A stretch of 64,000 nucleotides of DNA from a bacterium (GCA_037200965.1 JBBCGK010000001.1:256001-320000), one strand, 5' to 3'. Numbered from the stretch's first letter, positions 1-64,000 are shown. Translations and numbers: made by a program. Notes: generated from the sequence alone by a model not told the origin.

Positions 1-881
1 CCAGTGTTCATGACAAGGCCCGGAATCCCCCTGATCTCGGAAATGAGGTCCTGTTTCGCGCGCAGCGCCCGGCCGCCAAACGCTTCCCTTCCCTCTTTTG
101 CCTCCTCAAGCGCGGCGGCAAAACTTGCGGCAAGCGCCGGGCTTTCGGTCCCCGGCCGGAGCCCCCGCTCCTGCCCTCCGCCGCTCATGACCGCCGAGAG
201 CGGAAGCGTCCGGTGCGCGATAAGCGCGCCGATGCCGCGCATGCCGCCGACCTTCGACGCGTCAAGCGTCACGATATCCGCATTGAAGTGCGCACGGGAG
301 AATTTCTGCGTAAGCGGAGCCTGCGTCGCATCGACATGAAGCAGCGTACGGGTACCCTTGCACGCCTCGGCGACTTCCCGCGTATTCCAGACCGTTCCCG
401 TTTCGCCGCATACCGCGTCCATGGAAATAAGCGAGGCTTCTTGGGTAAGCATCGGTGCGAGCGCTTCGATCTCGATCCTGCCGTTCCTGACCGGAAGTTC
501 TTCGACACGAATCCATTCGTCCCGCAATATCTGCATGGTCCCGGCGATCGAGGCGTGGGACGACGGCAGGTACAGAAAACGGATACTTTCCGGCTTCCTT
601 CCGGAACGGATGAGCGAGCACGCATGCCCTACGATCGCAAGCGCGTTCGCCTCGGTCGCTCCGGAAGTGAATACCACGTCGTCCGCCTTCACTTCCATAA
701 GCCGGGCGATCTTCGTGCGAGCGGCTTCGAGTATGTCTTTCGCGGCCCGTCCTTCCGCGTGCGGCGAGGACGGATTGCCGTATGCCTTCCTGGCGCGCAT
801 ATACGCGCGCGCAGCCGCGTCCGAAACCGGCGCGGCTGCGGCCCAGTCGAGATACGCGCGCTTTTTGGAGAATAAGCCCAT
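1..881 (-). CDS. Cysteine desulfurase (NifS/IscS-like class V aminotransferase). The N-terminal 293 aa are present and the C-terminus runs off the window start. It is not in the ORF track.
   Basis: Manual translation of the minus strand from the ATG at 881 gives MGLFSKKRAYLDWAAAAPVSDAAARAYMRARKAYGNPSSPHAEGRAAKDILEAARTKIARLMEV...VVFTSGATEANALAIVG...LLHVDATQAPL...DIVTLDASKVGGMRGIGAL. The SSPH, SGATEAN and HVDA motifs and the PLP lysine context (SK) match the family. Confidence 0.7.
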   Translation of the reverse strand, partial: MGLFSKKRAYLDWAAAAPVSDAAARAYMRARKAYGNPSSPHAEGRAAKDILEAARTKIARLMEVKADDVVFTSGATEANALAIVGHACSLIRSGRKPESIRFLYLPSSHASIAGTMQILRDEWIRVEELPVRNGRIEIEALAPMLTQEASLISMDAVCGETGTVWNTREVAEACKGTRTLLHVDATQAPLTQKFSRAHFNADIVTLDASKVGGMRGIGALIAHRTLPLSAVMSGGGQERGLRPGTESPALAASFAAALEEAKEGREAFGGRALRAKQDLISEIRGIPGLVMNT

Positions 882-930
882 GCGTAGGTTGTAGCACGGA
901 GCTTCGCGCGATTGCAATCGGCCTCTTTTC

Positions 931-2424
931 GTGATGTACTCTAACCCTATGGCAAGCGCTCCCCGCCCCCCGATCGTCGCCGTAATGGGACATATCGACC
1001 ACGGCAAATCTTCCCTTCTGGACTACATCCGGAAATCGAATGTCGTTGCCGGCGAAGCGGGCGGCATTACCCAGCACGTCTCCGCGTACGAAGCGGTGCA
1101 TGAGCACGAGGGCAAACCCCGCGCGATCACCTTCCTCGATACGCCGGGACACGAGGCGTTCAAGGTGCTCCGCGCGCGCGGCGCGGCCGCGGCGGACGTC
1201 GCGATACTCGTCGTCGCCGCGGACGAAGGCGTGAAACCGCAGACGCTCGACGCGCTTGCGGCGATACGCGAGGCGCAGACGCCGTTCGTCGTGGCGTTCA
1301 CGAAAATAGACAAAAACGGCGCGAACGTGGAGACCGCGAAGCATTCGCTTCTCGAGCACGAGGTATATCTCGAGGGCTTCGGCGGCGAAGTGCCGTTCGC
1401 GGCGGTCTCCTCGAAAACCGGCGAGGGCGTGCCCGAACTCCTCGACCTCGTCCTTCTCACGGCCGATCTCGCGGGACTTTCCGCGGACGCTTTCCTTCCC
1501 GCAGAAGGTTTCGTACTCGAGTCTTCGCAAGACCCCAAGCGCGGCCTTTCCGCAACGCTCATCGTTAAGGACGGTACGCTCTCGACCGGACAGTTCGTCG
1601 TCGCGGGAACCGCCTTCGCTCCCGTCCGCTTCATCGAGAACTTCCTCGGGAAACGGATCGATACCGCGGGTCCCTCCCAGCCGATACGCGTTTCCGGATT
1701 CAATTCCCTTCCCCCGGCCGGAACGCCTTTCAAGAGCGTCCAGAGCAAGAAAGAAGCGGAACAGCTTGCCGCGAAAGGCGTCACGCCCGCCAAGGCACAG
1801 CTCGCGCGCACCGGCGCGAACTCCGCGGAACTCCCGCTTATCATCAAAGCCGACGTAACAGGCAGTATCGAGGCGATCAGGCACGAGCTTTCGAAAGTAA
1901 CGCATGAGCGGGCGAATATCGTGCTCCTCTTCGCGGATGTCGGGGCCGTCGGCGAAAGCGACGTGAAGAGCGCGATAGCTTCGAAAGGAACCGTCATCGC
2001 GTTCAACGTTCCGGTCGACGCGGGGGCGCGGGAACTCGCCCTTCGCACGGGCATAGCGATAGAGAGTTTTTCCATAATCTACGATCTTGGCATGCGCATC
2101 CAGGACCTTCTTACGACCCGCGCGCCGCGCGTGACGAAGGAAGAGGAGCGCGGCACGGCGAAAGTGCTCCGCACGTTCAGCTCTTCCTCGCACAAGCAGG
2201 TGCTTGGGGTGAAGCTCGAGAGCGGCGCCTTCGCGGTTGGCGGGCTTGTTAAAATGCTCCGCCGGGATATCGAGCTCGGGCGCGGAAAGATATCGAACCT
2301 CCAGCAGGCCAGGGCCGATGTGAAGGAAATCCGCACGGAGGGAGATTTCGGCATCGAGATCGATTCGAAGACGGAAGCGGCGCCGGGCGACACCATCGTC
2401 ACGTACGAGATGGTCGAATCATAG
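931..2424 (+). CDS. infB: Translation initiation factor IF-2, short form lacking the N-terminal domains
   Basis: G1 motif AVMGHIDHGKSSLLD, G3 motif DTPGH, G4 motif TKIDK, and the C-terminal IF2 domains. It is divergent from the upstream desulfurase gene. Confidence 0.9.
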   Translation: MMYSNPMASAPRPPIVAVMGHIDHGKSSLLDYIRKSNVVAGEAGGITQHVSAYEAVHEHEGKPRAITFLDTPGHEAFKVLRARGAAAADVAILVVAADEGVKPQTLDALAAIREAQTPFVVAFTKIDKNGANVETAKHSLLEHEVYLEGFGGEVPFAAVSSKTGEGVPELLDLVLLTADLAGLSADAFLPAEGFVLESSQDPKRGLSATLIVKDGTLSTGQFVVAGTAFAPVRFIENFLGKRIDTAGPSQPIRVSGFNSLPPAGTPFKSVQSKKEAEQLAAKGVTPAKAQLARTGANSAELPLIIKADVTGSIEAIRHELSKVTHERANIVLLFADVGAVGESDVKSAIASKGTVIAFNVPVDAGARELALRTGIAIESFSIIYDLGMRIQDLLTTRAPRVTKEEERGTAKVLRTFSSSSHKQVLGVKLESGAFAVGGLVKMLRRDIELGRGKISNLQQARADVKEIRTEGDFGIEIDSKTEAAPGDTIVTYEMVES

Positions 2425-2426
2425 CC

Positions 2427-2750
2427 ATGAGCTTCAAAGTCGACCGCACTGCTTCCGAACTCACGCACCTCGCGGGCGCCTTCATCGCGGAAAACGCGAA
2501 CCGCGACACGCTCATCACGCCCACGCGCGCCGAATTGGGCTCCGACCTTAAGAACGCGACGGTGCTCGTGACCGTCTATCCCTACGAAAAGACTCCGCAA
2601 GCGCTCGCATTCCTTAACCGCAATCTCCGGGAATTCCGCCAGTTTCTCAAGGACAAGGGACATCTGACCGTTCTGCCGAACGTTTCCTTCGTAGAGGACG
2701 AAGGCGAGAAGAACCGCCAGCGCTTGGACGAGCTTTTCCGCGGCACCTAG
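2427..2750 (+). CDS. rbfA: Ribosome-binding factor A
   Basis: A 107-aa protein immediately after infB, the canonical infB-rbfA linkage. The size and conserved character fit RbfA. Confidence 0.75.
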   Translation: MSFKVDRTASELTHLAGAFIAENANRDTLITPTRAELGSDLKNATVLVTVYPYEKTPQALAFLNRNLREFRQFLKDKGHLTVLPNVSFVEDEGEKNRQRLDELFRGT

Positions 2751-2784
2751 CTCAAGGCGCGCGGGCGCGCTAGTATGCAGAAAC

Positions 2785-2856
2785 GGCCCGGTGGTGAAGG
2801 GGTAACACGACGATCTGCAAAATCGTTATGCGCGGGTTCGAGTCCCGCCCGGGCCT
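2785..2856 (+). tRNA. tRNA-Cys (anticodon GCA)
   Basis: Cloverleaf folded by hand. Acceptor ggcccgg/ccgggcc, anticodon stem acgat/atcgt with loop ctGCAaa, T-arm cgcgggttcgagtcccgcg. No encoded CCA. Confidence 0.8.
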
Positions 2857-2869
2857 CAAGTCGTATCAT

Positions 2870-2958
2870 GCCGAGGTGGCGGAATGGTAGACGCACTTCG
2901 CTTAAAACGAAGAGAGGACCTAAAAACCCTCATGTGAGTTCGAGTCTCACCCTCGGCA
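2870..2958 (+). tRNA. tRNA-Leu (anticodon TAA), class II with a long variable arm
   Basis: Acceptor gccgagg/cctcggc, anticodon stem cttcg/cgaag with loop ctTAAaa, long variable arm, T-arm gtgagttcgagtctcac. Confidence 0.8.
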
Positions 2959-3002
2959 CAGAAATCAGAAACTCCCGCATGCGCGGGAGTTTCTGATTTC
3001 TG
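2959..3002. terminator. Perfect 20-bp-stem palindromic hairpin (loop atgc) filling the space between the convergent tRNA-Leu and tRNA-Lys. Likely a bidirectional terminator or processing element.
   Basis: The sequence cagaaatcagaaactcccgc-atgc-gcgggagtttctgatttctg is an exact reverse complement. It abuts both tRNA 3' ends. There is no U-tract. Confidence 0.6.
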
Positions 3003-3075
3003 TGCGCCTACCTGGGCTCGAACCAGGGACCGTCTCCTTAAGAGGGAGCTGCTCTACCAGCTGAGCTATAGGCGC
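3003..3075 (-). tRNA. tRNA-Lys (anticodon CTT)
   Basis: The reverse complement gives gcgccta..tagctcagctggtagagc..ctCTTaa..T-arm cctggttcgagcccagg..taggcgc+a. Confidence 0.75.
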
Positions 3076-3141
3076 GTCACCGAATCGTAGCAAACGGCGA
3101 TCGTTTTTCAAAGCGAAGTACGGTAGCATCAGCTGGTGCGC

Positions 3142-3223
3142 GCCGGGGTGGTGAAACTGGTAGACACACTAGCCTTAGGAGCTAGCCCTTCACAGGATGG
3201 AGGTTCGAGTCCTCTCCCCGGCA
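3142..3223 (+). tRNA. tRNA-Leu (anticodon TAG), class II
   Basis: Acceptor gccgggg/ccccggc, anticodon stem ctagc/gctag with loop ctTAGga, long variable arm, T-loop ttcgagt. Confidence 0.8.
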
Positions 3224-3308
3224 CAACAGCTCGTCCCGCGGCCGTTTTCACGGCATCTTGACTTTTCCTACGATTCCTGTATATTGGTACGCAGTACCAA
3301 ATTGAACC

Positions 3309-4337
3309 TTGTCAGGAAAGGGCAAACTGATGAAACATGACATCAGCTCTAGCGACAGCATTAGAACTGGACTGTGGGTATCACTTCTTGCGGGACTTGT
3401 TGCCGCACTGATCGTCTACTGGGCACTTGATGATTTTGGCCCCTATATCGCAGGTGCAGGAGCTTGTGCAGCCCTCGGCATGGTAGCTGGAACGCTCAAT
3501 AAGTCGGGCTATCTCGGCTATACCCCTCCCGGGGAAGTCGGCGCAGACACGATAAACGGTGAACTGACCGGCAGGATTCGCGGGCCAGGTTATCCGTGGG
3601 CAATTCCCGGTCTTGGCGGCCAAATCCCCCTGAACGTTCAGGAGCGTAAGATTTCACCGCGTATCTTTACCGAACTCGTCGGAAAAGTACCGGTAGAAGT
3701 TGAGCTTTTGAGTACAGGCCGGATCGTCGATGCACGGAAGCACTTCCAGGCGCAACAATCTGAAGATATCCTGCTGCCCGAGTTCATCGAAACGCAGGCG
3801 CGAGCCTTCATGGGCCCGTGGAAAGACGCCGGTGGCGTAATCCTGCAGAAGGATCTGGTTGCCGAATATCTCGGGCTCCCGGCAAAGGCAGATGATCGCG
3901 GCGAACATTCGAAGCTCGAGGCAAAACTCCTCGAGTGCACTGTCGTTACCGAAGAGGACGACACGCCCGATTTGCCAAAAAGCGCCGTCAGGACGCTTAT
4001 GGCGAACGCGGGCAAAGTGCGCGAACAAGCCGCGAAATGGGGCCTCGAAATCGGCGTGATGCAAACCAGGCATTTCGACCTTCCGCAAAGCCTGAAAGAC
4101 ATCGGCGCGCTCGCGCTTATCAACATCAAGCGCGGGGAGATGATCGAGGAACTCAAGAAGCACAAGGGTATCCCCGAGCAAGATATTCTCAACTCCGTCG
4201 ACATGCTGATGAAGCTGCCGATCACAAAATCGGTCTCGGACATCCAGATCCGCGATCTCGACGCAGTGGCGGCGCACTTCGGCAAAGCAATCGCCGAATT
4301 GCTCTTCCGCTACATCAAAAACACAGGAGGCAAATAA
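3309..4337 (+). CDS. SPFH/band-7 (stomatin/flotillin-like) membrane protein
   Basis: N-terminal TM helix, then G..R.PG....PG.G..IPLNVQER...VEV..STGRIVDA..HFQ and a later ..WGLEIGVMQTRHFDLP segment matching the SPFH beta-sheet and helix pattern. Confidence 0.55.
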   Translation: MSGKGKLMKHDISSSDSIRTGLWVSLLAGLVAALIVYWALDDFGPYIAGAGACAALGMVAGTLNKSGYLGYTPPGEVGADTINGELTGRIRGPGYPWAIPGLGGQIPLNVQERKISPRIFTELVGKVPVEVELLSTGRIVDARKHFQAQQSEDILLPEFIETQARAFMGPWKDAGGVILQKDLVAEYLGLPAKADDRGEHSKLEAKLLECTVVTEEDDTPDLPKSAVRTLMANAGKVREQAAKWGLEIGVMQTRHFDLPQSLKDIGALALINIKRGEMIEELKKHKGIPEQDILNSVDMLMKLPITKSVSDIQIRDLDAVAAHFGKAIAELLFRYIKNTGGK

Positions 4338-4819
4338 TGGCTACAGCCACCACAGCAACGACAACATCCGGAACTCAAGCGAGCGATGGACAAAATCGCG
4401 GACTCCCACCCAAAGAACTCTGGCCGCGCGTTCTGAAGTGGGGCGGCCTCGGAATCGCAGCGATCATACTGATCGCTGGAGCTAAAAGTCTTTATGCTGA
4501 TCATAAGACTCAGGAACAATCACGCCAAGCCGAAGCCGCCGTCCTTGTCTGCCCGCCCGCAAACGCAAGTTTGCAGCAATGCAGGATGCTCGTCGGAACG
4601 GTGAATAAGATCGACACGAGCGCATGCTCCACGGTCGAATTCCGGCCGATACCGAAGCCGGAATACGCCAAGGCGGAGTATCTTCCCGCCGGTCTCCGTG
4701 ACGTCCGGCAAAACTATCAGCGCTGGACGGGAACGGAAGATCTCCCGGCTCATATCGACGCCTGGCGGATCGAGCCCACTGCGGGCGAAATCCCCCAAGG
4801 CTACCAGTGCCTCAACTAG
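4337..4819 (+). CDS. Membrane-anchored hypothetical protein: poly-Thr/Ala N-terminus, one TM helix, Cys-containing ectodomain. Translationally coupled (TAATG) to the SPFH gene.
   Basis: The ATG overlaps the SPFH stop by 1 nt, with aggagg 8 nt upstream. A TM segment WGGLGIAAIILIAGA is present. A terminator hairpin follows at 4842-4885. Confidence 0.5.
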   Translation: MATATTATTTSGTQASDGQNRGLPPKELWPRVLKWGGLGIAAIILIAGAKSLYADHKTQEQSRQAEAAVLVCPPANASLQQCRMLVGTVNKIDTSACSTVEFRPIPKPEYAKAEYLPAGLRDVRQNYQRWTGTEDLPAHIDAWRIEPTAGEIPQGYQCLN

Positions 4820-4901
4820 CAGCACGTACCGCTGTCAACTTATACAACCCCCTCTCCTTTGCAGGAGCCCGGGGGTTGTTTCTTAATCCGCATCCCGCCC
4901 G

Positions 4902-5177
4902 CTAGGATGTAAACTTCGGTACCGACGGAATGCCGAACGTGCCCGTAATGACGCCCAATATGCCAAACACGCCGAAAATGATGACGAGGCCGACCAAGCC
5001 CCAGAGAATGGAACTCCTTCCCTCTTCCCGCGCGGTCTCGTCCCCGGCATTCGCAACGAACTTGAAGACGCCCCAGAGGAAGATGAGAAATGCCGCCGCA
5101 GCGATAAGCATGAGGAGCGGATTCACGATCTGCACCACGACGGTCTTGAGGAAATTATTCAATACGTCCATAGGCAT
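4902..5177 (-). CDS. Small two-TM protein with VirB2/TrbC-like topology (T4SS-pilin-like), paralog 1; no signal peptide
   Basis: Helix-loop-helix core FLIFLWGVFKFVANAGDETAREEGRSSILWGLVGLVIIFGV, shared with the five upstream paralogs. Confidence 0.55.
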   Translation of the reverse strand: MPMDVLNNFLKTVVVQIVNPLLMLIAAAAFLIFLWGVFKFVANAGDETAREEGRSSILWGLVGLVIIFGVFGILGVITGTFGIPSVPKFTS

Positions 5178-5236
5178 AAGAATAACACAAAGCCCCGGCC
5201 AGCGGCCGGGGCTTTGTGTTAAAACGCCGGGAGAAA

Positions 5237-5590
5237 CTAGAAGTCTGCCTGCGGAAGCGGAGGCGTCGCGTTATTGGTCGAGAAGGTACCTACGAGGATA
5301 TTCACGAGGCCCCAGATCGAGACCATAACGAAGAAGCCGATAAGGCCGTAGAGCATGAGTTTCTTGCCCTTTTCCTTCGCGTCTTCGTCGTTCGCCCCGA
5401 TGATGAAGACCTGGAAAGCGCCCCAGATGAAGACGATGAAGGCGACGGCAAAGAGCACCGGCACCAGGACGTTATTGATGATATTGATGACCGTGGTACC
5501 CACATCGGATACGCTTGAGATAGTGGCGGCACCGGCAAGGAGCGGCGTCAAAAGTGCGATTGCGGCAAACGGCGCGAGGTATTTCTTCAT
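5237..5590 (-). CDS. VirB2/TrbC-like pilin-like protein, paralog 2, with signal peptide
   Basis: Signal peptide MKKYLAPFAAIALLTPLLAGAA, then the two-hydrophobic-helix core VLFAVAFIVFIWGAFQVFIIGANDEDAKEKGKKLMLYGLIGFFVMVSIWGLVNIL. Confidence 0.6.
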   Translation of the reverse strand: MKKYLAPFAAIALLTPLLAGAATISSVSDVGTTVINIINNVLVPVLFAVAFIVFIWGAFQVFIIGANDEDAKEKGKKLMLYGLIGFFVMVSIWGLVNILVGTFSTNNATPPLPQADF

Positions 5591-5699
5591 AATGGTGATA
5601 TTCGTATAATGGCTCCCCGGCGTTGAGCGGAGTTCCCCTTATTCTAGCTTGCCTTCGCCCCAGGGCAAGCCGCGTCCCTGATTCGTGTGGATAAGAACC

Positions 5700-6122
5700 T
5701 TAAAGGGTCGGGTAGTCGGGCCGCGCGTATCCTCCAAGGCCGAGCGTATTGGAGAGGATATTGACCAGGCCCCACAGCGAGAACATCACCACGAAACCGA
5801 TCAGCCCCCAGAGGATGAACTGCCTTCCTTCCTTGCGCTTGTCCTCGTCCGCACCGCCCACGATGAAGTAGTTGAAGACGCCCCAGAGGAATACAAGGAA
5901 GGCGATGGTAAACAGGATGGGTACGAGAATATTGTTGATGACCACGAGCACAAGATCGCCGTAGTGGCCGAAGGCGCCCGCATTAACAACCGACACCGTC
6001 GGCCCCGGGCTTATCTGCGGAGTCCCGTCTCCCGTGACAGGATCGATCGCCGCAGCCGCATAGGAACAAAGCGGCGCCCCAAGAACCAGAAGCGCGATCA
6101 GGAAAGGAAGATATCGTTTCAT
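5700..6122 (-). CDS. VirB2/TrbC-like pilin-like protein, paralog 3, with signal peptide and a variable Gly/Pro/Thr-rich segment
   Basis: Signal peptide MKRYLPFLIALLVLGAPLCSYAAA; core FLVFLWGVFNYFIVGGADEDKRKEGRQFILWGLIGFVVMFSLWGLVNIL. Confidence 0.6.
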   Translation of the reverse strand: MKRYLPFLIALLVLGAPLCSYAAAAIDPVTGDGTPQISPGPTVSVVNAGAFGHYGDLVLVVINNILVPILFTIAFLVFLWGVFNYFIVGGADEDKRKEGRQFILWGLIGFVVMFSLWGLVNILSNTLGLGGYARPDYPTL

Positions 6123-6128
6123 ACGGGA

Positions 6129-6446
6129 TTAATAAGAAGTCGGATAAGCCGGATGGCGGTACCCGCCAAGATCGAACGTGTTAACGAGTATGTTGACCAG
6201 CCCCCATACCGAAAGCATGACGAAGAATCCGACGAGGCCGTACAGGATATACGTGCGGCCCGTCTCGCGTTTCGTTTCGTCGTCCGCGCCCAGTATGAAG
6301 TATTGGAAGACGCCCCAGATGAAGACGATGAAGGCGACGGCGAAAACGAGGGGAACGGCGACATTGTTGATGAGGCCGAGAATAGTACCGGCGATGCCCT
6401 GGAGGTTGCCGCAGTTTCCTACGCACAGCGAGAATGAGAATCCCAT
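6129..6446 (-). CDS. VirB2/TrbC-like pilin-like protein, paralog 4
   Basis: Core FAVAFIVFIWGVFQYFILGADDETKRETGRTYILYGLVGFFVMLSVWGLVNIL. Lies 6 nt downstream of paralog 3. Confidence 0.55.
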   Translation of the reverse strand: MGFSFSLCVGNCGNLQGIAGTILGLINNVAVPLVFAVAFIVFIWGVFQYFILGADDETKRETGRTYILYGLVGFFVMLSVWGLVNILVNTFDLGGYRHPAYPTSY

Positions 6447-6457
6447 ATGGTTTAGTA

Positions 6458-6703
6458 TTATAGCGCGATTATGCTAAGGCCGATGCGTATCAATCCCCAG
6501 ACCCCGAACATGACCACAAGCCCGATCAGCCCCCAGAGGATGAACTGCCTTCCTTCCTTGCGCTTGTCCTCGTCCGCGCCGCCCACGATGAAGTAGTTGA
6601 AGACGCCCCAGAGGAATGCGAATCCCGCAAGCGCAAAGACGACAGGAATGACAATCCCGCCTATGATGGCTACGATCGAATTGACGAGTTCGGCAAAGGT
6701 CAT
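6458..6703 (-). CDS. VirB2/TrbC-like pilin-like protein, paralog 5. Start chosen at the internal Met (MTFAELVNS...) because the N-terminal extension shown in the ORF track overlaps the upstream gene.
   Basis: Core FAFLWGVFNYFIVGGADEDKRKEGRQFILWGLIGLVVMFGVWGLI is nearly identical to paralog 3. The ATG lies 1 nt after the stop of the upstream gene. Confidence 0.5.
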   Translation of the reverse strand: MTFAELVNSIVAIIGGIVIPVVFALAGFAFLWGVFNYFIVGGADEDKRKEGRQFILWGLIGLVVMFGVWGLIRIGLSIIAL

Positions 6704-6704
6704 A

Positions 6705-7247
6705 TCAGGTGCCAAGCGCCTGTACCGTCGCCTGGATTCCGAGCGAGATCGCCTTGGCGCCAAGGAGAATGAGCGCTCCGACGACCGTCCACAGGAGCGC
6801 CTCGCGCGCCTCCTTTATTTTTTCTTCCGCTCCCTGCGCGGTCACGAATTTGAAACCTACGTAGACGAGCATCAAGACGATGACGATGCCGCCGATCTGT
6901 ATCACGAGGTCGAGGACGGCATTGAGGAAATCCGGAATCGTCGAAAAGCCGAGAGGATTCGTAAGGCCGCTTCCGCCTCCCCCGCCGCCTGGAACCGTTC
7001 CCGCCGGACGGCATACTCCCGCCACGCAGGTATCAGTGCCGGTGCAGGCAGGCTTGCAGGCTGAACCGCCGGGAACGGTACCGGCCGCTTGGCATTTGCC
7101 GTTGACGCATGTATCGGTACCGGTGCAAGCAGGAAGGCAGGCGGAGTCGGCGGCCTGCGCAGGAGCAGGTACGAGGATAAACACCATGAGAAACGCGACC
7201 GTGGCCGGAACAATAAAATACTTGCCTGTAGCGTTCATGATTTTCAT
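6705..7247 (-). CDS. Pilin-like paralog 6: signal peptide, two tandem Cys-rich repeats (ACxPACTGTDTCVxGxCxxAGTVPGG), a Gly-rich linker, then the VirB2-like two-TM C-terminal core
   Basis: Start at MKIMNATGKYF (ATGA overlap with the stop of the SBP gene). Repeats ADSACLPACTGTDTCVNGKCQAAGTVPGG and SACKPACTGTDTCVAGVCRPAGTVPGG. C-terminal FKFVTAQGAEEKIKEAREALLWTVVGALILLGA. Confidence 0.55.
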   Translation of the reverse strand: MKIMNATGKYFIVPATVAFLMVFILVPAPAQAADSACLPACTGTDTCVNGKCQAAGTVPGGSACKPACTGTDTCVAGVCRPAGTVPGGGGGGSGLTNPLGFSTIPDFLNAVLDLVIQIGGIVIVLMLVYVGFKFVTAQGAEEKIKEAREALLWTVVGALILLGAKAISLGIQATVQALGT

Positions 7248-8542
7248 TGTATCGCCTGAGTCAGCGCGCGCTCGGCGGAAACAAGGGCTTCGCTTAGGGA
7301 TACGCGTCCGGTAATCACGTCCATAATCATAGCGCCGAATATGCGGTCCGTATCCTCGGGCGCTGGGGACAGCCATCCCCGGCTTATAAGCGCTTCGCGA
7401 TAAAAGACCGAAGCGAAAGGATCGGCGGGCTCGGTTCCAAGAAGCGACAGGCGTGCGGGCGCAAGCCCCGTGGCGCCCGCAAGCGCGGTCATAACCGCGG
7501 GATCCGCGAGCGCGACGGCGGCGCTATAGGCACCGGCGGGGTTCGGACTCCCTTTGGGGATAGCGAACGCGTAGAGGTCGCCGAACGTAATCCGGTTCAC
7601 GGCATTCCCCGTCTGCGGCAAGGCCGCGACATCGAAATCGAGATTGGGATTCGCCGCACGCAGGAACGGCGCATCGGACGCGAAGCCGATATACAGCGCG
7701 AGATCGCCGGAGACGAACGCCTGCCTTGAATCCGGGAGCGACCCGTTCCAGGTATAGGAAACTTTCGAAGGATCGGCGAACTGGGTGTAGTAGCGCACCA
7801 CGGCCTCCCCGGGAGAGACGCCGCCAAAGCTTTGCGTCTCGGCGCCAAGCGATGCCTTGAGGCCGAGTGTCGTGCGGGCCGAGAGCGGTACTCCGCTTTG
7901 GAGAAAGAGCGCGGAAAGAATAGCGCCCGCGTGGTCGACGTTGGCATAGGTTCCAAGACCGATGAGCCCGCGCTCGATGTTCCTCCCTCCGTCAAGCTGC
8001 GCCGTACGCGGCACGAGTCCGACAAGGGCCTCCCATGCCGACGGAGGAGCTACGATACCGGCGGACGAGAGAGTCGCGCGGTTGTAGTAGAGGACGAGCG
8101 GATCGACCGCGAGCGGAATGCCGTAGACCCCGTCGGACGCAAGGAAAAGCTGCCCTTCCTGCACGAACGCGTCGGTAAAGGCGCGCGCCGAAATCGAGCT
8201 GTACGGGATCGGTATAAGCTTGTCCTCAAGCGAGACGAGATGCTCCTGGCTTATGAGCACCAGGTCGGGGCCCGTACCCGACGCCAGAGCGTCGACGAGT
8301 TCCCGTTCGAAGGTCGCGGGCTGCTTGCCGACATACCGTATGCCCTTAAGCTCGGTATTCTGGCCCGTAATGTTCGCAAGAGCCGGGGCGATCTCGTCCT
8401 GAGGGAGCGTGCCCCATATCGTCACCGTCCCGATGGAGCCGGTGCCGGAGGAGCCGGTGAAGGTCGCGAAGACGAAGATGCCGATTAGCGCGAGGAGGAC
8501 AAACGCGCCGATGATTCCCGCCTGGAAAAATGAGATCTTCAT
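7244..8542 (-). CDS. Extracellular solute-binding protein (family-1 SBP-like; ABC-type sugar-binding fold) with an N-terminal membrane anchor
   Basis: Start taken at MKISFFQAGIIGAFVLLALIGIF. Motifs LISQEHLVSLEDKLIPIP and GVYGIPLAVDPLVLYYNR are typical of SBP_bac_1. Confidence 0.6.
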   Translation of the reverse strand: MKISFFQAGIIGAFVLLALIGIFVFATFTGSSGTGSIGTVTIWGTLPQDEIAPALANITGQNTELKGIRYVGKQPATFERELVDALASGTGPDLVLISQEHLVSLEDKLIPIPYSSISARAFTDAFVQEGQLFLASDGVYGIPLAVDPLVLYYNRATLSSAGIVAPPSAWEALVGLVPRTAQLDGGRNIERGLIGLGTYANVDHAGAILSALFLQSGVPLSARTTLGLKASLGAETQSFGGVSPGEAVVRYYTQFADPSKVSYTWNGSLPDSRQAFVSGDLALYIGFASDAPFLRAANPNLDFDVAALPQTGNAVNRITFGDLYAFAIPKGSPNPAGAYSAAVALADPAVMTALAGATGLAPARLSLLGTEPADPFASVFYREALISRGWLSPAPEDTDRIFGAMIMDVITGRVSLSEALVSAERALTQAIQ

Positions 8543-8543
8543 G

Positions 8544-9074
8544 TTAGGGAGCGGTAAATACGATGCCGTAGTGATGGGGGCCGGCGCTGAACTTCTTAAC
8601 CACATGGAAACCGGCGGCGGCAAAGACCGCTTCGGCCGCTTGTTCGTTCACCACGTGTGAAGGGTCCGGGCCGAGCCCCCCGTACGCTCCGGCCCAATCG
8701 ATGACCAGAAGCTTCCCTCCGGGCTTAAGAATACGGCGCAGTTCGGCCGCGACTATCGCCTTCTCTTTTATCTGAAACAGCGTGTTGGAAAGAATCGCAC
8801 CGTCGACCGCCTGATCCCGAAGCGTGGTTCCGCGCGGCTTCTCGATATCGCCCCATACGGTTTCTATGGTCCGCACCCCCTGCTCCCGCGCCGTTCCCTG
8901 AATGCGCTTCAGCACATCCTCCTGAACATCGATCGCATATACCCGCCCGTCCACCCCCACGGCGTGCGCCGCGGCAAGGGAATAGTGTCCGCTCCCCGCC
9001 CCGAGGTCCGCCACTTTCACTCCTTCCCTGAGGCCCATCTGCAGTACGTTCGTCTTCGGATCGGCGAAATTCAT
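8544..9074 (-). CDS. Class I SAM-dependent methyltransferase
   Basis: Motif I VADLGAGSGHYSL, and acidic residues after beta-2 (AIDVQED). The stop lies 1 nt before the SBP start. Start chosen at MNFADPK, with a tatact -10-like box upstream; the longer start at 9125 is also possible. Confidence 0.65.
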   Translation of the reverse strand: MNFADPKTNVLQMGLREGVKVADLGAGSGHYSLAAAHAVGVDGRVYAIDVQEDVLKRIQGTAREQGVRTIETVWGDIEKPRGTTLRDQAVDGAILSNTLFQIKEKAIVAAELRRILKPGGKLLVIDWAGAYGGLGPDPSHVVNEQAAEAVFAAAGFHVVKKFSAGPHHYGIVFTAP

Positions 9075-9194
9075 GCGATCAGTATAGCAAGAGCGCCCGC
9101 GCTGCTGGCGCATAGTCAACAGCATATAAAAACAGGCGGTCTTTCGGCCGTCCGCGCCACAAGCATTGCTTCCGGGAGCGAAACGGCCCGGCGA

Positions 9195-9587
9195 TTAATG
9201 AACGGTCGCCGCGGTGCCTTCAAGAACCACGCGCCCGGTCTTATAAAGCGACACATCGATGCTTCGTCCGGGAGCGACCGGAACCGCAAATGTTTCGAGC
9301 AGTTCCGCGGCGGGCGCATCGGTTTTGTGCCGCTCGTTAAAGCCCGTGATGCCGGCTACGAAATCCGTCGCGGCCATATCCGGGTCCTTGAGCGCTATCA
9401 CCAGCTTCGCCGCTTCCGGAGAGAAGCGGTAGAGAGTGGTCATGTGCGCTTCCATCTGCCCGCGCTCGAGCATGAGCTGGTCGGCTGATTTTTCGATGGG
9501 CGCGAGCGTGCTCGCAACGGAAGCGGGTTCCGCCTTCTTTTCGCTTGGCACAAGCCTCCGAATCAGTCCTTCAAAGGGGTTTGCCAT
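9195..9587 (-). CDS. Hypothetical protein
   Basis: 130-aa ORF with coherent codon usage and no recognisable motif. Confidence 0.4.
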   Translation of the reverse strand: MANPFEGLIRRLVPSEKKAEPASVASTLAPIEKSADQLMLERGQMEAHMTTLYRFSPEAAKLVIALKDPDMAATDFVAGITGFNERHKTDAPAAELLETFAVPVAPGRSIDVSLYKTGRVVLEGTAATVH

Positions 9588-9676
9588 CAGCTAACGGTAG
9601 CACGAACCGAAACGATGGCGAAAAGCCGCTTCAGGGTGTATAAGTAGCGCGGTTAGGAAAGAAGGAGAACAGCATC

Positions 9677-10297
9677 ATGTCCGAAGTATTCCATGTACAT
9701 ACCTTCGCAGGACTGAACGGTCCGCCCGTTCTCGTCGCCTGCTTCTGGCACCCTGTGCTCCTGACCGGAGGTATCGGGTTTTGCATGAAGCAAGCCGATG
9801 CGGAGAAAATCGCGGCGACAAAGTCCCTGCCTGAAGGAGACCGCACCAGTGTCTTGAGCGCGCTCAAGATGCTTCCGAAAAGCAGCCCGGAGTTGGCGTT
9901 CACGTTGAGGGGTCGATATACAGGGTCGTTTATCGGTCTCGTCAACGACTTCAAGCCACTCATCGGTCGCATCGTCGCCCGTCCGCACACGAAACCGGTT
10001 TTTTGGGCCATGTGGCCTCCGGACGCCGATGGGACGGCCGAAACGACACTGATGTGGTTCACCCCAAGCAAAGGTTACGAGGTCGGCGTCGTTTTTTCCG
10101 TCGAACAATTCGAAGCTCTTGTCCACGAACTCGATTCGGCCAATTTGCTCAACGACCAGCTTCGAGCTGAGTTCAAGGCGAACAAGTGGCGCGTCGAAGC
10201 GCGGCGCGGCGAAGTGTGGGAGCCTATTCGCGTCACCGGATCGCCAGCCCGCATCATCTGCATCGGCTCGATGGTTATAGAACGGGCGAAGATGTAA
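9677..10297 (+). CDS. Hypothetical protein
   Basis: Strong SD gaaggagaac 6 nt before the ATG. An intrinsic terminator follows (10320-10357). Preferred over the overlapping minus ORF 9653..10330. Confidence 0.55.
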   Translation: MSEVFHVHTFAGLNGPPVLVACFWHPVLLTGGIGFCMKQADAEKIAATKSLPEGDRTSVLSALKMLPKSSPELAFTLRGRYTGSFIGLVNDFKPLIGRIVARPHTKPVFWAMWPPDADGTAETTLMWFTPSKGYEVGVVFSVEQFEALVHELDSANLLNDQLRAEFKANKWRVEARRGEVWEPIRVTGSPARIICIGSMVIERAKM

Positions 10298-10319
10298 GTG
10301 AGTCGCTGCCTCCCTGAAG

Positions 10320-10357
10320 CCGCCGGGCATTCCTGCCCGGCGGTCTTTCTTTTTCTC
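10320..10357 (+). terminator. Rho-independent terminator
   Basis: Hairpin ccgccgggca-ttcc-tgcccggcgg followed by tctttctttttct. Confidence 0.7.
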
Positions 10358-10361
10358 CTAG

Positions 10362-10670
10362 CTATGCGAGTACGTAAATATCTATCACCGGTTCCTCATA
10401 CGGATGTACGCGTTTGATGGCCGCGATCACCTTCTCAACGAGTTCGTCTTCGCAATTCACTTCTATTCGCTCCTCTTCCACTTCCTCGGGCTTCCCCGCT
10501 TCCCCGATGGCCGGACTCGCGCCTTCCTGTGGTACAAACCTGCCGACGCCTTTGGTACTGAAACTGCAGAATGCATAGTTACCGATTTTTCCCGCACCTG
10601 CTTCTCCCATCGCTTGCCGGACCGTATCGGCAACTTCACCCGCGGGTGCCGTGACGACGATTTTCTTCAT
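10362..10670 (-). CDS. Small PII/CutA-like protein resembling the C-terminal domain of NIF3/YqfO-family proteins
   Basis: A 102-aa protein ending in the ...HPYEEPVIDIYVLA motif that is characteristic of NIF3/CutA-like folds. Confidence 0.4.
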   Translation of the reverse strand: MKKIVVTAPAGEVADTVRQAMGEAGAGKIGNYAFCSFSTKGVGRFVPQEGASPAIGEAGKPEEVEEERIEVNCEDELVEKVIAAIKRVHPYEEPVIDIYVLA

Positions 10671-10679
10671 GTATGTATG

Positions 10680-13600
10680 TTAAAGCGCCACCATCGACGC
10701 GATTGAATCGCCCTCGTAGAGCCGCATGATACGCACGCCCTGGGTCGCGCGGGAAAGCGACGGCACTTCCTTGGCGGTGATGCGGATAACCTGTCCCTTT
10801 TTAGAAACAACGACGATTTCCTCATCCGACACGTCCTTCCCGAGAAGCACTTTCGCGCCGATGATCTCGCCCGTCTTCGGTGTCACCTCTGCCGTCTTGA
10901 TGCCGGAACCTCCCCGGCCTTGCACCTTGTATTCGGAAAGCTCGGTCGACTTGCCGTATCCTTTCGACATGATGACGAGGAGGGACGCGTCCTTGGCTGC
11001 GGCCGAAATCACTTCCGCGGAAACGACCGTGTCGCCCTTGCGCACGCTCATGCCGCGCACGCCTCCGGCGGTCCGCCCCATCGCGCGCACGTCGCCCTCC
11101 TCGAAGCGGATGCTTTGGCCCTTGGCGGTTACGATCGAAACGCTGTCGCTCTCTTCGGCAAGATGCGCGGCAACGAGCTTATCGCCGTCCTTGAGGTTGA
11201 TCGCGATGATGCCCGAGCGGCGTACATCCGCGAAGGACTTTGCTTCCACTTTTTTCACAATGCCGTTTGCCGTCACGAAGAATACCGACAAGGCGTCGCG
11301 CTCGGCGCCCTTGGGGACCGGAAGTACCGAAGTCACCTTCTCGTCACCGGCAAGCGGAAGGAAGTTCATCATGCTCTTTCCCTTGGTCGCGCGCTTCCCT
11401 TCGGGGATCTCGTACATCTTGAGCTGGTATGCCTTGCCGTAGTCGGTGAAGAAGAGGAGGTCGGAGTGCGCCGAGGCCGCGAGGAAGTGCGTCACGACGT
11501 CCTCCTCCTTGGTCGAGAGGTCGACGACGCCGACGCCGCCGCGCTTCTGCGTCTTGTATTCCGACGGGTTCGTGCGCTTCACGTAGCCTCCGGCGGTGAG
11601 GACGAGGACGGACTCCTCGTCCGGCACCAGGTCTTCGACGGAGATGTTCTGAACCCCGCCTTTGACGATCTTCGTGCGGCGGTCGTCGCCGTATTTCTCG
11701 CCGATAGCGACGAGTTCCGTCTTCACGACCGCGAGGATGTTCTTTGCGGAAGAGAGTATCTTCTCGAGCTTCGCGATAAGCGCCTGGACCTCCGCCAGTT
11801 CGTCCTCGATCTTCTTGCGCTCGAGGCCCGCGAGTTTCGACAGCCGCATCTCGAGGATCGCCGCCGCCTGAAGCTCCGAAAATGCGAATTTCTTCTGGAG
11901 CGCGAGGGACGCGGCCGGGACATCGGCGGCTTTCTTGATGATCGCGATGACCTCGTCGATATGGTCGAGCGCTTTCGAAAGTCCGAGGAGGATGTGCTCG
12001 CGCGCCTTCGCCTGCCGGAGATCGAATTCGGTACGCCGCTTCACCACTACTCTCCGGTGTTCTATGAAATTCTCGAGAATGCCCTTGAGCGAAAGCGTCT
12101 GCGGCACGCCGTCGACGAGCGCAAGCATGTTGTAGTGGAAAGCGCTCTCGAGCTCGGTGTGCTTATAAATCGTATTGAGGACGGCCTGCGGGTGCGCCGT
12201 GCCTTTGAGCTCGACGACAATGCGGGTCTCAAATGACGTCGTCGACTCGTCGCGCAGGTCCCGTACGCCCTCGAGCTTCTTGTCGCGCACGAGATCGGCG
12301 ATGCGGGTGATGAGGTCGGCTTTATTGACGCGGTACGGGATCGAGGTGATGACAATTTTCGAATCCTTCTTGCCGTCGTCGACGATCTCCGCTTCGCCGC
12401 GCACCACGACCCCGCCCCGTCCGCTTATGTACGCCTGCCTGATATCGGCCTGGTTAAAGGCAACCCCCCCGAGCGGGAAATCCGGGCCTTTGACGAATTT
12501 GAGGAGGTCCTCGGTCGTCGCCTCGGGCTCGTCGATGAGGTGCACGGTCGCGTCGACCACTTCCCGCAGGTTATGGGGCGGTATTGCGGTTGCCATGCCG
12601 ACCGCGATACCGAGCGTGCCGTTAAGGAGAAGGTTCGGCACGGCGGCGGGAAGCACGGATGGCTCCTTACGGCTCGCGTCATAGTTGGGGTTCCATTCGA
12701 CCGTGTCCTTGTCGAGGTCGTTCATGATGTCCTCCGCGATGCGCGACATCTTGGCCTCGGTATTGTGGTTTATGAATCCGTTAGCGACAAAGGAGTGGCA
12801 CTCGCTTCGCACCCGGATCGAATACACAGGAGCTGGTGCCTCGTTCGTTACGGAAGCCACTACATCGAACAAATACCGGTGGCGCGAGAGTTCGCCGAAC
12901 AGCGCCTCGACCGTCGGACGCACATGCGGCAGCACGGCGGAGGCGACGAGCGGGCCATGTTCGGCAAGCGCGGTGTATCGGTCGAAATTATGCTTGCGTA
13001 CGAATCTCCCGATACCCTGATAGCTCGGCGGTGCAAGATGCGAACGCACGTATCCTGCGATGAACGGCACGTAGTCGGTAGCCGATGAGTCCTTGGAGAG
13101 CCGCGCGATCGCTTTGCCAAGCTTCGTTTTCTTGCGCGCGGAAACAAAACCGATCTCGCGCTCAAAGAGGCGGTAGTCATGGAGACCCCGTATATAGAGC
13201 TTTTCGATCGCGCGGTGGCAGTCGTGACGGCGCGTGCTTGCGATGCCAAGGCGCATAAGAACGACCTGCATTTCGTCGAGAAGCGCCGTGCTCTTAGATA
13301 CGACGCTCAATTCCGTCATTTTCGACGAGAAGCTTATGCCGCCGTCGCCTTCAAAATACGCCTGAAGGAAAGCTGCGACGACTGGCTTCGGAGACCGCAG
13401 CACCGAGAACGGGATACGCTTTTCGGGCGATTTTACCGGCGCAAGCCCTATAGCGCGCAGAAACGCAATCACATATTGCGAGTGAATCTCGATGGTGTAG
13501 TACGGCTTCTTACCATAGGAAGACGGTTCGCGCCTGAAGTGGTGCAGGCGGCAGCCAGGAAACACGCGGGCGAAGCGCTCGACGAAGGCCTGGATGAGGT

Positions 13601-14489
13601 CGGGGTCGCTGTTGCAGAACTCCAACTCCTTTTCCTTGATGGTACCTTCCGATACGAGGAGGCCGAGGATGAATGCCAGGTCTTCGGTAAGCTCCGCAGG
13701 CAGCTGCTGTACTGTAATCCGTTTGTTCGCGACTTTCGGAACAAAGGGCGTGAGGGAGAGCGGGTGTTCCGGCCACAAAAGGTCGGGGGTCCGATCCATC
13801 ACCACCACGTCGCCTTCGTCGATATCGGCAAGAAGCTTCCACGCGAAGCGGGGTACGCCAGTTGCCGGATCCTCGTGCCAGATAAGAAGCGGGTGGTTGC
13901 GGGAACCACGGATCCGGTATCCCCGATTGGTTTTGAGGGCTATCGTTGGATGAACGCCGCTATCGAACCACGCATCGGCCGAATTGATCCGGCCGTTCAT
14001 CGAAATCACCCGCGCCTCGATTTCTTCCGTGCCGTCGTCGGATAGTTCCTTGATGGGAACCAGACCCTTATCTGTCGCAACAAGCGTGTCCCCCGTGACG
14101 CAATACCGCATGGCGGCTGGCGAGTCGCCGTCGATCGAGCCGAAATTGCCCTGCCCGATCACGAGCGGATAGCGGTGCGAGAAATCCTGCGCAAGCTTCG
14201 TCATCGCGTCATAGACGCTCGCGTCGCCGTGCGGATGGTATTTGCCGAGCACGTCGCCGACGACAAGCGCGGACTTGCGGAATTTCGCGCCCGCCGTGAG
14301 CCCAAGCTCGCTCATGGCGTAAAGGATGCGGCGGTGTACCGGCTTCAGGCCGTCGCGCACGTCGGGAAGCGCGCGGGAGGTGATCACGCTCATCGCGTAA
14401 TCGACGTAGGAGGTGCGCATCTCGCCCGTGATGCTCTGCCCTATGATGCGCCCGCCAAGCGGTACGGCCGACTGTTCTTCCTTAGCCAT
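10680..14489 (-). CDS. gyrA: DNA gyrase subunit A interrupted by a 447-aa intein; the exteins total 822 aa
   Basis: N-terminus ...[13 protein letters not shown]...GKYHPHGD...SPAAMRY; the C-terminal GyrA beta-pinwheel repeats are intact. The intein lies between AAMRY and TEAKMS. Confidence 0.9.
12762..14102 (-). mobile_element. GyrA intein at the canonical gyrA-a site, with an embedded LAGLIDADG homing-endonuclease domain
   Basis: Begins CVTGDTLV (block A) and ends VANGFINHN followed by extein T (HN|T). Two LAGLIDADG motifs: [14 protein letters not shown] and [14 protein letters not shown]. Confidence 0.85.
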
Positions 14490-14504
14490 GCAAGCCTATA
14501 AAAA

Positions 14505-14861
14505 TCAGAACGGGATGATCGTCTGCGAGCTTGCGGCAGCAGGTTTCTCTTCGATCGTCGAGCTTGTGCCGCCGTCTACGATCTGGAGCGACGGTGCGGG
14601 CTTTGGGGTGCCAAATCCAGTCGCGGCACCAGCCGCACCGACAAGCTTCGAAAATGCCGATGAGCTCTCCGGGACGGCGGCGATCGCCGGGCGGCTCCCG
14701 CCGTCAAGCGGAACGGGCTTGAGCGCGAGCATGCCGCCGGATATGGTCGCGGCAAGCCAGCCGATCGCAAGGAGCGCGGTAAGTACGCCAGCACTTCCAA
14801 GGGCGATGTTTCTGCGTACGTGTTCCGGTTTGCTTCGAAGACGGTCGAGGTGTTCAAGCAT
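14505..14861 (-). CDS. Small single-TM membrane protein, hypothetical; immediately upstream of gyrA
   Basis: TM segment ALGSAGVLTALLAIGWLAATI and an Ala/Gly/Pro-rich tail. Confidence 0.4.
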   Translation of the reverse strand: MLEHLDRLRSKPEHVRRNIALGSAGVLTALLAIGWLAATISGGMLALKPVPLDGGSRPAIAAVPESSSAFSKLVGAAGAATGFGTPKPAPSLQIVDGGTSSTIEEKPAAASSQTIIPF

Positions 14862-14875
14862 AGGTTAAATAGTTA

Positions 14876-15526
14876 TTACGGGGTCACTACTATAATAGCA
14901 CCGTCGCGCGCAAGCGCATCTTTCTTTTTGATAGTCAACTTGTCCACTTTCTCCGCCGCCCCTCCCTCTTCTTTGAGGAAGGTCTCAAGCGCCTTGCCCT
15001 CCCCCATGCCGCTCCAGTGCATCGGCACGATGATGCGGGGCTCAAGCGATACGGCGAGCTTATGCGCGGCGGACGGATCAAGCACTCCGTCTCCGCCGAC
15101 CGGTACGAACAGTACGTCGATCTCCTCGATAGCCTCCCGCGCATCGGCCGGAAGCTCCGTATCCGAAAGCGCGCCGAGAAACAGGAGGCTCATACCCTCG
15201 AGATCGACCAGATATATGGTATTGACCGCTTCCGCCTGGCCTTTGGCGAGGCCGTACTTGCTCTTAGTGAGAAAGCCCTGGATCGTGACGCCCGAGTGCT
15301 CGTATTCGCCGGGTCCCGAGATAACGAACGGGACTTTCTCGCCGTAGCTTACTTCCGCCGTGCCGTTCATATCGGGATGGTTTCTCGAGACAAGCGCGAT
15401 GTCGGCGCCGAAGCGCGCGGCGGGAAGCGTCCCGCCCTTCGAGATCGGGTCGAAGGCGAGCGTAAGATCGCCGAAACTTACCTTGAAGCACTGTCCGCCA
15501 AGATGCGTGATGACCATGATGTGCAT
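14876..15526 (-). CDS. Metallo-beta-lactamase-fold metal-dependent hydrolase (UPF0173-like)
   Basis: MHIMVITHLGGQCFKVSF... and HxHxDH-type motifs (VSRNHPDMNG, VPMHWSG). The start is probably the internal Met rather than 15580. Confidence 0.55.
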   Translation of the reverse strand: MHIMVITHLGGQCFKVSFGDLTLAFDPISKGGTLPAARFGADIALVSRNHPDMNGTAEVSYGEKVPFVISGPGEYEHSGVTIQGFLTKSKYGLAKGQAEAVNTIYLVDLEGMSLLFLGALSDTELPADAREAIEEIDVLFVPVGGDGVLDPSAAHKLAVSLEPRIIVPMHWSGMGEGKALETFLKEEGGAAEKVDKLTIKKKDALARDGAIIVVTP

Positions 15527-15889
15527 AAGTATACCCTGAATTTTCCGGGATGGTACTGTTTCGGAAGGCTGTTCCATCACTCTCCCGGAAATCAGCCGGA
15601 CAAGGAGGAGCTATGGATACAGGGAACCTCTCCCGGGGAACCCATACGAGATGAAGCGACAGCGCGGTGCGGACGATCATACCGTTTACCGGCATCCTGC
15701 TGCATACGCAGAAGCCGGGGAGTTGTCTTACCAACAATCCGAACACCGCGAGAGGGGGCCTTTTGGGCCCCCTCGCCTTATTTTAAGTTATGCACATGCT
15801 GTTCACCCGAACACTTGCAGGGCAATTCTGGGTGGTATGCTGTCAAGGTTTTGGGGGACATCTCCCGAACATTAGAGGAGTCGTTTGAC

Positions 15890-16030
15890 ATGCCAGCGAA
15901 AGCGGAAATGCAGTTCGCCATCACGGCCGATGTGGCCACCGACGAAGCGAAAAGCCACCAGCACCTCGACGCCGGTCCGGACAGCCCGGCGAAGCGCGCG
16001 AAGAAGGCCGGCCAGGCTCCCACAGCGTAG
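15890..16030 (+). CDS. Small ORF (46 aa) with a Shine-Dalgarno sequence. Low confidence.
   Basis: gaggag 7 nt upstream of the ATG gives MPAKAEMQFAITADVATDEAKSHQHLDAGPDSPAKRAKKAGQAPTA. A hairpin plus T-tract lies at about 16142-16170. Confidence 0.3.
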   Translation: MPAKAEMQFAITADVATDEAKSHQHLDAGPDSPAKRAKKAGQAPTA

Positions 16031-16289
16031 GCGCAAGGCAAAGTGCGCCGCGGTTCCCGGGATTACGCGAAAGCGTTTTTCCGGGTCCCGCGGCCGCGCT
16101 CTCGCCATTTTCTCTCCTGGCATCATTCGACTCCCAATCAAAGGTCCCGTTTACGGGGCCTTTTGTTTTATTACGACATATCCACAGGGGTATTGACAAT
16201 TCAGCACGGGGTGTGCTAGGGTCCCCTAATCGGACCTGGACTGGCCAGGAAGAACCGATACAGTCATCCTCGAGAAAGGGGAAATTCCA

Positions 16290-16805
16290 ATGAAGCACCA
16301 TCACTATGGCTTTGCGCTCGCAGTTGCCGCCATGTTCACGCTCTCGGCTCCGGCCTTCGCCAATGATTCCAGCTGGACGTCGCCCGCGCACTTCAAGAAC
16401 ACGACTTCGGTCGCCGCGATCATCGACGGCTCCTCCGACGCCATCATGAAGGACACGATCACGGCCGCCATCGGCCTCGACATGACGCTCGCGCTCATCG
16501 AACACGATCCGCAGATCAATGGCTACGACGCGATCGCGCTGAACGGCGGCGCCAAGCAGACCACCGTCATCATCCACTACGTCGATCTCGACACCGTGGA
16601 CATGCCGCTGGTGATGAACGACTCCGGCAAGACCGTCGCCATGGGCCCCGCCGGCCTCGGCGCCGATTCTGACAGCCTCATCCAGAAGATCTATGATGCG
16701 GCCGCCACGCTGACCAATCAGATGCGCGCCGACTCCGCCTACCAGCTCGCTGCCGGCCTCCACACGCCGTCGCAGCTCGGGCAGTACGCCGACAAGCTGG
16801 CGTAA
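16290..16805 (+). CDS. Secreted hypothetical protein with a signal peptide
   Basis: SD aagggga, signal peptide MKHHHYGFALAVAAMFTLSAPAFA, and an intrinsic terminator at 16852-16884. Confidence 0.6.
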   Translation: MKHHHYGFALAVAAMFTLSAPAFANDSSWTSPAHFKNTTSVAAIIDGSSDAIMKDTITAAIGLDMTLALIEHDPQINGYDAIALNGGAKQTTVIIHYVDLDTVDMPLVMNDSGKTVAMGPAGLGADSDSLIQKIYDAAATLTNQMRADSAYQLAAGLHTPSQLGQYADKLA

Positions 16806-16959
16806 CTTCCCGAAGCAGACTGGGTGAAAGGTCTGCATAGTAAGTAAAACGGGCGCTCCCTCGGGAGCGCCCATTGTTTTTATGCTTGCCCTTTTTCGTG
16901 CTATGCTTGCAATGCCCGGCTCGATGTTTTATGCCGGCGGCTCATCTGAGGAGAAGAAC

Positions 16960-17079
16960 ATGACTCATTCCCGCGTCGCGACGAACATCGCCTCCGGCTT
17001 CCGCCATCCGACGTACGATGGCCGCCCGAAGGCGACGGGTCTCGACCACGAACTTGATGTCCGAATCCGAACCGGGTGA
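16960..17079 (+). CDS. Small ORF (39 aa) with a strong SD, followed by an intrinsic terminator
   Basis: gaggagaagaac-ATG gives MTHSRVATNIASGFRHPTYDGRPKATGLDHELDVRIRTG. The terminator is gggcgcc-cgggaaacc-aggcgccc plus ttttccctt at 17131-17166. Confidence 0.35.
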   Translation: MTHSRVATNIASGFRHPTYDGRPKATGLDHELDVRIRTG

Positions 17080-17314
17080 GATCTCGAATCGCTCCTGACG
17101 CGTTCCGGTCGGGAAATATCCAATACGGAAGGGCGCCCGGGAAACCAGGCGCCCTTTTCCCTTATTATCTTTAAAGAAGCCGAACTTGGCTTTTTATACG
17201 GATCTTGATAAGGTGTCGGTATCGCGAGCGCGTGATTAGTAAGCGCGAGCGGGCTAACCCTCGAGGCCCCAGGGCCGACAGTACCCGCCGCCGGACCGCG
17301 CCGCCACAATTGTC

Positions 17315-18454
17315 ATGCAAGAAGAAAAGGTTGAGGCGAAGGCCCCAAAGCCTATCGCTCCGTTTGTCATAGACCCTAGGCACGCGATGGCCCCGTTTGC
17401 GGACGCCATCCCTACCCCGCCCTCGGCCGGGGACCTGGTCGAGGGAACGATCATCGCGCTTGCGCGCGGGCGTCTCTATATCGACCTGCCCCCGTTTGGC
17501 ACCGGCCTCATCTACGGACGCGAATATCTCAATGCCGCCGATGTACTTCGCAAGGCGAACGCGGGAGATACCATCACCGCGAAAGTCGTCGACCCCGCGG
17601 GCCGCGACGGATACATCGAACTCTCCCTTAAGGAGGCGCGCCAGGCCGCGATCTGGGGCGAGGCGGAGCAGGCCATCGCCGCGGGCACTATCTATAACCT
17701 CACAGTCGAGGACGCGAACAAGGGCGGCCTCATCCTTACGTGGCAGGGCATCCAGGGCTTCCTTCCCGCTTCCCAGCTCGCGAAGGAACACTATCCGCGC
17801 GTCACCGACGGCGACAAGGACAAGATCATCGGGGAACTCAAGAAGCTCGTCGGCGTCGCGCTTCCGGTTCGTGTCATCACCGCCGACGCCCGCGAGAACA
17901 AGCTCATCTTCTCCGAACGCACCGGAAGCGAGGACCAGGAGAAGGCGTCGCTCATCGACAAGTACCAGGTCGGCGACACGGTCGAGGGCGAGATCACGGG
18001 TACCGTCGACTTCGGCATCTTCGTCAGGATCGAGCAGGGGCTCGAGGGCCTCGTGCACATCAGCGAGCTCGACTGGGGCCTTGTCGAAGACCCGCGCGCG
18101 CTCTTTAAGGTCGGCGAGAAGGTGAAGGTGAAGATCATCGAGATCAAGGAAGGCAAGGTTTCCCTCTCGATCAAGGCGCTCAAGGAAAATCCGTGGAAAA
18201 CCGCGGGCGACCGGTACCAGAAGGGCCAGGAGATCTCGGGCGTCATCATCAAATACAACAAGCACGGCGCGCTTGCCTCGATCGAGGAAGGAATCGCGGG
18301 CCTCGTGCACATCAGCGAGTTCGAGAGCCCGCAGGAGCTGCGCGACAATCTCGAGCTTGGCAAGACCTATCCGTTCAAGATCACGCTTTTCGAGCCGAAG
18401 GACCAGCGCATGACGCTTGCGTTTGCGGGTACGAAGAAGGCAGTGAAGAAATAG
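17315..18454 (+). CDS. rpsA: 30S ribosomal protein S1, short four-S1-domain form
   Basis: Repeated S1 motifs (GxV.G.V..i...G.FV.i..gveGLvHiSE). A strong terminator lies at 18466-18510. The start may be the internal Met at 17387. Confidence 0.8.
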   Translation: MQEEKVEAKAPKPIAPFVIDPRHAMAPFADAIPTPPSAGDLVEGTIIALARGRLYIDLPPFGTGLIYGREYLNAADVLRKANAGDTITAKVVDPAGRDGYIELSLKEARQAAIWGEAEQAIAAGTIYNLTVEDANKGGLILTWQGIQGFLPASQLAKEHYPRVTDGDKDKIIGELKKLVGVALPVRVITADARENKLIFSERTGSEDQEKASLIDKYQVGDTVEGEITGTVDFGIFVRIEQGLEGLVHISELDWGLVEDPRALFKVGEKVKVKIIEIKEGKVSLSIKALKENPWKTAGDRYQKGQEISGVIIKYNKHGALASIEEGIAGLVHISEFESPQELRDNLELGKTYPFKITLFEPKDQRMTLAFAGTKKAVKK

Positions 18455-18465
18455 GTTCGGGAAAA

Positions 18466-18510
18466 GAAAGCGCGAGGCACCCTTCGGGTGCCTCGCGCTT
18501 TCTTCGTTTG
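18466..18510 (+). terminator. Rho-independent terminator after rpsA
   Basis: aaagcgcgaggcaccc-ttcg-ggtgcctcgcgcttt followed by cttcgttt. Confidence 0.75.
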
Positions 18511-18592
18511 CTCCAAAGAAGTCGAAGTGAGAAACGTGCAAGGAAATGGGGCGCCGGACTCTCGTCCGGCGCCATTTCTTATGTGGCGACCC

Positions 18593-19189
18593 CTATCTCG
18601 TATTCGCCTCCATCATCGCCTTCTCGATACCTTCCTCGGCGAACAGGTGCGCGACGAGCGCGGCTTTCTTGAGCGTTTTCTTGAGAAGCGCTTCCTCGGC
18701 GGGCTTAAATTTCCCTATCACATGCTTTATCACTTTCTCCTCGCCTGATACTTTTTTCGTCTGGTTCCTTTTTCCCTGCGCCGATATGCCGATCTTGAGC
18801 TGCGCGAAGCCTTCCGTTTTAAGCGCGCGCATGATGCTCTCGACGCCCTTGTGTCCCCCGCTCCCGCGGTTAAACGTCATCTTGAGAATGCCAAGCGGCA
18901 GATCGAGATCGTCCCGCAGGACCAGGAGCGACTCCGCCGCCTTCTTCGATTTCACGAGCGCCGCCGCGGTCTTTCCCGAGAGATTCACGAAGGTTTCCGG
19001 AAGCGCGAGAACAACCTTCTCTTTCCCTATCTTCCCTTCCGAGATAAGGGCTTGCGCGCCCTTCTTCAGCTCGAACGCGTCAAACCCTTCCGTTTTCGCG
19101 ACAAGCTCGACCGCCATCCTCCCGGCGTTATGCCGCGTCTTTGCATACTCCCCTCCCGGATTTCCGAGTCCCATGAGTATCGTCGCCAT
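18593..19189 (-). CDS. pth: Peptidyl-tRNA hydrolase
   Basis: LMGLGNPGGEYAKTRHNAG signature. A palindromic hairpin lies downstream at 18544-18577. Confidence 0.9.
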   Translation of the reverse strand: MATILMGLGNPGGEYAKTRHNAGRMAVELVAKTEGFDAFELKKGAQALISEGKIGKEKVVLALPETFVNLSGKTAAALVKSKKAAESLLVLRDDLDLPLGILKMTFNRGSGGHKGVESIMRALKTEGFAQLKIGISAQGKRNQTKKVSGEEKVIKHVIGKFKPAEEALLKKTLKKAALVAHLFAEEGIEKAMMEANTR

Positions 19190-19291
19190 CAGGTGATTGT
19201 ATCACTCGCCGAGCGTTGACATCCTAGTGCCCTGCACCTACAGTCAAGGAAGAAATAGTCGGGCGCCGCCCGCATGCGAAGGATTTGAACC

Positions 19292-19678
19292 ATGTCCACC
19301 CATTTGTTGTCGGACGCCGACGCGACCGGTGCTCATAGGGCATACGAGAAGCTCCGGAGCATTCGTGACGCGATCTCGCCGCGCGTATCCCGGAGCCCGC
19401 ACGCAAGCTCTCTTTGTCTGATGCTCGAAGGTTTGCGGGCCGAGAACGGACACCTCCGCGAATTACAGCCGGGCGAAGTGGCCAATGCCTGGAGGCTCAG
19501 TCTCCTGCGCAAGCCGGACGGTTTGCCGCAACAGGTCGCGGTCTCCCTCACCGGCCTGTGCGACGGAAGCTGGAAAGCTAAGTGCTCTTCATCGGGTGCT
19601 CAGGCGAGGTTCAGCCCTGCCGAGGTCGCCGAGGCCGAGCATGCCTTCAAAGCCGCCGTCAGCGAAGCAATCGCATAA
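19292..19678 (+). CDS. Hypothetical protein
   Basis: SD aagga upstream; 128 aa; no recognisable motif. Confidence 0.4.
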   Translation: MSTHLLSDADATGAHRAYEKLRSIRDAISPRVSRSPHASSLCLMLEGLRAENGHLRELQPGEVANAWRLSLLRKPDGLPQQVAVSLTGLCDGSWKAKCSSSGAQARFSPAEVAEAEHAFKAAVSEAIA

Positions 19679-19775
19679 GCCCGTCGCGATCGTACGTCAG
19701 CGCCCCGTCAGAAACGACGGGGCGTTTGGCTTTGCGCGGAGCGAAAAACTTGCGCGCGGAAACGGCAAGCGTACA

Positions 19776-20336
19776 ATGCATGCAATGCGAGTTACCGGAG
19801 TCGTACGAGAAGTTGTCATCTTCGTCCTCCTGGCCGTCGTCATCGTTCTTCCGATCCGCTTTTTCATCGCGCAGCCTTTCGTCGTACAGGGTGAATCGAT
19901 GCATCCGACCTTCGAGAACGGCGACTATCTCATTATCGACGAGCTTTCCTATGATTTCAGCGCTCCCAGGCGCGGCGATGTCGTCGTCTTCCGCTATCCC
20001 GGGGATACTTCCGTCTTTTATATAAAGCGCATCATAGGCCTCCCCGGAGAGACCGTGCGGATCACCAAAGGCGTCGTGAACATCCAGCGCGCGGACGGAA
20101 GCGACCTCGCGCTTGAGAGTGAGCCGTACATTTCCGCCGAGGATGCCACCTATACTCTCTCAACAAGCCTCGGGCAGGGCGAGTATTTCGTCATGGGCGA
20201 CAACCGGCCGAATAGCTCCGACTCCCGCGTCTGGGGCACGCTTCCCGAGAAGGACATCATGGGCCGCGTATTCCTCCGGCTTCTTCCGGCAAGCGCGGTC
20301 GGAGCCTTTCCCGGCGCGGCAAGCGTTCCGCAATAA
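19776..20336 (+). CDS. lepB: Signal peptidase I
   Basis: TM helix, then GESMHPTF (Ser box) ... GDNRPNSSDSRVWG (box E). Start chosen at MHAMRVTG; the upstream 97 aa shown in the track are low-complexity. Confidence 0.8.
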   Translation: MHAMRVTGVVREVVIFVLLAVVIVLPIRFFIAQPFVVQGESMHPTFENGDYLIIDELSYDFSAPRRGDVVVFRYPGDTSVFYIKRIIGLPGETVRITKGVVNIQRADGSDLALESEPYISAEDATYTLSTSLGQGEYFVMGDNRPNSSDSRVWGTLPEKDIMGRVFLRLLPASAVGAFPGAASVPQ

Positions 20337-21499
20337 TGTCCATGCCGACTTCTAAGGACTCGACTACCCTTAAGGCGGAAGACGTGCTTCGGAGGGCACA
20401 CGCCGTCGGCAACTACTACGGCTTCCTTCCGCTCGCCTCGCTCACCGCGATGAAGCGCGGCGGCAATACGAAGCTTCCGTTCCCCGATACGCTCCAGTTA
20501 AATTCGCTCGACGCGACCGCGCAGATCGTCGCAACGTTTTTAAAGCAAGTGCGCGACGGCGGACTTATTCCCTCAAGCACGCAACCGCTTTTCGTCTGGC
20601 ATACGAACGCGGCAGCCGGGCGTCCCGCCCCCAAGCAGCTTCTTATACAGTTCCACGCAATCGGCGCCGACCGGGCGATCGCCGACGCGGTACTTATCCG
20701 CGCGGTGCGCGCGCTCGCGGCGGATATCCATAAAGGCGAGCTTTTGCTTCGCATCAACAGCATGGGCGACCGCGAAACCCGGAACCGCTTCAGCCGGGAA
20801 CTCGGTGTCTTCTTCAGGAAGCGCGGCGCCGCGCTCCCGACGGACTGCGTTGACTGCGCGAAGCGCGACGTGTTCGAGGCGGCGGAGCTTCTGCTTGACA
20901 GCGAACACGAAGGCGATCTTCCGACGCCGACCGATCATCTCTCCGAAGCGAGCCGCAAGCGCTTCGAGGACCTCCTCGAATACCTCGAAGCGACCGAAAC
21001 GCCCTATGACCTCGCGCCGAACCTCCTTTCCCGCGGCGCCGCGTGGTCCGAGACGTGCTTTGAGGTGCGTGCGGGCGGGCATCCGGTCGCCTGGGGTTCG
21101 CGCTATACCGACCTCACCAGGCATTTCTTCAAGGGCCAGGTTCCGGCAGTCGGTGCGGTGCTTAAAGTGAACGTGCAGGGCGGCACGACGCTTCCGGCAG
21201 CGAAAGTATCCGGCCAGCCCCGTTTCGTTTTCGTACACATCGGCGAGGAAGCCAAGCGCGCGAGCATGCTCATCGCCGACACGCTTCGCCATACGCGCAT
21301 CCCGCTCATGCAGTCGATCGGCGTCGAGTCCCTCACCGAGCAGATGCGCCTCGCGGAGCTGCTCAATCCCCGCTATCTCCTCATCATGGGCCGCAAGGAA
21401 GCGCTCGACCACTCGGTTACGCTTCGGGAGCGTTCGACCCATACTGAAACCTCGATTCCCGTCGCATCCTTAGTCGAGCGGTTGCGGGCGGTGGCGTAA
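20336..21499 (+). CDS. Histidyl-tRNA synthetase homolog (class II core plus anticodon-binding domain) with degenerate motif 2 and GGRYD motif
   Basis: LIQFHAIGAD...LRINSMG...DCVDCAKRD...YDLAPNLLSRG...ETCFEV..AGG.PVAWGSRYTDL...C-terminal PRFVFVHIGEEAK...LLIMGRKE. These are collinear with HisRS/HisZ, but RYERPQ..RYRQFHQ is replaced by TNAAAGRPAPKQLLIQFHA. Confidence 0.55.
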   Translation: MSMPTSKDSTTLKAEDVLRRAHAVGNYYGFLPLASLTAMKRGGNTKLPFPDTLQLNSLDATAQIVATFLKQVRDGGLIPSSTQPLFVWHTNAAAGRPAPKQLLIQFHAIGADRAIADAVLIRAVRALAADIHKGELLLRINSMGDRETRNRFSRELGVFFRKRGAALPTDCVDCAKRDVFEAAELLLDSEHEGDLPTPTDHLSEASRKRFEDLLEYLEATETPYDLAPNLLSRGAAWSETCFEVRAGGHPVAWGSRYTDLTRHFFKGQVPAVGAVLKVNVQGGTTLPAAKVSGQPRFVFVHIGEEAKRASMLIADTLRHTRIPLMQSIGVESLTEQMRLAELLNPRYLLIMGRKEALDHSVTLRERSTHTETSIPVASLVERLRAVA

Positions 21500-21584
21500 G
21501 TGGGGGACAAAACTGGAATACCATGATATAATGGGAGTATTGCCGCCTCATATTCCTCTCATCTGAAAACGTTATACTATTCGC

Positions 21585-21761
21585 ATGAACATCGATTCCA
21601 TAACGAAAGAGCATGAAAATAAGTGGATCGCGCTGTCCCCCGATCATAGCGAGGTGCTCGAATCCGCCGCCGACCTCATGGACCTGAAAGCCAAAGTCGG
21701 GGAGCGGGATGTCGTATACCTGAAAGTGCCCGCTTCCGGGACGTACTTCGCCTTCGCATAA
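21585..21761 (+). CDS. Small DUF5678-like protein (58 aa); not in the ORF track
   Basis: MNIDSITKEHENKWIALSPDHSEVLESAADLMDLKAKVGERDVVYLKVPASGTYFAFA. The stop lies 1 nt before the start of the next gene. Confidence 0.45.
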   Translation: MNIDSITKEHENKWIALSPDHSEVLESAADLMDLKAKVGERDVVYLKVPASGTYFAFA

Positions 21762-21762
21762 T

Positions 21763-22173
21763 ATGACGAAATGGTATCCGTATACTCCCTTCTGGCAGGG
21801 AGATTATATGGTAAAGAAGCCGCTCATCGAAGTGGAGCTTTTTCATAACGGCCAGTCAATGAAACAGATGGCTCTGCTCGACTCCGGAGCGGATATCACC
21901 ACGGTCAATGCTGAAATAGCCGCATACCTCGGCATCGATTTGAAAGACTGTGATGAGAAAGTTATAGCGGGAGTTGTCGGACAGCCGACGCCCGCCTATC
22001 TAACCGAAATGGACATGAGCGTTTCCGGCTTCCCCGAAACCGTGCGGCTCCGCCTGCTTTTCGTTCCCGGTCTCAAGATGAATATCCTGCTCGGACAAGA
22101 GGGCTTCTTCGACGCGTTCCGCGTTTCGTTTGCGAAATACGAAGATGCGATCGAGCTGTCGCATGGGCACTAA
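21763..22173 (+). CDS. Retropepsin-like aspartic protease (clan AA)
   Basis: The ALLDSGADITTV motif (D-S-G-A) and LLGQEGFF (hydrophobic-G-x-x-F flap). An alternative start at 21808 has a gggaga SD. Confidence 0.6.
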   Translation: MTKWYPYTPFWQGDYMVKKPLIEVELFHNGQSMKQMALLDSGADITTVNAEIAAYLGIDLKDCDEKVIAGVVGQPTPAYLTEMDMSVSGFPETVRLRLLFVPGLKMNILLGQEGFFDAFRVSFAKYEDAIELSHGH

Positions 22174-22283
22174 GTCTTCCGCCTGCCAGATCTCCACGGA
22201 CGGCGGCGCAGCCTTTCGCGCTTTGTAGGGAAATGCTATAACCAGCATGGCCGCGAACCATCGCGGAGAAAGGAAGGTCTTTT

Positions 22284-22754
22284 ATGGACAGGCTCCGTTC
22301 ATTCTGTTTCTTCACGGGCATTGGCATCGCTGTGACGCTCGTCGATGCCGGAACATTCTATCTGCTCACCGACCGCTTCGGTTGGGAGAAATATCTCGCG
22401 GCGCTCGCGATTCTCTCCTTGTCCGGCGCGATCGTCGGCATGATTCGGGGCGTTCTCGACCGTGATGGCGCTTCGGGCTTGGTGGCAGGACTCCTTGCCG
22501 TCATCGCCCCGGCCTGGCTGGCCTGGATGCTTCTTGCTCCAAAGACCGACGCGTTACGGGAACCTCCGATTGGAGAACGCGAAGCGATCATCGCATCGTT
22601 CGCGTTCTACCGTTTTGCATTCTATGCGCTTGCCGTGCTCAGTAGCACCCCCTGGTCCATCGCGCTCCTGTTCTCCCTCGGCACGCTCGTCGCCTTCGTG
22701 CTCATCGCAAGCTTCATATTGAAGGTGGCGGCGCAGGAAACCGCGAAGCGATGA
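22284..22754 (+). CDS. Integral membrane protein, hypothetical (four TM)
   Basis: SD aaggaagg upstream; multiple hydrophobic helices. Confidence 0.45.
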   Translation: MDRLRSFCFFTGIGIAVTLVDAGTFYLLTDRFGWEKYLAALAILSLSGAIVGMIRGVLDRDGASGLVAGLLAVIAPAWLAWMLLAPKTDALREPPIGEREAIIASFAFYRFAFYALAVLSSTPWSIALLFSLGTLVAFVLIASFILKVAAQETAKR

Positions 22755-22828
22755 GTGGGATACGTACGATCGAAAACCGGCGCGTTCGGCGGCGGGTTCC
22801 CCTCGGAACCCGCCGTTATCTTTTTTTA

Positions 22829-23851
22829 GTGAGTTCAACAAGTAAAAGCACCACCTTCCATTAATACTGGAGGCATATGGCGCATATGAGCATCGAGGAA
22901 CGCGAGCTGATACAGAAAGGGCTGTGGGAGAAGAAATCGGTGCGAGAGATCGCCCGGGAGCTCAGACGTCCGCATTCGACCGTGAGCAAGGAGATCCGAC
23001 GGAATCTCCCGCCCGAGCGGCGGGTATATACGCCCCGTCTCGCCAACGAACGAGCGCTCGAGAAACGGAAGTCCCGGGGACGGCAATCGCGCCTCAAGAG
23101 TCCCGAGCTCGGGGAGTACGTGGTCGAACACCTGAAGCTCGGCTGGTCTCCCGAGCAGATATCCAGCACCGCCCCAGAGCGAATATCGCACGAAGCCATA
23201 TACCAGTATGTATACGCACAGATACATCGCAAGGGATATGGGCATCCAAAGCCCGGGAAGGAAGACCTGCGCCCATACCTGGCGCGGCGTCACAAGCGAC
23301 GGCAGAAGATGGGGCACCGCAAATCACAAAGAGTCCTGCGCCCAACGGGCCCGAGCATTGATGAACGCCCGCTCGTTGTCGAGAAACGCACACGCCTGGG
23401 CGACTGGGAGGGCGACAGTATCGAAGGCAAGAACCATGGGCCCGGCCTCAACTCCCTGGTCGATCGCGGGAGCGGACTCCTCCTCTTGTCGAAGCTCGAG
23501 GCCAAAGATGCGGACGCGACCTGCGCAGCGGTCGCCCGCAGGCTCGCGGGGATGTGCGCCCACACCCTCACCCTCGACAACGGGCCCGAGAACCGTCCAT
23601 GGCAGGAACTTGAGACGGCAACGGGAGCCCGGGTGTACTTCGCCCACCCGTATCACTCCTGGGAGCGCGGCTCAAACGAGAACACTAATGGCTTGGTACG
23701 TCGTTTCTTCCCGAAAGGTACCGACTTCAGCCTCGTCTCCGACGAGACTGTGGCGGCAGTGGAGTATGTTCTCAATACGAGGCCTCGGAAACGGCTCGGG
23801 TATCGGACACCATTAGAAGTCTGGGGTGGTGCTTTGAGAGGTTGAATTCAC
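22829..23851 (+). mobile_element. IS30-family insertion sequence, about 1.02 kb, with imperfect 27-bp terminal inverted repeats
   Basis: IRL gtgagttcaacaagtaaaagcaccacc (22829-22855) against the reverse complement of IRR gtgaattcaacctctcaaagcaccacc (23825-23851). The transposase stop lies inside IRR, as is typical of IS30. Confidence 0.7.
22877..23845 (+). CDS. IS30-family DDE transposase
   Basis: N-terminal HTH (SIEERELIQKGLWEKKSVREIARELRR) and the DDE region ...GDWEGDSI...LTLDNGPE...HPYHSWERGSNENTNGLVRRFFPKG. Confidence 0.85.
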   Translation: MAHMSIEERELIQKGLWEKKSVREIARELRRPHSTVSKEIRRNLPPERRVYTPRLANERALEKRKSRGRQSRLKSPELGEYVVEHLKLGWSPEQISSTAPERISHEAIYQYVYAQIHRKGYGHPKPGKEDLRPYLARRHKRRQKMGHRKSQRVLRPTGPSIDERPLVVEKRTRLGDWEGDSIEGKNHGPGLNSLVDRGSGLLLLSKLEAKDADATCAAVARRLAGMCAHTLTLDNGPENRPWQELETATGARVYFAHPYHSWERGSNENTNGLVRRFFPKGTDFSLVSDETVAAVEYVLNTRPRKRLGYRTPLEVWGGALRG

Positions 23852-23901
23852 CTTTATATGAGTAGACAAAAGAACGCCGGGTATGGTAAGGTAGCCCCCA
23901 C

Positions 23902-24165
23902 ATGGTCAACGCAACACGAGTCGAAGTGGTGAAGGGAAAGAACGAGAGTACGACCTCCCTCATCCGCCGTTTCTCCCGCCGCGCGCAGGGGCTTAACATC
24001 GTGCGCGGACTCCGGAAGCTCCGCTACTACGAGCGCACCAAGTCGAAGAACGTGCAGCACAAGCGCGCGATGGTTTCGAAGGCTCGCCGCGAAAACTATA
24101 ACGAGCTCGTGAAGCTCGGCAAGATCGACCCGGCCGCGGAGAAGCTCGCGCGCAGGAAGCGCTAG
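23902..24165 (+). CDS. rpsU: 30S ribosomal protein S21
   Basis: Basic 87-aa protein; SLIRRFSRRAQGLNIVRGLRKLRYYERTKSKNVQHKRA matches the bS21 pattern. Confidence 0.6.
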   Translation: MVNATRVEVVKGKNESTTSLIRRFSRRAQGLNIVRGLRKLRYYERTKSKNVQHKRAMVSKARRENYNELVKLGKIDPAAEKLARRKR

Positions 24166-24172
24166 TTCCCGG

Positions 24173-24637
24173 ATGGGAAAGTTCGCAGTCACCAACAAGA
24201 CCCGGCGTCCCGCGCCGGTTTTGCCTTTCCTGAAGGTCGCGAAAGCAGTGCTGCCCTCTTTCGAGATTTCGCTCGCCTTCGTCGGCGAAAGCGAAGCGAG
24301 AAAAATAAATGCCGCGACGCGGGGAAAGTCATACGTTCCGAACGTCCTTTCCTATGCTGCGGGTCCCGCAAGCGGCGAGATCATCATCTGCCTTCCGGAA
24401 GCGAAACGGCAAGCGCCGTCGTACGGCATGTTGCTTCCGACATTCATCCTGTTCCTCTTTATCCACGGGCTGCTGCATTTGGAAGGACGGCGTCACGGGA
24501 CTACAATGGAGCGGTACGAGCAAGAGCTCCTCGCGCGGTTCGCGAAAGGAGTCAGGAGTTCGGCATCCCTTCATGAAACGACGCATCGCGACCGGCATCG
24601 ACATCGGCACCTACCAGGTAAAGGTGGTGGTCGTTGA
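24173..24637 (+). CDS. ybeY: Endoribonuclease YbeY (rRNA maturation factor)
   Basis: H..GLLHL.G..H metal-binding motif (FIHGLLHLEGRRHG). The 3' end overlaps the ftsA start. Confidence 0.7.
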   Translation: MGKFAVTNKTRRPAPVLPFLKVAKAVLPSFEISLAFVGESEARKINAATRGKSYVPNVLSYAAGPASGEIIICLPEAKRQAPSYGMLLPTFILFLFIHGLLHLEGRRHGTTMERYEQELLARFAKGVRSSASLHETTHRDRHRHRHLPGKGGGR

Positions 24638-25742
24638 GGCTGTCGAAGGCCCGGGCGGCTCCCTCACTCCTCGCATCATCGGCACGGGACTTGCCGAATC
24701 AAAAGGACTCCGGCATGGCTATATCGTAAATAAGGAGGACGTGGCGGAAAGCGTGCTTATCGCCAAGGCCCAGGCCGAAGCGACATCGAGAATGCCTATA
24801 AAAAGCGGGTTCCTCGCGATCGGCGGGGTTTCGCTTGACGAGACGAGGGCATCCGGGGAAACGATCATCTCGCGCGCGGACCAGGAAGTGACCGAGCTTG
24901 ATGTCGAGAAGACAATTGCGTCTGCGCGATCGGCGGCGTCCCCGGGCTTTCTCAACCGCCGCGTGCTCCACGAGATACCGCTCGAATACCGCATCGACGG
25001 GGCGAAGGTCCTTGGCGAGCCGATCGGAATGAAGGGCACCCGGCTCGAAGCGGATTATCTTTTCATAACCGCGCTCGCCCAGCATGCGGACAGCCTCGTC
25101 GCCGCGGTCGAGGATACCGATATCGAGATCATCGACCAGATGGCTTCCCCGCTCGCGGGCTCGTACGTGACTTTGACCAAGGATCAGAAGATGAAAGGCT
25201 GCGTTCTCGCGAACATCGGGGCCGAAACCGTTTCCATCGTCATCTACGATGAGGGCGTCCCGGTCTCCCTCAAAGTGTTCCCCGTCGGCTCGACCAATAT
25301 CACCGACGACATCGCGCTCCATTTCAAAATCGCGCTCGAGGACGCGGAGCGCCTCAAGCTCGGGAAGCTCGGCGGCGCGATGTATCCCCGAAAGAAAGTG
25401 GATGATCTTATCAGCGTGCGTTTCGCGCACATGTTCAGCCTCGTCGACAAGCATCTCAAAGCGACGGGGCGAAGAGGTCCCCTTCCCGCGGGCATCGTCC
25501 TCACCGGCGGCGGCTCGGGCTCGGGTACCATAAGCGACATCGCGAAGCACTCGCTCAACCTCCCGGTGCGCATAGCCGAGACGCGCATGAGCGCGGACGC
25601 GAAAGTGCGCGACGCGACCTGGGCCGTCGCCTACGGCCTCGCCCTCTGGGGCCTTACGGGCGACACGGAAGTCGCGAAGAAGCCCGCGTTCCAAAAACTT
25701 TCGGCATCGCTTGGAAAGCTTCTCGGGCAGTTCATGCCATAA
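24573..25742 (+). CDS. ftsA: Cell division protein FtsA
   Basis: Actin-fold N-terminus MKRRIATGIDIGTYQVKVVVVE, ...IVLTGGGS..., and a C-terminal amphipathic helix. Confidence 0.85.
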   Translation: MKRRIATGIDIGTYQVKVVVVEAVEGPGGSLTPRIIGTGLAESKGLRHGYIVNKEDVAESVLIAKAQAEATSRMPIKSGFLAIGGVSLDETRASGETIISRADQEVTELDVEKTIASARSAASPGFLNRRVLHEIPLEYRIDGAKVLGEPIGMKGTRLEADYLFITALAQHADSLVAAVEDTDIEIIDQMASPLAGSYVTLTKDQKMKGCVLANIGAETVSIVIYDEGVPVSLKVFPVGSTNITDDIALHFKIALEDAERLKLGKLGGAMYPRKKVDDLISVRFAHMFSLVDKHLKATGRRGPLPAGIVLTGGGSGSGTISDIAKHSLNLPVRIAETRMSADAKVRDATWAVAYGLALWGLTGDTEVAKKPAFQKLSASLGKLLGQFMP

Positions 25743-25796
25743 GGCAGCACGGGAGCGGATTGTGTCAAATTTGACGCTTTCGGTGCGCTCTGTATC

Positions 25797-27074
25797 ATGA
25801 GCCGCAAGCCTTATATTTCTCATATGTCCAAACGCGTCGAACCCGAGATCGAAACCTTCGCCCGCATCCGCGTCATCGGCGTCGGAGGTTCCGGCAACAA
25901 CGCCGTGAACCACATGATCAACTCCAAGGTGCGCGGCGTGGAATTCATCGCCGTCAACACCGACGCGCAGGATCTGCACCGCTCGCTCGCCAAGCGCAAG
26001 ATCCACATCGGCAAGAACCTCACGAGAGGCCTCGGTGCCGGCATGAATCCGGATCTCGGCAAGCGCGCGGCTGAAGAGACGCGCCAGGAAATCCAGGAGG
26101 CGCTCCAGGGTTCCGACATGGTCTTCATCACCTGCGGCATGGGCGGAGGCACGGGCACCGGAAGCGCGCCGATCGTCGCGAAGATCGCGAAGGAGATCGG
26201 CGCGCTCACGGTCGCGGTCGTCACGCGCCCGTTCGGCTTCGAGGGAGCGCAGCGCCGCGACATCGCCGACCACGGCCTCGCGGAACTTAAGAAGGAGGTG
26301 GACGCGTACATCGTGATCCCGAACGACAAGCTCCTTTCGATCGTCGAGGCGAACACGTCCGCGAAGAACGCGTTCGCGCTCGCCGACGAAATCCTTCGCC
26401 AGGCGGTCGAGGGCGTCTCCGACATCATCACGACTCCGGGCGAGATCAACACCGACTTCAACGACATCAAGGCGATCATGGAGGGTGCGGGTCCCGCGCT
26501 CATGGGCATCGGCGTCGCCGACGGCGACAAGCGCGCATCGGAAGCCGCCTCGAAGGCCGTCAATTCCCCGCTTCTCGACATTTCCATAAACGGGGCGAAG
26601 GGTATCCTCTTCGTGGTTGCGGGCTCGGACGATCTCGGCATCCTCGAAGTGCAGGAGGCCGCGAAGGTCATCAACGAGTCGGTTGATAAGAATGCCAAGG
26701 TGATCTTCGGCATGATGCGGGACGAGAAGCTCAAGAAAGGCCAGATCCGCATCATCGTCATCGCGACTGGCTTCCCGGAAGGCATGCTCGAGACGAGAAC
26801 GGCAAGCCCCGCCGAGCGCTCGCTCTTCTCCCTTCCGGCGGAGCGCCAGCAGGAGGAACGCGGCAAGATTTATAACGACCTCGCAACCCGGAAGGCCAAG
26901 GAGCCGGAAGCTGAGGAGGCGCAACCGGCCCCCGCTCCCGCGCGCAAGGAAAAGGAGGAACCGATCGTCACCGCTACTCCTTCAAAGCGCCAGGAGATTC
27001 CCGAGCCCGTACCGGACGAGAACGACGAGGCCTGGGGCGCGATCCCGAGCTTTTTGAGAAGGCATAAGAAATAG
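25797..27074 (+). CDS. ftsZ: Cell division protein FtsZ
   Basis: [13 protein letters not shown] and the tubulin signature GGGTGTG. The start could be the Met at 25824. Confidence 0.9.
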
Positions 27075-27131
27075 AGTGGTGTTTCTTCGGAGTACACCCA
27101 AAAGTTGAAAACACTACAGGCTCCCCGCGCA

Positions 27132-27470
27132 TCACGGTGCGGGGAGCCTGGTTCCGAAAGAAATGTGAAATTCGGCGTTTCTCGCCGCTCGGGCAATGGC
27201 GAGTTTCGCTTTTTGCATATCGTCGGTAAAGACTCTGATTTCCTGATGAACGGAAGGTCCACGGACAGAAAGAAGTATGTTGCCCTTCTCGTCGATGATT
27301 TTTACGGCGTTCCTGCCGGTAGATGTTTTGCCTGCCGTGATGAAACCAGGGGAAATTTTCGTAACCGACTTTTCCTTGATTACGTCCGGCAAGAACCTCC
27401 ATGCGGCTTCGATGACGGTTGGGTGGTTGCCGCCGAGCTTACCACCCCACCTCCTCTTTGTATGTGACAT
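27132..27470 (-). CDS. Hypothetical protein (112 aa)
   Basis: SD aggatgg upstream. A hairpin plus T-tract follows on the minus strand (27095-27131). Preferred over the overlapping plus ORF 27105..27467. Confidence 0.4.
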   Translation of the reverse strand: MSHTKRRWGGKLGGNHPTVIEAAWRFLPDVIKEKSVTKISPGFITAGKTSTGRNAVKIIDEKGNILLSVRGPSVHQEIRVFTDDMQKAKLAIARAARNAEFHISFGTRLPAP

Positions 27471-27609
27471 GGTTTTCCATCCTCAGACAGATAACTTGTC
27501 TCTATACTATACTACAAACCATGTGAATCTGTCAAAACAGTCCGGGTAGTGCGTCCGTGGCGACCGCCATCCACAAGACGCGGTTAGTCATCTCTGATAT
27601 CTTGTACTC

Positions 27610-28533
27610 ATGCACGACCTCATCATCATCGGCGGCGGACCCGCCGGAGTCTCCGCGGGAGTATACGCGGCGAGAAAGCAGCTCAAGACCGTGCTTGTGA
27701 CCGAAGAGATCGGCGGACAAAGCACCGTGTCGGAAGGCATCGAGAACTGGATCGGTACGGTGAAGATCCCGGGCGTGGAACTCGCGAAATCTTTCAAGAC
27801 GCATCTTGAAGCGTACAAGCGCGATCTCGTCGGGATAGTCGAGGGAGAACGGGTCGCCGGCCTCAAAAAGATCGAGGGAGGATTCGAATGTTCGACCAAG
27901 AACGGCGCATACCAGGCGCGCGCGGTCCTCATCGCCTCCGGCGCCGCGCGGAGAAAGCTTGATATTCCGGGGGCGGACAAGTTCGAGAACAAAGGCGTCA
28001 CGTACTGCGCGTCCTGCGACGGGCCGCTTTTTGCCGGAGCCGATGTGGCCGTCGTCGGGGGCGGAAACGCGGGCTTCGAGACCGCGGCGCAACTTCTCGC
28101 GTACGCGAAGTCCGTTACCCTTCTCCACCGCAGAAACGACTTCAAGGCCGACCCGGTCACGGTCGAGGCCGTCCTCAAACATCCGAACATGAAAGCCCTT
28201 ACGGGCGTCGAGCCGACGGAAGTCATGGGCGATAAGTTCGTCGCCGGGCTCAGATACCGGGACATCGCAAGCGGCGAAGAGAAAGAGCTCGCAGTCTCCG
28301 GCGTATTCGCCGAGATCGGCGTGATGCCGAACACGGATTTCGCGAAGGATGCGGTCACGCTTGATGAGGTCGGGCGCGTGAAGACCGACCCCAGGAATCA
28401 GCGCACGTCCGCCGAGGGTATCTGGGCCGCGGGAGACGTGACCGACGAGCTGTACCATCAGAACAACATCGCCGCGGGAGACGGCGTGAAGGCGCTCGAA
28501 GACATCTACGTCTGGCTCAAGACCCGCCGGTAA
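27610..28533 (+). CDS. trxB: Thioredoxin-disulfide reductase
   Basis: IIGGGPAG FAD motif, redox-active CASCDG, and VVGGGNAG NADPH motif. Confidence 0.9.
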   Translation: MHDLIIIGGGPAGVSAGVYAARKQLKTVLVTEEIGGQSTVSEGIENWIGTVKIPGVELAKSFKTHLEAYKRDLVGIVEGERVAGLKKIEGGFECSTKNGAYQARAVLIASGAARRKLDIPGADKFENKGVTYCASCDGPLFAGADVAVVGGGNAGFETAAQLLAYAKSVTLLHRRNDFKADPVTVEAVLKHPNMKALTGVEPTEVMGDKFVAGLRYRDIASGEEKELAVSGVFAEIGVMPNTDFAKDAVTLDEVGRVKTDPRNQRTSAEGIWAAGDVTDELYHQNNIAAGDGVKALEDIYVWLKTRR

Positions 28534-28542
28534 ATCCTCTTT

Positions 28543-29043
28543 CTACAACACCCTTCTCGCCTTAAGTTCCTGGAACAATGTCACCGACCGCTCGAGCCCG
28601 GAAATCTTGAGGGCATCCACGTCCTGCGACGCGGTTAATCTCTTTATCGCGATATAGGCAAAATCCTGCGGTACGCGTTTCTCGAGCTTCTTCCCGACAA
28701 GCAGCGTCTTGACCTGGCTGTCGTCGCGATAGAACCTTCCCTTCAGGAGGTCGAGTACCGTCTTGCTCATATTGTCTATATCGCGCCGTCCGTATTCTTT
28801 CTCTCCCGCGAAATACTGGATGACGAAAATGAACACTTCGCCGTCGGTCGGGAACATCTCGTTTTTCACAAGCCGGGAGTCGAGCTCCGAACCTATGATC
28901 GTCTTGAAAACGCTCAGAGACTCTTTTTCCGCTTTTCGCATAGCCGCGTCAAACCCGCTCCGGTATGCTTCCTGCGTTGCGGGAATGATCTTGCCTATGC
29001 CAAAATCGAAATCTATGGAAGTGAGCGGAAGATTTTTCGGCAT
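28543..29043 (-). CDS. RusA-family Holliday-junction resolvase (crossover junction endodeoxyribonuclease RusA-like) with an N-terminal extension
   Basis: YGRRDIDNMSKTVLDLLKGRFYRDDSQVKTLLVGKK matches the RusA catalytic-region pattern (D.DN..K...DaL....DDsqV). Confidence 0.6.
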   Translation of the reverse strand: MPKNLPLTSIDFDFGIGKIIPATQEAYRSGFDAAMRKAEKESLSVFKTIIGSELDSRLVKNEMFPTDGEVFIFVIQYFAGEKEYGRRDIDNMSKTVLDLLKGRFYRDDSQVKTLLVGKKLEKRVPQDFAYIAIKRLTASQDVDALKISGLERSVTLFQELKARRVL

Positions 29044-29045
29044 TT

Positions 29046-29216
29046 TCACTTCTTCTTCGCCTTCGCAAAGAACCGGACACCCTCCTTCGTCTTCACTTTC
29101 TGTACGGCAGCAAACGCGACAGGCTTCCCTTGTTTGGTATAGAAATTAACCACGACCGGCTCCTGCCGGGTCTTGGTCGCGATAAAGAAAACCGGGATTT
29201 TAGCGGCAACTGCCAT
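29046..29216 (-). CDS. Small basic hypothetical protein (about 56 aa) directly upstream of rusA and probably co-transcribed with it. Boundaries uncertain.
   Basis: MAVAAKIPVFFIATKTRQEPVVVNFYTKQGKPVAFAAVQKVKTKEGVRFFAKAKKK. The stop lies 2 nt before the rusA start. Confidence 0.3.
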   Translation of the reverse strand: MAVAAKIPVFFIATKTRQEPVVVNFYTKQGKPVAFAAVQKVKTKEGVRFFAKAKKK

Positions 29217-29319
29217 ATATGCAGGAAAGTATATCACATGCGGCGAACTCGCGAACGCGATTCTTGCGGTACGGTACGAGCCGTCACGTTTCTTGACCGG
29301 ATGCAAGATATAGCGTACA

Positions 29320-30942
29320 TTGTGCGTATTACGATCTATGGATAGATTCGGCTTCTTCTCGAATATTCGAGCTTTCTTTTTGCGCGTCGCGCGCGGCCTT
29401 CGCGCGCTCTGGACGCGCTTCCGCTCCCTCAAGCTCTGGCAGCAGGGGGCGATCGTCCTTGCGATAGTAGTGCTGATATTCGCGGGGCTTAGGCTCACGC
29501 ACGGGGATGCGCCCGCAAGCGCATCCGACTCAGTCCGCACCGTGACGCTCGCGTCAGTCGCGGAACTTTCGGGCGGCGGAGACTCGAGAAGCATTATCGG
29601 CAGCGTGCGCTCGGTCACCGAAGCCGACGTGCTTTCGCAGGCCGGAGGCACGATACGGGCGGTGCACACGTCGGTCGGCGCGTCCGTTCCGGCGGGCTTC
29701 GTGATCGCCGAGATCGAAAACGCGAGCGAACGCGCAAGCGTTCTTTCGGCGGAAGGCGCGTATGACGCGGCGGTCGCCGGACGCTCCATCACCGCGCTCC
29801 AGGCCGGAAACTCAGCCACCTCGTTTGAGGAAGCGAAGACGAGCGCGCGCGATACCTATCGGAGCGCCTATACCACGGTCGACACCGTCCTTACGACCAA
29901 GGTAGACCTGTTCTTCGGCGCCCCAAGCGCCTATGGTCCGCGCCTTTTGATCAACAGCATGGATTTGCAGGCTCTCTCCCGCAGGCGCGCCACCATCGAC
30001 GACATGGCGGGGCTATGGAAAACGCACCTCGCGGCGGCGGACAATACCGATCCCGAAGCGCTCCTTTCGGAAACGGACCGGGTGACCGGGACGCTGTCGG
30101 AATTCCTCGCGGATCTTGCGAGTGCCGCAAACGAGCGCGACTCGGGCGCGACCGCAGATCAGCTCGCGGCGCTCGCTTCCGCGCGCGCGAACGTCGACGG
30201 GCTGCGCGCGGCGCTTTCCGCCGCGCGCGACGCATACCGCGCGAAAGCGACGGCGGCCCAGGTCGGCGCCGAACAGTCGGTCTCGACCGGCGCGCAGACC
30301 GCGAGTGCCGACGCGGGCGTGAAGCAGGCGCTCGGGGCGCTCCGGCTCGCGCAGGCGAATCTCGAGAAGACGATCATCCGCGCTCCGATAGGCGGAACCG
30401 TAAACTTCCTGCCGGTGCGGGTCGGCGACTACGTCACCGCCCTCACCCACGTCGCGACCGTGGCACAAAACGGTGCGCTCGAGATCGTCGCCTATGTCTC
30501 GGAAGACGACCGCGCGTCGCTTGCGGTCGGCAACTCCGTGACCGTCGAAGATTCCTATACGGGAACCGTCACTTCGATCTCCCCCGCCCTTGATCCCGTG
30601 ACCAAGCAGATCGAGGTGCATGTCGGCGTCACGGGCGGCGCGAAGCTCGTGAACGGCCAGTCGGTCCGCATCGGCTTCCCCGCGCTTGCAAAGCCCTCTC
30701 TAGAGAGCGCGAAGACCCTGTCGCTTCCGCTTGCGGCCGTGAAGCTGCGCACCGATTCCCGCGTCGTCTTCGGCGTCGGCGAAGACGGGCGGCTCATCGC
30801 GCACCAGGTCGAAATAGGCGCGGTTGCGGGAGACCGCATCGAGATAACGACGCCGCTTCCCGCGGATCTCAGGATCGTCACCGACGCGCGCGGGCTCTCC
30901 GAAGGCGAGAAGGTGAACGTCGCTGTAACCGGCGCGCCCTAA
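29320..30942 (+). CDS. Efflux RND periplasmic adaptor (membrane fusion protein, HlyD family)
   Basis: N-terminal TM helix, long coiled-coil region, then a beta-barrel and MP domain (IRAPIGGTVNFLPVRVGDYV...). Followed 5 nt later by the RND pump. Confidence 0.75.
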   Translation: MCVLRSMDRFGFFSNIRAFFLRVARGLRALWTRFRSLKLWQQGAIVLAIVVLIFAGLRLTHGDAPASASDSVRTVTLASVAELSGGGDSRSIIGSVRSVTEADVLSQAGGTIRAVHTSVGASVPAGFVIAEIENASERASVLSAEGAYDAAVAGRSITALQAGNSATSFEEAKTSARDTYRSAYTTVDTVLTTKVDLFFGAPSAYGPRLLINSMDLQALSRRRATIDDMAGLWKTHLAAADNTDPEALLSETDRVTGTLSEFLADLASAANERDSGATADQLAALASARANVDGLRAALSAARDAYRAKATAAQVGAEQSVSTGAQTASADAGVKQALGALRLAQANLEKTIIRAPIGGTVNFLPVRVGDYVTALTHVATVAQNGALEIVAYVSEDDRASLAVGNSVTVEDSYTGTVTSISPALDPVTKQIEVHVGVTGGAKLVNGQSVRIGFPALAKPSLESAKTLSLPLAAVKLRTDSRVVFGVGEDGRLIAHQVEIGAVAGDRIEITTPLPADLRIVTDARGLSEGEKVNVAVTGAP

Positions 30943-30947
30943 CGCGC

Positions 30948-33900
30948 ATGACGGGATTCTGGAAATTCTTCCTGGATAAGCGGCAGTTCACGCTGCTCCT
31001 CATTTTCGTACTCATACTCGGCGGCATCTATGCCGCCGTCCGCATTCCGAAGGAATCGGCGCCGGAGGTCCAGATACCGGTCGGCATCGTGACTACCATT
31101 CTTCCCGGGGCCTCCGCCGAGGATACCGAACGGCTCGTGACCAACAAGATCGAGGACAGCGTGCTTGGCATCGAGCGCGTCTCCAAGGTCACTTCGACCT
31201 CGGGCGCCGGGCTCTCCTCGGTCACGGTCGAGTTCGACGCCTCCGCCGATATCGACAAGTCCATCCAGCTCCTCAAGGACGCGGTCGACAAGGCGAAGCC
31301 CGATCTTCCGGCCGAAGTCGAGGATCCGAGCGTCACGGACGTGAATTTCGCCGACCAGCCGATCCTGATCGCATCCGTCTCGGGCGACCTCGCGCCTGCC
31401 GAACTCACGACCCTTGGCGAGACGCTCAAGGACGAGCTTTCCCGCGTCTCCGGAGTTTCCCGCGTCGCGCTTTCGGGTACCAGGGCGCGCGAGGTGCAGG
31501 TCGTGGTCGAGCAGGCGAAGCTCCGGCAGTACGGCCTTTCGCTCTCCGATGTCACAAACGCGATCCGGGCGTCCGGCATCGCTTCCCCGATCGGCTCGAT
31601 CACGGTGCGGGGCGTCGAATACTCGGTGCGTCTTGAGGCCGGCATCACGGACACATCGGCGGTCGAGGGCGTCGCGTTTTCCGGTCCCGGCGGGACGCCG
31701 CTTCACGTGCGCGATGTCGCCCGCGTCGTCGATGGGCTCGAGAACCCCTCGACCTTTTCCCGCGTCTCAAGCGCCGGGAGTCCTTCCGCGCCCGCGCTCA
31801 CCGTTTCCGTCTTCAAGAGCCGCGGCGGCAATATTCTCGCGACCGGAAGCGCGGTGAAGGAGAAGCTCGCGGCGCTTGAGTCCTCGACGCTCTCAGGCAC
31901 CAAGACCGTGATCACGTACGACGCGGCGCACGACGTGCAGAAGGACCTTACCGAACTCACGCGTACCGGCATCGAGACCGTGATCCTCGTCATGCTCATG
32001 CTCTTCGCGACGCTCGGGTGGCGGGAATCCCTGGTTGCCGCCGTCTCGATCCCGCTTTCTTTCCTCATTTCCTTCATCGGCATGGCGGCGGCCGGAAACA
32101 CGATCAACTTCGTCTCCCTCTTCGCGCTTATCCTCGCGATCGGCATTCTGGTCGACTCCGGCATCGTCGTCGTCGAGGCTATCCATACGCGTCTCATCAA
32201 GTCCGGAAGCCGCATGCAGGCGGCGGTCGCGGCGATCCGCGAGTATGCGTGGCCCCTTATCGCAGGCACCATGACCACGGTCGCCGTGTTCATCCCCCTC
32301 TTCTTCCTCTCCGGCGTCACGGGCAAGTTCATCGCGTCGATCCCTTTCACGGTTATCTTCGTCCTTCTCGCGAGCATCTTCGTCGCGCTTGGCATCGTGC
32401 CCCTTCTCGCGACATTCCTCGTGAAGCCGGAGCTGTCGCCCCTGGAGGCGGCGCAGGAGCGCTATAACGAGGCGGCAAAGCGCTGGTACGAAGGGTTTCT
32501 CCGCCGGATTCTCGGGAACCGCAAGTACGAGAACCGCTTCATCGCGGCCATGATCGGCCTCTTTATTGTCGCGCTTCTCCTTCCGATGTTCGGAGCGGTG
32601 AAGGTCATCTTCTTCCCCGGAAGCGACTCGGATCTCGTCTATCTCTCGGTCGAGCTGCCGCAGGGAAGCGAGCTCGCCGCGACCGACCTCTCGGTTCGCG
32701 AAGTGGAGGAGATCCTCTACAAGGACCCGAACATCGCGTCGTTCGTGACCGAGGTCGGGTCGGGCTCCTATTTCGCGGGCGGCGGGTCGGGCGCGAAGCT
32801 CGCGAACATTTCCATAAATCTCAAGACCCCGCGGGATAAGTCGAGCGACGAGATACTCGAGGATCTCCGGAAGGAGCTCGCGCCGGTCACCTCCGCCAAG
32901 GTCACCGTCTCAAGCCCCGAAGGCGGGCCGCCGACCGGAACTCCGGTCGTGATCACCTTCTCCGGGAACGACCTTGCCGCGCTTACGACCGCGACCGAAG
33001 CGGCGGAGCGCGTGCTCGCGGATATTCCGGGCGCGACCAATGTGACGACGAGCACCAAAGACGACAGCGCCGAGTTCATCCTCTCGCTCGACACGGCGAA
33101 GGCCGCCGAGCTTGGCGTCTCTCCCGCGGTCGTTGCCGATACCCTCCGCACCGCCCTCTACGGCGCGAAAGCGACCGAAATCCGTACCGGAAAGGACGAT
33201 ATCGAGGTGCGCACGCTCCTTAACCTCAACCCTTCCTATAAAGACCCGAGTGAGACCACGCACGTCACCATCGACGCGGTGCGGGGGCTTTCCGTACCGG
33301 GTGCCAAAGGTCCCGTGCTCCTCTCGACTATCGCTTCGGTCGATTTCGCGGCCGCGCACGCGGCCATACGGCATGAGGACGGCACGCGCGTGACGACGCT
33401 CGGGAGCGAGCTTCGCGCAAGTGCGACCGCCGCCGACGTGTCGACCGAATTCGAGAAGCGCATGCAGGGCGTCGACCTTCCAGCGGGCGTCACGATGAAG
33501 ATCGGCGGCGAGAACGAGGATGTCGACCAGTCGTTCGCCGAGATGTTCATCGCGCTTCTCGCGGGCGTGGCGCTCATGCTCGCCATCCTCGTCCTCGAGT
33601 TCAATTCGTTCCGCCACGCGCTCTATCTCCTTTCCGTCATCCCGCTCTCGCTCATCGGCGTACTCGGAGGCCTCGCGCTCACCGGCTCCCCGCTTTCCTT
33701 CCCTTCCCTTCTCGGCGTTATCGCGCTTGCGGGCGTGATCATAAACCACGCCATCATTCTCATGGACTCGGTCGCCCGCATCGGACGGGAAAGCCCCGAG
33801 CATTCGCTCCAGGAGGTCGTCATCGAAGCCGCGTCCTCGCGCTTCCGCCCCATTATCCTCACGACCGTCGTGACCGTGGTCGGCATGATCCCGCTCTCCT

Positions 33901-34046
33901 TCGCCTCCGCGCTTTGGGGGCCGCTCGCCTTCGCGATCATGTTCGGACTTTCCTTCTCCATGATCCTCACGCTCGTCCTCATCCCCGTCCTCTATCACCG
34001 CTGGCCAGGGAGAGAGGTACGCGAGCGGTACGCCGCCCGGGGTTAG
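30948..34046 (+). CDS. RND efflux transporter permease subunit (AcrB/AcrD/AcrF family)
   Basis: 1032 aa; 12-TM architecture with two large periplasmic loops; conserved TM4 region LILAIGILVDSGIVVVE. A terminator lies at 34090-34130. Confidence 0.9.
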   Translation: MTGFWKFFLDKRQFTLLLIFVLILGGIYAAVRIPKESAPEVQIPVGIVTTILPGASAEDTERLVTNKIEDSVLGIERVSKVTSTSGAGLSSVTVEFDASADIDKSIQLLKDAVDKAKPDLPAEVEDPSVTDVNFADQPILIASVSGDLAPAELTTLGETLKDELSRVSGVSRVALSGTRAREVQVVVEQAKLRQYGLSLSDVTNAIRASGIASPIGSITVRGVEYSVRLEAGITDTSAVEGVAFSGPGGTPLHVRDVARVVDGLENPSTFSRVSSAGSPSAPALTVSVFKSRGGNILATGSAVKEKLAALESSTLSGTKTVITYDAAHDVQKDLTELTRTGIETVILVMLMLFATLGWRESLVAAVSIPLSFLISFIGMAAAGNTINFVSLFALILAIGILVDSGIVVVEAIHTRLIKSGSRMQAAVAAIREYAWPLIAGTMTTVAVFIPLFFLSGVTGKFIASIPFTVIFVLLASIFVALGIVPLLATFLVKPELSPLEAAQERYNEAAKRWYEGFLRRILGNRKYENRFIAAMIGLFIVALLLPMFGAVKVIFFPGSDSDLVYLSVELPQGSELAATDLSVREVEEILYKDPNIASFVTEVGSGSYFAGGGSGAKLANISINLKTPRDKSSDEILEDLRKELAPVTSAKVTVSSPEGGPPTGTPVVITFSGNDLAALTTATEAAERVLADIPGATNVTTSTKDDSAEFILSLDTAKAAELGVSPAVVADTLRTALYGAKATEIRTGKDDIEVRTLLNLNPSYKDPSETTHVTIDAVRGLSVPGAKGPVLLSTIASVDFAAAHAAIRHEDGTRVTTLGSELRASATAADVSTEFEKRMQGVDLPAGVTMKIGGENEDVDQSFAEMFIALLAGVALMLAILVLEFNSFRHALYLLSVIPLSLIGVLGGLALTGSPLSFPSLLGVIALAGVIINHAIILMDSVARIGRESPEHSLQEVVIEAASSRFRPIILTTVVTVVGMIPLSFASALWGPLAFAIMFGLSFSMILTLVLIPVLYHRWPGREVRERYAARG

Positions 34047-34133
34047 GGACGAACGCTATTGACGGCACACGCAGGGGGTGTATAGTGCATGCACTACACC
34101 TGAGCGGCATCCTAAACGGGTGCCGCTCGCTGT

Positions 34134-34757
34134 TTATCTCATTCGCAAACGCTCCCGCAGATATTCGAAGTCGCGAAAGTTACTTCCGGCAAATTGTTTG
34201 AGTTCTTTTGCCGTGCGGGGCCCGCGGGAAAGCACCAGCACTTCTTTCCCTCGCTCCTTAAGATGCTTCAAGACCGGCAGGAAATCACCGTCACCGGAAA
34301 GAATTAGCGCGCGATCCAGAGATTCTTCTTCCTTCATGAGACGGAATGTCATGTCCACATCGCAGTTGGCTTTACGGCGCGTGCTGCCGTCTTCCTGTTC
34401 GTATGACTTCACTGGCTTGAGGAAGAGCGTATAGCCGAATTCTTCGAGTTTCCGATAGAACCGCACGCGCTTGAGATGTCGATTGATCAGGACAATATTG
34501 GCATCATCTAATATATCCGCTCCGTCTTTGAGCAAACCGATGAGATAGTTCTCCAGCGCCGTTATCGGAACGGTCTCGGCAGCCAGATAATCATAAGGAA
34601 AGTTATGCAGTTCGACGCCGCCGAAATAGTGCGCTTGAATGACTCCGTACTTCTCTTTCAGATAGGCCAGGAGCTTTTCATAGTCTATTTTCCACCCCAA
34701 GCTCTTCTCTCCTCCATAGAAGAGGTTCGAGGCATCAATGAATGCAATGCTTCGCAT
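34134..34757 (-). CDS. NYN-domain (LabA-like, PIN-related) protein
   Basis: AFIDASNLFY...CDVDM...LILSGDGDF..VL..L...GKEVLV. Confidence 0.7.
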   Translation of the reverse strand: MRSIAFIDASNLFYGGEKSLGWKIDYEKLLAYLKEKYGVIQAHYFGGVELHNFPYDYLAAETVPITALENYLIGLLKDGADILDDANIVLINRHLKRVRFYRKLEEFGYTLFLKPVKSYEQEDGSTRRKANCDVDMTFRLMKEEESLDRALILSGDGDFLPVLKHLKERGKEVLVLSRGPRTAKELKQFAGSNFRDFEYLRERLRMR

Positions 34758-34881
34758 GCGCCCATTTTATCACTCATGATGTTTCCACACCCCGCATGAC
34801 GCACGTCGCGGCATAACAAGAATAAACGAAGGGCCATGCGCTGCGCATGGCCCTTCGTTTTGCGAGTGATTACCCTGGCGG

Positions 34882-35019
34882 CTAGAGATTGTCAGCCGCT
34901 TTATCCGCCTCTTTCTGCGCGTCGTCGGCGTGCTCCTGTTTCCCCGCAGCTTCGCGCTCGTCGCCCGCCTGTTCCTCGTGTTCTTGCGCGCGTTCGTTCA
35001 AGTTATCTGCATCAGCCAT
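34882..35019 (-). CDS. Small acidic ORF (45 aa); not in the ORF track. Low confidence.
   Basis: MADADNLNERAQEHEEQAGDEREAAGKQEHADDAQKEADKAADNL. A hairpin plus T-tract follows immediately on the minus strand (34806-34850). Confidence 0.3.
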   Translation of the reverse strand: MADADNLNERAQEHEEQAGDEREAAGKQEHADDAQKEADKAADNL

Positions 35020-35074
35020 GGTGGTTGATCGGTTATGGGTACCAGTCCTTTATACCGGTCCCCTGCTGAAGCGA

Positions 35075-35419
35075 TTATGAAGGCGTATGGTGCGAGTGCC
35101 TGTGCTCCGCGCTTGCCTCGCCTTCCCCGGGCATCTTTCTTCCCTTGGCTTCGTAGTATCCCTCGAAATAGCCCTCGCGGTGCCCTTCGCGTGTCGCGAA
35201 CGTGTAGAGCGCATAGGCGAATATGAGGATGCCGATGAAGCTCGGGAACGCGGTCTGGAAGCACAGGATAAGCGCGATGCCGAGGATGCTGAGCGTAATA
35301 AGGACGGGGTTGCTGAGGATCCGCGGTCCCGCCCGCCACTCTTTGTACTCGCTCTCGAGCCGCTCGAATTCCTCGCCGCCGAGCCTTTTTAGATCGCTCA
35401 TTGTCTTATTCGTTTTCAT
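35075..35419 (-). CDS. Two-TM membrane protein, hypothetical
   Basis: Hydrophobic segments LITLSILGIALILCF and FIGILIFAYALYTF; charged termini. Confidence 0.45.
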   Translation of the reverse strand: MKTNKTMSDLKRLGGEEFERLESEYKEWRAGPRILSNPVLITLSILGIALILCFQTAFPSFIGILIFAYALYTFATREGHREGYFEGYYEAKGRKMPGEGEASAEHRHSHHTPS

Positions 35420-35448
35420 GGTGCGTGTTTGGTTAGTGACTTAAAGCG

Positions 35449-35778
35449 CTAGAACAGGACAAATGCGAGATTGACCGCGCACAAGACGATGCTGAAGAGG
35501 AGCGCCGCAAGAATCCCGTCCACCCTGAATCCCGGCACCACCATGGAGACGAGAAGTATGATGACCGCGTTTATGACAAGGGAGAAGAGCCCGAGCGTAA
35601 GGATGTTCACCGGAAGCGTAAGGAGGGTGAGGATGGGCTTGAGAAATATGTTCAGAAGCCCGAGCACGACCGCGACGATAAGCGCGGTTCCGAACCCCGC
35701 TACCGCGACTCCCGGAAGAAGGAACGCGGCGACGATAATGGCAAGGCCCGAAATGAGCCAGTGGATGAGTAGAAGCAT
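35449..35778 (-). CDS. YvlD/DUF360-family membrane protein (phage holin-4 superfamily)
   Basis: MLLLIHWLISGLAIIVAAFLLPGV...LNIFLKPILTLLTLPVNILTLGLFSLVINA pattern. Confidence 0.6.
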   Translation of the reverse strand: MLLLIHWLISGLAIIVAAFLLPGVAVAGFGTALIVAVVLGLLNIFLKPILTLLTLPVNILTLGLFSLVINAVIILLVSMVVPGFRVDGILAALLFSIVLCAVNLAFVLF

Positions 35779-36005
35779 GAATGGGTATTAGAAATAAGGA
35801 CGCGCGGAGCCGCGTGCGAGCAGCCCGTAGAACAAGAGTACGGAAATCAAAATAACGGCGATCTCAAGGGGAGATGATGGGGCGATAAACCGAAATCGGG
35901 AACTTGAACTACAAAACAAAGACCGCCCTGTCAGCAGAGTTTCCGAAAGGACGGACCCTGCGACAAGGCGGTTTATGGGCAGGAACGCCCGCGCAATACT
36001 CTCCG

Positions 36006-36440
36006 TCAGCGCAGGCGCTTCGCCAGGCCGATTGCAGCCTTGCGAACTTCCGGCGTCAAATTGAGATCGAGGAAGTCTCGATACGACACCCATTTTAACG
36101 CCGAATGCTCATCGCTGAGCTTTTTTATTCCGCCGACGAGTCGGCACACGCTAAACAACACAACATACGGCAGACCCTTGTACGCGCCGTCGCCGATAAC
36201 GTAGCTGTCTGCGAAGCATTGAAGCTCGACGGGGGTAACGAAATACCCCGTCTCTTCGATTACCTCGCGTTCCTGCGCATGAGCGATGTCTTGGCCTTGA
36301 TCGAGTTTGCCACCCGGACATTCCCAGAGGCCAGCGTGATGGCTCTCGTTGGCCGATCGTCGTATGGCGAGCAGTCTTCCGTCATGGCGCTTTACGAAAG
36401 CGCGGGTGACGAGGACCACGCGCGGACGTGGTGAGGGCAT
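36006..36440 (-). CDS. NUDIX hydrolase
   Basis: Nudix box GLWECPGGKLDQGQDIAHAQEREVIEETG. Confidence 0.8.
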   Translation of the reverse strand: MPSPRPRVVLVTRAFVKRHDGRLLAIRRSANESHHAGLWECPGGKLDQGQDIAHAQEREVIEETGYFVTPVELQCFADSYVIGDGAYKGLPYVVLFSVCRLVGGIKKLSDEHSALKWVSYRDFLDLNLTPEVRKAAIGLAKRLR

Positions 36441-36515
36441 GGTGCAAGCGTCCTTCGGCGCTGATTAGAACATCCCGCAATACAATGGCATAAGGATTAT
36501 ATAACGCAAGCGCTG

Positions 36516-36587
36516 TGACCCCGACGGGAATCGGACCCGTGTTTGGTCCTTGAAAGGGACCTGTCCTAACCATTAGACGACGGGGCC
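36516..36587 (-). tRNA. tRNA-Glu (anticodon TTC)
   Basis: The reverse complement gives ggccccg..D gtct/ggac..anticodon stem ggtcc/ggacc with loop ctTTCaa..T-arm acggg-tccgatt-cccgt..cggggtc+a. The T-loop is slightly unusual (TCCGATT). Confidence 0.65.
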
Positions 36588-36645
36588 GTCTTCTAACCTG
36601 CGTATCCTAGCATTTTACCGCCTAAATGCTAGAATCCTTGGCGTT

Positions 36646-36731
36646 GGAGGCGTCGGATAGTGGTTTATTCCAGCGGTTTCGAAAACCGCCATACCGCAAG
36701 GTATCGTGAGTTCGAATCTCACCGCCTCCGC
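36646..36731 (+). tRNA. tRNA-Ser (anticodon CGA), class II
   Basis: Acceptor ggaggcg/cgcctcc, anticodon stem gcggt/accgc with loop ttCGAaa, long variable arm, T-arm gtgagttcgaatctcac. Confidence 0.8.
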
Positions 36732-36871
36732 AAATCGAAGCGGGAAAGAAGTTGAAGAAGCCACAGGCGTATATTTCAAAGATAGAACGAGGCGAGCGCG
36801 GCGTTGATGCAGTCGAGCTCGCGGAGTTCGCAAAGGTTTACGGAAAACCGATGGATTATTTTATCAGGTAA
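36731..36871 (+). pseudogene. N-terminally truncated XRE-family (Cro/C1-type) HTH gene remnant abutting the tRNA-Ser 3' end
   Basis: The in-frame translation ...LKKPQAYISKIERGERGVDAVELAEFAKVYGKPMDYFIR* covers only helix 3 onward of an HTH_3 domain. No start codon or helix 1-2 precedes it. The frame runs into the tRNA. Confidence 0.5.
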
Positions 36872-36883
36872 CGTTTCATCATT

Positions 36884-37171
36884 ATGGAAGCAGAAGCACA
36901 AAAAGAGGTTTCAGAAAAGAAAAAATTTATAGATTTGAAACCGAACAAGCTTTCAATGGTTCTTCTTGCCGTGAGCGTAGTGGTTATATTTGTCTACGAC
37001 CACTCTGACGTTATTGGCTTGCTTGGTTTTCTGTTGGGCTGGCTGGTCGCCGTCATTTTTTTGGAAAGATTGGCTCGATTTATTTTCTCAAAGGTTTCTA
37101 GGGGGACTGCTCTCAACATCGCGCTGGTTGTGTATCTCATCATTTTCTTTCTCGTGCGCGGCGGCTTCTAA
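36884..37171 (+). CDS. Small membrane protein, hypothetical (AT-rich island)
   Basis: 95 aa, two TM helices; GC content markedly below the window average. Confidence 0.4.
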   Translation: MEAEAQKEVSEKKKFIDLKPNKLSMVLLAVSVVVIFVYDHSDVIGLLGFLLGWLVAVIFLERLARFIFSKVSRGTALNIALVVYLIIFFLVRGGF

Positions 37172-37183
37172 GGAAGTTCGCGC

Positions 37184-37636
37184 ATGGTACTTTTCTTTCG
37201 CAGTAAAAATGAGCTGCTGTATTTTTTCTTAGGAATAATCTTCATTGCGCTTCCCGTAGGGATCGCGCTTGAGTACGTGGGAGTTAGTTTAGACGTTTAT
37301 GAAATGGCCGCGCTCGGTGCTTTTGGTGCGCTGCTTATTGTGCTACTCGACAAATTCCTTGCCCGAAGAAAAATGGAGCGGATCGCCCTTTTTTGGGTAG
37401 AGCGACAAGCACACGATTTGGCGGAAGCATCAAAACGCTACCCGATAAAAAATAAGCCGGATAATTCCGCAGCCTTTGATACACACTTGGCGTATTTCAA
37501 CGAACTTAGCGATATATCAAAAAGGGAGGGCATGAAGAAATTCAAACTCTCTGAAAAAGACTGGCATGACTTCCTCGGCTATATGATAATGAAGTCAAAA
37601 AATGACAAGACCAAACCGCAGCCTGCGCGACATTGA
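37184..37636 (+). CDS. Membrane-anchored hypothetical protein (AT-rich island)
   Basis: 150 aa with two N-terminal TM helices and a soluble C-terminus. Confidence 0.4.
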   Translation: MVLFFRSKNELLYFFLGIIFIALPVGIALEYVGVSLDVYEMAALGAFGALLIVLLDKFLARRKMERIALFWVERQAHDLAEASKRYPIKNKPDNSAAFDTHLAYFNELSDISKREGMKKFKLSEKDWHDFLGYMIMKSKNDKTKPQPARH

Positions 37637-38168
37637 GTACGAAATCGTAAACCAGATATACCTCTGCGAAATCTGTTTTGATGTCTGTAAGGCAGTACCG
37701 AAACTACCCGGGCGCGGAAGCGATTTTTTGCCTTTCTATTACAACCTCAACTTTTCAAAGGGTGTTATCTCGCTCCACAGTTTATTGCTCTCAAACTCGC
37801 CAGGCGAGCTATCGATAAGAAACTTCCTCGCTCAATACAAAGCAGACTATTCACGCGAAGACACCGCAGAAATTGAGGCAAAAGTCGCTTCCATTGCCGA
37901 TGCGTTCAAAAAGGTTCTTCCTCTCTCATTGCGGCATAAGGTCGCCGCGCACATTGACCAAGAATTCAAGCACGCCAATTTTACAAGTGCGTATATCGTC
38001 CCCGATGCGGCAGAAAAGTATGCAGAAATTGTGCGCAAACTGAAAGATGCCATTTTTGCTTTTACAAATTACGCGCAAGACGATTACCCGCACGGCAGGA
38101 TTTTAGAGCAGTCAAAGACGGCAATTGAGCAAATAATTTCGGAATCTGATGAGACGTATCGTCTTTGA
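37602..38168 (+). CDS. Hypothetical protein, possibly HEPN/abortive-infection-like (R-x5-H motif)
   Basis: 188 aa and all-alpha in character. Contains SLRHKVAAHID, which fits the HEPN R-x(4-6)-H signature. Low GC. Confidence 0.3.
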   Translation: MTRPNRSLRDIEYEIVNQIYLCEICFDVCKAVPKLPGRGSDFLPFYYNLNFSKGVISLHSLLLSNSPGELSIRNFLAQYKADYSREDTAEIEAKVASIADAFKKVLPLSLRHKVAAHIDQEFKHANFTSAYIVPDAAEKYAEIVRKLKDAIFAFTNYAQDDYPHGRILEQSKTAIEQIISESDETYRL

Positions 38169-38635
38169 GTTATGGGGAGCCAGTCCTGCCGTTTTATAAT
38201 GTTTCCTAAAACGACGGGGCTGGCTGTGCGCGGACTGGGTGGGTGGGCCAAGCACATACAAACATGACTGCGCCCTAGCGCAGACCGCAGTGTATTGCGC
38301 CTCGGATCGCCTTTTGATTACGGAGCAAGGGGCTTCAATGTGGATACTTTGTTGCCCCTTGTGGAGTTTTCAAAACGCGACGCAAACCAAAAACTTCCTT
38401 TCCTCTTTTTCGCCTTTCGGCGGAGGGGTGGGGGGAGGAGCCGGAGAAAGAAATGCAAGGAAACTTTTGGGTTTGACCGCGCGAGTCCGCGAGCGCGGCC
38501 GAGGCGCGTTCAGGTCAGGTGGGTTCGCGCAAAGGTGATACACTCACCGCCCAGTACCGATATTCGAACTTGACAAAAGCTCTTTTACTAAAAAGAACAG
38601 CCCGATTTAACGGACTGCAGTTGAAAAGATTTATC

Positions 38636-39190
38636 TCAATTATGAAGCTGAATGTTGATAACCACTTTCTTCGGCACTTTGCCGTAGATGGCTTCAAGAT
38701 AAAACCGACTGATATCCATCCAGATACCTAGCCAGAGCGTGAACACAAGCTTTTCGCGATTCAGGCCGAGATAGGTCGGCTCGAGCGAGACAGGGTCGTA
38801 ACCGAGGCAATATTCGTCTGGCCTTTCACCGCCAATGGATCTGGTAGTGATTCCCGACTTCCAGAAGTGATGGAACCTCAATTCTCCTTCTTCCTCTTTC
38901 CAAAGTCGGAAGTGCCCGATTCGGTCCTTATTAACTCCGCCTTCCCATTCTTTCTCTTCCTGGCGCTCTGCATCCTTAATGGTGACCTCACCTTGGCCGG
39001 GAGAGTACCCCGATACGTCTTCACCAGAAGACCTTGTACGGGAGCGATATTTCATTTGAATACGTTTCGATTCTTTGAGTCCGGAGCCGTATTTAACAAC
39101 CCTTCGTGCCGCCTCTCGATTCTCGTCGATCCGTGCGATAATTTTCTCAAGAGCGGCATTTACCGCCATTCGCTCTGTATTCGATGTCAT
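38636..39190 (-). CDS. Hypothetical protein (AT-rich island)
   Basis: 184-aa ORF with no recognisable motif. Confidence 0.4.
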   Translation of the reverse strand: MTSNTERMAVNAALEKIIARIDENREAARRVVKYGSGLKESKRIQMKYRSRTRSSGEDVSGYSPGQGEVTIKDAERQEEKEWEGGVNKDRIGHFRLWKEEEGELRFHHFWKSGITTRSIGGERPDEYCLGYDPVSLEPTYLGLNREKLVFTLWLGIWMDISRFYLEAIYGKVPKKVVINIQLHN

Positions 39191-39320
39191 CCAGGTTCTC
39201 CGAGGTTGAAGTTACTACCTATCCGAATACTTTATATAAGGAGCGACTGGCTCGGTCAAACATCCTCTTCAGGGGCCTGTTTCAAATCAGGAAATGTTAA
39301 AGTAAGCGGACTTATAGCCT

Positions 39321-40007
39321 ATGAACCTCCAAATCGAGCACCTAAAAGGCAAAACGGACTTGCTGCAAAAGAAACTCGGCCATCCTGACTATCGCGCTAT
39401 CTACGGCACGGGCTGTATAACGCAGCCTGATGTGTGTCTGATTTTGATGAACCCAACGGCGAGAAACGTTTCAGTACATAAACAATGGAAAGGACTCAGG
39501 GCTTCGTGGCTCGGGACAAAAAACATATGGAAACTCCTGTACCAGCTCGGTTTCCTAGACAAACAGACTTTTACAGCCACTCAAGACAAAAAGCCTCGGG
39601 ACTGGGATGATGCATTTGCGAGGAGTTTGTATACGAAGCTTGCCGAAAAGAAAGTGTTTCTAACAAACCTGGGCCGGTCCACCCAGCCGGATGCGAGGCC
39701 CCTTCCGAATTCCGTATTCGCGGCGTGCGCTCCCCTGATGGAAGAAGAGATCGATTTCATCAGGCCGAACGTAGTGATTACGTTCGGAAATCAGGTGAGC
39801 TCTGTTTTGTTGCAACGGCCGATAAAGGTTTCGGAAGTGAGGAGAAAGCCGTTTGAGCTTAAGACGAAAGGCGGCGTTTATACGACGTACGCGACCTATT
39901 ACCCCGTGGGGATGGGCATTATGAACATGGGTAAGGCGGCGGAGGATATCAAATGGATTCTTTCAAAGCATTCCATCAAAGAACTCCCGGCAAAGCTCCG
40001 CGCCTGA
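39321..40007 (+). CDS. Uracil-DNA glycosylase-superfamily protein (family 4/6-like)
   Basis: GTGCITQPDVCLILMNPTARN resembles the UDG motif A (GxGxxx + hydrophobic + GE/NP), and VVITFGNQ and YYPVG resemble motif B. Confidence 0.45.
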   Translation: MNLQIEHLKGKTDLLQKKLGHPDYRAIYGTGCITQPDVCLILMNPTARNVSVHKQWKGLRASWLGTKNIWKLLYQLGFLDKQTFTATQDKKPRDWDDAFARSLYTKLAEKKVFLTNLGRSTQPDARPLPNSVFAACAPLMEEEIDFIRPNVVITFGNQVSSVLLQRPIKVSEVRRKPFELKTKGGVYTTYATYYPVGMGIMNMGKAAEDIKWILSKHSIKELPAKLRA

Positions 40008-40021
40008 GGTATGCTTGAACC

Positions 40022-40726
40022 ATGTCGGAACCCATACGCATAGGAAATACAGCCTTGGAATTTATACTCGATGTCCCTGACAGGCCGACGACTGCGGCCG
40101 TCGTCTTTTTGCCCGGTATAAGCGGCGGAGCCTTTTCGGATCGTTTCCAGCCTCTGGTAGAAGCCTGTTTGGAAGCGGGTTTCGCGATAGCCCGGGTGAG
40201 CGCATGGAAAGACGCGAAAGACGTCGAGCAAAGGAATTTGAACGGCATTTACCGGGACCTTGGCGAGGTAACTACCTACCTACACGCCCAGGGATATAGT
40301 TCCCTGTTCGGCATCGGAAAAAGCTTCGGCGGCGCCGTAATGCTTACATTCCCTTCCACTCATATCCGCAGGAAAGTGCTGTGGGCTCCCGCGATAGGGG
40401 TTGCGGAAGACGGCGCCACCATAGACGCGTACATGTCTGCTGCGCTTGGCTCCCTGCGTTCGCTGCTGGATTTAACGGTGGACAGGGCATATTTGGAGAA
40501 GAAAGATACGCCTGCGCTTATTATTCACGGCACGGCCGATGCCAATATCCCCTTCTCGAACTCGGAGAGGCTCGTTTCAATGCTCCCGAACGCCAGACTC
40601 CTTTCGATTGAAGGAGCCGATCATTCGTATAGCGAAAAGAAGCACGAAGAGGCCGTCATCCTGGCTACAGTGAATTTTCTTACCGAGACCCAAATACTTC
40701 CTCCAAGCTTTCAACCACTCCCGTGA
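40022..40726 (+). CDS. Alpha/beta hydrolase (dienelactone-hydrolase-like)
   Basis: Nucleophile elbow GIGKSFGG, and HGTAD near the C-terminus. Confidence 0.65.
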   Translation: MSEPIRIGNTALEFILDVPDRPTTAAVVFLPGISGGAFSDRFQPLVEACLEAGFAIARVSAWKDAKDVEQRNLNGIYRDLGEVTTYLHAQGYSSLFGIGKSFGGAVMLTFPSTHIRRKVLWAPAIGVAEDGATIDAYMSAALGSLRSLLDLTVDRAYLEKKDTPALIIHGTADANIPFSNSERLVSMLPNARLLSIEGADHSYSEKKHEEAVILATVNFLTETQILPPSFQPLP

Positions 40727-40767
40727 CGCCACACCGTATAGCGCCGCAGGCGCGCTATACTCTTTCC

Positions 40768-41463
40768 ATGAAAACTGAAAAATTGATCGGGTGGCTCCTG
40801 ATCGCCGGTGCGGTTTTGATCTTTATTCCGTACATCCTCCTTACGATACTCTTCCAGTACCCCGACATCCTCCGCGAAGCTCCGGGAGTCATCCTCACCC
40901 GCTTCCATGATGGCGGCGCGGCGCTCATCCTGTTGTGGTGGGCGTTCGCGCTTGCCGGCCTTCCGCTTCTCGCCGCCTATGTGGCGCTCGGGCAGAAACT
41001 CGAAACAAAATCCCCTCTCGTGCGGATCGCCACCACCCTCGGCGTCATTTCCGGAGCCGTGCAGATCGCCGGGCTCCTGCGCTGGACATTCGCGGTCCCG
41101 GGCATCGCCGCCACGTTCGTCGAGAGCCAGAGCGAAGCGGCGCGGGAAGCCGCGATCGTTGTCTTTCAGACGCTCCATCAGTATGGCGGCGTTGCGATCG
41201 GGGAGTGCCTCGGGCAGCTCCTGACCATCGCATGGATCGCCCTTATGTCGTTCGTCTTCGACCGCCTCCGCCTTATGCCCCGCTGGGTCACCTGGCTCGG
41301 CTACGCCGCTGCGGCGATCTATCTCCTCGCGCAAGCGGAGCTCCTGGGAACGGTGATTCCGGGCTTCCCCGTATGGGACCTCGCGGGCTTTATCGGCAGC
41401 ACGCTCTGGCTTGTCTGGCTCCTGGTGATCGGCGTGCGGTTCCTGAAGCTCAAGATCGATTGA
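40768..41463 (+). CDS. DUF4386-family membrane protein
   Basis: MKTEKLIGWLLIAGAVLIFIPYILLTILFQYPDIL... and a multi-TM pattern typical of DUF4386. The track ORF begins at 40723. Confidence 0.55.
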   Translation: MKTEKLIGWLLIAGAVLIFIPYILLTILFQYPDILREAPGVILTRFHDGGAALILLWWAFALAGLPLLAAYVALGQKLETKSPLVRIATTLGVISGAVQIAGLLRWTFAVPGIAATFVESQSEAAREAAIVVFQTLHQYGGVAIGECLGQLLTIAWIALMSFVFDRLRLMPRWVTWLGYAAAAIYLLAQAELLGTVIPGFPVWDLAGFIGSTLWLVWLLVIGVRFLKLKID

Positions 41464-41503
41464 ATACGGTATACTTCGCGCATTAACCAAACTCTTTCTT
41501 CCC

Positions 41504-41977
41504 ATGAACAACGCACTAACCGGATGGATCGTAGCGCTCGTGGTGGTTGTCGCCGCAGCGGCTTTTTATTTCTGGTCTCCGACGATGCGGCCACCAGCAG
41601 GGCCTCAAGAAACAAATACGCCTGCGCAGCATGAAAACACCGGTGATCCCCTTATGTCGGGGCTCTGGCAAAGCACGATCGATGCGAAGTTCACCCGCGA
41701 GATACGTCCAGATGGCGTGATGATCGACCGATATGAGGGGGATATGGGCGCGGGTACGGGCGGCGAGTGGTCGGTAATCGATCCTGAGGGCGAGCCGGTG
41801 CTCAAAGACCGGGCAGGCGCGCTTTCGGGTATGACCGTCATTAAGGTCGTATGGGACGGCGGCGTCGAAACCACGTATTTCGCGGTCAACAAACTCGACG
41901 AGCATTCGCTTACGACGACCGATCTTTCGGGCCAGGGCGCCGTGACGGTGTATACGAAAATTAGCACTCTTCCCTAG
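41504..41977 (+). CDS. Membrane-anchored hypothetical protein
   Basis: N-terminal TM helix IVALVVVVAAAAFYFW followed by a soluble domain. Confidence 0.4.
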   Translation: MNNALTGWIVALVVVVAAAAFYFWSPTMRPPAGPQETNTPAQHENTGDPLMSGLWQSTIDAKFTREIRPDGVMIDRYEGDMGAGTGGEWSVIDPEGEPVLKDRAGALSGMTVIKVVWDGGVETTYFAVNKLDEHSLTTTDLSGQGAVTVYTKISTLP

Positions 41978-42061
41978 GTATACCGAGATAGGTTTGACAT
42001 CCAGGTCCGCTCGCGTACAGTTTCCCCCAGACGTGGGAAACCCAGACGGAAGGAGATTGAC

Positions 42062-42787
42062 ATGCAAGCAGTGCTTTCGGATACCCAAGCCCGCCGCTTG
42101 CGGAAGGCCGGGGATGTGCTGACCAGAACGAGTACGAAGAAGCTCCGCGATCAGGTAGCCGCGCAAGAAAAGCTTCTCCGGCAACGACAGGAGCGGGAGC
42201 GGCAGGAACGGCTTCGGACCGAGCGCGAACGCCGGGAATATGAAATTCGCTGGCAGGCGCGCCGCGCCAAGGCACGCACCGGGCTCGCAAACCTGCTCGA
42301 ACTCGCGCAATCGCCGGACATGCAGCGCCTGATCGCGCTCAACAAGGAGCCTGGGGCGTGCGGAAGCTTCACCTTCTACGGGGCTTCGCGGCCAAGCGGA
42401 GACGATTGGCCCAATATCCCCGATGACCGCTTCGAACGACGGGATGTCAGGGTCGTTTTCTTTGCTACAGGCATAGACATCGATTTCGGGGCAAGATACA
42501 ATGGCGATATGTCTTGTATTTCGATCTACTTCAACGAAGTACCAAGCAAAGGCGCCGAGCCTGCGTTTCTGGTCGCCTGGGATGAACGCACTCCCTATCG
42601 TACCTATGATTCGTTTTTGGACGCTTTCATCCGAGACACCGGGGACGATGACGCAGTCTTGGCGCTCAAGGTATCGCAACGTAAGCATGCCTGGTTCCCA
42701 GACTTGATCGCCGGGCAAGTAGTCGTCGACTGCGCTGACAAGCGCAAGCTCGGCTACTTCCTCAAACGAGCTTTGGCAACTATCTGA
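42062..42787 (+). CDS. Hypothetical protein with an N-terminal Arg/Glu-rich coiled-coil
   Basis: Strong SD ggaaggagattgac upstream; 241 aa. Confidence 0.5.
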   Translation: MQAVLSDTQARRLRKAGDVLTRTSTKKLRDQVAAQEKLLRQRQERERQERLRTERERREYEIRWQARRAKARTGLANLLELAQSPDMQRLIALNKEPGACGSFTFYGASRPSGDDWPNIPDDRFERRDVRVVFFATGIDIDFGARYNGDMSCISIYFNEVPSKGAEPAFLVAWDERTPYRTYDSFLDAFIRDTGDDDAVLALKVSQRKHAWFPDLIAGQVVVDCADKRKLGYFLKRALATI

Positions 42788-42879
42788 CCGGGAGCAGGCG
42801 ACTCATCCCCGGCCGCAACGCGGCCGGGGATGTTCTTTTTTGCTATACTGGCATTCTTATCCCCGCTCATAAAAAACCT

Positions 42880-43275
42880 ATGAACCGAGTCGCGCACTTC
42901 GAAATACACGCAACCGATCCCGAGAAAGCCGCCACATTCTATACCGACGTCTTCGGCTGGGACATCAAGAAATGGGAAGGAGGTCAGATGGAATACTGGA
43001 TGGTGATGACGGGCAAGCAGGAAGAGGCGGGCGGCATCAACGGCGGTATAACGCGCCGCATGGGCGCGGCTCCGGAGAACGGAGCGGCCGTGACGAGCTT
43101 CGTCTGCACGGTCGTCGTCGATTCGTACGACGCATACCACGAGAAGATCATAGCCGCCGGAGGGACCGTCGCGCTTCCGAAAATGGCGCTCCTTGGGATG
43201 GCCTGGCAGGGATACTATAAGGACATCGACGGGAATATCTTCGGGCTCCATCAGGCCGACGCGAACGCGAAATAA
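42880..43275 (+). CDS. VOC-family (glyoxalase/bleomycin-resistance) protein
   Basis: MNRVAHFEIHATDPEKAATFYTDVFGW... paired beta-alpha-beta-beta-beta modules. Confidence 0.7.
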   Translation: MNRVAHFEIHATDPEKAATFYTDVFGWDIKKWEGGQMEYWMVMTGKQEEAGGINGGITRRMGAAPENGAAVTSFVCTVVVDSYDAYHEKIIAAGGTVALPKMALLGMAWQGYYKDIDGNIFGLHQADANAK

Positions 43276-43290
43276 TCCAGGAATTGAAAA

Positions 43291-43327
43291 GGAAATCGGG
43301 GTCCTCGGACCCCGATTTCCTTTTTCC
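43291..43327. terminator. Bidirectional Rho-independent terminator between the VOC gene and the convergent P-type ATPase
   Basis: ggaaatcggggtcc-tcg-gaccccgatttcc flanked by aaaa on one side and ttttt on the other. Confidence 0.75.
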
Positions 43328-45924
43328 TAGCGTGCCATGCGCGAGCGGAATACCCACTTCGCAAGCTCGATGGCGGTGATATTGAGAAGCGCGACGCCAA
43401 GGACGCCTATAAGCCACGGAAGCGGAAGCGGCACCGTATCGAGAATCCCCTGGAGGAACGGAACATAGAGCCCGAGGAATACGAGCGCGAGGCCGAAACC
43501 GACGCCAGCGAGCATCGCCGGGTTCCCGAAGAACGGATAGGTGAGTACGCTCTTCGTGAGGCTCCGGAGGGCGAACGCGGAGAAAAGCGTGTAGCTCGCG
43601 AAGCTGGCGAAAATGAAAGTGCGCACGATATCTCCCGGGTACCCTGCGGCAAGAAGGCCCCAATAGAGGATGAAAAGGAAGGCGCTCGTCGCGATGCCGA
43701 TAAAGAGGATGAGGAAGCTCATGAGCGGGTCAAAGAGCGCCCCGCGCCCCTGCGCGGGGCGCATGCCAGCATCCTTCTCCTTTTCGAAGGCGAAGGCGAT
43801 CGCCGGGAAGCTGTCGGAGAAGAAATTCACCCAGAGTATCTGGAGGGCCGTAAGCGGGATGACGAGACCGGCAAGGAGCGCGCCGCCGATAAGGAACAGC
43901 TCGTTGGCCGTGTCCGAAAGAAGATATACGAGCGTCTTGCGGAGATTCCCCCTGATCCTTCTTCCCTCCTCGACCGCCGCCGCGATGGTCTCGAAATTAT
44001 CGTCGAGAAGCACGAGGTCGGCGACATCGCGCGCGACCGCGGTGCCGGAACCCATGGCGATCCCGATATCCGCCTGCCGGATGCCAGGCGCGTCGTTCAC
44101 GCCGTCGCCGGTCATGGCGACCGATTTCCCGGCCGCCTGGAACGCCTTCACGATCCGCATCTTATCAAGCGGCGATACGCGCGCGACGACCTCAAGGGTC
44201 GGGAGACGGAGCGCGAGTTCCGCATCCGAGAGATTCCGCAACTCGACGGCATCAAGAACGCCGTCCCCGGAAATGCGCATGCCGGCGGCGCGCGCGACCG
44301 ATACGGCAGTCCCCCGGTGGTCGCCCGTCACGAGCACCACGCGGATGCCCGCCTCCTCGACAAGCGCGAGCGCCGCCGGGACATTCGGGCGGATCGGGTC
44401 ATGAAGCGTCACAAGCCCGAGAAACGACAGCTCCGCAGGCACGATATCCTTAAACGAAACTTCCTCGCCCGCCCCGAGTTCCCGCGACGCAATGCCAAGC
44501 ACGAGCGCGCCCGCGCCTGCTTCGGTATTGATCCGCTCCAGGAGGCGCGCCCGTTCGGAAGCGTTAAGCGCCGAGCGGGCAAGGAGGATATCCGGCGCTC
44601 CGACGAACACGAGCTGGCGACGGTCACCCTCTTTGACGACGGACGCCGAGAATTTATTGACCGCGTTAAACGGCAGCGCCTCCTTTACCTCCCGGGCCGC
44701 GATGAGGGCGGACACGTCGACGCCGCGAAGCGCGGCCGAGCGCACGAGCGACGCTTCGATGATGCGCCCGTCGATGCGCCACTCCTCCGGAGGATCCGAC
44801 GGGTTTTCGACAAGCACGTTCGCATTTTCAAGCGCGAGCCGGAGGAGGCCCGATTCGTCCGTACCGGGCTCGGGTATGAGCGCGCCGATTTCCATGCGCG
44901 CGGTGGTGAGGGTGCCGGTCTTGTCGGTGAGTATCACGTCCGCGCTCCCGAGTGCCTCGGCGGCGGCAAGCCTGCGCACGACCCCCTTGCGGCGCGCCAT
45001 GCGCTGGACGCCGATCGCGAGAATGACCGTCATCGCGATCGGCAGACCCTCGGGTACCGCCGACACGGCGATCGCGACCGCCGTCACGAACATCGCCGCA
45101 AGCGGCTCCCCCGCATAAATGCCCGCGAGGAATATAAGAAGGGTGACGACGCCAAGCGCGAGACTCGCGCGCAGGCTGAACGCCCGCACTGCCGCCTGAA
45201 GCGGCGTCTCTTCGTTCTCGGTGCCGCCGACAAGTTCGGCGATCTTCCCGAGTTCGGTCATGGCCCCCGTACGGCAGACAAGCGCGGTGCCGACGCCCTG
45301 GGTTATAAGGGTCCCGGCGAACGCCATCGAGCGCTGGTCGCCAAGTCCCGCATCCGCCGCTCCCGCCTCCGTAGTCTTTCCGGAGGGAAGCGCTTCGCCC
45401 GTGAGTACCGCCTCGTCAGCCTGCAGGTCGTTTACGAACACCAGCCTCGCGTCCGCCGGGACGCGGTCGCCCTGCGCAAGCCGGATAAGATCGCCCGGCA
45501 CGAGCTCCGTGGCGTCGATCTCCCGCTCCCTGCCGTCCCGTATCACCCGCGCCCTCTGGCGCAGATAGGTCTTAAGCTCGGCAAGCGCCCGTTCGGCCTT
45601 GTGTTCCTGATAATAGCCAAGCCCCGCGTTCACGATAACCGCGGCCAGAATGAACAGGGAGCCTTTGTAGTCGCCGATGACGGTCGTGACGGCTGAGGCG
45701 GCGAGCAGGAGGAGCACGAACGGGCTTTTGAACTGTCCGATGAGAGTCAAAAGCCACGGCGCCCTGAACTCCTTCTCAAGAATATTCGGCCCGAAGCGCC
45801 GGGCGCGCTCGAGCGCCTCCCGGTCGGAAAGGCCTTCTTCAAGGTCGCTTGAAAGAAGGGCGGCGACATCCTCGATGGGAAGCGCCTGATACGGCTCTTT
45901 GGGCGTCCCGAGGAGGGAAGTCAT
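43327..45924 (-). CDS. Cation-transporting P-type ATPase (P2-type, Ca2+/Mg2+-like)
   Basis: DKTGTLT phosphorylation site, TGDHRGTA and GDGVNDAP motifs, and ten TM segments. Start taken at MTSLLGTPKEP. Confidence 0.9.
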   Translation of the reverse strand: MTSLLGTPKEPYQALPIEDVAALLSSDLEEGLSDREALERARRFGPNILEKEFRAPWLLTLIGQFKSPFVLLLLAASAVTTVIGDYKGSLFILAAVIVNAGLGYYQEHKAERALAELKTYLRQRARVIRDGREREIDATELVPGDLIRLAQGDRVPADARLVFVNDLQADEAVLTGEALPSGKTTEAGAADAGLGDQRSMAFAGTLITQGVGTALVCRTGAMTELGKIAELVGGTENEETPLQAAVRAFSLRASLALGVVTLLIFLAGIYAGEPLAAMFVTAVAIAVSAVPEGLPIAMTVILAIGVQRMARRKGVVRRLAAAEALGSADVILTDKTGTLTTARMEIGALIPEPGTDESGLLRLALENANVLVENPSDPPEEWRIDGRIIEASLVRSAALRGVDVSALIAAREVKEALPFNAVNKFSASVVKEGDRRQLVFVGAPDILLARSALNASERARLLERINTEAGAGALVLGIASRELGAGEEVSFKDIVPAELSFLGLVTLHDPIRPNVPAALALVEEAGIRVVLVTGDHRGTAVSVARAAGMRISGDGVLDAVELRNLSDAELALRLPTLEVVARVSPLDKMRIVKAFQAAGKSVAMTGDGVNDAPGIRQADIGIAMGSGTAVARDVADLVLLDDNFETIAAAVEEGRRIRGNLRKTLVYLLSDTANELFLIGGALLAGLVIPLTALQILWVNFFSDSFPAIAFAFEKEKDAGMRPAQGRGALFDPLMSFLILFIGIATSAFLFILYWGLLAAGYPGDIVRTFIFASFASYTLFSAFALRSLTKSVLTYPFFGNPAMLAGVGFGLALVFLGLYVPFLQGILDTVPLPLPWLIGVLGVALLNITAIELAKWVFRSRMAR

Positions 45925-46352
45925 ATGGGGAACAGTATACGCGAACGACAGGCTCGCGCGCCCAAAAGCGCGGCATAAACAGGGAAGTCGGAGCGGGGAA
46001 ATTGCGGGAGGGAAGTCGGACAAGGGGATTGCATTGTGTCTCGTTAGAAAGGCTATGTGCTGTCACATAGGGACTGCTGCTGCGTGCATCCAAAAAGGGT
46101 CTTGATCACCGCAGCCGAGCGATAGAGAGCCTATCCGGGACTATTTGACAGTATATGAAGATTGTATAGTTATCCACAGGTGCCGTTTACGAGATAAAAT
46201 CTAGATAAAATCTCGGTTAGGCAAGTTTTGTGTTTTGAGGTCATAAAATTATGACACGACTCCCCTGCTCCGCTGCTTCGTTTCAGCAAAATTATGTATC
46301 TCGTATCAAGAACTTATCGAGATCTGTATTCTTGAGTGTTTCAAATATACGG

Positions 46353-47030
46353 ATGCATTCGCGCTTTGAATACCTAAAGAACGAGGCGGTGAAGTTGCGC
46401 AAACGTGGAAAATCGTTGAGAGCCATCGAAGGCCTGCTTGACGTTCCTCGTTCGACACTCAGCGGGTGGCTTAAGAACGTTTCCCTGAGTGCGAAACATA
46501 AAGCGTCCCTCGAGAGGAAATGGAGGCTGGCGCTCACGATCGCAAGAACCGAAGCGGTCCGTTGGCACAATACCCAGAGAAACAAGAGACTGGAAGAAGC
46601 CGCTGAGGCAGCAGAAAAGACTCTTCAAAAGATAGGAGACGACTCAGAAATGCTTGAGCTCGCACTCGCTATGCTCTATCTCGGAGAAGGCGGAAAGACA
46701 AAGACGTCTCTTACTCTTGGAAACTCAGATCCGCTCATCGTGCGGTTTTATGTCAACGCGCTTGAGCGTTTATACGGAATCGCCAAAAGCAGGCTGCGGG
46801 CCGAGTTGCATTTGCGCGCGGATCAGGACGAAAACAAGTTAAAAAGATTCTGGTCGAAAGCGACCGGAATTCCCTTGAGACGTTTTGTATACAGCGTAAA
46901 GGATCAGCGCACTTTGGGCCGCGCGACCTATCCCGGGTATAAGGGCGTTTGTGCGGTATCCGGCGGGGGTGTGGCAATCCAGAGAAAATTAATGTATCTT
47001 GCTAAAGCATTTACAAAACGACATTCGTAA
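46353..47030 (+). CDS. HTH plus LAGLIDADG homing-endonuclease-like protein, paralog 1. The track ORF starts at 46251.
   Basis: HTH LRKRGKSLRAIEGLLDVPRSTLSGWL, LAGLIDADG-type motif LALAMLYLGEGGKT, then LGNSDPLIVRFYVNALERL. The stop lies 2 nt before tRNA-Val. Confidence 0.65.
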   Translation: MHSRFEYLKNEAVKLRKRGKSLRAIEGLLDVPRSTLSGWLKNVSLSAKHKASLERKWRLALTIARTEAVRWHNTQRNKRLEEAAEAAEKTLQKIGDDSEMLELALAMLYLGEGGKTKTSLTLGNSDPLIVRFYVNALERLYGIAKSRLRAELHLRADQDENKLKRFWSKATGIPLRRFVYSVKDQRTLGRATYPGYKGVCAVSGGGVAIQRKLMYLAKAFTKRHS

Positions 47031-47032
47031 AT

Positions 47033-47105
47033 GCGCGGTTAGCTCAATTGGTAGAGCACCTCGTTGACGTCGAGGGGGTAGTAGGTTCGAATCCTACACC
47101 GCGCA
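47033..47105 (+). tRNA. tRNA-Val (anticodon GAC)
   Basis: Acceptor gcgcggt/accgcgc, D-arm tagctcaattggtagagc, anticodon stem cctcg/cgagg with loop ttGACgt, T-arm gtaggttcgaatcctac. Confidence 0.8.
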
Positions 47106-47106
47106 C

Positions 47107-47964
47107 TTGATGCCTAAGACTATCGTTCTCTATCACGCCAACTGCCCCGACGGTTTCGGTGCCGCCTATTCGGCCTGGAAGAAGTTCGGTAACGAAGCGA
47201 TATACATTCCCGTGCGGCACGGCAAGCCCGTGCCGGAGCACCTTGCAGGCTCGGAACTCTATCTGCTCGATTTCACGTACGAGCGGCAGGAGATGGACGC
47301 GCTCAAGGCACTCGCCTCGCGCATCGTCGTACTCGACCACCATGAAGGGGTGCGCGATGTCGTCGAGAGCATACCCGAACATATCTTCGACTCGAAACGT
47401 TCGGGTGCGACGATCGCCTGGAGCTATTTCCACCCTGCCGAGCCCGTACCGGAGTTCCTCGAAATCGTCGCGAAGGCCGATCTCTATCTCCCGCTTGCAG
47501 ACGACGAGCGCGCGATCATCTCGTACGCGTACGCGCAGCCGTTCACGTTTAAGAACTGGGATTCGTTCGTCTCCCTCGTCGGGAATCCCGAAGAACGGGC
47601 GAAGCTTGTCGCCCGTGGTCTCGCCTATACCGAGCATTTCCAGCTCTTAGCGGCACAGATCGCGGAGCGCGCGGAACTCGTCTCGTTTGAAGGACACGAA
47701 GTGTATTTCGTCTCCGCTCCCCGGCTCTTCGCGACCGAGGTCGGCCATTTGCTGAATACGACACAGCCGCCGTTCGCTCTCATAGCTCGCGCGGAGCCTG
47801 ATGGAAGCCTGCGCGTCTCGATGCGCGCGGATACGACCGTCGACGTTTCGGCCATAGCCCGAAAATACGGCGGCAACGGGCATCCGGGCGCGGCCTCATT
47901 TTCAATCGACCGAAACGCTCCCCTTCCCTGGACGCCGATCAAGCATGAAGATTCTCGCGATTGA
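47107..47964 (+). CDS. nrnA: DHH-family phosphoesterase (NrnA-like oligoribonuclease / pAp phosphatase)
   Basis: HANCPDGFGAAY, DHH (VLDHHEG) and GGNGHPGAASF (GGGH) motifs. The ATG is at 47110, 4 nt after tRNA-Val. Confidence 0.75.
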   Translation: MMPKTIVLYHANCPDGFGAAYSAWKKFGNEAIYIPVRHGKPVPEHLAGSELYLLDFTYERQEMDALKALASRIVVLDHHEGVRDVVESIPEHIFDSKRSGATIAWSYFHPAEPVPEFLEIVAKADLYLPLADDERAIISYAYAQPFTFKNWDSFVSLVGNPEERAKLVARGLAYTEHFQLLAAQIAERAELVSFEGHEVYFVSAPRLFATEVGHLLNTTQPPFALIARAEPDGSLRVSMRADTTVDVSAIARKYGGNGHPGAASFSIDRNAPLPWTPIKHEDSRD

Positions 47965-49120
47965 AACAAGCTGCGACGAGACGGCGGTCTCGATACTTGA
48001 GTGCGAAGGAGATGAGCGGAGCGCGCGCTTCACGATTCTCGGAAACGCGCTCCTGTCGCAGATAGACCTGCATCAACAGTATGGCGGCGTCTTCCCCGCC
48101 CTTGCCAAGCGCGAGCATGCGAAGAATCTGGTACCGCTTCTCGAAGCCGCGCTCGAGGAAGCGGAACTCCTGCGCGAAGACGCTCAGGCAATGCCGCAGG
48201 ACGTTCACGACCGTATCGCGAAACTTCTCGAACGCGAGCCCGGGCTCTCGGAACTCTTTTTCGAATTCATACGGGAAGCGGAAACGCCCGGTATCGATGC
48301 TATCGCGGTCACGGCCGGTCCCGGACTCGAGCCAGCGCTATGGGTGGGAGTGAATTTCGCATCCGCGCTCGCGCTCGCGTGGGGCAAGCCCCTGATACCG
48401 GCAAATCACATGGAGGGACACGTGCTCTCCGCCCTGGCGGAAAGTAAAGATGAAAGGCTTCTGATCGAAGACGTATCGCTTCCGCTCCTCGCGCTCCTTA
48501 TCTCCGGCGGACATACCGAGCTCGTACTCATGAAAAGCTGGCTCGAATACGAGCTCATAGGACAAACGCGCGACGACGCGGTCGGCGAGGCGTTTGATAA
48601 GGCGGCGCGTATGCTCGGCCTCCCCTATCCCGGCGGCCCCGAAATTTCAAAGCTCGCCGACATAGCGCGCCGCGACTCTTCTCCGAATCCGTTCTCGCTT
48701 CCCCGTCCCATGCTCAAGGATCCGCATTGCGACTTTTCCTTCTCGGGCCTTAAGACTTCCGTGCTGTATCTCCTCAAAGGAATGCAGGAAGTTTCGGAAG
48801 TCGAGAAGCAGCAGATCGCACGCGAGTTCGAGGACGCGGTAGGCGAGGTACTGTGGGCAAAGACCGCGCGGGCGCTTGAAGAGACGGGAGCCAAGGTCTT
48901 GGTACTTGGCGGCGGAGTCTCGAATAACAAGCACATACGGAAGCTCTTCGCGGAAAAGATAACGGATGAATATCCGAATGTCTCGCTCCACCTCCCTACC
49001 GCGAGTCTCACAACCGACAATGCCGTCATGATCGGACTCGCGGGCTTCTATCGCTTCCTTCGCGGCGAGCGGGCGCTCCCCGGCGAACTCCGGGCGAACG
49101 GCAACCTCTCGCTTGTATAA
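47945..49120 (+). CDS. tsaD: tRNA N6-adenosine threonylcarbamoyltransferase
   Basis: MKILAIETSCDETAVSIL, and metal-binding H..GH (HMEGHV). Confidence 0.9.
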   Translation: MKILAIETSCDETAVSILECEGDERSARFTILGNALLSQIDLHQQYGGVFPALAKREHAKNLVPLLEAALEEAELLREDAQAMPQDVHDRIAKLLEREPGLSELFFEFIREAETPGIDAIAVTAGPGLEPALWVGVNFASALALAWGKPLIPANHMEGHVLSALAESKDERLLIEDVSLPLLALLISGGHTELVLMKSWLEYELIGQTRDDAVGEAFDKAARMLGLPYPGGPEISKLADIARRDSSPNPFSLPRPMLKDPHCDFSFSGLKTSVLYLLKGMQEVSEVEKQQIAREFEDAVGEVLWAKTARALEETGAKVLVLGGGVSNNKHIRKLFAEKITDEYPNVSLHLPTASLTTDNAVMIGLAGFYRFLRGERALPGELRANGNLSLV

Positions 49121-49156
49121 AAACCGTACCGCCTGGGTCGAGGCGGTACGGGAATC

Positions 49157-49324
49157 ATCGATTGTTGCGCACGGCGAGGAACCGATTGTCCGAATTCCAG
49201 TCGCCATCCCAGTTGTTCAGGTCGAGCTTCCAGTTGCCGTTGTCGTCGTTCCAGAGGATCGGGACGTTGCGATCATCGCCAACCTGGGCCGATATCGTGC
49301 GAAATACCGTCAGTACCACCATCC
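49157..49324 (-). pseudogene. Duplicated fragment of the C-terminal module of the downstream lipoprotein (a 55-aa ORF or remnant)
   Basis: The minus-strand translation MVVLTVFRTISAQVGDDRNVPILWNDDNGNWKLDLNNWDGDWNSDNRFLAVRNNR parallels the lipoprotein C-terminus ...GQSAQVGGDRYVPILWRGVGGRWGLGLRYWDGVWGSGNLFLAVRN. Nucleotide similarity 49160-49300 against 49640-49770. Confidence 0.5.
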
Positions 49325-49638
49325 ATTGAAAGCCTTAGCTGGTCTCTGGATTGAATCTTGTTTGGGATCTAAAATCCGCCAGTATTTTGCACCAACAGTC
49401 CTTTGATTTTGGACAAGCCCCGAGACGCGCTCCGGAAAACCATGGCCGTCCGGATTCCGGCCTAGCGAGGGTTGCGGACAGGTAGCCCGAAGCCGTGGCC
49501 GCAGGAAACTGTTCACCCGTCTTCTGCAGTATACAAAACAAAACTCGCGGACGCTTTCCAGGAAAGCAGTCCGCGAGGGTCCAAGGGCACGAGGAGTCAA
49601 AGCGCAGGGAATGCGCAAAGGATTCCAGGGCCCAAGGG

Positions 49639-50172
49639 TTAGTTGCGCACGGCGAGGAACAGATTGCCCGAACCCCAGACGCCATCCCAGTAGCGCAGGC
49701 CGAGCCCCCAGCGGCCGCCGACGCCGCGCCAGAGGATCGGGACGTAGCGATCACCGCCAACCTGGGCCGACTGGCCAAGACACACGGTCCAGTACGTGGG
49801 CGGACCGAGGTCGAAGTCCCGGCGATTCTTCGCGAGCGCCGCGCCGTAGGCGAGGCACTCTTCGAGATTTGCGGGCCGCAGGCTGTGGGCGCGCATCTCG
49901 TCGACCGCAGTCTTCGAGGAGATCGAACGGTTGAACGAGACGATCACCATGGTCTCGACGCGCTTCGTCTTCCCTTGGACCGGGAAGGCCGTTGCGGTAA
50001 TGGCGTCGTTGACCCAGTCGTAGTGCCCGGCCGCGATCATCTTCTCGTGGCTCTGGGTACTGTCGACGGTGATCTGGCGGTTTTCCGTCTTCCCCGACCC
50101 GCCGCCACACGCGCCGAGCGTGAACGCAAGCAACAATGCGGCGATCGCGCCGCTTATCGACCTATTGCGCAT
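49639..50172 (-). CDS. Lipoprotein, hypothetical
   Basis: Start at MRNRSISGAIAALLLAFTLGACGGG (lipobox LGAC). The track ORF extends to 50214. Confidence 0.55.
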   Translation of the reverse strand: MRNRSISGAIAALLLAFTLGACGGGSGKTENRQITVDSTQSHEKMIAAGHYDWVNDAITATAFPVQGKTKRVETMVIVSFNRSISSKTAVDEMRAHSLRPANLEECLAYGAALAKNRRDFDLGPPTYWTVCLGQSAQVGGDRYVPILWRGVGGRWGLGLRYWDGVWGSGNLFLAVRN

Positions 50173-50316
50173 GAATATGGCCCTCCTTTCAGTTAGCCAT
50201 GGATGGTGCGGCACCGTGCCGCGACATCTGTGTAAAATATATACATATTTGGTTAGTTGTCAAGTCTACCGGCCCGGATTCCCAAAACAAGCTTATATTT
50301 GCTATAGTTTTCGGTA

Positions 50317-52497
50317 ATGGACGAGAAATTCAGGAAACCATACAGCCCGGCCGATACCGAAACCCGCATCTATAAAAGATGGGAGGAAAGCGGGTATTTC
50401 AATCCTGATAACCTGCCCGGCAACCGCACGGAAGACTTCACCATCGTGCTCCCTCCCCCGAATGTCACGGGCGTCCTCCATATCGGCCATGCGTACGAGG
50501 ATTCCCTTCAGGATGCCGCCATCAGGTATGAGCGGATGCGCGGAAAGAAAGCGCTCTGGCTCCCGGGCACGGACTCGGCCGCGATAGCGACGCAGGCGAG
50601 GGTCGAAAAGAACATCCAGAAGGACGAGGGCAAGAGCCGCCACGATATCGGGCGCGAAGAACTCGTACGAAGAGTGAAGGAGTTTGCCAAGGCGAGCGAG
50701 GGAACCATCCTCTCGCAGGTACGGCGCATGGGAGCCTCTCTGGACTGGTCGCGCTACGCATACACGCTCGACGATGCCCGCACGAATGCAGTCACGACCG
50801 CCTTCGTCCGCATGTACGAGGCGGGCCTCATCTATCGCGGCAACCGCATCGTCAACTGGGATCCGAAGGGCCAGACCACCATTTCCGACGATGAGATCGT
50901 CCACGAGGAGCGCAAAGCGAAACTCTATACCTTCCGCTACGGCAAGGACTTCCCTATCCCGGTCGCGACGACCCGACTCGAGACGAAAGTCGGCGATGTC
51001 GCGGTCGCCGTGCATCCGGACGACGCGAGATACAAGAAATTCGTCGGGAAGGAATACGATGCGGTCTTCTGCGACGTGCCGGTGCATATCAAGGTGGTTG
51101 CGGACACAGCGGTAGAGCCGGAATTCGGGACCGGGGCGCTCGGGGTCACCCCCGCGCACAGCATGATCGACTGGGAAATCGCCGAGCGGCACGGACTTCC
51201 GAAGGACAGAATTGTGATAAACGAATACGCAAAGATGGCGGTCGAAGGACGGCTGAAGGGACTCAAGGTTGCCGACGCGCGCGAGACGGTCGCCGAGTGG
51301 CTCCGAAACGAAGGGCTCATGGAAAAGGAGGAAGATATCGTGCAGAACGTCGCGACTGCCGAGCGCACCGGCGGCATCATCGAGCCCCTGCCGAAGCTGC
51401 AGTGGTTCATGGCGGTCGACAAAGAGTTCGCGATTCCCCATTCGGAAATCCCGGGCATCGCCTCAGGGAGCGCGACGACCCTCAAGAAACTCATGCGCGC
51501 GGCGGTCGAGAGCGGCGGGGTCTCCATGCCGCAGGAGAACTTCCGGAAGGTGTACTTCCACTGGATCGACAACCTCCATGACTGGTGCATCAGCCGGCAG
51601 ATTTGGTTCGGCCACCGCATCCCCATCTGGTACAAGGACGGCGGGACGTATTGCGGCATTTCGGCCCCGGAAGGCGCGGGCTGGGAACAGGACCCGGACG
51701 TACTCGATACGTGGTTCTCGTCCGCCCTGTGGACCTTCTCGACGCTTGGCTGGCCGCAAGAAACGAGCGACTTGCGCACGTTCCATCCGACCGCCTTCAT
51801 GTCGCCGGCCTATGAAATACTCTCGCTCTGGGTTTCGAGAATGATACTCATGAGCGCCTTCCATTTGGGACAGGTACCGTTTCGTACCGTCCTTATACAT
51901 GGCCTCGTGCGCGACAAGCAGGGCCGCAAGTTCAGCAAGTCGCTTGCGAACGGCATAGACCCCCTCGACCTTATCGAGAAATACGGCGCGGACGCGCTTC
52001 GCATGGGACTTCTGGTCGGCACCGCGATTGGGGGCGACATCCGCTTCGACGAAGACAAGGTGAAGGGATACAAGCATTTCGCGAACAAGCTCTGGAACAT
52101 CGCGCGGTTCATTCTCGAAAACACCGGGAAGCTCGGGGATGTCTCGGCTGCAACTTTCTCGAAGGAAGACGAGGCGCTCCTCGCCGAATGCGGCGAGCTT
52201 GCGAAGGACGTGACGAAAGACCTCGACGAATACCGCTTCTATCTCGCCGCCGAGAAGCTCTACCACTACGCCTGGCACCGCCTCGCCGACGAAATACTCG
52301 AGCAGTCGAAACCGCTCCTGAATGGAGATGACGAAGCCGCCCGCAAGAGCCGCGCCCGGCTTCTTCTTGCGCTCCTTGACCGGATACTCCGGCTTCTCCA
52401 TCCGTTCATGCCGTTCGTCACCGAAGAAATCTGGTTCTCGCTCCCGAAAAGCCCGGATAGGGAGGAAATGCTGATGATCGCATCGTGGCCCTCCTGA
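50317..52497 (+). CDS. valS: Valyl-tRNA synthetase, compact form lacking the C-terminal coiled-coil
   Basis: HIGH motif PNVTGVLHIGHA, the editing domain, and KMSKS as KFSKSL. Confidence 0.9.
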   Translation: MDEKFRKPYSPADTETRIYKRWEESGYFNPDNLPGNRTEDFTIVLPPPNVTGVLHIGHAYEDSLQDAAIRYERMRGKKALWLPGTDSAAIATQARVEKNIQKDEGKSRHDIGREELVRRVKEFAKASEGTILSQVRRMGASLDWSRYAYTLDDARTNAVTTAFVRMYEAGLIYRGNRIVNWDPKGQTTISDDEIVHEERKAKLYTFRYGKDFPIPVATTRLETKVGDVAVAVHPDDARYKKFVGKEYDAVFCDVPVHIKVVADTAVEPEFGTGALGVTPAHSMIDWEIAERHGLPKDRIVINEYAKMAVEGRLKGLKVADARETVAEWLRNEGLMEKEEDIVQNVATAERTGGIIEPLPKLQWFMAVDKEFAIPHSEIPGIASGSATTLKKLMRAAVESGGVSMPQENFRKVYFHWIDNLHDWCISRQIWFGHRIPIWYKDGGTYCGISAPEGAGWEQDPDVLDTWFSSALWTFSTLGWPQETSDLRTFHPTAFMSPAYEILSLWVSRMILMSAFHLGQVPFRTVLIHGLVRDKQGRKFSKSLANGIDPLDLIEKYGADALRMGLLVGTAIGGDIRFDEDKVKGYKHFANKLWNIARFILENTGKLGDVSAATFSKEDEALLAECGELAKDVTKDLDEYRFYLAAEKLYHYAWHRLADEILEQSKPLLNGDDEAARKSRARLLLALLDRILRLLHPFMPFVTEEIWFSLPKSPDREEMLMIASWPS

Positions 52498-52516
52498 CAT
52501 GCGTTAGAATGGGTAC

Positions 52517-53224
52517 ATGACGGCTGAAGCCTTCGGCTATGCGTTCCTTGGAGGCGTCCTCCCCGCCCTCCTCTGGCTTTATTTCCTCCTCCGGGAAGAT
52601 TCCCGCTGCCCGGAGCCCAAGCTCATGATTCTGGTCGCTTTCTTCGCGGGCATGATCGCCGTGCCGCTCGTGCTTCCCCTGGAGCGCTTCGCATCCCTTC
52701 ATCTTGATCCGGGGCTTCCCGTGGTCGTGGCATGGGCTGCGATCGAGGAGGTCATAAAATACCTTGCCGCGGCCGTGGCGGTTTTATGGCGGTGGCGGAC
52801 CGTGAACGAATCCCCCGATCTCGTGATCTACATGCTGACCGCCGCACTCGGCTTCGCGGCGCTTGAAAACGCGCTCTTCCTCGTCGCCCCGATAGCGTCC
52901 GGACACTTCGTCGACAGCCTCATCACCGGGAACTTGCGTTTCGTGGGATCGACGATACTTCACGTCATCGCCTCGTCCTCGATCGGTTTCGCGCTCGCCT
53001 TCTCGTACAAGTCGAGCCGGGCGGTGCGCATGCTCGCCTCGACCGCCGGACTTATCCTCGCGATCACGTTGCACACCCTCTTCAATGTACTTATAATCGC
53101 CAAAGAGGTTTCCCACGTCCTCGCCGCGTTCTTCACCGTGTGGAGCGCCGCGGTCGTCTTTTTCGCCCTCTTCGAGATACTGAAATACCTGCGGTATCGC
53201 AATTTACCAAGAAACTCCTGCTAA
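52517..53224 (+). CDS. PrsW-family intramembrane metalloprotease
   Basis: IEEVIKY (EExxK), FAALENALF (FxxxE) and HVIASSSIGFA (Hxxx..G) motifs in a multi-TM protein. Confidence 0.6.
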   Translation: MTAEAFGYAFLGGVLPALLWLYFLLREDSRCPEPKLMILVAFFAGMIAVPLVLPLERFASLHLDPGLPVVVAWAAIEEVIKYLAAAVAVLWRWRTVNESPDLVIYMLTAALGFAALENALFLVAPIASGHFVDSLITGNLRFVGSTILHVIASSSIGFALAFSYKSSRAVRMLASTAGLILAITLHTLFNVLIIAKEVSHVLAAFFTVWSAAVVFFALFEILKYLRYRNLPRNSC

Positions 53225-53230
53225 CCACCT

Positions 53231-53731
53231 ATGATCACCAAGAAACGCTCCTTCTTCGAACGCCTTTCCGGTTCCGTCTCGGCCGGAAGCGACTTCGACT
53301 CTTTCGACGATGAGCTCCCGCAGGGAGAAACGGCGCGACCCGCGACCCGCGAGATCGGTGCCGCGCGCGGCGCGATCTATCAGACCGAAGAAGAGCCGGC
53401 GGAAGGCCAGCTTCCCGTCGACGTATACCAGACGCCGAGCGAAATCATGCTCCGGGCGTTCGTCGCCGGGGTCCGCGCCGAGGACCTCAACGTTTCCATA
53501 AGCCGCGACATGGTCGTGATCGAGGGCGCGCGCTCCGCGCGCGAGCAGATTTCTGACTCGGACTATTTCAATCAGGAGCTCTTCTGGGGATCGTTCGCAC
53601 GCAAGGTCCTGCTCCCGCAGGAAGTCGACGTGGACGGCTCTTCGGCAAGCGCGAAGGATGGACTTTTGACTATCACCCTTCCCAAGCTCGACAAGGCCCG
53701 CCAGACGAAACTCAAGGTTAAGTCTTCCTAG
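53231..53731 (+). CDS. Hsp20/alpha-crystallin-family small heat-shock protein
   Basis: The alpha-crystallin domain ends in GLLTITLPK. Confidence 0.75.
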   Translation: MITKKRSFFERLSGSVSAGSDFDSFDDELPQGETARPATREIGAARGAIYQTEEEPAEGQLPVDVYQTPSEIMLRAFVAGVRAEDLNVSISRDMVVIEGARSAREQISDSDYFNQELFWGSFARKVLLPQEVDVDGSSASAKDGLLTITLPKLDKARQTKLKVKSS

Positions 53732-53746
53732 AAAAGCAGCCCGGTA

Positions 53747-54826
53747 TCAAAGCGCCTCCGCCCGAAGCGGAGGCGCTTTGCTTACCGTTTCGACCTTGAA
53801 GCGTATCCGCCCGATCACCCGCCCGTCAGCCGTCTCGACTCCCACCCGCCAGCTTCCCGGAGCGAGATCGCTCTTGGCCGAATACCCGCGGTATCCGCCG
53901 TCGCGCCCGCCAAGGATCGGAAAGGAAATGCGGCTTTCCGTGATCCACTTCTCTTCCCGCTCATCGTAATGCTCCCAGCGGTGGACGATCGTAGTCGAGA
54001 GCTTCACGGGAGCGAAGACGGCGCTAAAGGCATACAGCGTTTCACCGGGAAGCATGTGCTCGACCGGAGCGAAGCCAAGCGATTCCCGCCAGGTCCGCGG
54101 CTCCGCTTCGCCCGCGTATCCTGCGGGGCCGCGGGAGACGGAGTGATAGGTTCCCGCGCTCTGGAGCGCGAGCGGGAGCGGCGGCAGGATATTCGTGAAA
54201 TAAAAGAGGTTGACGACCGCGAGTATCGCGAGCGCGCCTCCCCGGATTCGCCAGCGTTCGGCTAGGAAGCGCGTGCGGCCGATAAGGCGGAGGAGGATAA
54301 GAAATAGCGCGAAGAGCACGGCCGCGATGAGCCCCGAAAGCAGGAATGTCGAAGTTCCCATCAAGCCCGTGAATACCGGAACGGCGAGGATGGCGTAGGA
54401 ATAGAGGCCGAAGAACAGGAGGAGCGTCGTAAAGACGAGACGGTCGTGGTATTTGCCGAACACTTCGTTCCCGAGGAAAATCAACGCCAACAGAAAAAGG
54501 AATGGCCAAGATGCGGAAAGATCCGCGCTTCTCGCATAAAAGATAAGGAACCCGCTCCACATGCCGCCGAGCGCGAACTGGGTCAGAAGCGGCAGGACGA
54601 AACGGAAGCGCGGGAGCGGCCTTCCACCCCCGGCCCTCGTCTCGAAGAAATGCAGAAGCGCGATCGAGGCGGCGGCGAGCGCGATATAGCCTACGAACAG
54701 AGCCTGCGTCTGCGGCAGGTCGATGCGGCTGAAGAACACGTTGTCGGCGACGAAGCCCGCGACCATCGCCGCGGCGGACAGATGCCGCTCGTACTTCTGT
54801 ATCCAAGCGAAGAGCGGACGGAACAT
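53747..54826 (-). CDS. Multi-pass membrane protein, hypothetical, with a soluble C-terminal domain
   Basis: About eight TM helices. The start at 54826 lies 1-2 nt from the tRNA-Phe 3' end, so an internal start is possible. A bidirectional terminator hairpin lies at 53741-53778. Confidence 0.5.
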   Translation of the reverse strand: MFRPLFAWIQKYERHLSAAAMVAGFVADNVFFSRIDLPQTQALFVGYIALAAASIALLHFFETRAGGGRPLPRFRFVLPLLTQFALGGMWSGFLIFYARSADLSASWPFLFLLALIFLGNEVFGKYHDRLVFTTLLLFFGLYSYAILAVPVFTGLMGTSTFLLSGLIAAVLFALFLILLRLIGRTRFLAERWRIRGGALAILAVVNLFYFTNILPPLPLALQSAGTYHSVSRGPAGYAGEAEPRTWRESLGFAPVEHMLPGETLYAFSAVFAPVKLSTTIVHRWEHYDEREEKWITESRISFPILGGRDGGYRGYSAKSDLAPGSWRVGVETADGRVIGRIRFKVETVSKAPPLRAEAL

Positions 54827-54827
54827 G

Positions 54828-54899
54828 TGCCTGGGACAGGACTTGAACCTGCAACCCCTTCCGCTTCAAGGAAATGCTCTACCATTGAGCTACCCAGGC
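54828..54899 (-). tRNA. tRNA-Phe (anticodon GAA)
   Basis: The reverse complement gives gcctggg..tagctcaatggtagagc..stem ttcc/ggaa with loop tTGAAGc..T-arm caggttcaagtcctg..cccaggc+a. Confidence 0.75.
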
Positions 54900-54920
54900 A
54901 ATACGGGGCATAATACCAGA

Positions 54921-55616
54921 TTAATATCCTTCTTTCACGCCCTCAATCATACCCATCAAATAGTGGAACTTTGGAGTATCATTGACCTGAATCTGAAGGG
55001 TCCCCCACGGCAAACGGTTGTATGGGCGGATTCCCTTGCTGGCACCGGTAATTAGGTAGCTGCTTTTGAAAAAACGTTCCTTGGGAAGTCTTGTAATGCT
55101 GGCCCAATAACGGAGCGCTTCGGCCTCATTGATGTGCGGGTAGAGACGCATAACGAGACGTATCTTCTCAACAGGAATTTCCATAACTTCCCGTAAAAAA
55201 CGCAGGAATACCCGTATCATCTCCGGATCTGAATTAACGAAACTGATAGTGTGGCACATGCGCGCCTTGCCATCCACCACCTTAAGTCTTTTGTACCCTT
55301 CCGCCCAATAAAGAAGAGCGCCAGCAAATAGCAGGTTTGCCTTGGAAAACTTCGGGACAACCGTTCTTCCTTCCCGCGCGGCATTGCGCGCTCGACGTTC
55401 CGCGTGAACGGTTTGCATCTTGTTTCTTTTTAAGAACGCGTCCGTCACTCCAAGACGGACTCGGGCCTTAAGGCGTGCGTTCGCTTTGTCTGAAAGTACT
55501 AAGTCGCGAAGCCATAGTGACAGCGTCGATTTCGCTACCGGAACTTCCTTCCGAATTTCGTTGTAACTCTTGCCCGCTATCCGCAGTCTGACCGCCCGGT
55601 CTCGAAACGGGTTCAT
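54921..55616 (-). CDS. HTH plus LAGLIDADG homing-endonuclease-like protein, paralog 2
   Basis: HTH LRIAGKSYNEIRKEVPVAKSTLSLWL, LLFAGALLYWAEGYK, then FVNSDPEMIRVFLRFLREV. The stop lies 21 nt upstream of the tRNA-Phe 5' end on the same strand. Confidence 0.65.
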   Translation of the reverse strand: MNPFRDRAVRLRIAGKSYNEIRKEVPVAKSTLSLWLRDLVLSDKANARLKARVRLGVTDAFLKRNKMQTVHAERRARNAAREGRTVVPKFSKANLLFAGALLYWAEGYKRLKVVDGKARMCHTISFVNSDPEMIRVFLRFLREVMEIPVEKIRLVMRLYPHINEAEALRYWASITRLPKERFFKSSYLITGASKGIRPYNRLPWGTLQIQVNDTPKFHYLMGMIEGVKEGY

Positions 55617-55697
55617 CGATCCTATTTTACTCTAGCCGGTTCGATTATCGCACACTATCTTTGTGGATAGAAAACTGATCTTCTATCCACTTAAACC

Positions 55698-56159
55698 CTA
55701 CGGCACCGCGACGCAGACGCCCGTTTCGGCGTTGCAGAATACCCCGCCGCAGTTCTGGCACTCCATCTTATACACCGAATATTTCCCGGAACCGATGAGC
55801 GCGAGACCGAAGGATGCGGCCGCAAGAAGAAGCTCGAACTCGATGCCCGAGAATCCGTGCGCCGCGCCGACGAGCGCGGCCGCGACTATCATTTCAATCC
55901 CGAAGAGGACGCCGAAGGCGCGCGTCGCGATACCGAGAATAAGCGCGAGACCGCCGATCACCTCAAGCCAGCCGATGAAGTACGCGACCCAGGGCCAGAA
56001 CCCGAGCGTGCCGAAGAAAACGGCAACCTGCGAGATGTTCTCCACTTTGTCCCAGCCATGGACGAGGAAGATGAGGCCGACCACGAGCCGTATGAGGAGA
56101 AGGCCGAAAGACCGCTTATAAAAGAACCTGCCCGCGCCATTGAGGGTGTCGATAAGCAT
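55698..56159 (-). CDS. DoxX-family membrane protein
   Basis: LLIRLVVGLIFLVHGWDKV... four-TM DoxX pattern. Confidence 0.65.
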   Translation of the reverse strand: MLIDTLNGAGRFFYKRSFGLLLIRLVVGLIFLVHGWDKVENISQVAVFFGTLGFWPWVAYFIGWLEVIGGLALILGIATRAFGVLFGIEMIVAAALVGAAHGFSGIEFELLLAAASFGLALIGSGKYSVYKMECQNCGGVFCNAETGVCVAVP

Positions 56160-56209
56160 GCCGTGAAGCTATGAGGATAATGCCGGAAATTATAGCACTG
56201 GTTTTTGAG

Positions 56210-56282
56210 TGTCCCCACCCGGAATCGAACCAGGATCGGAGGCTTAGGAAGCCCCTGTTCTATCCAATTGAACTATGGGGAC
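56210..56282 (-). tRNA. tRNA-Arg (anticodon CCT)
   Basis: The reverse complement gives gtcccca..tagttcaattggatagaac..stem ggggc/gcctc with loop ttCCTaa..T-arm cctggttcgattccggg..tggggac+a. Confidence 0.75.
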
Positions 56283-56288
56283 GCAAGA

Positions 56289-56921
56289 TTATACTAGCCG
56301 TTTACCTGATTCTGCGCCAATAAGACCTATGGCACTTTGCACGAATAAGCGTTCCTGTATCCCCGACGACACCCGAACTCGGCACATTCCGTACGGCAAT
56401 TTCCCTTTCTTTTTCCCTTTGATTATTTCAATCCTGGTAATCTTTGCGATCGGCAACCCGGTAACTCGAGCCCAGAATATCTTCGCTCTTTGAACAGGGA
56501 TATCATCATGAAGCCGGAGAGAAAGCGAGAGTCTTGCTGATGCAATGTTAAGCGTACGAAGACAGCGGAGGAAAGTACATATAAGAGATGGATCTGAATT
56601 TATCAATGAAAAGTCCTTTTTCGTACCTTCACCCCAATAAATGCCAATAAGGAGAAACAAGAGATCTCTATTTGAAAGCCTCCCCAAAGCTGACGACGAG
56701 CGCTCCAGGATACTTTCGCGTCGAGCTTGGGAGCGCTCTCGTGAACCTCCTTGTTTCCCCCTAAGCAGCGCCTGAAATTCGGGAAGGACTGAAACATGCT
56801 GAACGTAGCGCAGCACGGTTGTTTTGGAGGTTCCTGTTTCTTTAGAAATTTCCGGAATACTTTTGCCTTTTTTTCGTAAATGTACAACTCGGTTACGCTG
56901 TTGCTCGGATATTTTTCTCAT
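56289..56921 (-). CDS. HTH plus LAGLIDADG homing-endonuclease-like protein, paralog 3
   Basis: HTH LRKKGKSIPEISKETGTSKTTVLRYV, LLFLLIGIYWGEGTK, then LINSDPSLICTFLRCLRTL. The stop lies 6 nt upstream of the tRNA-Arg 5' end. Confidence 0.65.
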   Translation of the reverse strand: MRKISEQQRNRVVHLRKKGKSIPEISKETGTSKTTVLRYVQHVSVLPEFQALLRGKQGGSRERSQARRESILERSSSALGRLSNRDLLFLLIGIYWGEGTKKDFSLINSDPSLICTFLRCLRTLNIASARLSLSLRLHDDIPVQRAKIFWARVTGLPIAKITRIEIIKGKKKGKLPYGMCRVRVSSGIQERLFVQSAIGLIGAESGKRLV

Positions 56922-57024
56922 ATACTTAAATATACCTGACTACCTATTAGTATAGAGATGCTTTATCCACTTTCTGGAAGCAAAGATCCGGCCTTGGAAT
57001 GGGTGTTTTTGCTCACCGCGCCCT

Positions 57025-57285
57025 CTAGCCCGCAATTCCCAGGAGCGAAGAAAGTTTCTCCTTGTCGAATCCGACGACCATCTCTTCGCCGATGTAGATA
57101 ACCGGCACGCCCATCTGTCCGCTCTTGTCGATCATCTCCTGGCGCTTCTGGAGGTCAGTCGCGACGTTGTAATCGGTGAAGGCGATGCCGTGCTCCTTGA
57201 AAAAATCCTTGCTCATCTGGCAGAAATGGCAGGTGGGTGTGCTGTAGATGGTAACGGTCTTTTGGGCTGGTGCTGGTGTATCCAT
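57025..57285 (-). CDS. Glutaredoxin-like protein (NrdH/Grx family)
   Basis: TVTIYSTPTCHFCQMSKDFF (CxxC) in a thioredoxin fold, with ..GVPVIYIGEEMVVGFD. Confidence 0.7.
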   Translation of the reverse strand: MDTPAPAQKTVTIYSTPTCHFCQMSKDFFKEHGIAFTDYNVATDLQKRQEMIDKSGQMGVPVIYIGEEMVVGFDKEKLSSLLGIAG

Positions 57286-57333
57286 GGTTATTTCGTTATA
57301 GCCCTAGTATAGCATTTTCGGTTATCAACAGCC

Positions 57334-57873
57334 TTAGTCCGGTGTTTTCTCGAAGTGCTGCCAGTCCTTCGGGTTCCAGTCGCCACCCCACTTCCAGCCA
57401 CAGGACTTGAAGATAGCGGCAATATCCTCCGTTATCGTACCCGGTACCGATATGTCATACACGGCGCCGGAAGGAGCAACTGCGCCGTCGATGCCGATAT
57501 AGGGATTGAGAAGCGGATTCAGGTCGATGGCACGCCCATAGGAGTGATTCGAGAGCCTCTTCGTTTCGCCGTAAATTACCCGGTAACTGAATGCGGAAGT
57601 GTTATTCGCCGCCATCGAAGCGTCGTCGTCCCAGTTGTAATGCGTGATCGGGATAATTTGGTGGATAGGAAACCGCCTCTTGAAAAGCTCCTCGAAGATT
57701 TCCCGCATCTCCCTTGCGACATCCTTGTGCACTATCAGCTGCCCTTCATGCTTATTTCCGTCGAAAGAAATATGGGGCACAGAAATAATACTGAGCTCCT
57801 CTTTAATTTCGTCCGGAATCTCCTTGCCGCGCAAGGCCTCTTCGAGTGTCACGGGTAGTTTAGATGAAATCAT
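57334..57873 (-). CDS. M15-family zinc metallopeptidase (VanY/D-Ala-D-Ala carboxypeptidase-like, LAS superfamily)
   Basis: SNHSYGRAIDLNP (SxHxxGxAxD) and WKWGGDW...DWQHFE (His ligand). Confidence 0.7.
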   Translation of the reverse strand: MISSKLPVTLEEALRGKEIPDEIKEELSIISVPHISFDGNKHEGQLIVHKDVAREMREIFEELFKRRFPIHQIIPITHYNWDDDASMAANNTSAFSYRVIYGETKRLSNHSYGRAIDLNPLLNPYIGIDGAVAPSGAVYDISVPGTITEDIAAIFKSCGWKWGGDWNPKDWQHFEKTPD

Positions 57874-57962
57874 ACAGGCGCATGTCGGTCACTTGCTTTT
57901 TATATATCATCTGGTATGGTGGCCGCGCTAACCGCTTACCAAATATACCCCTTACTACCCCC

Positions 57963-59507
57963 ATGTATAAATTCCTTACCGGCACGGCCATCGCGTTCTT
58001 GCTGCTCGCCCCCTCCCTCTCGCCCGCCCAGGCGCAAAGTGCTACATCGACCCCCTTCGGCTACTTCCAGCTTCCGGTAACGCAGAGCCCCGCTATGGCG
58101 GGGAACACGACGGAATTGACGCTGCAAGTAACGAAAAAGACGGTATCGGACCTGATCGCCATGCTCGATTCCGCACGCGCGGCGCACATGCATCTGTATA
58201 TCCATTTCGTGGACAACGGGCCCCGCGCCAATAATCCTGACGGCAGCCTCTCGCTTGCGGGCTATAAACAGGACATGAGCGCATTCTGCCAGCAGACTGC
58301 GTCGAGCACGCCTAACTGCCCGAACCTGTCCTCGTACGTTCAGGATGGGACGCTTCTGGGCTTCCACCTCTTTGAGTATTCGCTCGACCCGACTCCGGCG
58401 CAGGTGACTGAAGGCTATCCGACGCTCGACTACATGAAACAGGGCGCCGCCCACGTAAAGACGCTCTGGCCAGCGGTACCTATGGTCATCGATAGCTCGA
58501 ACCCATGCCTTCTTACCAAGCAGACATGGTCGTCAAACGACGTTTCTTCCGTACTCATCACGTTCTTCACGGCGAAACAGGATGATTTCGCAGCAGGAGC
58601 GAACAGATTCCAGAAAAATATCGCGTGCATGCAACAGGTACACCTCGGCTACGCATGGATCATCAACCCGTTCGGCGGTACCCAGCAGGCGACGTACGAG
58701 AACAATCTGCCTAACTATCGCCACTATCTCGAGACGGTACTGCTCTCGCCCGGCGCGGCGATAGCCAACCTCGTCTGGCGCTACTGGCCCAACACCGGCG
58801 CTACCGTCACCAACGGCGCCAAGGTGTTTCCAAACTTCTGGAATGAGGAGGTGAACCCCGGCGTTACCGAGACGATCGAGGAAATCGAGCGTTGCGCGAA
58901 GGCTCCCTCGGCGGCTAACTGCCCGTCAGCCACATCCCAGGCGCACGCGCCGACCTGTAAATTGTCCGCATCGCCAAGCACAGTCGCGCCCGGCAAGCAG
59001 ACGACGCTTAGCTGGACGAGCACGGACGCGACGGGCGGTACCTGGGTACAAAATAGCGCGGCGAACGCACTCGGACTCTCCGGGGACGGCGTTTTGGCAA
59101 ACGGCTCCATGGCCGTGCGAGTAGACGCGGCGGCAGGCACCACCACGCCGGTACTCACGGTCTATGACGCGTACGGGGACCGCGCGTCCTGCTCGACTTC
59201 CGTTACCGTCACCGCTAGCAGCACGCCTCCGAGCGGTCCTGCCGGCTTCATTACGAGCTTTATGGCGTCGCCTTCGCAGGTAGCGCCCGGCGGCTGGACG
59301 TATCTTATGTGGAATACGGAAAATGCCGCATCGTGCCAGCTGCAATCGATCGTCGGCGGTACCGTGCGATCGTCGATCCGAGCCGACCTCAATACAGGCG
59401 ACCCGTTCGACACCTCCCTTACACAGACGACGACCTATCGCCTCGCCTGCACGATGCTTGACGGCGCGACCGCTACCAAAGATGCCGTTGTAACGGTCGT
59501 TCCCTAA
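57963..59507 (+). CDS. Secreted hypothetical protein with C-terminal Ig-like/beta-sandwich repeats
   Basis: Start at the signal peptide MYKFLTGTAIAFLLLAPSLSPAQA. The C-terminal third is Thr/Ser-rich with repeated TLSWTSTDA/YLMWNTENA-type strands. The track ORF begins at 57864. Confidence 0.55.
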   Translation: MYKFLTGTAIAFLLLAPSLSPAQAQSATSTPFGYFQLPVTQSPAMAGNTTELTLQVTKKTVSDLIAMLDSARAAHMHLYIHFVDNGPRANNPDGSLSLAGYKQDMSAFCQQTASSTPNCPNLSSYVQDGTLLGFHLFEYSLDPTPAQVTEGYPTLDYMKQGAAHVKTLWPAVPMVIDSSNPCLLTKQTWSSNDVSSVLITFFTAKQDDFAAGANRFQKNIACMQQVHLGYAWIINPFGGTQQATYENNLPNYRHYLETVLLSPGAAIANLVWRYWPNTGATVTNGAKVFPNFWNEEVNPGVTETIEEIERCAKAPSAANCPSATSQAHAPTCKLSASPSTVAPGKQTTLSWTSTDATGGTWVQNSAANALGLSGDGVLANGSMAVRVDAAAGTTTPVLTVYDAYGDRASCSTSVTVTASSTPPSGPAGFITSFMASPSQVAPGGWTYLMWNTENAASCQLQSIVGGTVRSSIRADLNTGDPFDTSLTQTTTYRLACTMLDGATATKDAVVTVVP

Positions 59508-59619
59508 GTAGAGCCGACCTCACCTTCATGGTCGAAAACGGAGAGCCTGACTATCCCGACCTAAAGACGCAAAGAACACCACCCCCGAGTCAAAAGTGCT
59601 CGGGGTTTTGGTTTCTCGC

Positions 59620-60147
59620 TCAGCTTGTATGAATTCGTGATTTAAGTCTTTCCATATAATCGTCCTTTTCCTCGCGATATCGGTCATAGTCGTTCGCATA
59701 CCTCTTATAAAGGTTCCGTTTGAGTTCGGAGTAATCCGTCACTTCCTTCGGATGCGCTCGCAGGTAATCGCGGAGTTCAAGCATTTCTTCGACGTGATGG
59801 TGGCTACGCTGGAATACATGCACATTGGAGAGCAGCGTATCGTCCTTCATTTTTCTGAAAAGAATCGCACCCGGCATCACGAAAGCACCCGCGTAATCGT
59901 AGCCAGCAGTTGCCATTTCGGCGCGATGAATATCCGCTGACCCGACATCGTCAACGAGTATGAGAATATCTATCACCGGCTTGCCGTCCATGCCGGGGAT
60001 CGAGGTACTTCCGATGTGTTGGATATCCGTGGCATCAGAACCAAAAATCCGCCAGAGAACCGTTGCGGCCGCCTTAAATTCCTGCGGCCAGTCCGGGTCG
60101 TAGGGAACGATTTCGTACTGACGCTTTGCGTACGAATATTTATCCAT
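59620..60147 (-). CDS. GrpB-family (UPF0157) protein
   Basis: IVPYDPDWPQEF...IQHIGSTSIPGM..KPVIDILILV pattern of GrpB nucleotidyltransferase-fold proteins. Confidence 0.7.
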   Translation of the reverse strand: MDKYSYAKRQYEIVPYDPDWPQEFKAAATVLWRIFGSDATDIQHIGSTSIPGMDGKPVIDILILVDDVGSADIHRAEMATAGYDYAGAFVMPGAILFRKMKDDTLLSNVHVFQRSHHHVEEMLELRDYLRAHPKEVTDYSELKRNLYKRYANDYDRYREEKDDYMERLKSRIHTS

Positions 60148-60453
60148 CAGCCTATTTTAACTCGGCAGTGCTGCATCATACCAACAAACCCATCAGTCAC
60201 TCAAACTAGCGCTTGAGGATTGTGCCCCATCATGGTCGTGAACTAACCATAGTCAAGCTCCACAAGGATTCCTTGGCGACTTCCCCGCCAAGAGACCGAG
60301 GCGTCTCGATCTATCGCCATTTTGCGAGCTTATTGACAACATACATATTATATGATATGTACATATTAATCCCGGTTCTGGTGAACTGGTCGTCCTTCGG
60401 GATAAGGAGGTTGAGTCCTACCTCAGCAAGGGACTCGTTCAATGGAGGGTCAC

Positions 60454-60873
60454 ATGACCTTGTCAGTAAATCAGTCTTTCGTCCTCAGCGGTCCGACCAA
60501 GGAACAGCTCAAGGACTCGCTCTTTTCACCAACGTACCAAGGAGGGCGCGGCGCTTATCACGCAAAACTCCTTACCTTCACGTCAGATGGGAGATTTACG
60601 GATCACGAAGTCAGTATCAAATCCGTACAAACTCTCAACAAGCTTGGAACCCACTTCTACATTACGGGGTGGGCGCATTCCAAGACCAAGGACGGAAGGG
60701 ACGATGCGGGGAGCTCCCGAGTCGTTCACCTTCTTTATCGTACTGACTCTCGCAAGGGAGGAATCAGTTTCGATGAGAACGCGCCGTCGTCGCACTGCCT
60801 GTCGTTCAGGAAGCCGGAAGAATCCAGATGGAAAGATTGCCGGCCTGATATACAAGCAGCGCTTGAGACATAG
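60454..60873 (+). CDS. Hypothetical protein
   Basis: SD ggaggg before the internal ATG (MTLSVNQ...). The track ORF starts at 60442. Confidence 0.4.
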   Translation: MTLSVNQSFVLSGPTKEQLKDSLFSPTYQGGRGAYHAKLLTFTSDGRFTDHEVSIKSVQTLNKLGTHFYITGWAHSKTKDGRDDAGSSRVVHLLYRTDSRKGGISFDENAPSSHCLSFRKPEESRWKDCRPDIQAALET

Positions 60874-60961
60874 CGCACCGCCCTTTACCGCCCCACTGCA
60901 ATTCGGCAGTGGGGTTTTGATTTTGGCGTTAGCCTCTCGGTCACCTTGCTTAACACTAGTA

Positions 60962-61035
60962 TGGTGCGGGATACGAGAATCGAACTCGTGCCTCAACCTT
61001 GGGAAGGTCGCGTCCTGCCACTAAACCAATCCCGC
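60962..61035 (-). tRNA. tRNA-Gly (anticodon CCC) with a genomically encoded 3' CCA
   Basis: The reverse complement gives gcgggat..tggtttagtggcaggac..stem cgacc/ggttg with loop ttCCCaa..T-arm cacgagttcgattctcgt..atcccgc+a+cca. Confidence 0.7.
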
Positions 61036-61039
61036 ATTC

Positions 61040-61396
61040 TTAAAACCAATCCAAGATACGCTGCCAGAGGCTCTTCGCCGGAGGAGTCTCTGTCGCGTTT
61101 TTGGGCGGCACCACGATGATAACCTCCTCGCCCGGGCGTGCAACCCCGAAGGATTTTCGTATAGCGGCCTCCTGCCCTCTTGGAGTATCGAGCGCGTCGA
61201 GGCTTGTTGTAAGTGCGGCTTTGCGCTTCTCGAGCGCCGCGTATTCGGCCCTGGTCTCCCCGGCCGCCTTCCAGGCTATCTCCGCCTTCTGCGCAAGCGA
61301 CACCACGAGCGTCCCAAGCCATACCGCGACAAGCGCCAGAAACGCGACGAGCAGTCCCTGTTTCCAGTCGATCGTGCGTGAGGAGCGGAGCGCCAT
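61040..61396 (-). CDS. FtsB/DivIC-like septum-formation initiator (single TM plus coiled-coil)
   Basis: TM helix LLVAFLALVAVWLGTLVV, a coiled-coil segment (EYAALEKRKAALTTSLDAL), and a C-terminal ...VVPP motif. Sits upstream of lepA. Confidence 0.5.
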   Translation of the reverse strand: MALRSSRTIDWKQGLLVAFLALVAVWLGTLVVSLAQKAEIAWKAAGETRAEYAALEKRKAALTTSLDALDTPRGQEAAIRKSFGVARPGEEVIIVVPPKNATETPPAKSLWQRILDWF

Positions 61397-61414
61397 AGGA
61401 CTCCAGTATAGCGC

Positions 61415-63217
61415 TTATCGGTCGCTTCCCTGCACCATTTTCATGAACACCTCTTCCGGAATATTTACCTTCCCCGTACCGTGCTCCTTGAGCTTCTTCT
61501 TTCCCTTCTTCTGCTTCTGAAGAAGCTTGTTCTTGCGCGATACGTCGCCGCCATAGAGCCCTGCCGTCACGTCCTTCCTCATCGCCGAGAGCGAGCGCGA
61601 AGCGATGATGCGTCCGAGTGCCCGCGCCTGAATTTTCGCGACGAACTGTTGTTTGGGAAGTATGTCGTGGAGCTTTTCGACCATCTTCTCCCCTTCCTCC
61701 TGTACCCGCCTCCTTGAAATCACGCGCGCGAACGCAGGCACCGGCTCCTCCGCGACGAGGATGTCGAGCCGTACGACATCCGCCGGACGCTCGTCGAGGA
61801 ATTCATACGAGAGCGACGCATACCCCGACGATACGCTCTTTACCCGGTCGAAAAAGCCGCGCATGAGTTCCCGAAGCGGCATCTCGGCCGTCATCTCGAT
61901 GCGCCCGTCGTCATAGCCGATGGTACCGGTCGTGTTCGCCTCATGCTCGTGAAAAAGCTGCACCAATGCGCTCACCGCATCCGGCGGCATAAGCACTATC
62001 ACCTTCACCCACGGCTCTTCGATGAGCTCGATATCCCCGAAGTCGGGAAAGCGCGAAGGAGTATACACGACTTCCCTGCCCTTGCGGGTCGTGACCGCGT
62101 ACGCGATGGTCGGGATGGTGACGATAAGGGCGAGCGAGAACTCGCGCTTCAAACGTTCGGAAATGATCTCGAGGTGGAGCATGCCGAGGAATCCGCACCG
62201 GAAACCCCGGCCGAGCACTCCGGACGACTCCTCCTCAAACGAAAGCGAGGAATCGGTGAGCCGGAGGCGCTCGAGCGCCTGGCGAAGCAAGGGAAGGTCA
62301 TCCTGACTCTCGGGGTATACCGAGGCCCAGACGACCGGCCGGGGCCGCTCGAAGCCTCCCAGGGCCGGGAGAAGGCCTCTTGGAACCCCTATCGTATCTC
62401 CCACCGCCACCACCCCCGGCTCCTTGACCCCGGTGATCACATACCCGATCTCGCCGGGGCCGAGCATCTCGGCAGGAGTTTCGTCGGGCGCGAAGATGCC
62501 GACTTCAAGCGCGGTGAAGGTATTCCCCGCTGCATGGAATAGAAGCGGCTGTCCTTTCTTCAGGGTTCCGTCGAAGACGCGCAGATAGACGGTGACGCCG
62601 CGATGCGTCGAATATGAAAAGTCGAAGATGGTCGCGCGCGGTTCGTCCGCGACCGCGGCGCGCGGCGGAGGCACCCGGTCGACGACCGCCCCGAGAAGCT
62701 CGTCAACCCCCTCGCCGCTTTTGCCGGAGACCGCGAGTACCGTGTCCGGAGAAACCGCAAGGAGTTTCGCGAGCTCCTGCTTCACTTCCGGCACGCGCGC
62801 GTACGGTGAATCGATCTTCGAGACGACCGGTATGATCGTACAGCCCGCGTTCTTCGCCATCGCGAGCGTTGTCAGAGTTTGCGCCTGGACACCCTGCGTC
62901 GAGTCGACGAGGAGGAGAACGCCTTCGACCGCGGAGAGCGCCCGCGACACTTCGTATGAGAAGTCGATATGCCCCGGCGTGTCGATGAGGTTCAAAACAT
63001 AACTCGTTCCGTTCTTTTCGTACTTCATCCGCACCGGCTGCATCTTGATCGTGATGCCGCGCTCGCGCTCGAGGTCCATGCGGTCGAGCACCTGGTCCCG
63101 CATCTTGCGCGTCTCTATGGTGTGGGTGGCCTCAAGAAGCCGGTCGGCAAGCGTCGACTTACCGTGGTCCACGTGTGCCACGATGCTGAAGTTCCTCAGA
63201 TTATATAATTGTGCCAT
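61415..63217 (-). CDS. lepA: Elongation factor 4 (LepA)
   Basis: NFSIVAHVDHGKSTLADRL, DTPGHIDF, and the LepA-specific C-terminal domain. Confidence 0.9.
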   Translation of the reverse strand: MAQLYNLRNFSIVAHVDHGKSTLADRLLEATHTIETRKMRDQVLDRMDLERERGITIKMQPVRMKYEKNGTSYVLNLIDTPGHIDFSYEVSRALSAVEGVLLLVDSTQGVQAQTLTTLAMAKNAGCTIIPVVSKIDSPYARVPEVKQELAKLLAVSPDTVLAVSGKSGEGVDELLGAVVDRVPPPRAAVADEPRATIFDFSYSTHRGVTVYLRVFDGTLKKGQPLLFHAAGNTFTALEVGIFAPDETPAEMLGPGEIGYVITGVKEPGVVAVGDTIGVPRGLLPALGGFERPRPVVWASVYPESQDDLPLLRQALERLRLTDSSLSFEEESSGVLGRGFRCGFLGMLHLEIISERLKREFSLALIVTIPTIAYAVTTRKGREVVYTPSRFPDFGDIELIEEPWVKVIVLMPPDAVSALVQLFHEHEANTTGTIGYDDGRIEMTAEMPLRELMRGFFDRVKSVSSGYASLSYEFLDERPADVVRLDILVAEEPVPAFARVISRRRVQEEGEKMVEKLHDILPKQQFVAKIQARALGRIIASRSLSAMRKDVTAGLYGGDVSRKNKLLQKQKKGKKKLKEHGTGKVNIPEEVFMKMVQGSDR

Positions 63218-64000
63218 TGCGCCTTCGCTGTTGAATATTGCTTAATACCTTATTCGCGTCGGAAACCCTCTTTTGGTGCGTCAGAAAAGGCTTAAGCAAA
63301 AAGATGAGCACCTCAAGTGAGCTTGATTCGTTGACCGAGACTCTCCATACGTTCTGTTTCCATATCCATCCGTAATCATTGTCGCCCTTTCGCGCGATAA
63401 TACGGGACTTGCTGCGAATACCAGAGCGAAGAAATAACTTGTGGATATCGGCAAGAATTGCTTGATCGTAGGCGTCAATCTTGAACCTTCCCTTTCCTTG
63501 ATTCAAGCCAAACGTGCCCTCCGCGTCAATATAGCCAGCCGCGAAAGCCCATAGTAGCGTTTCGTTCGAAGAAAGCCAGCGGCGCATTCCGGGCGGATAC
63601 TTTCCGAGCAGAAATGTAAAGGATCGATTGAGATAACAGTTCAGGTGGGCGCTTCGGGAATTACGAGAAATAGTAACAGTACCGTACTGGCAAAACAGCT
63701 CCTTAAAAAGTCTCTCCTGCGCTAGATGGGTGGTGTGACAACGAACAACAACTGTTTCTGACACACCCGGTGGGACATACGCGTTCAAATCTCCATATTT
63801 GAAACCGAGCAGATATGCTTTATCAATGTCTGATCCGCTAAAGTCCTTCCTTGGATACTTAGTTTGCGCAGCGCTCTTACTTTTTAGAGAAATGTCTGCT
63901 TCAATAAGGCGATTTCTGATCGTTATTGAGGTGCAACCGTATTTTTGTGCAATTTTCGCCGGACTCCATTTCCTATGAAGATATAGTTTCTCTAAATCGG
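63201..64000 (-). CDS. HTH plus double-LAGLIDADG homing-endonuclease-like protein, paralog 4. The N-terminus lies beyond the window end. It overlaps the lepA start region by 17 nt.
   Basis: Upstream of the track start, the same frame continues to the window edge: ...WSPAKIAQKYGCTSITIRNRLIEADISL (HTH) ...KAYLLGFKYGDL (motif 1) ... LLWAFAAGYIDAEGTF (motif 2). Confidence 0.55.
   Translation of the reverse strand, partial: DLEKLYLHRKWSPAKIAQKYGCTSITIRNRLIEADISLKSKSAAQTKYPRKDFSGSDIDKAYLLGFKYGDLNAYVPPGVSETVVVRCHTTHLAQERLFKELFCQYGTVTISRNSRSAHLNCYLNRSFTFLLGKYPPGMRRWLSSNETLLWAFAAGYIDAEGTFGLNQGKGRFKIDAYDQAILADIHKLFLRSGIRSKSRIIARKGDNDYGWIWKQNVWRVSVNESSSLEVLIFLLKPFLTHQKRVSDANKVLSNIQQRRRNGTII

Follow-up and report, generated by a model that had tools for sequence, protein, structure and literature searches.

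A candidate DnaA-box operator at tRNA-linked HTH/LAGLIDADG-like genes of Paceibacteria-like Patescibacteria

Genes and box sites of the locus

The window, i.e., the whole 64,000-nt stretch of DNA from an ultra-small bacterium analyzed here, contains three genes, P1, P2, and P3, that are true paralogs sharing 29–30% amino-acid identity (Table 1). They form a LAGLIDADG-like family in which linkage to particular tRNA genes is fixed: family members are linked to tRNA-Phe, -Arg, -Val, -Gly, and -Pro genes, and to tRNA-Gln/Asn genes in Actinomycetota. In the P1 orthologs of loci L001 and L144, tRNA-Val(gac) is likewise the next gene downstream. Judged from these sequences, the retention of one tRNA species per subfamily through deep divergence is more suggestive of long-term residence than of active homing.

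A Pfam search of the paralogs returned no LAGLIDADG match, and the LAGLIDADG-like domain gave no significant Foldseek or PDB sequence match. All three proteins carry the (Y/L)xGEG/AEG motif, the motif helix ends with the conserved acidic residue, and 26 family members share Y103, E106, G107, and K109 without exception. In likeness to free-standing LAGLIDADG homing endonucleases (HEs) and WhiA, an invariant ...Y-x-x-E-G-x-K... helix end together with NSDP corresponds to the LAGLIDADG acidic residue, and a DNA-binding HTH domain has been added. Unlike that of WhiA, however, the HTH domain of the paralogs is N-terminal and of the resolvase type.

Presence or absence at a conserved site is seen for P2 only. 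At the tRNA-Phe site, P2 is present in the window and in L027 and is absent from the syntenic site in L134, L136, L139, L140, and L142; this polymorphism at a conserved target-like site, in the 5′ flank of a tRNA gene, is a likeness to homing endonucleases. P3 is present in all syntenic relatives examined.

Table 1. Coordinates of genes, box sites, and promoter elements, counted from the first nucleotide of the window.
Feature	Position	Strand	Description
Site at non-HE-like gene	16178–16186	+	ATATCCACA; 4 nt upstream of TTGACA-N18-TAGGGT promoter-like site
P1 box	46170–46178	+	TTATCCACA; perfect 9-mer match to DnaA box
P1	46353–47030	+	HTH plus LAGLIDADG-like protein; ORF open from 46251
tRNA-Val(gac)	47033–47106		directly after P1
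tRNA-Phe(gaa)	54827–54899		after P2; own extended −10 promoter at 54910–54938
P2	54921–55616	−	231 aa
Imperfect inverted repeat	55638–55644 and 55602–55608	−	TCGAACC and GTTTCGA; flanks −10 hexamer and ATG of P2
P2 −10 hexamer	55624–55629	−	TAAAAT; 7 nt before ATG; probable
P2 proximal box	55662–55670	−	top strand TGTGGATAG; gene strand CTATCCACA; 1 mismatch
P2 distal box	55683–55691	+	CTATCCAC(T) = CTATCCACT; 2 mismatches; inverted relative to proximal box
DoxX gene	55698–56159	−	
DoxX-upstream box-like site	56172–56180	−	TTATCCTCA; 1 mismatch; 13–21 nt upstream of DoxX gene
tRNA-Arg(cct)	56209–56282		after P3
P3	56289–56921	−	210 aa
P3 −10 hexamer	56929–56934		TATATT; probable
P3 box	56963–56971	+	TTATCCAC(T) = TTATCCACT; 1 mismatch; gene strand GTGGATAAAGC, reversed
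Glutaredoxin-like gene	57025–57285	−	promoter TGTTGATAA-N10-TATACT-N20-ATG
Glutaredoxin promoter box	57322–57330	+	TTATCAACA; 1 mismatch

A sequence-only reading of the window had reported a perfect DnaA-box match upstream of P1, an inverted pair upstream of P2, and a further box upstream of P3, and all four sites are present in the window sequence at the positions it gave. Relative to their genes, the P1 and proximal P2 boxes are forward, whereas the P3 and distal P2 boxes are reversed. The P1 box lies in the 329-nt spacer between a P-type ATPase gene (−) and P1 (+), within a conserved non-coding block (46120–46232) that is homologous to positions 700–830 of L133, where three boxes are found. 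Since P1 probably starts at M35 (46353), as in its orthologs, this box probably lies ~175–183 nt upstream of the gene, not ~75. The P2 pair occupies the region 46–74 nt upstream of the P2 start (55616); the proximal box spans −54 to −46 from the ATG, with 41 nt from its beginning to that of the −10 hexamer. The P3 box is located 42–50 nt upstream of the P3 start (56921). At P2, the insertion/deletion unit has the box at its 5′ edge.

Further sites precede other genes. The DoxX gene, with its box-like site, is absent from the corresponding position in relatives, and the site at 16178 accompanies an ORF (16290–16805) that is not HE-like. Within the window, the perfect 9-mer is found at 46170 and 5686, and many related loci also have it.

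Recurrence, conservation, and promoter layout

Judged on the window only, recurrence of the motif at three paralogs is borderline versus chance. TTATCCAC occurs four times against 1.04 expected, a count of at least four being reached in 3/100 shuffles; 5.1% of random triples of window upstream regions have a common 7-mer; and among 9-mers of equal composition the word is only within the top 1.6%. A box is found in 5/40 upstream regions of the window. At ≤1 mismatch, the whole window has 19 sites versus 5.3 ± 2.2 expected, a number reached in 0/100 shuffles. The densest stretch is the 1.8 kb from 55600 to 57400, which contains six boxes (≤1 mismatch) where a local Markov model predicts 0.25 ± 0.49; no simulation out of 2000 reached this cluster. 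Each of the four intergenic spacers in this stretch has one box, the other two lying in coding sequence (56147 and 57093), and five of the six are in or beside the four promoters.

Comparison with relatives decides the matter for P2 and P3. Among 69 non-redundant loci of P2 relatives, 35 have TTATCCACA (≤1 mismatch, gene strand) between −75 and −35 (binomial P ~3e-62), mostly 51–54 nt before the ATG. Close P2 orthologs have the box (≤1 mismatch) in 18/25 cases, always on the gene strand and 16 times at −51 to −54. Gene-strand matches in P2 relatives number 38 between −100 and −1, compared with ~0–0.9 per kb elsewhere. In the 100-nt regions preceding P2 relatives, the 7-mers with the strongest enrichment are ATCCACA (25/69 loci, 73-fold) and TATCCAC (53-fold), both of which outrank the −10 words. 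Overall, the box is enriched about 50–70-fold upstream of family members, so that the outcome in which the motif is equally frequent genome-wide does not hold for P2 and P3. A position weight matrix anchored only on TCCACA recovers a preceding T (26/34), T (27/34), and A (27/34), i.e., the full TTATCCACA. The consensus is thus the complete asymmetric 9-mer, of the TTWTNCACA form, with all nine positions equal to those of the DnaA consensus. Selection acts on the 9-mer but not on its flanks.

The box stays with the P2-type gene across at least four different upstream neighbors, and double or triple boxes occur at the window P2 and in L102, L116, and L127, including double or inverted arrangements comparable to that of the window. 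At P3, a reversed box is found in 8/8 distinct orthologous loci (window included), with 0–2 mismatches, ~42–50 nt before the ATG. The motif therefore also accompanies copies elsewhere, its position being fixed in P2 and P3 orthologs from dozens of contigs. It is not specific to HE-like genes: the glutaredoxin promoter box is conserved in 8/10 loci, a perfect TGTGGATAA with the same architecture occurs in L134, L136, L139, L142, L065, L069, and L072, genomes lacking P2 retain the boxes at P3 and glutaredoxin, and further promoters with a box include those at window position 16178 and in L118 and L132. P1 orthologs have no conserved box at the proximal promoter. Among ~50 diverse family members belonging to other Patescibacteria, Saccharibacteria, and Actinomycetota, the box is present in only 1; on this sampling, the motif is restricted to one clade. 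The related genomes remove the doubt about chance for P2 and P3 but not for P1. Of the shared operator proposed for all three paralogs, a selected cis-element of the P2 and P3 promoters is supported.

A sigma-70 scan found no canonical promoter for P2, P3, glutaredoxin, or DoxX. The P2 promoter has no −35 match, and its −10 hexamer 7 nt before the ATG suggests a leaderless mRNA. Likewise, TATAAT is found 6–8 nt before the ATG in 31/35 box-bearing orthologous loci. With a good −10, no −35 match, and the ATG 6–8 nt after the −10, these promoters are probably leaderless. Scores for the −35 are poor in box-bearing and box-less promoters alike (3.0 of 6), and an extended −10 TG is present in 17% of box-bearing versus 54% of box-less promoters. 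Spacing between box and −10 falls into two classes, 39–41 nt and 31–32 nt; in the P2 group, the box starts ~40 nt before the −10 hexamer, the second class starting ~31 nt before it. In the P3 group, the box is reversed at a similar distance, and at glutaredoxin it lies over the −35 region. Distance and orientation are fixed within each orthologous group. A second element, the imperfect inverted repeat around the P2 −10 hexamer and ATG, appears in orthologs as TCGTAC(C) at −27 to −21 and (G)GTACGA at +9 to +15, with a compensating change in L058 (TCGCAC/GTGCGA).

Candidate roles of the box

The fixed promoter position in dozens of relatives indicates a selected control site rather than chance. 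This very 9-mer is the sequence that DnaA recognizes, as a monomer and irrespective of orientation. Indeed, the copies are forward at P2, reversed at P3 and glutaredoxin, and gathered in the six-box cluster, in keeping with the either-orientation, multiple-copy habit of DnaA boxes. On balance, we favor, with moderate confidence, the view that the motif is a DnaA-box-type operator in mostly leaderless promoters without a −35 element in a Paceibacteria-like lineage of Patescibacteria. The gene set under its control would comprise the tRNA-Phe-linked P2, the tRNA-Arg-linked P3, related subfamilies linked to tRNA-Gly and tRNA-Pro, the glutaredoxin-like gene next to them, and a small number of other genes. 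The replication initiator DnaA would bind the box via its domain IV and modulate initiation at these weak promoters. The box center at about −45 to −48 in P2 and P3 would favor activation by recruitment of RNA polymerase, the direction being a guess, whereas overlap of the glutaredoxin box with the −35 region suggests occlusion. Expression of the target genes would then track DnaA activity and, with it, the replication and growth state of the cell. Neither dnaA nor oriC of this genome was found in the window or in the related loci examined; DnaA-box-like sequences have been reported near the origin of a CPR member (Peregrinibacteria) (PMC4736985).

To date, DnaA boxes have been described as transcriptional operators at E. 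coli dnaA and nrdAB, in the B. subtilis regulon and its clusters, and at P. aeruginosa gidA (PMC4447404, PMC3245932, PMC13438810). The sites described here resemble these operators in having the identical 9-mer, in either orientation, in or just upstream of promoters and scattered over neighboring intergenic regions. Important differences are nevertheless present. Known DnaA-regulated promoters usually have several boxes; here there is usually one, placed rigidly ~40 nt before the −10 of a probably leaderless promoter with no −35. The main targets are tRNA-linked LAGLIDADG-like genes, at which DnaA is the putative ligand. To our knowledge, such genes have not been known as DnaA targets. The presence of a redoxin gene among the targets recalls the control of ribonucleotide-reductase genes by DnaA. 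The absence of the box from P1 orthologs and from family members outside the clade also speaks against a DnaA operator.

Part of this evidence would also fit a dedicated transcription factor other than DnaA, the identity to the DnaA box being coincidental, although we regard this as unlikely. Candidates are the HTH/LAGLIDADG-like proteins themselves, through auto- or cross-regulation (compare the LAGLIDADG-derived regulator WhiA), or a clade-specific regulator. Position and orientation are strictly kept in each orthologous group, the box is strongly concentrated at family promoters (~50–100%, versus 5/40 other upstream regions of the window), and its restriction to one clade resembles a lineage-specific regulon. 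However, dimeric HTH regulators do not typically use one asymmetric 9-mer in both orientations, nine of nine positions match the DnaA consensus, the box is also kept at the glutaredoxin promoter and other genes, and P2-less genomes keep the boxes of P3 and glutaredoxin. Moreover, the putative recognition helices of the paralogs have diverged (RSTLSGWLK, KSTLSLWLR, and KTTVLRYVQ) while the 9-mer is common to them, so that autoregulation by each paralog's own HTH through the 9-mer, an earlier proposal, is unlikely. The family-specific inverted repeat TCGTACC/GGTACGA already offers a separate autoregulatory site and, from its pattern in orthologs, is a better candidate than the 9-mer. It seems quite improbable that the 9-mer, not read by DnaA, is the control site of an undescribed tRNA-locked HTH/LAGLIDADG-like gene system, whose products would bind a DnaA-box look-alike and cross-regulate one another and neighboring host genes or, alternatively, compete with DnaA for it, thereby coupling an endonuclease family, selfish or domesticated, to the control of replication.

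Boxes that do bind DnaA may instead serve mainly outside transcription, the 55.6–57.4 kb region being a locus that titrates or inactivates DnaA or part of an unusual origin; this appears very unlikely. The excess of boxes in this region would suit such a role, as would L133, where three boxes lie within 80 nt between convergent genes, away from any promoter. In E. coli, the DnaA-box cluster datA neighbors the glyV-X-Y tRNA operon, with an interplay between tRNA transcription and DnaA binding (PMC10950094), and clusters of boxes in B. subtilis regulate their neighbors and restrain initiation (PMC3245932). Like datA, the present cluster is outside oriC and interleaved with tRNA genes. Yet datA is compact and non-coding and carries an IHF site that promotes hydrolysis of DnaA-bound ATP, whereas the boxes here are single, unpacked, and distributed among four promoters that are separated by genes, and the constant spacing from box to −10 hexamer indicates a role in the promoter. 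A bacterial oriC likewise has several copies of the same 9-mer within ~2 kb, but no compact non-coding box array, identifiable AT-rich unwinding element, or nearby dnaA/dnaN is present here, and the genes between the boxes leave no non-coding origin-like core. Cumulative GC skew falls steadily across the window, from 0 to −0.69, with no minimum or inflection at 46 or 55–57 kb, and neither dnaA nor dnaN is among the window ORFs scanned. With no dnaA in the window and no turn in GC skew, an origin is unlikely, in agreement with the sequence-only reading.

That reading had also offered the box as a terminal or recognition sequence of the mobile unit. Such a role, as target or boundary of an inserted homing-endonuclease gene, is highly improbable. 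In its favor, P2 is present or absent at syntenic tRNA-Phe sites, in filled sites 0–7 nt separate the stop codon of the preceding gene from the box, which there marks the 5′ end of the insertion, and the box moves with the gene into different neighborhoods. The idea fails, however, because the box is on one side only and is also found at non-mobile genes. The 3′ end of the unit has no matching copy, its 3′ junction being the tRNA-Phe promoter; the empty sites listed above (L134, L136, L139, L140, and L142) have neither box nor half-site; the glutaredoxin and other non-HE-like promoters keep the box; the distance is fixed to the −10 hexamer and not to the junction; and family members from other phyla have the same tRNA linkage without the box.

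Lastly, chance recurrence or a tRNA D-arm remnant (GTGGATAGAGC resembles the D-loop/D-stem of many tRNAs) is scarcely tenable: although the window-only statistics are marginal and the reversed P3 box with its flank, AATTGGATAGAAC, resembles the D-arm AAGTGGATAAAGC of the downstream tRNA-Arg, chance is excluded by the cross-genome statistics, the P2 boxes are opposite in orientation to the D-arm copy, the tRNA-Phe of the window lacks GGATA, the conserved TGTG/CACA end is a feature of the DnaA box and not of the D-arm, and glutaredoxin promoters are not adjacent to a tRNA, all of which contradicts this explanation for P2, P3, and glutaredoxin; it may hold for the single P1 site.

Implications for transcription control in Patescibacteria

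Patescibacteria have tiny genomes with very few recognizable regulators, and their transcription control is almost unknown. A box of DnaA consensus whose place in the promoter is preserved across dozens of uncultured lineages provides a concrete candidate regulon. It suggests that the replication initiator may double as a promoter-specific transcription factor at −35-less, probably leaderless promoters, and it links such control to a large unannotated LAGLIDADG-like family situated immediately upstream of specific tRNA genes. If DnaA indeed binds, these promoters would constitute a simple system for studying how one box acts from a constant distance to the −10, and for asking what ties endonuclease-like genes, a redoxin gene, and tRNA loci to replication status. 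If it does not, the box defines the target of a new regulator.

Three paralogs, their tRNA genes and the boxes of the window

The window derives from a Patescibacteria MAG (NCBI locus tags WDN10_01880 and WDN10_01935) and has a GC content of ~59%. P1, P2 and P3, the three homing-endonuclease-like genes, are true paralogs sharing 29–30% amino acid identity with each other. Each encodes an N-terminal HTH of the resolvase/transposase type, followed by a C-terminal domain marked by the invariant signature Y..EG.K...NSDP, and each ends ~20 nt or less from a same-strand tRNA gene. Since alignments of the P1 orthologues (226–234 aa) begin at M35, the true start of P1 is placed at 46353, and the 259-aa ORF is probably 34 codons too long (46251–46352).

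In the window and in comparison loci L001–L145, fetched from other genomes and metagenomes, members of this family almost always lie immediately 5′ of a same-strand tRNA gene, with stop codons anywhere from ~40 nt inside it to 56 nt ahead of it. One tRNA is kept per subfamily: Phe(gaa) for P2-like, Arg(cct) for P3-like and Val(gac) for P1-like genes. The partners of other groups are Gly(gcc), Pro(tgg), Arg(tct), Trp or Met; in Actinomycetota, the partner is Gln or Asn, or the gene directly follows tRNA-Gly. None of the more than 1100 homologues carries an informative annotation, most being "hypothetical protein". The tRNA-Phe gene is served by a separate extended −10 promoter, embedded in the last P2 codons or directly following them, ~8–10 nt 5′ of the mature tRNA end; L058, L065 and L068 have one at the corresponding position. 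The window also holds a gyrA gene split by an intein and a free-standing LAGLIDADG_3-type ORF of a family distinct from P1–P3. The latter sits immediately 5′ of lepA, the start of which it overlaps; in relatives, MurJ is followed by LepA at that place and the ORF is absent. A low-GC stretch with short low-GC3 ORFs adjoining tRNA-Glu and tRNA-Ser may be foreign or degraded DNA.

Features of the window, with loci of other genomes where indicated
Feature	Position	Strand	Sequence	Remark
gyrA with intein	10680–14489	−		Pfam Intein_splicing and LAGLIDADG_3 (endonuclease domain)
ORF, no Pfam hit	15017–16030		TTATGCACA	two copies inside, opposite orientations
Three boxes	15520–15528, 15788–15796, 16178–16186		TTATNCACA-type	within 700 nt, ~1–2 kb from gyrA
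Last of the three	16178–16186		ATATCCACA	4 nt 5′ of a TTGACA promoter-like site
Low-GC stretch	36000–40000			49% GC vs ~59%
Hairpin	38326–38361		CAAGGGGC / 20-nt loop / GCCCCTTG	loop holds TGTGGATAC, a one-mismatch box; stretch without a confident gene
Conserved non-coding block	46120–46232			L133 700–830
Tandem duplication in block	~46193–46214		AGATAAAATCT	window copy
P1 site			TTATCCACA	perfect
P1	46251/46353–47030	+		then tRNA-Val(gac)
tRNA-Phe promoter	54910–54938	−	TGGTATTAT or TGGTATATT	extended −10
P2	54921–55616	−		then tRNA-Phe(gaa)
P2 with promoter and box	54921–55700
Family inverted repeat	55602–55644	−
P2 proximal site			CTATCCACA	as read on gene strand
P2 distal site			CTATCCACT	inverted
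tRNA-Arg(cct)	56209–56282		AATTGGATAGAAC	sequence of its D-loop and D-stem; also L027 1639–1710
P3	56289–56921	−		then tRNA-Arg(cct)
P3 site			TTATCCACT	reversed relative to gene
Reversed P3 box and flank	56960–56975		AAGTGGATAAAGC
Glutaredoxin box	57322–57330			one mismatch
LAGLIDADG_3-type ORF	63201–63950	−		motif GYIDAEGTF

The box is a 9-base motif identical to the E. coli DnaA-box consensus, and mismatches are counted against TTATCCACA. The sequence-only reading had placed four such sites upstream of P1–P3, and all four were found again in the window sequence. Judged from the window alone, however, their recurrence is only suggestive, the statistics being marginal: TTATCCAC occurs in 4 copies against 1.04 expected, which 3 of 100 shuffles match; in 5.1% of draws, three of its upstream regions picked at random have some 7-mer in common; and among 9-mers of equal composition the box reaches only the top 1.6%. 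Sites with at most one mismatch number 19 (5.3 ± 2.2 expected). Between 55600 and 57400 there are six boxes against 0.25 expected, a count that none of 2000 simulations reached; the glutaredoxin, P3, DoxX and P2 promoter spacers hold one each, and two lie in coding sequence.

Conservation of the box across genomes

For comparison, 52 loci of the family were drawn from genomes, and metagenomes supplied another 80, all of P2 relatives. A gene-strand box with at most one mismatch lies within −75 to −35 in 35 of 69 non-redundant P2 relatives, in 25 of these at −51 to −54; with a background rate of 1.2 × 10−4 per position in the same DNA, the binomial P is ~3 × 10−62. Of the 25 closest orthologues (identity of 54% or more), 18 carry a box with no more than one mismatch, a number that rises to 23 when two mismatches are allowed. 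The position profile is one sharp strand-specific peak, and an unbiased 7-mer count of the upstream regions is topped by ATCCACA (73-fold enriched) and TATCCAC (53-fold), above the −10 words. Anchoring on TCCACA only recovers T-T-A at the three preceding positions with unconstrained flanks; therefore, the selected word is the complete DnaA consensus. The box stays with P2 whether the upstream neighbor is a 97-aa ORF, another ORF, a tRNA gene or, in the window, DoxX. After the marginal window-only statistics, it is these cross-genome tests that reject chance.

P3 orthologues were taken from L027 and from further contigs. A reversed box with 0–2 mismatches is present in all eight distinct P3 loci, the window included, and reads (G/T)TGGATA(A/G)A(G/T)C on the gene strand at approximately −49 to −42; an extended −10 element (TGnTATATT) follows, with the ATG 6–8 nt further on. 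The YruB-type glutaredoxin gene adjoining P3 upstream has its own conserved reversed box, in the layout TGTGGATAAC-N10-TATACT-N20-ATG. This box is perfect in L134, L136, L139, L142, L065, L069 and L072, and absent in L027 and L141. Promoter-proximal boxes are also seen in L118, in L132 and at position 16178 of the window.

The proposed recurrence at three paralogs thus stands for P2 and P3, but not for P1, among whose orthologues (L133, L144, L145 and L001) the box is not conserved, the nearest matches being two-mismatch variants in two of them. The perfect P1-side box of the window belongs to a separate conserved non-coding block. In L133 this block is found at a distance of 700 nt, where the DUF1653 and Sua5/TsaC genes converge, and 80 nt hold three boxes, including two perfect, inverted ones. 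In the block, the perfect box is followed by AAAATCTCGGTT.GC.AG. Chance, or a remnant of a tRNA D-arm, is a possible explanation for the lone P1 site only, both being excluded for P2, P3 and glutaredoxin; a D-arm origin was rejected on the wrong orientation at P2 and a TGTG end unlike a D-arm. The reversed P3 box with its flank does resemble the D-loop/D-stem of tRNA-Arg, a likeness judged to be coincidental because neither the TGTG end nor the P2 orientation fits.

Family members from outside the clade (Saccharibacteria, Levyibacteria, Uhrbacteria and Actinomycetota) retain the tRNA linkage but not the box, which is present in only 1 of ~50, and several of them have ordinary TTGACA-N17-TATAAT promoters instead.

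Promoter geometry and competing readings of the box

Box-bearing P2-type promoters have a strong −10 hexamer (mean match 5.3 of 6), whereas their −35 match (3.0 of 6) is no better than that of box-less relatives; an extended −10 TG is found in 17% of the former vs 54% of the latter. The ATG lies 6–8 nt 3′ of the −10 hexamer in 31 of 35 loci, which implies leaderless mRNAs. The distance from box start to −10 hexamer is 39–41 nt in 24 loci (41 nt at P2 of the window) and 31–32 nt in six, the two classes differing by about one helical turn. A consensus sigma-70 scan detected no canonical promoter at P2, P3, glutaredoxin or DoxX, its sole find being the tRNA-Phe promoter inside the P2 end. The box is centered at about −45 to −48 in the weak promoters of P2 and P3, and over the −35 region at glutaredoxin. 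Its asymmetric 9-mer equal to the DnaA consensus, its use in both orientations, its occasional doubling and its promoter position point to a transcription-factor site, not a sigma element.

A factor other than DnaA, including the paralogs' own HTH, would be consistent with the fixed geometry and with the concentration of boxes at family promoters. The recognition helices of the paralogs have diverged, however, and the box is also conserved at the glutaredoxin promoter and persists in genomes without P2. The operator suggested earlier is shared but not specific to the endonuclease-like genes; it is probably not their own, and autoregulation by their HTH through the box is unlikely. A separate family-specific inverted repeat, TCG(T/A)ACC at −27 to −21 and GGTACGA at +9 to +15, surrounds the −10 hexamer and ATG in the window and in L054, L056, L058, L063, L065, L066, L068 and L071, with a compensating change (TCGCAC/GTGCGA) in L058. 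The repeat is a better candidate for an autoregulatory operator than the box. In the more distant subfamilies of L105 and L129, long perfect palindromes (arms of 18–19 bp) occupy the same place, and the repeat arm is similar to the complement of GGTTCGA, the tRNA T-loop sequence.

A DnaA-titrating locus would fit the notable box density, and a tRNA operon likewise neighbors E. coli datA (PMC10950094); the boxes, however, are tied to promoters. In line with the sequence-only reading, the region is probably not an origin of replication: the window has neither a GC-skew inflection nor, among the ORFs scanned, dnaA or dnaN, and tblastn with approximate DnaA fragments gave no match in the window or the fetched loci.

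Nor is the box likely to be the end of a mobile element, the other role suggested for it. P2 is indeed an insertion/deletion with the box at its 5′ edge: in L027, P2 with promoter and box lies between a small ORF, replaced by DoxX in the window, and tRNA-Phe, and P2 is absent from the same site in L134 (2531–2901), L136, L139, L140 and L142, where tRNA-Phe directly follows a 90–97-aa ORF. Apart from this, the P2-less loci share the gene order of the window (LepA, DivIC, tRNA-Gly, glutaredoxin, P3, tRNA-Arg, small ORF, tRNA-Phe, DUF2914, HSP20, PrsW, aminoacyl-tRNA synthetase). However, the 3′ edge has no partner box, the empty sites show no vestige of one, and non-mobile genes share the box.

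Other candidates were rejected: a known RNA element (Rfam gives only tRNAs in the window and five related loci), a −35 element (gap to the −10 hexamer of ~30 nt, not 17; both orientations used), a general tRNA promoter element (the remaining window tRNAs have no nearby box, and tRNA-Phe has its own promoter) and an upstream-gene terminator (the P2 inverted pair could give an 8-bp stem, with no T-run after it, and a terminator scan was negative). LexA, parS, NrdR and DNA-uptake-sequence look-alikes were set aside on their consensus sequences, which are palindromic or far more frequent.

DnaA as candidate reader

The word recognized by monomeric DnaA is precisely this one, and at box clusters away from oriC the protein has an established role as a transcription factor (PMC4447404, PMC3245932, PMC13438810). 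DnaA is the obvious candidate to read the box at these promoters, its binding and the direction of regulation being inferred, and we lean slightly towards this assignment. The element would work like the DnaA-box operators of E. coli, B. subtilis and P. aeruginosa, but differs from them in its single consensus box, its rigid distance to the −10 hexamer and its probably leaderless promoters without a −35 element. A literature search found no paper on the motif in Patescibacteria or on the tRNA-linked gene family, the nearest statement concerning DnaA-box-like sequences near a Peregrinibacteria origin (PMC4736985). The setting is new: the box is conserved across many uncultured Paceibacteria-like lineages and is concentrated on unannotated, tRNA-locked LAGLIDADG-like genes and one redoxin gene.
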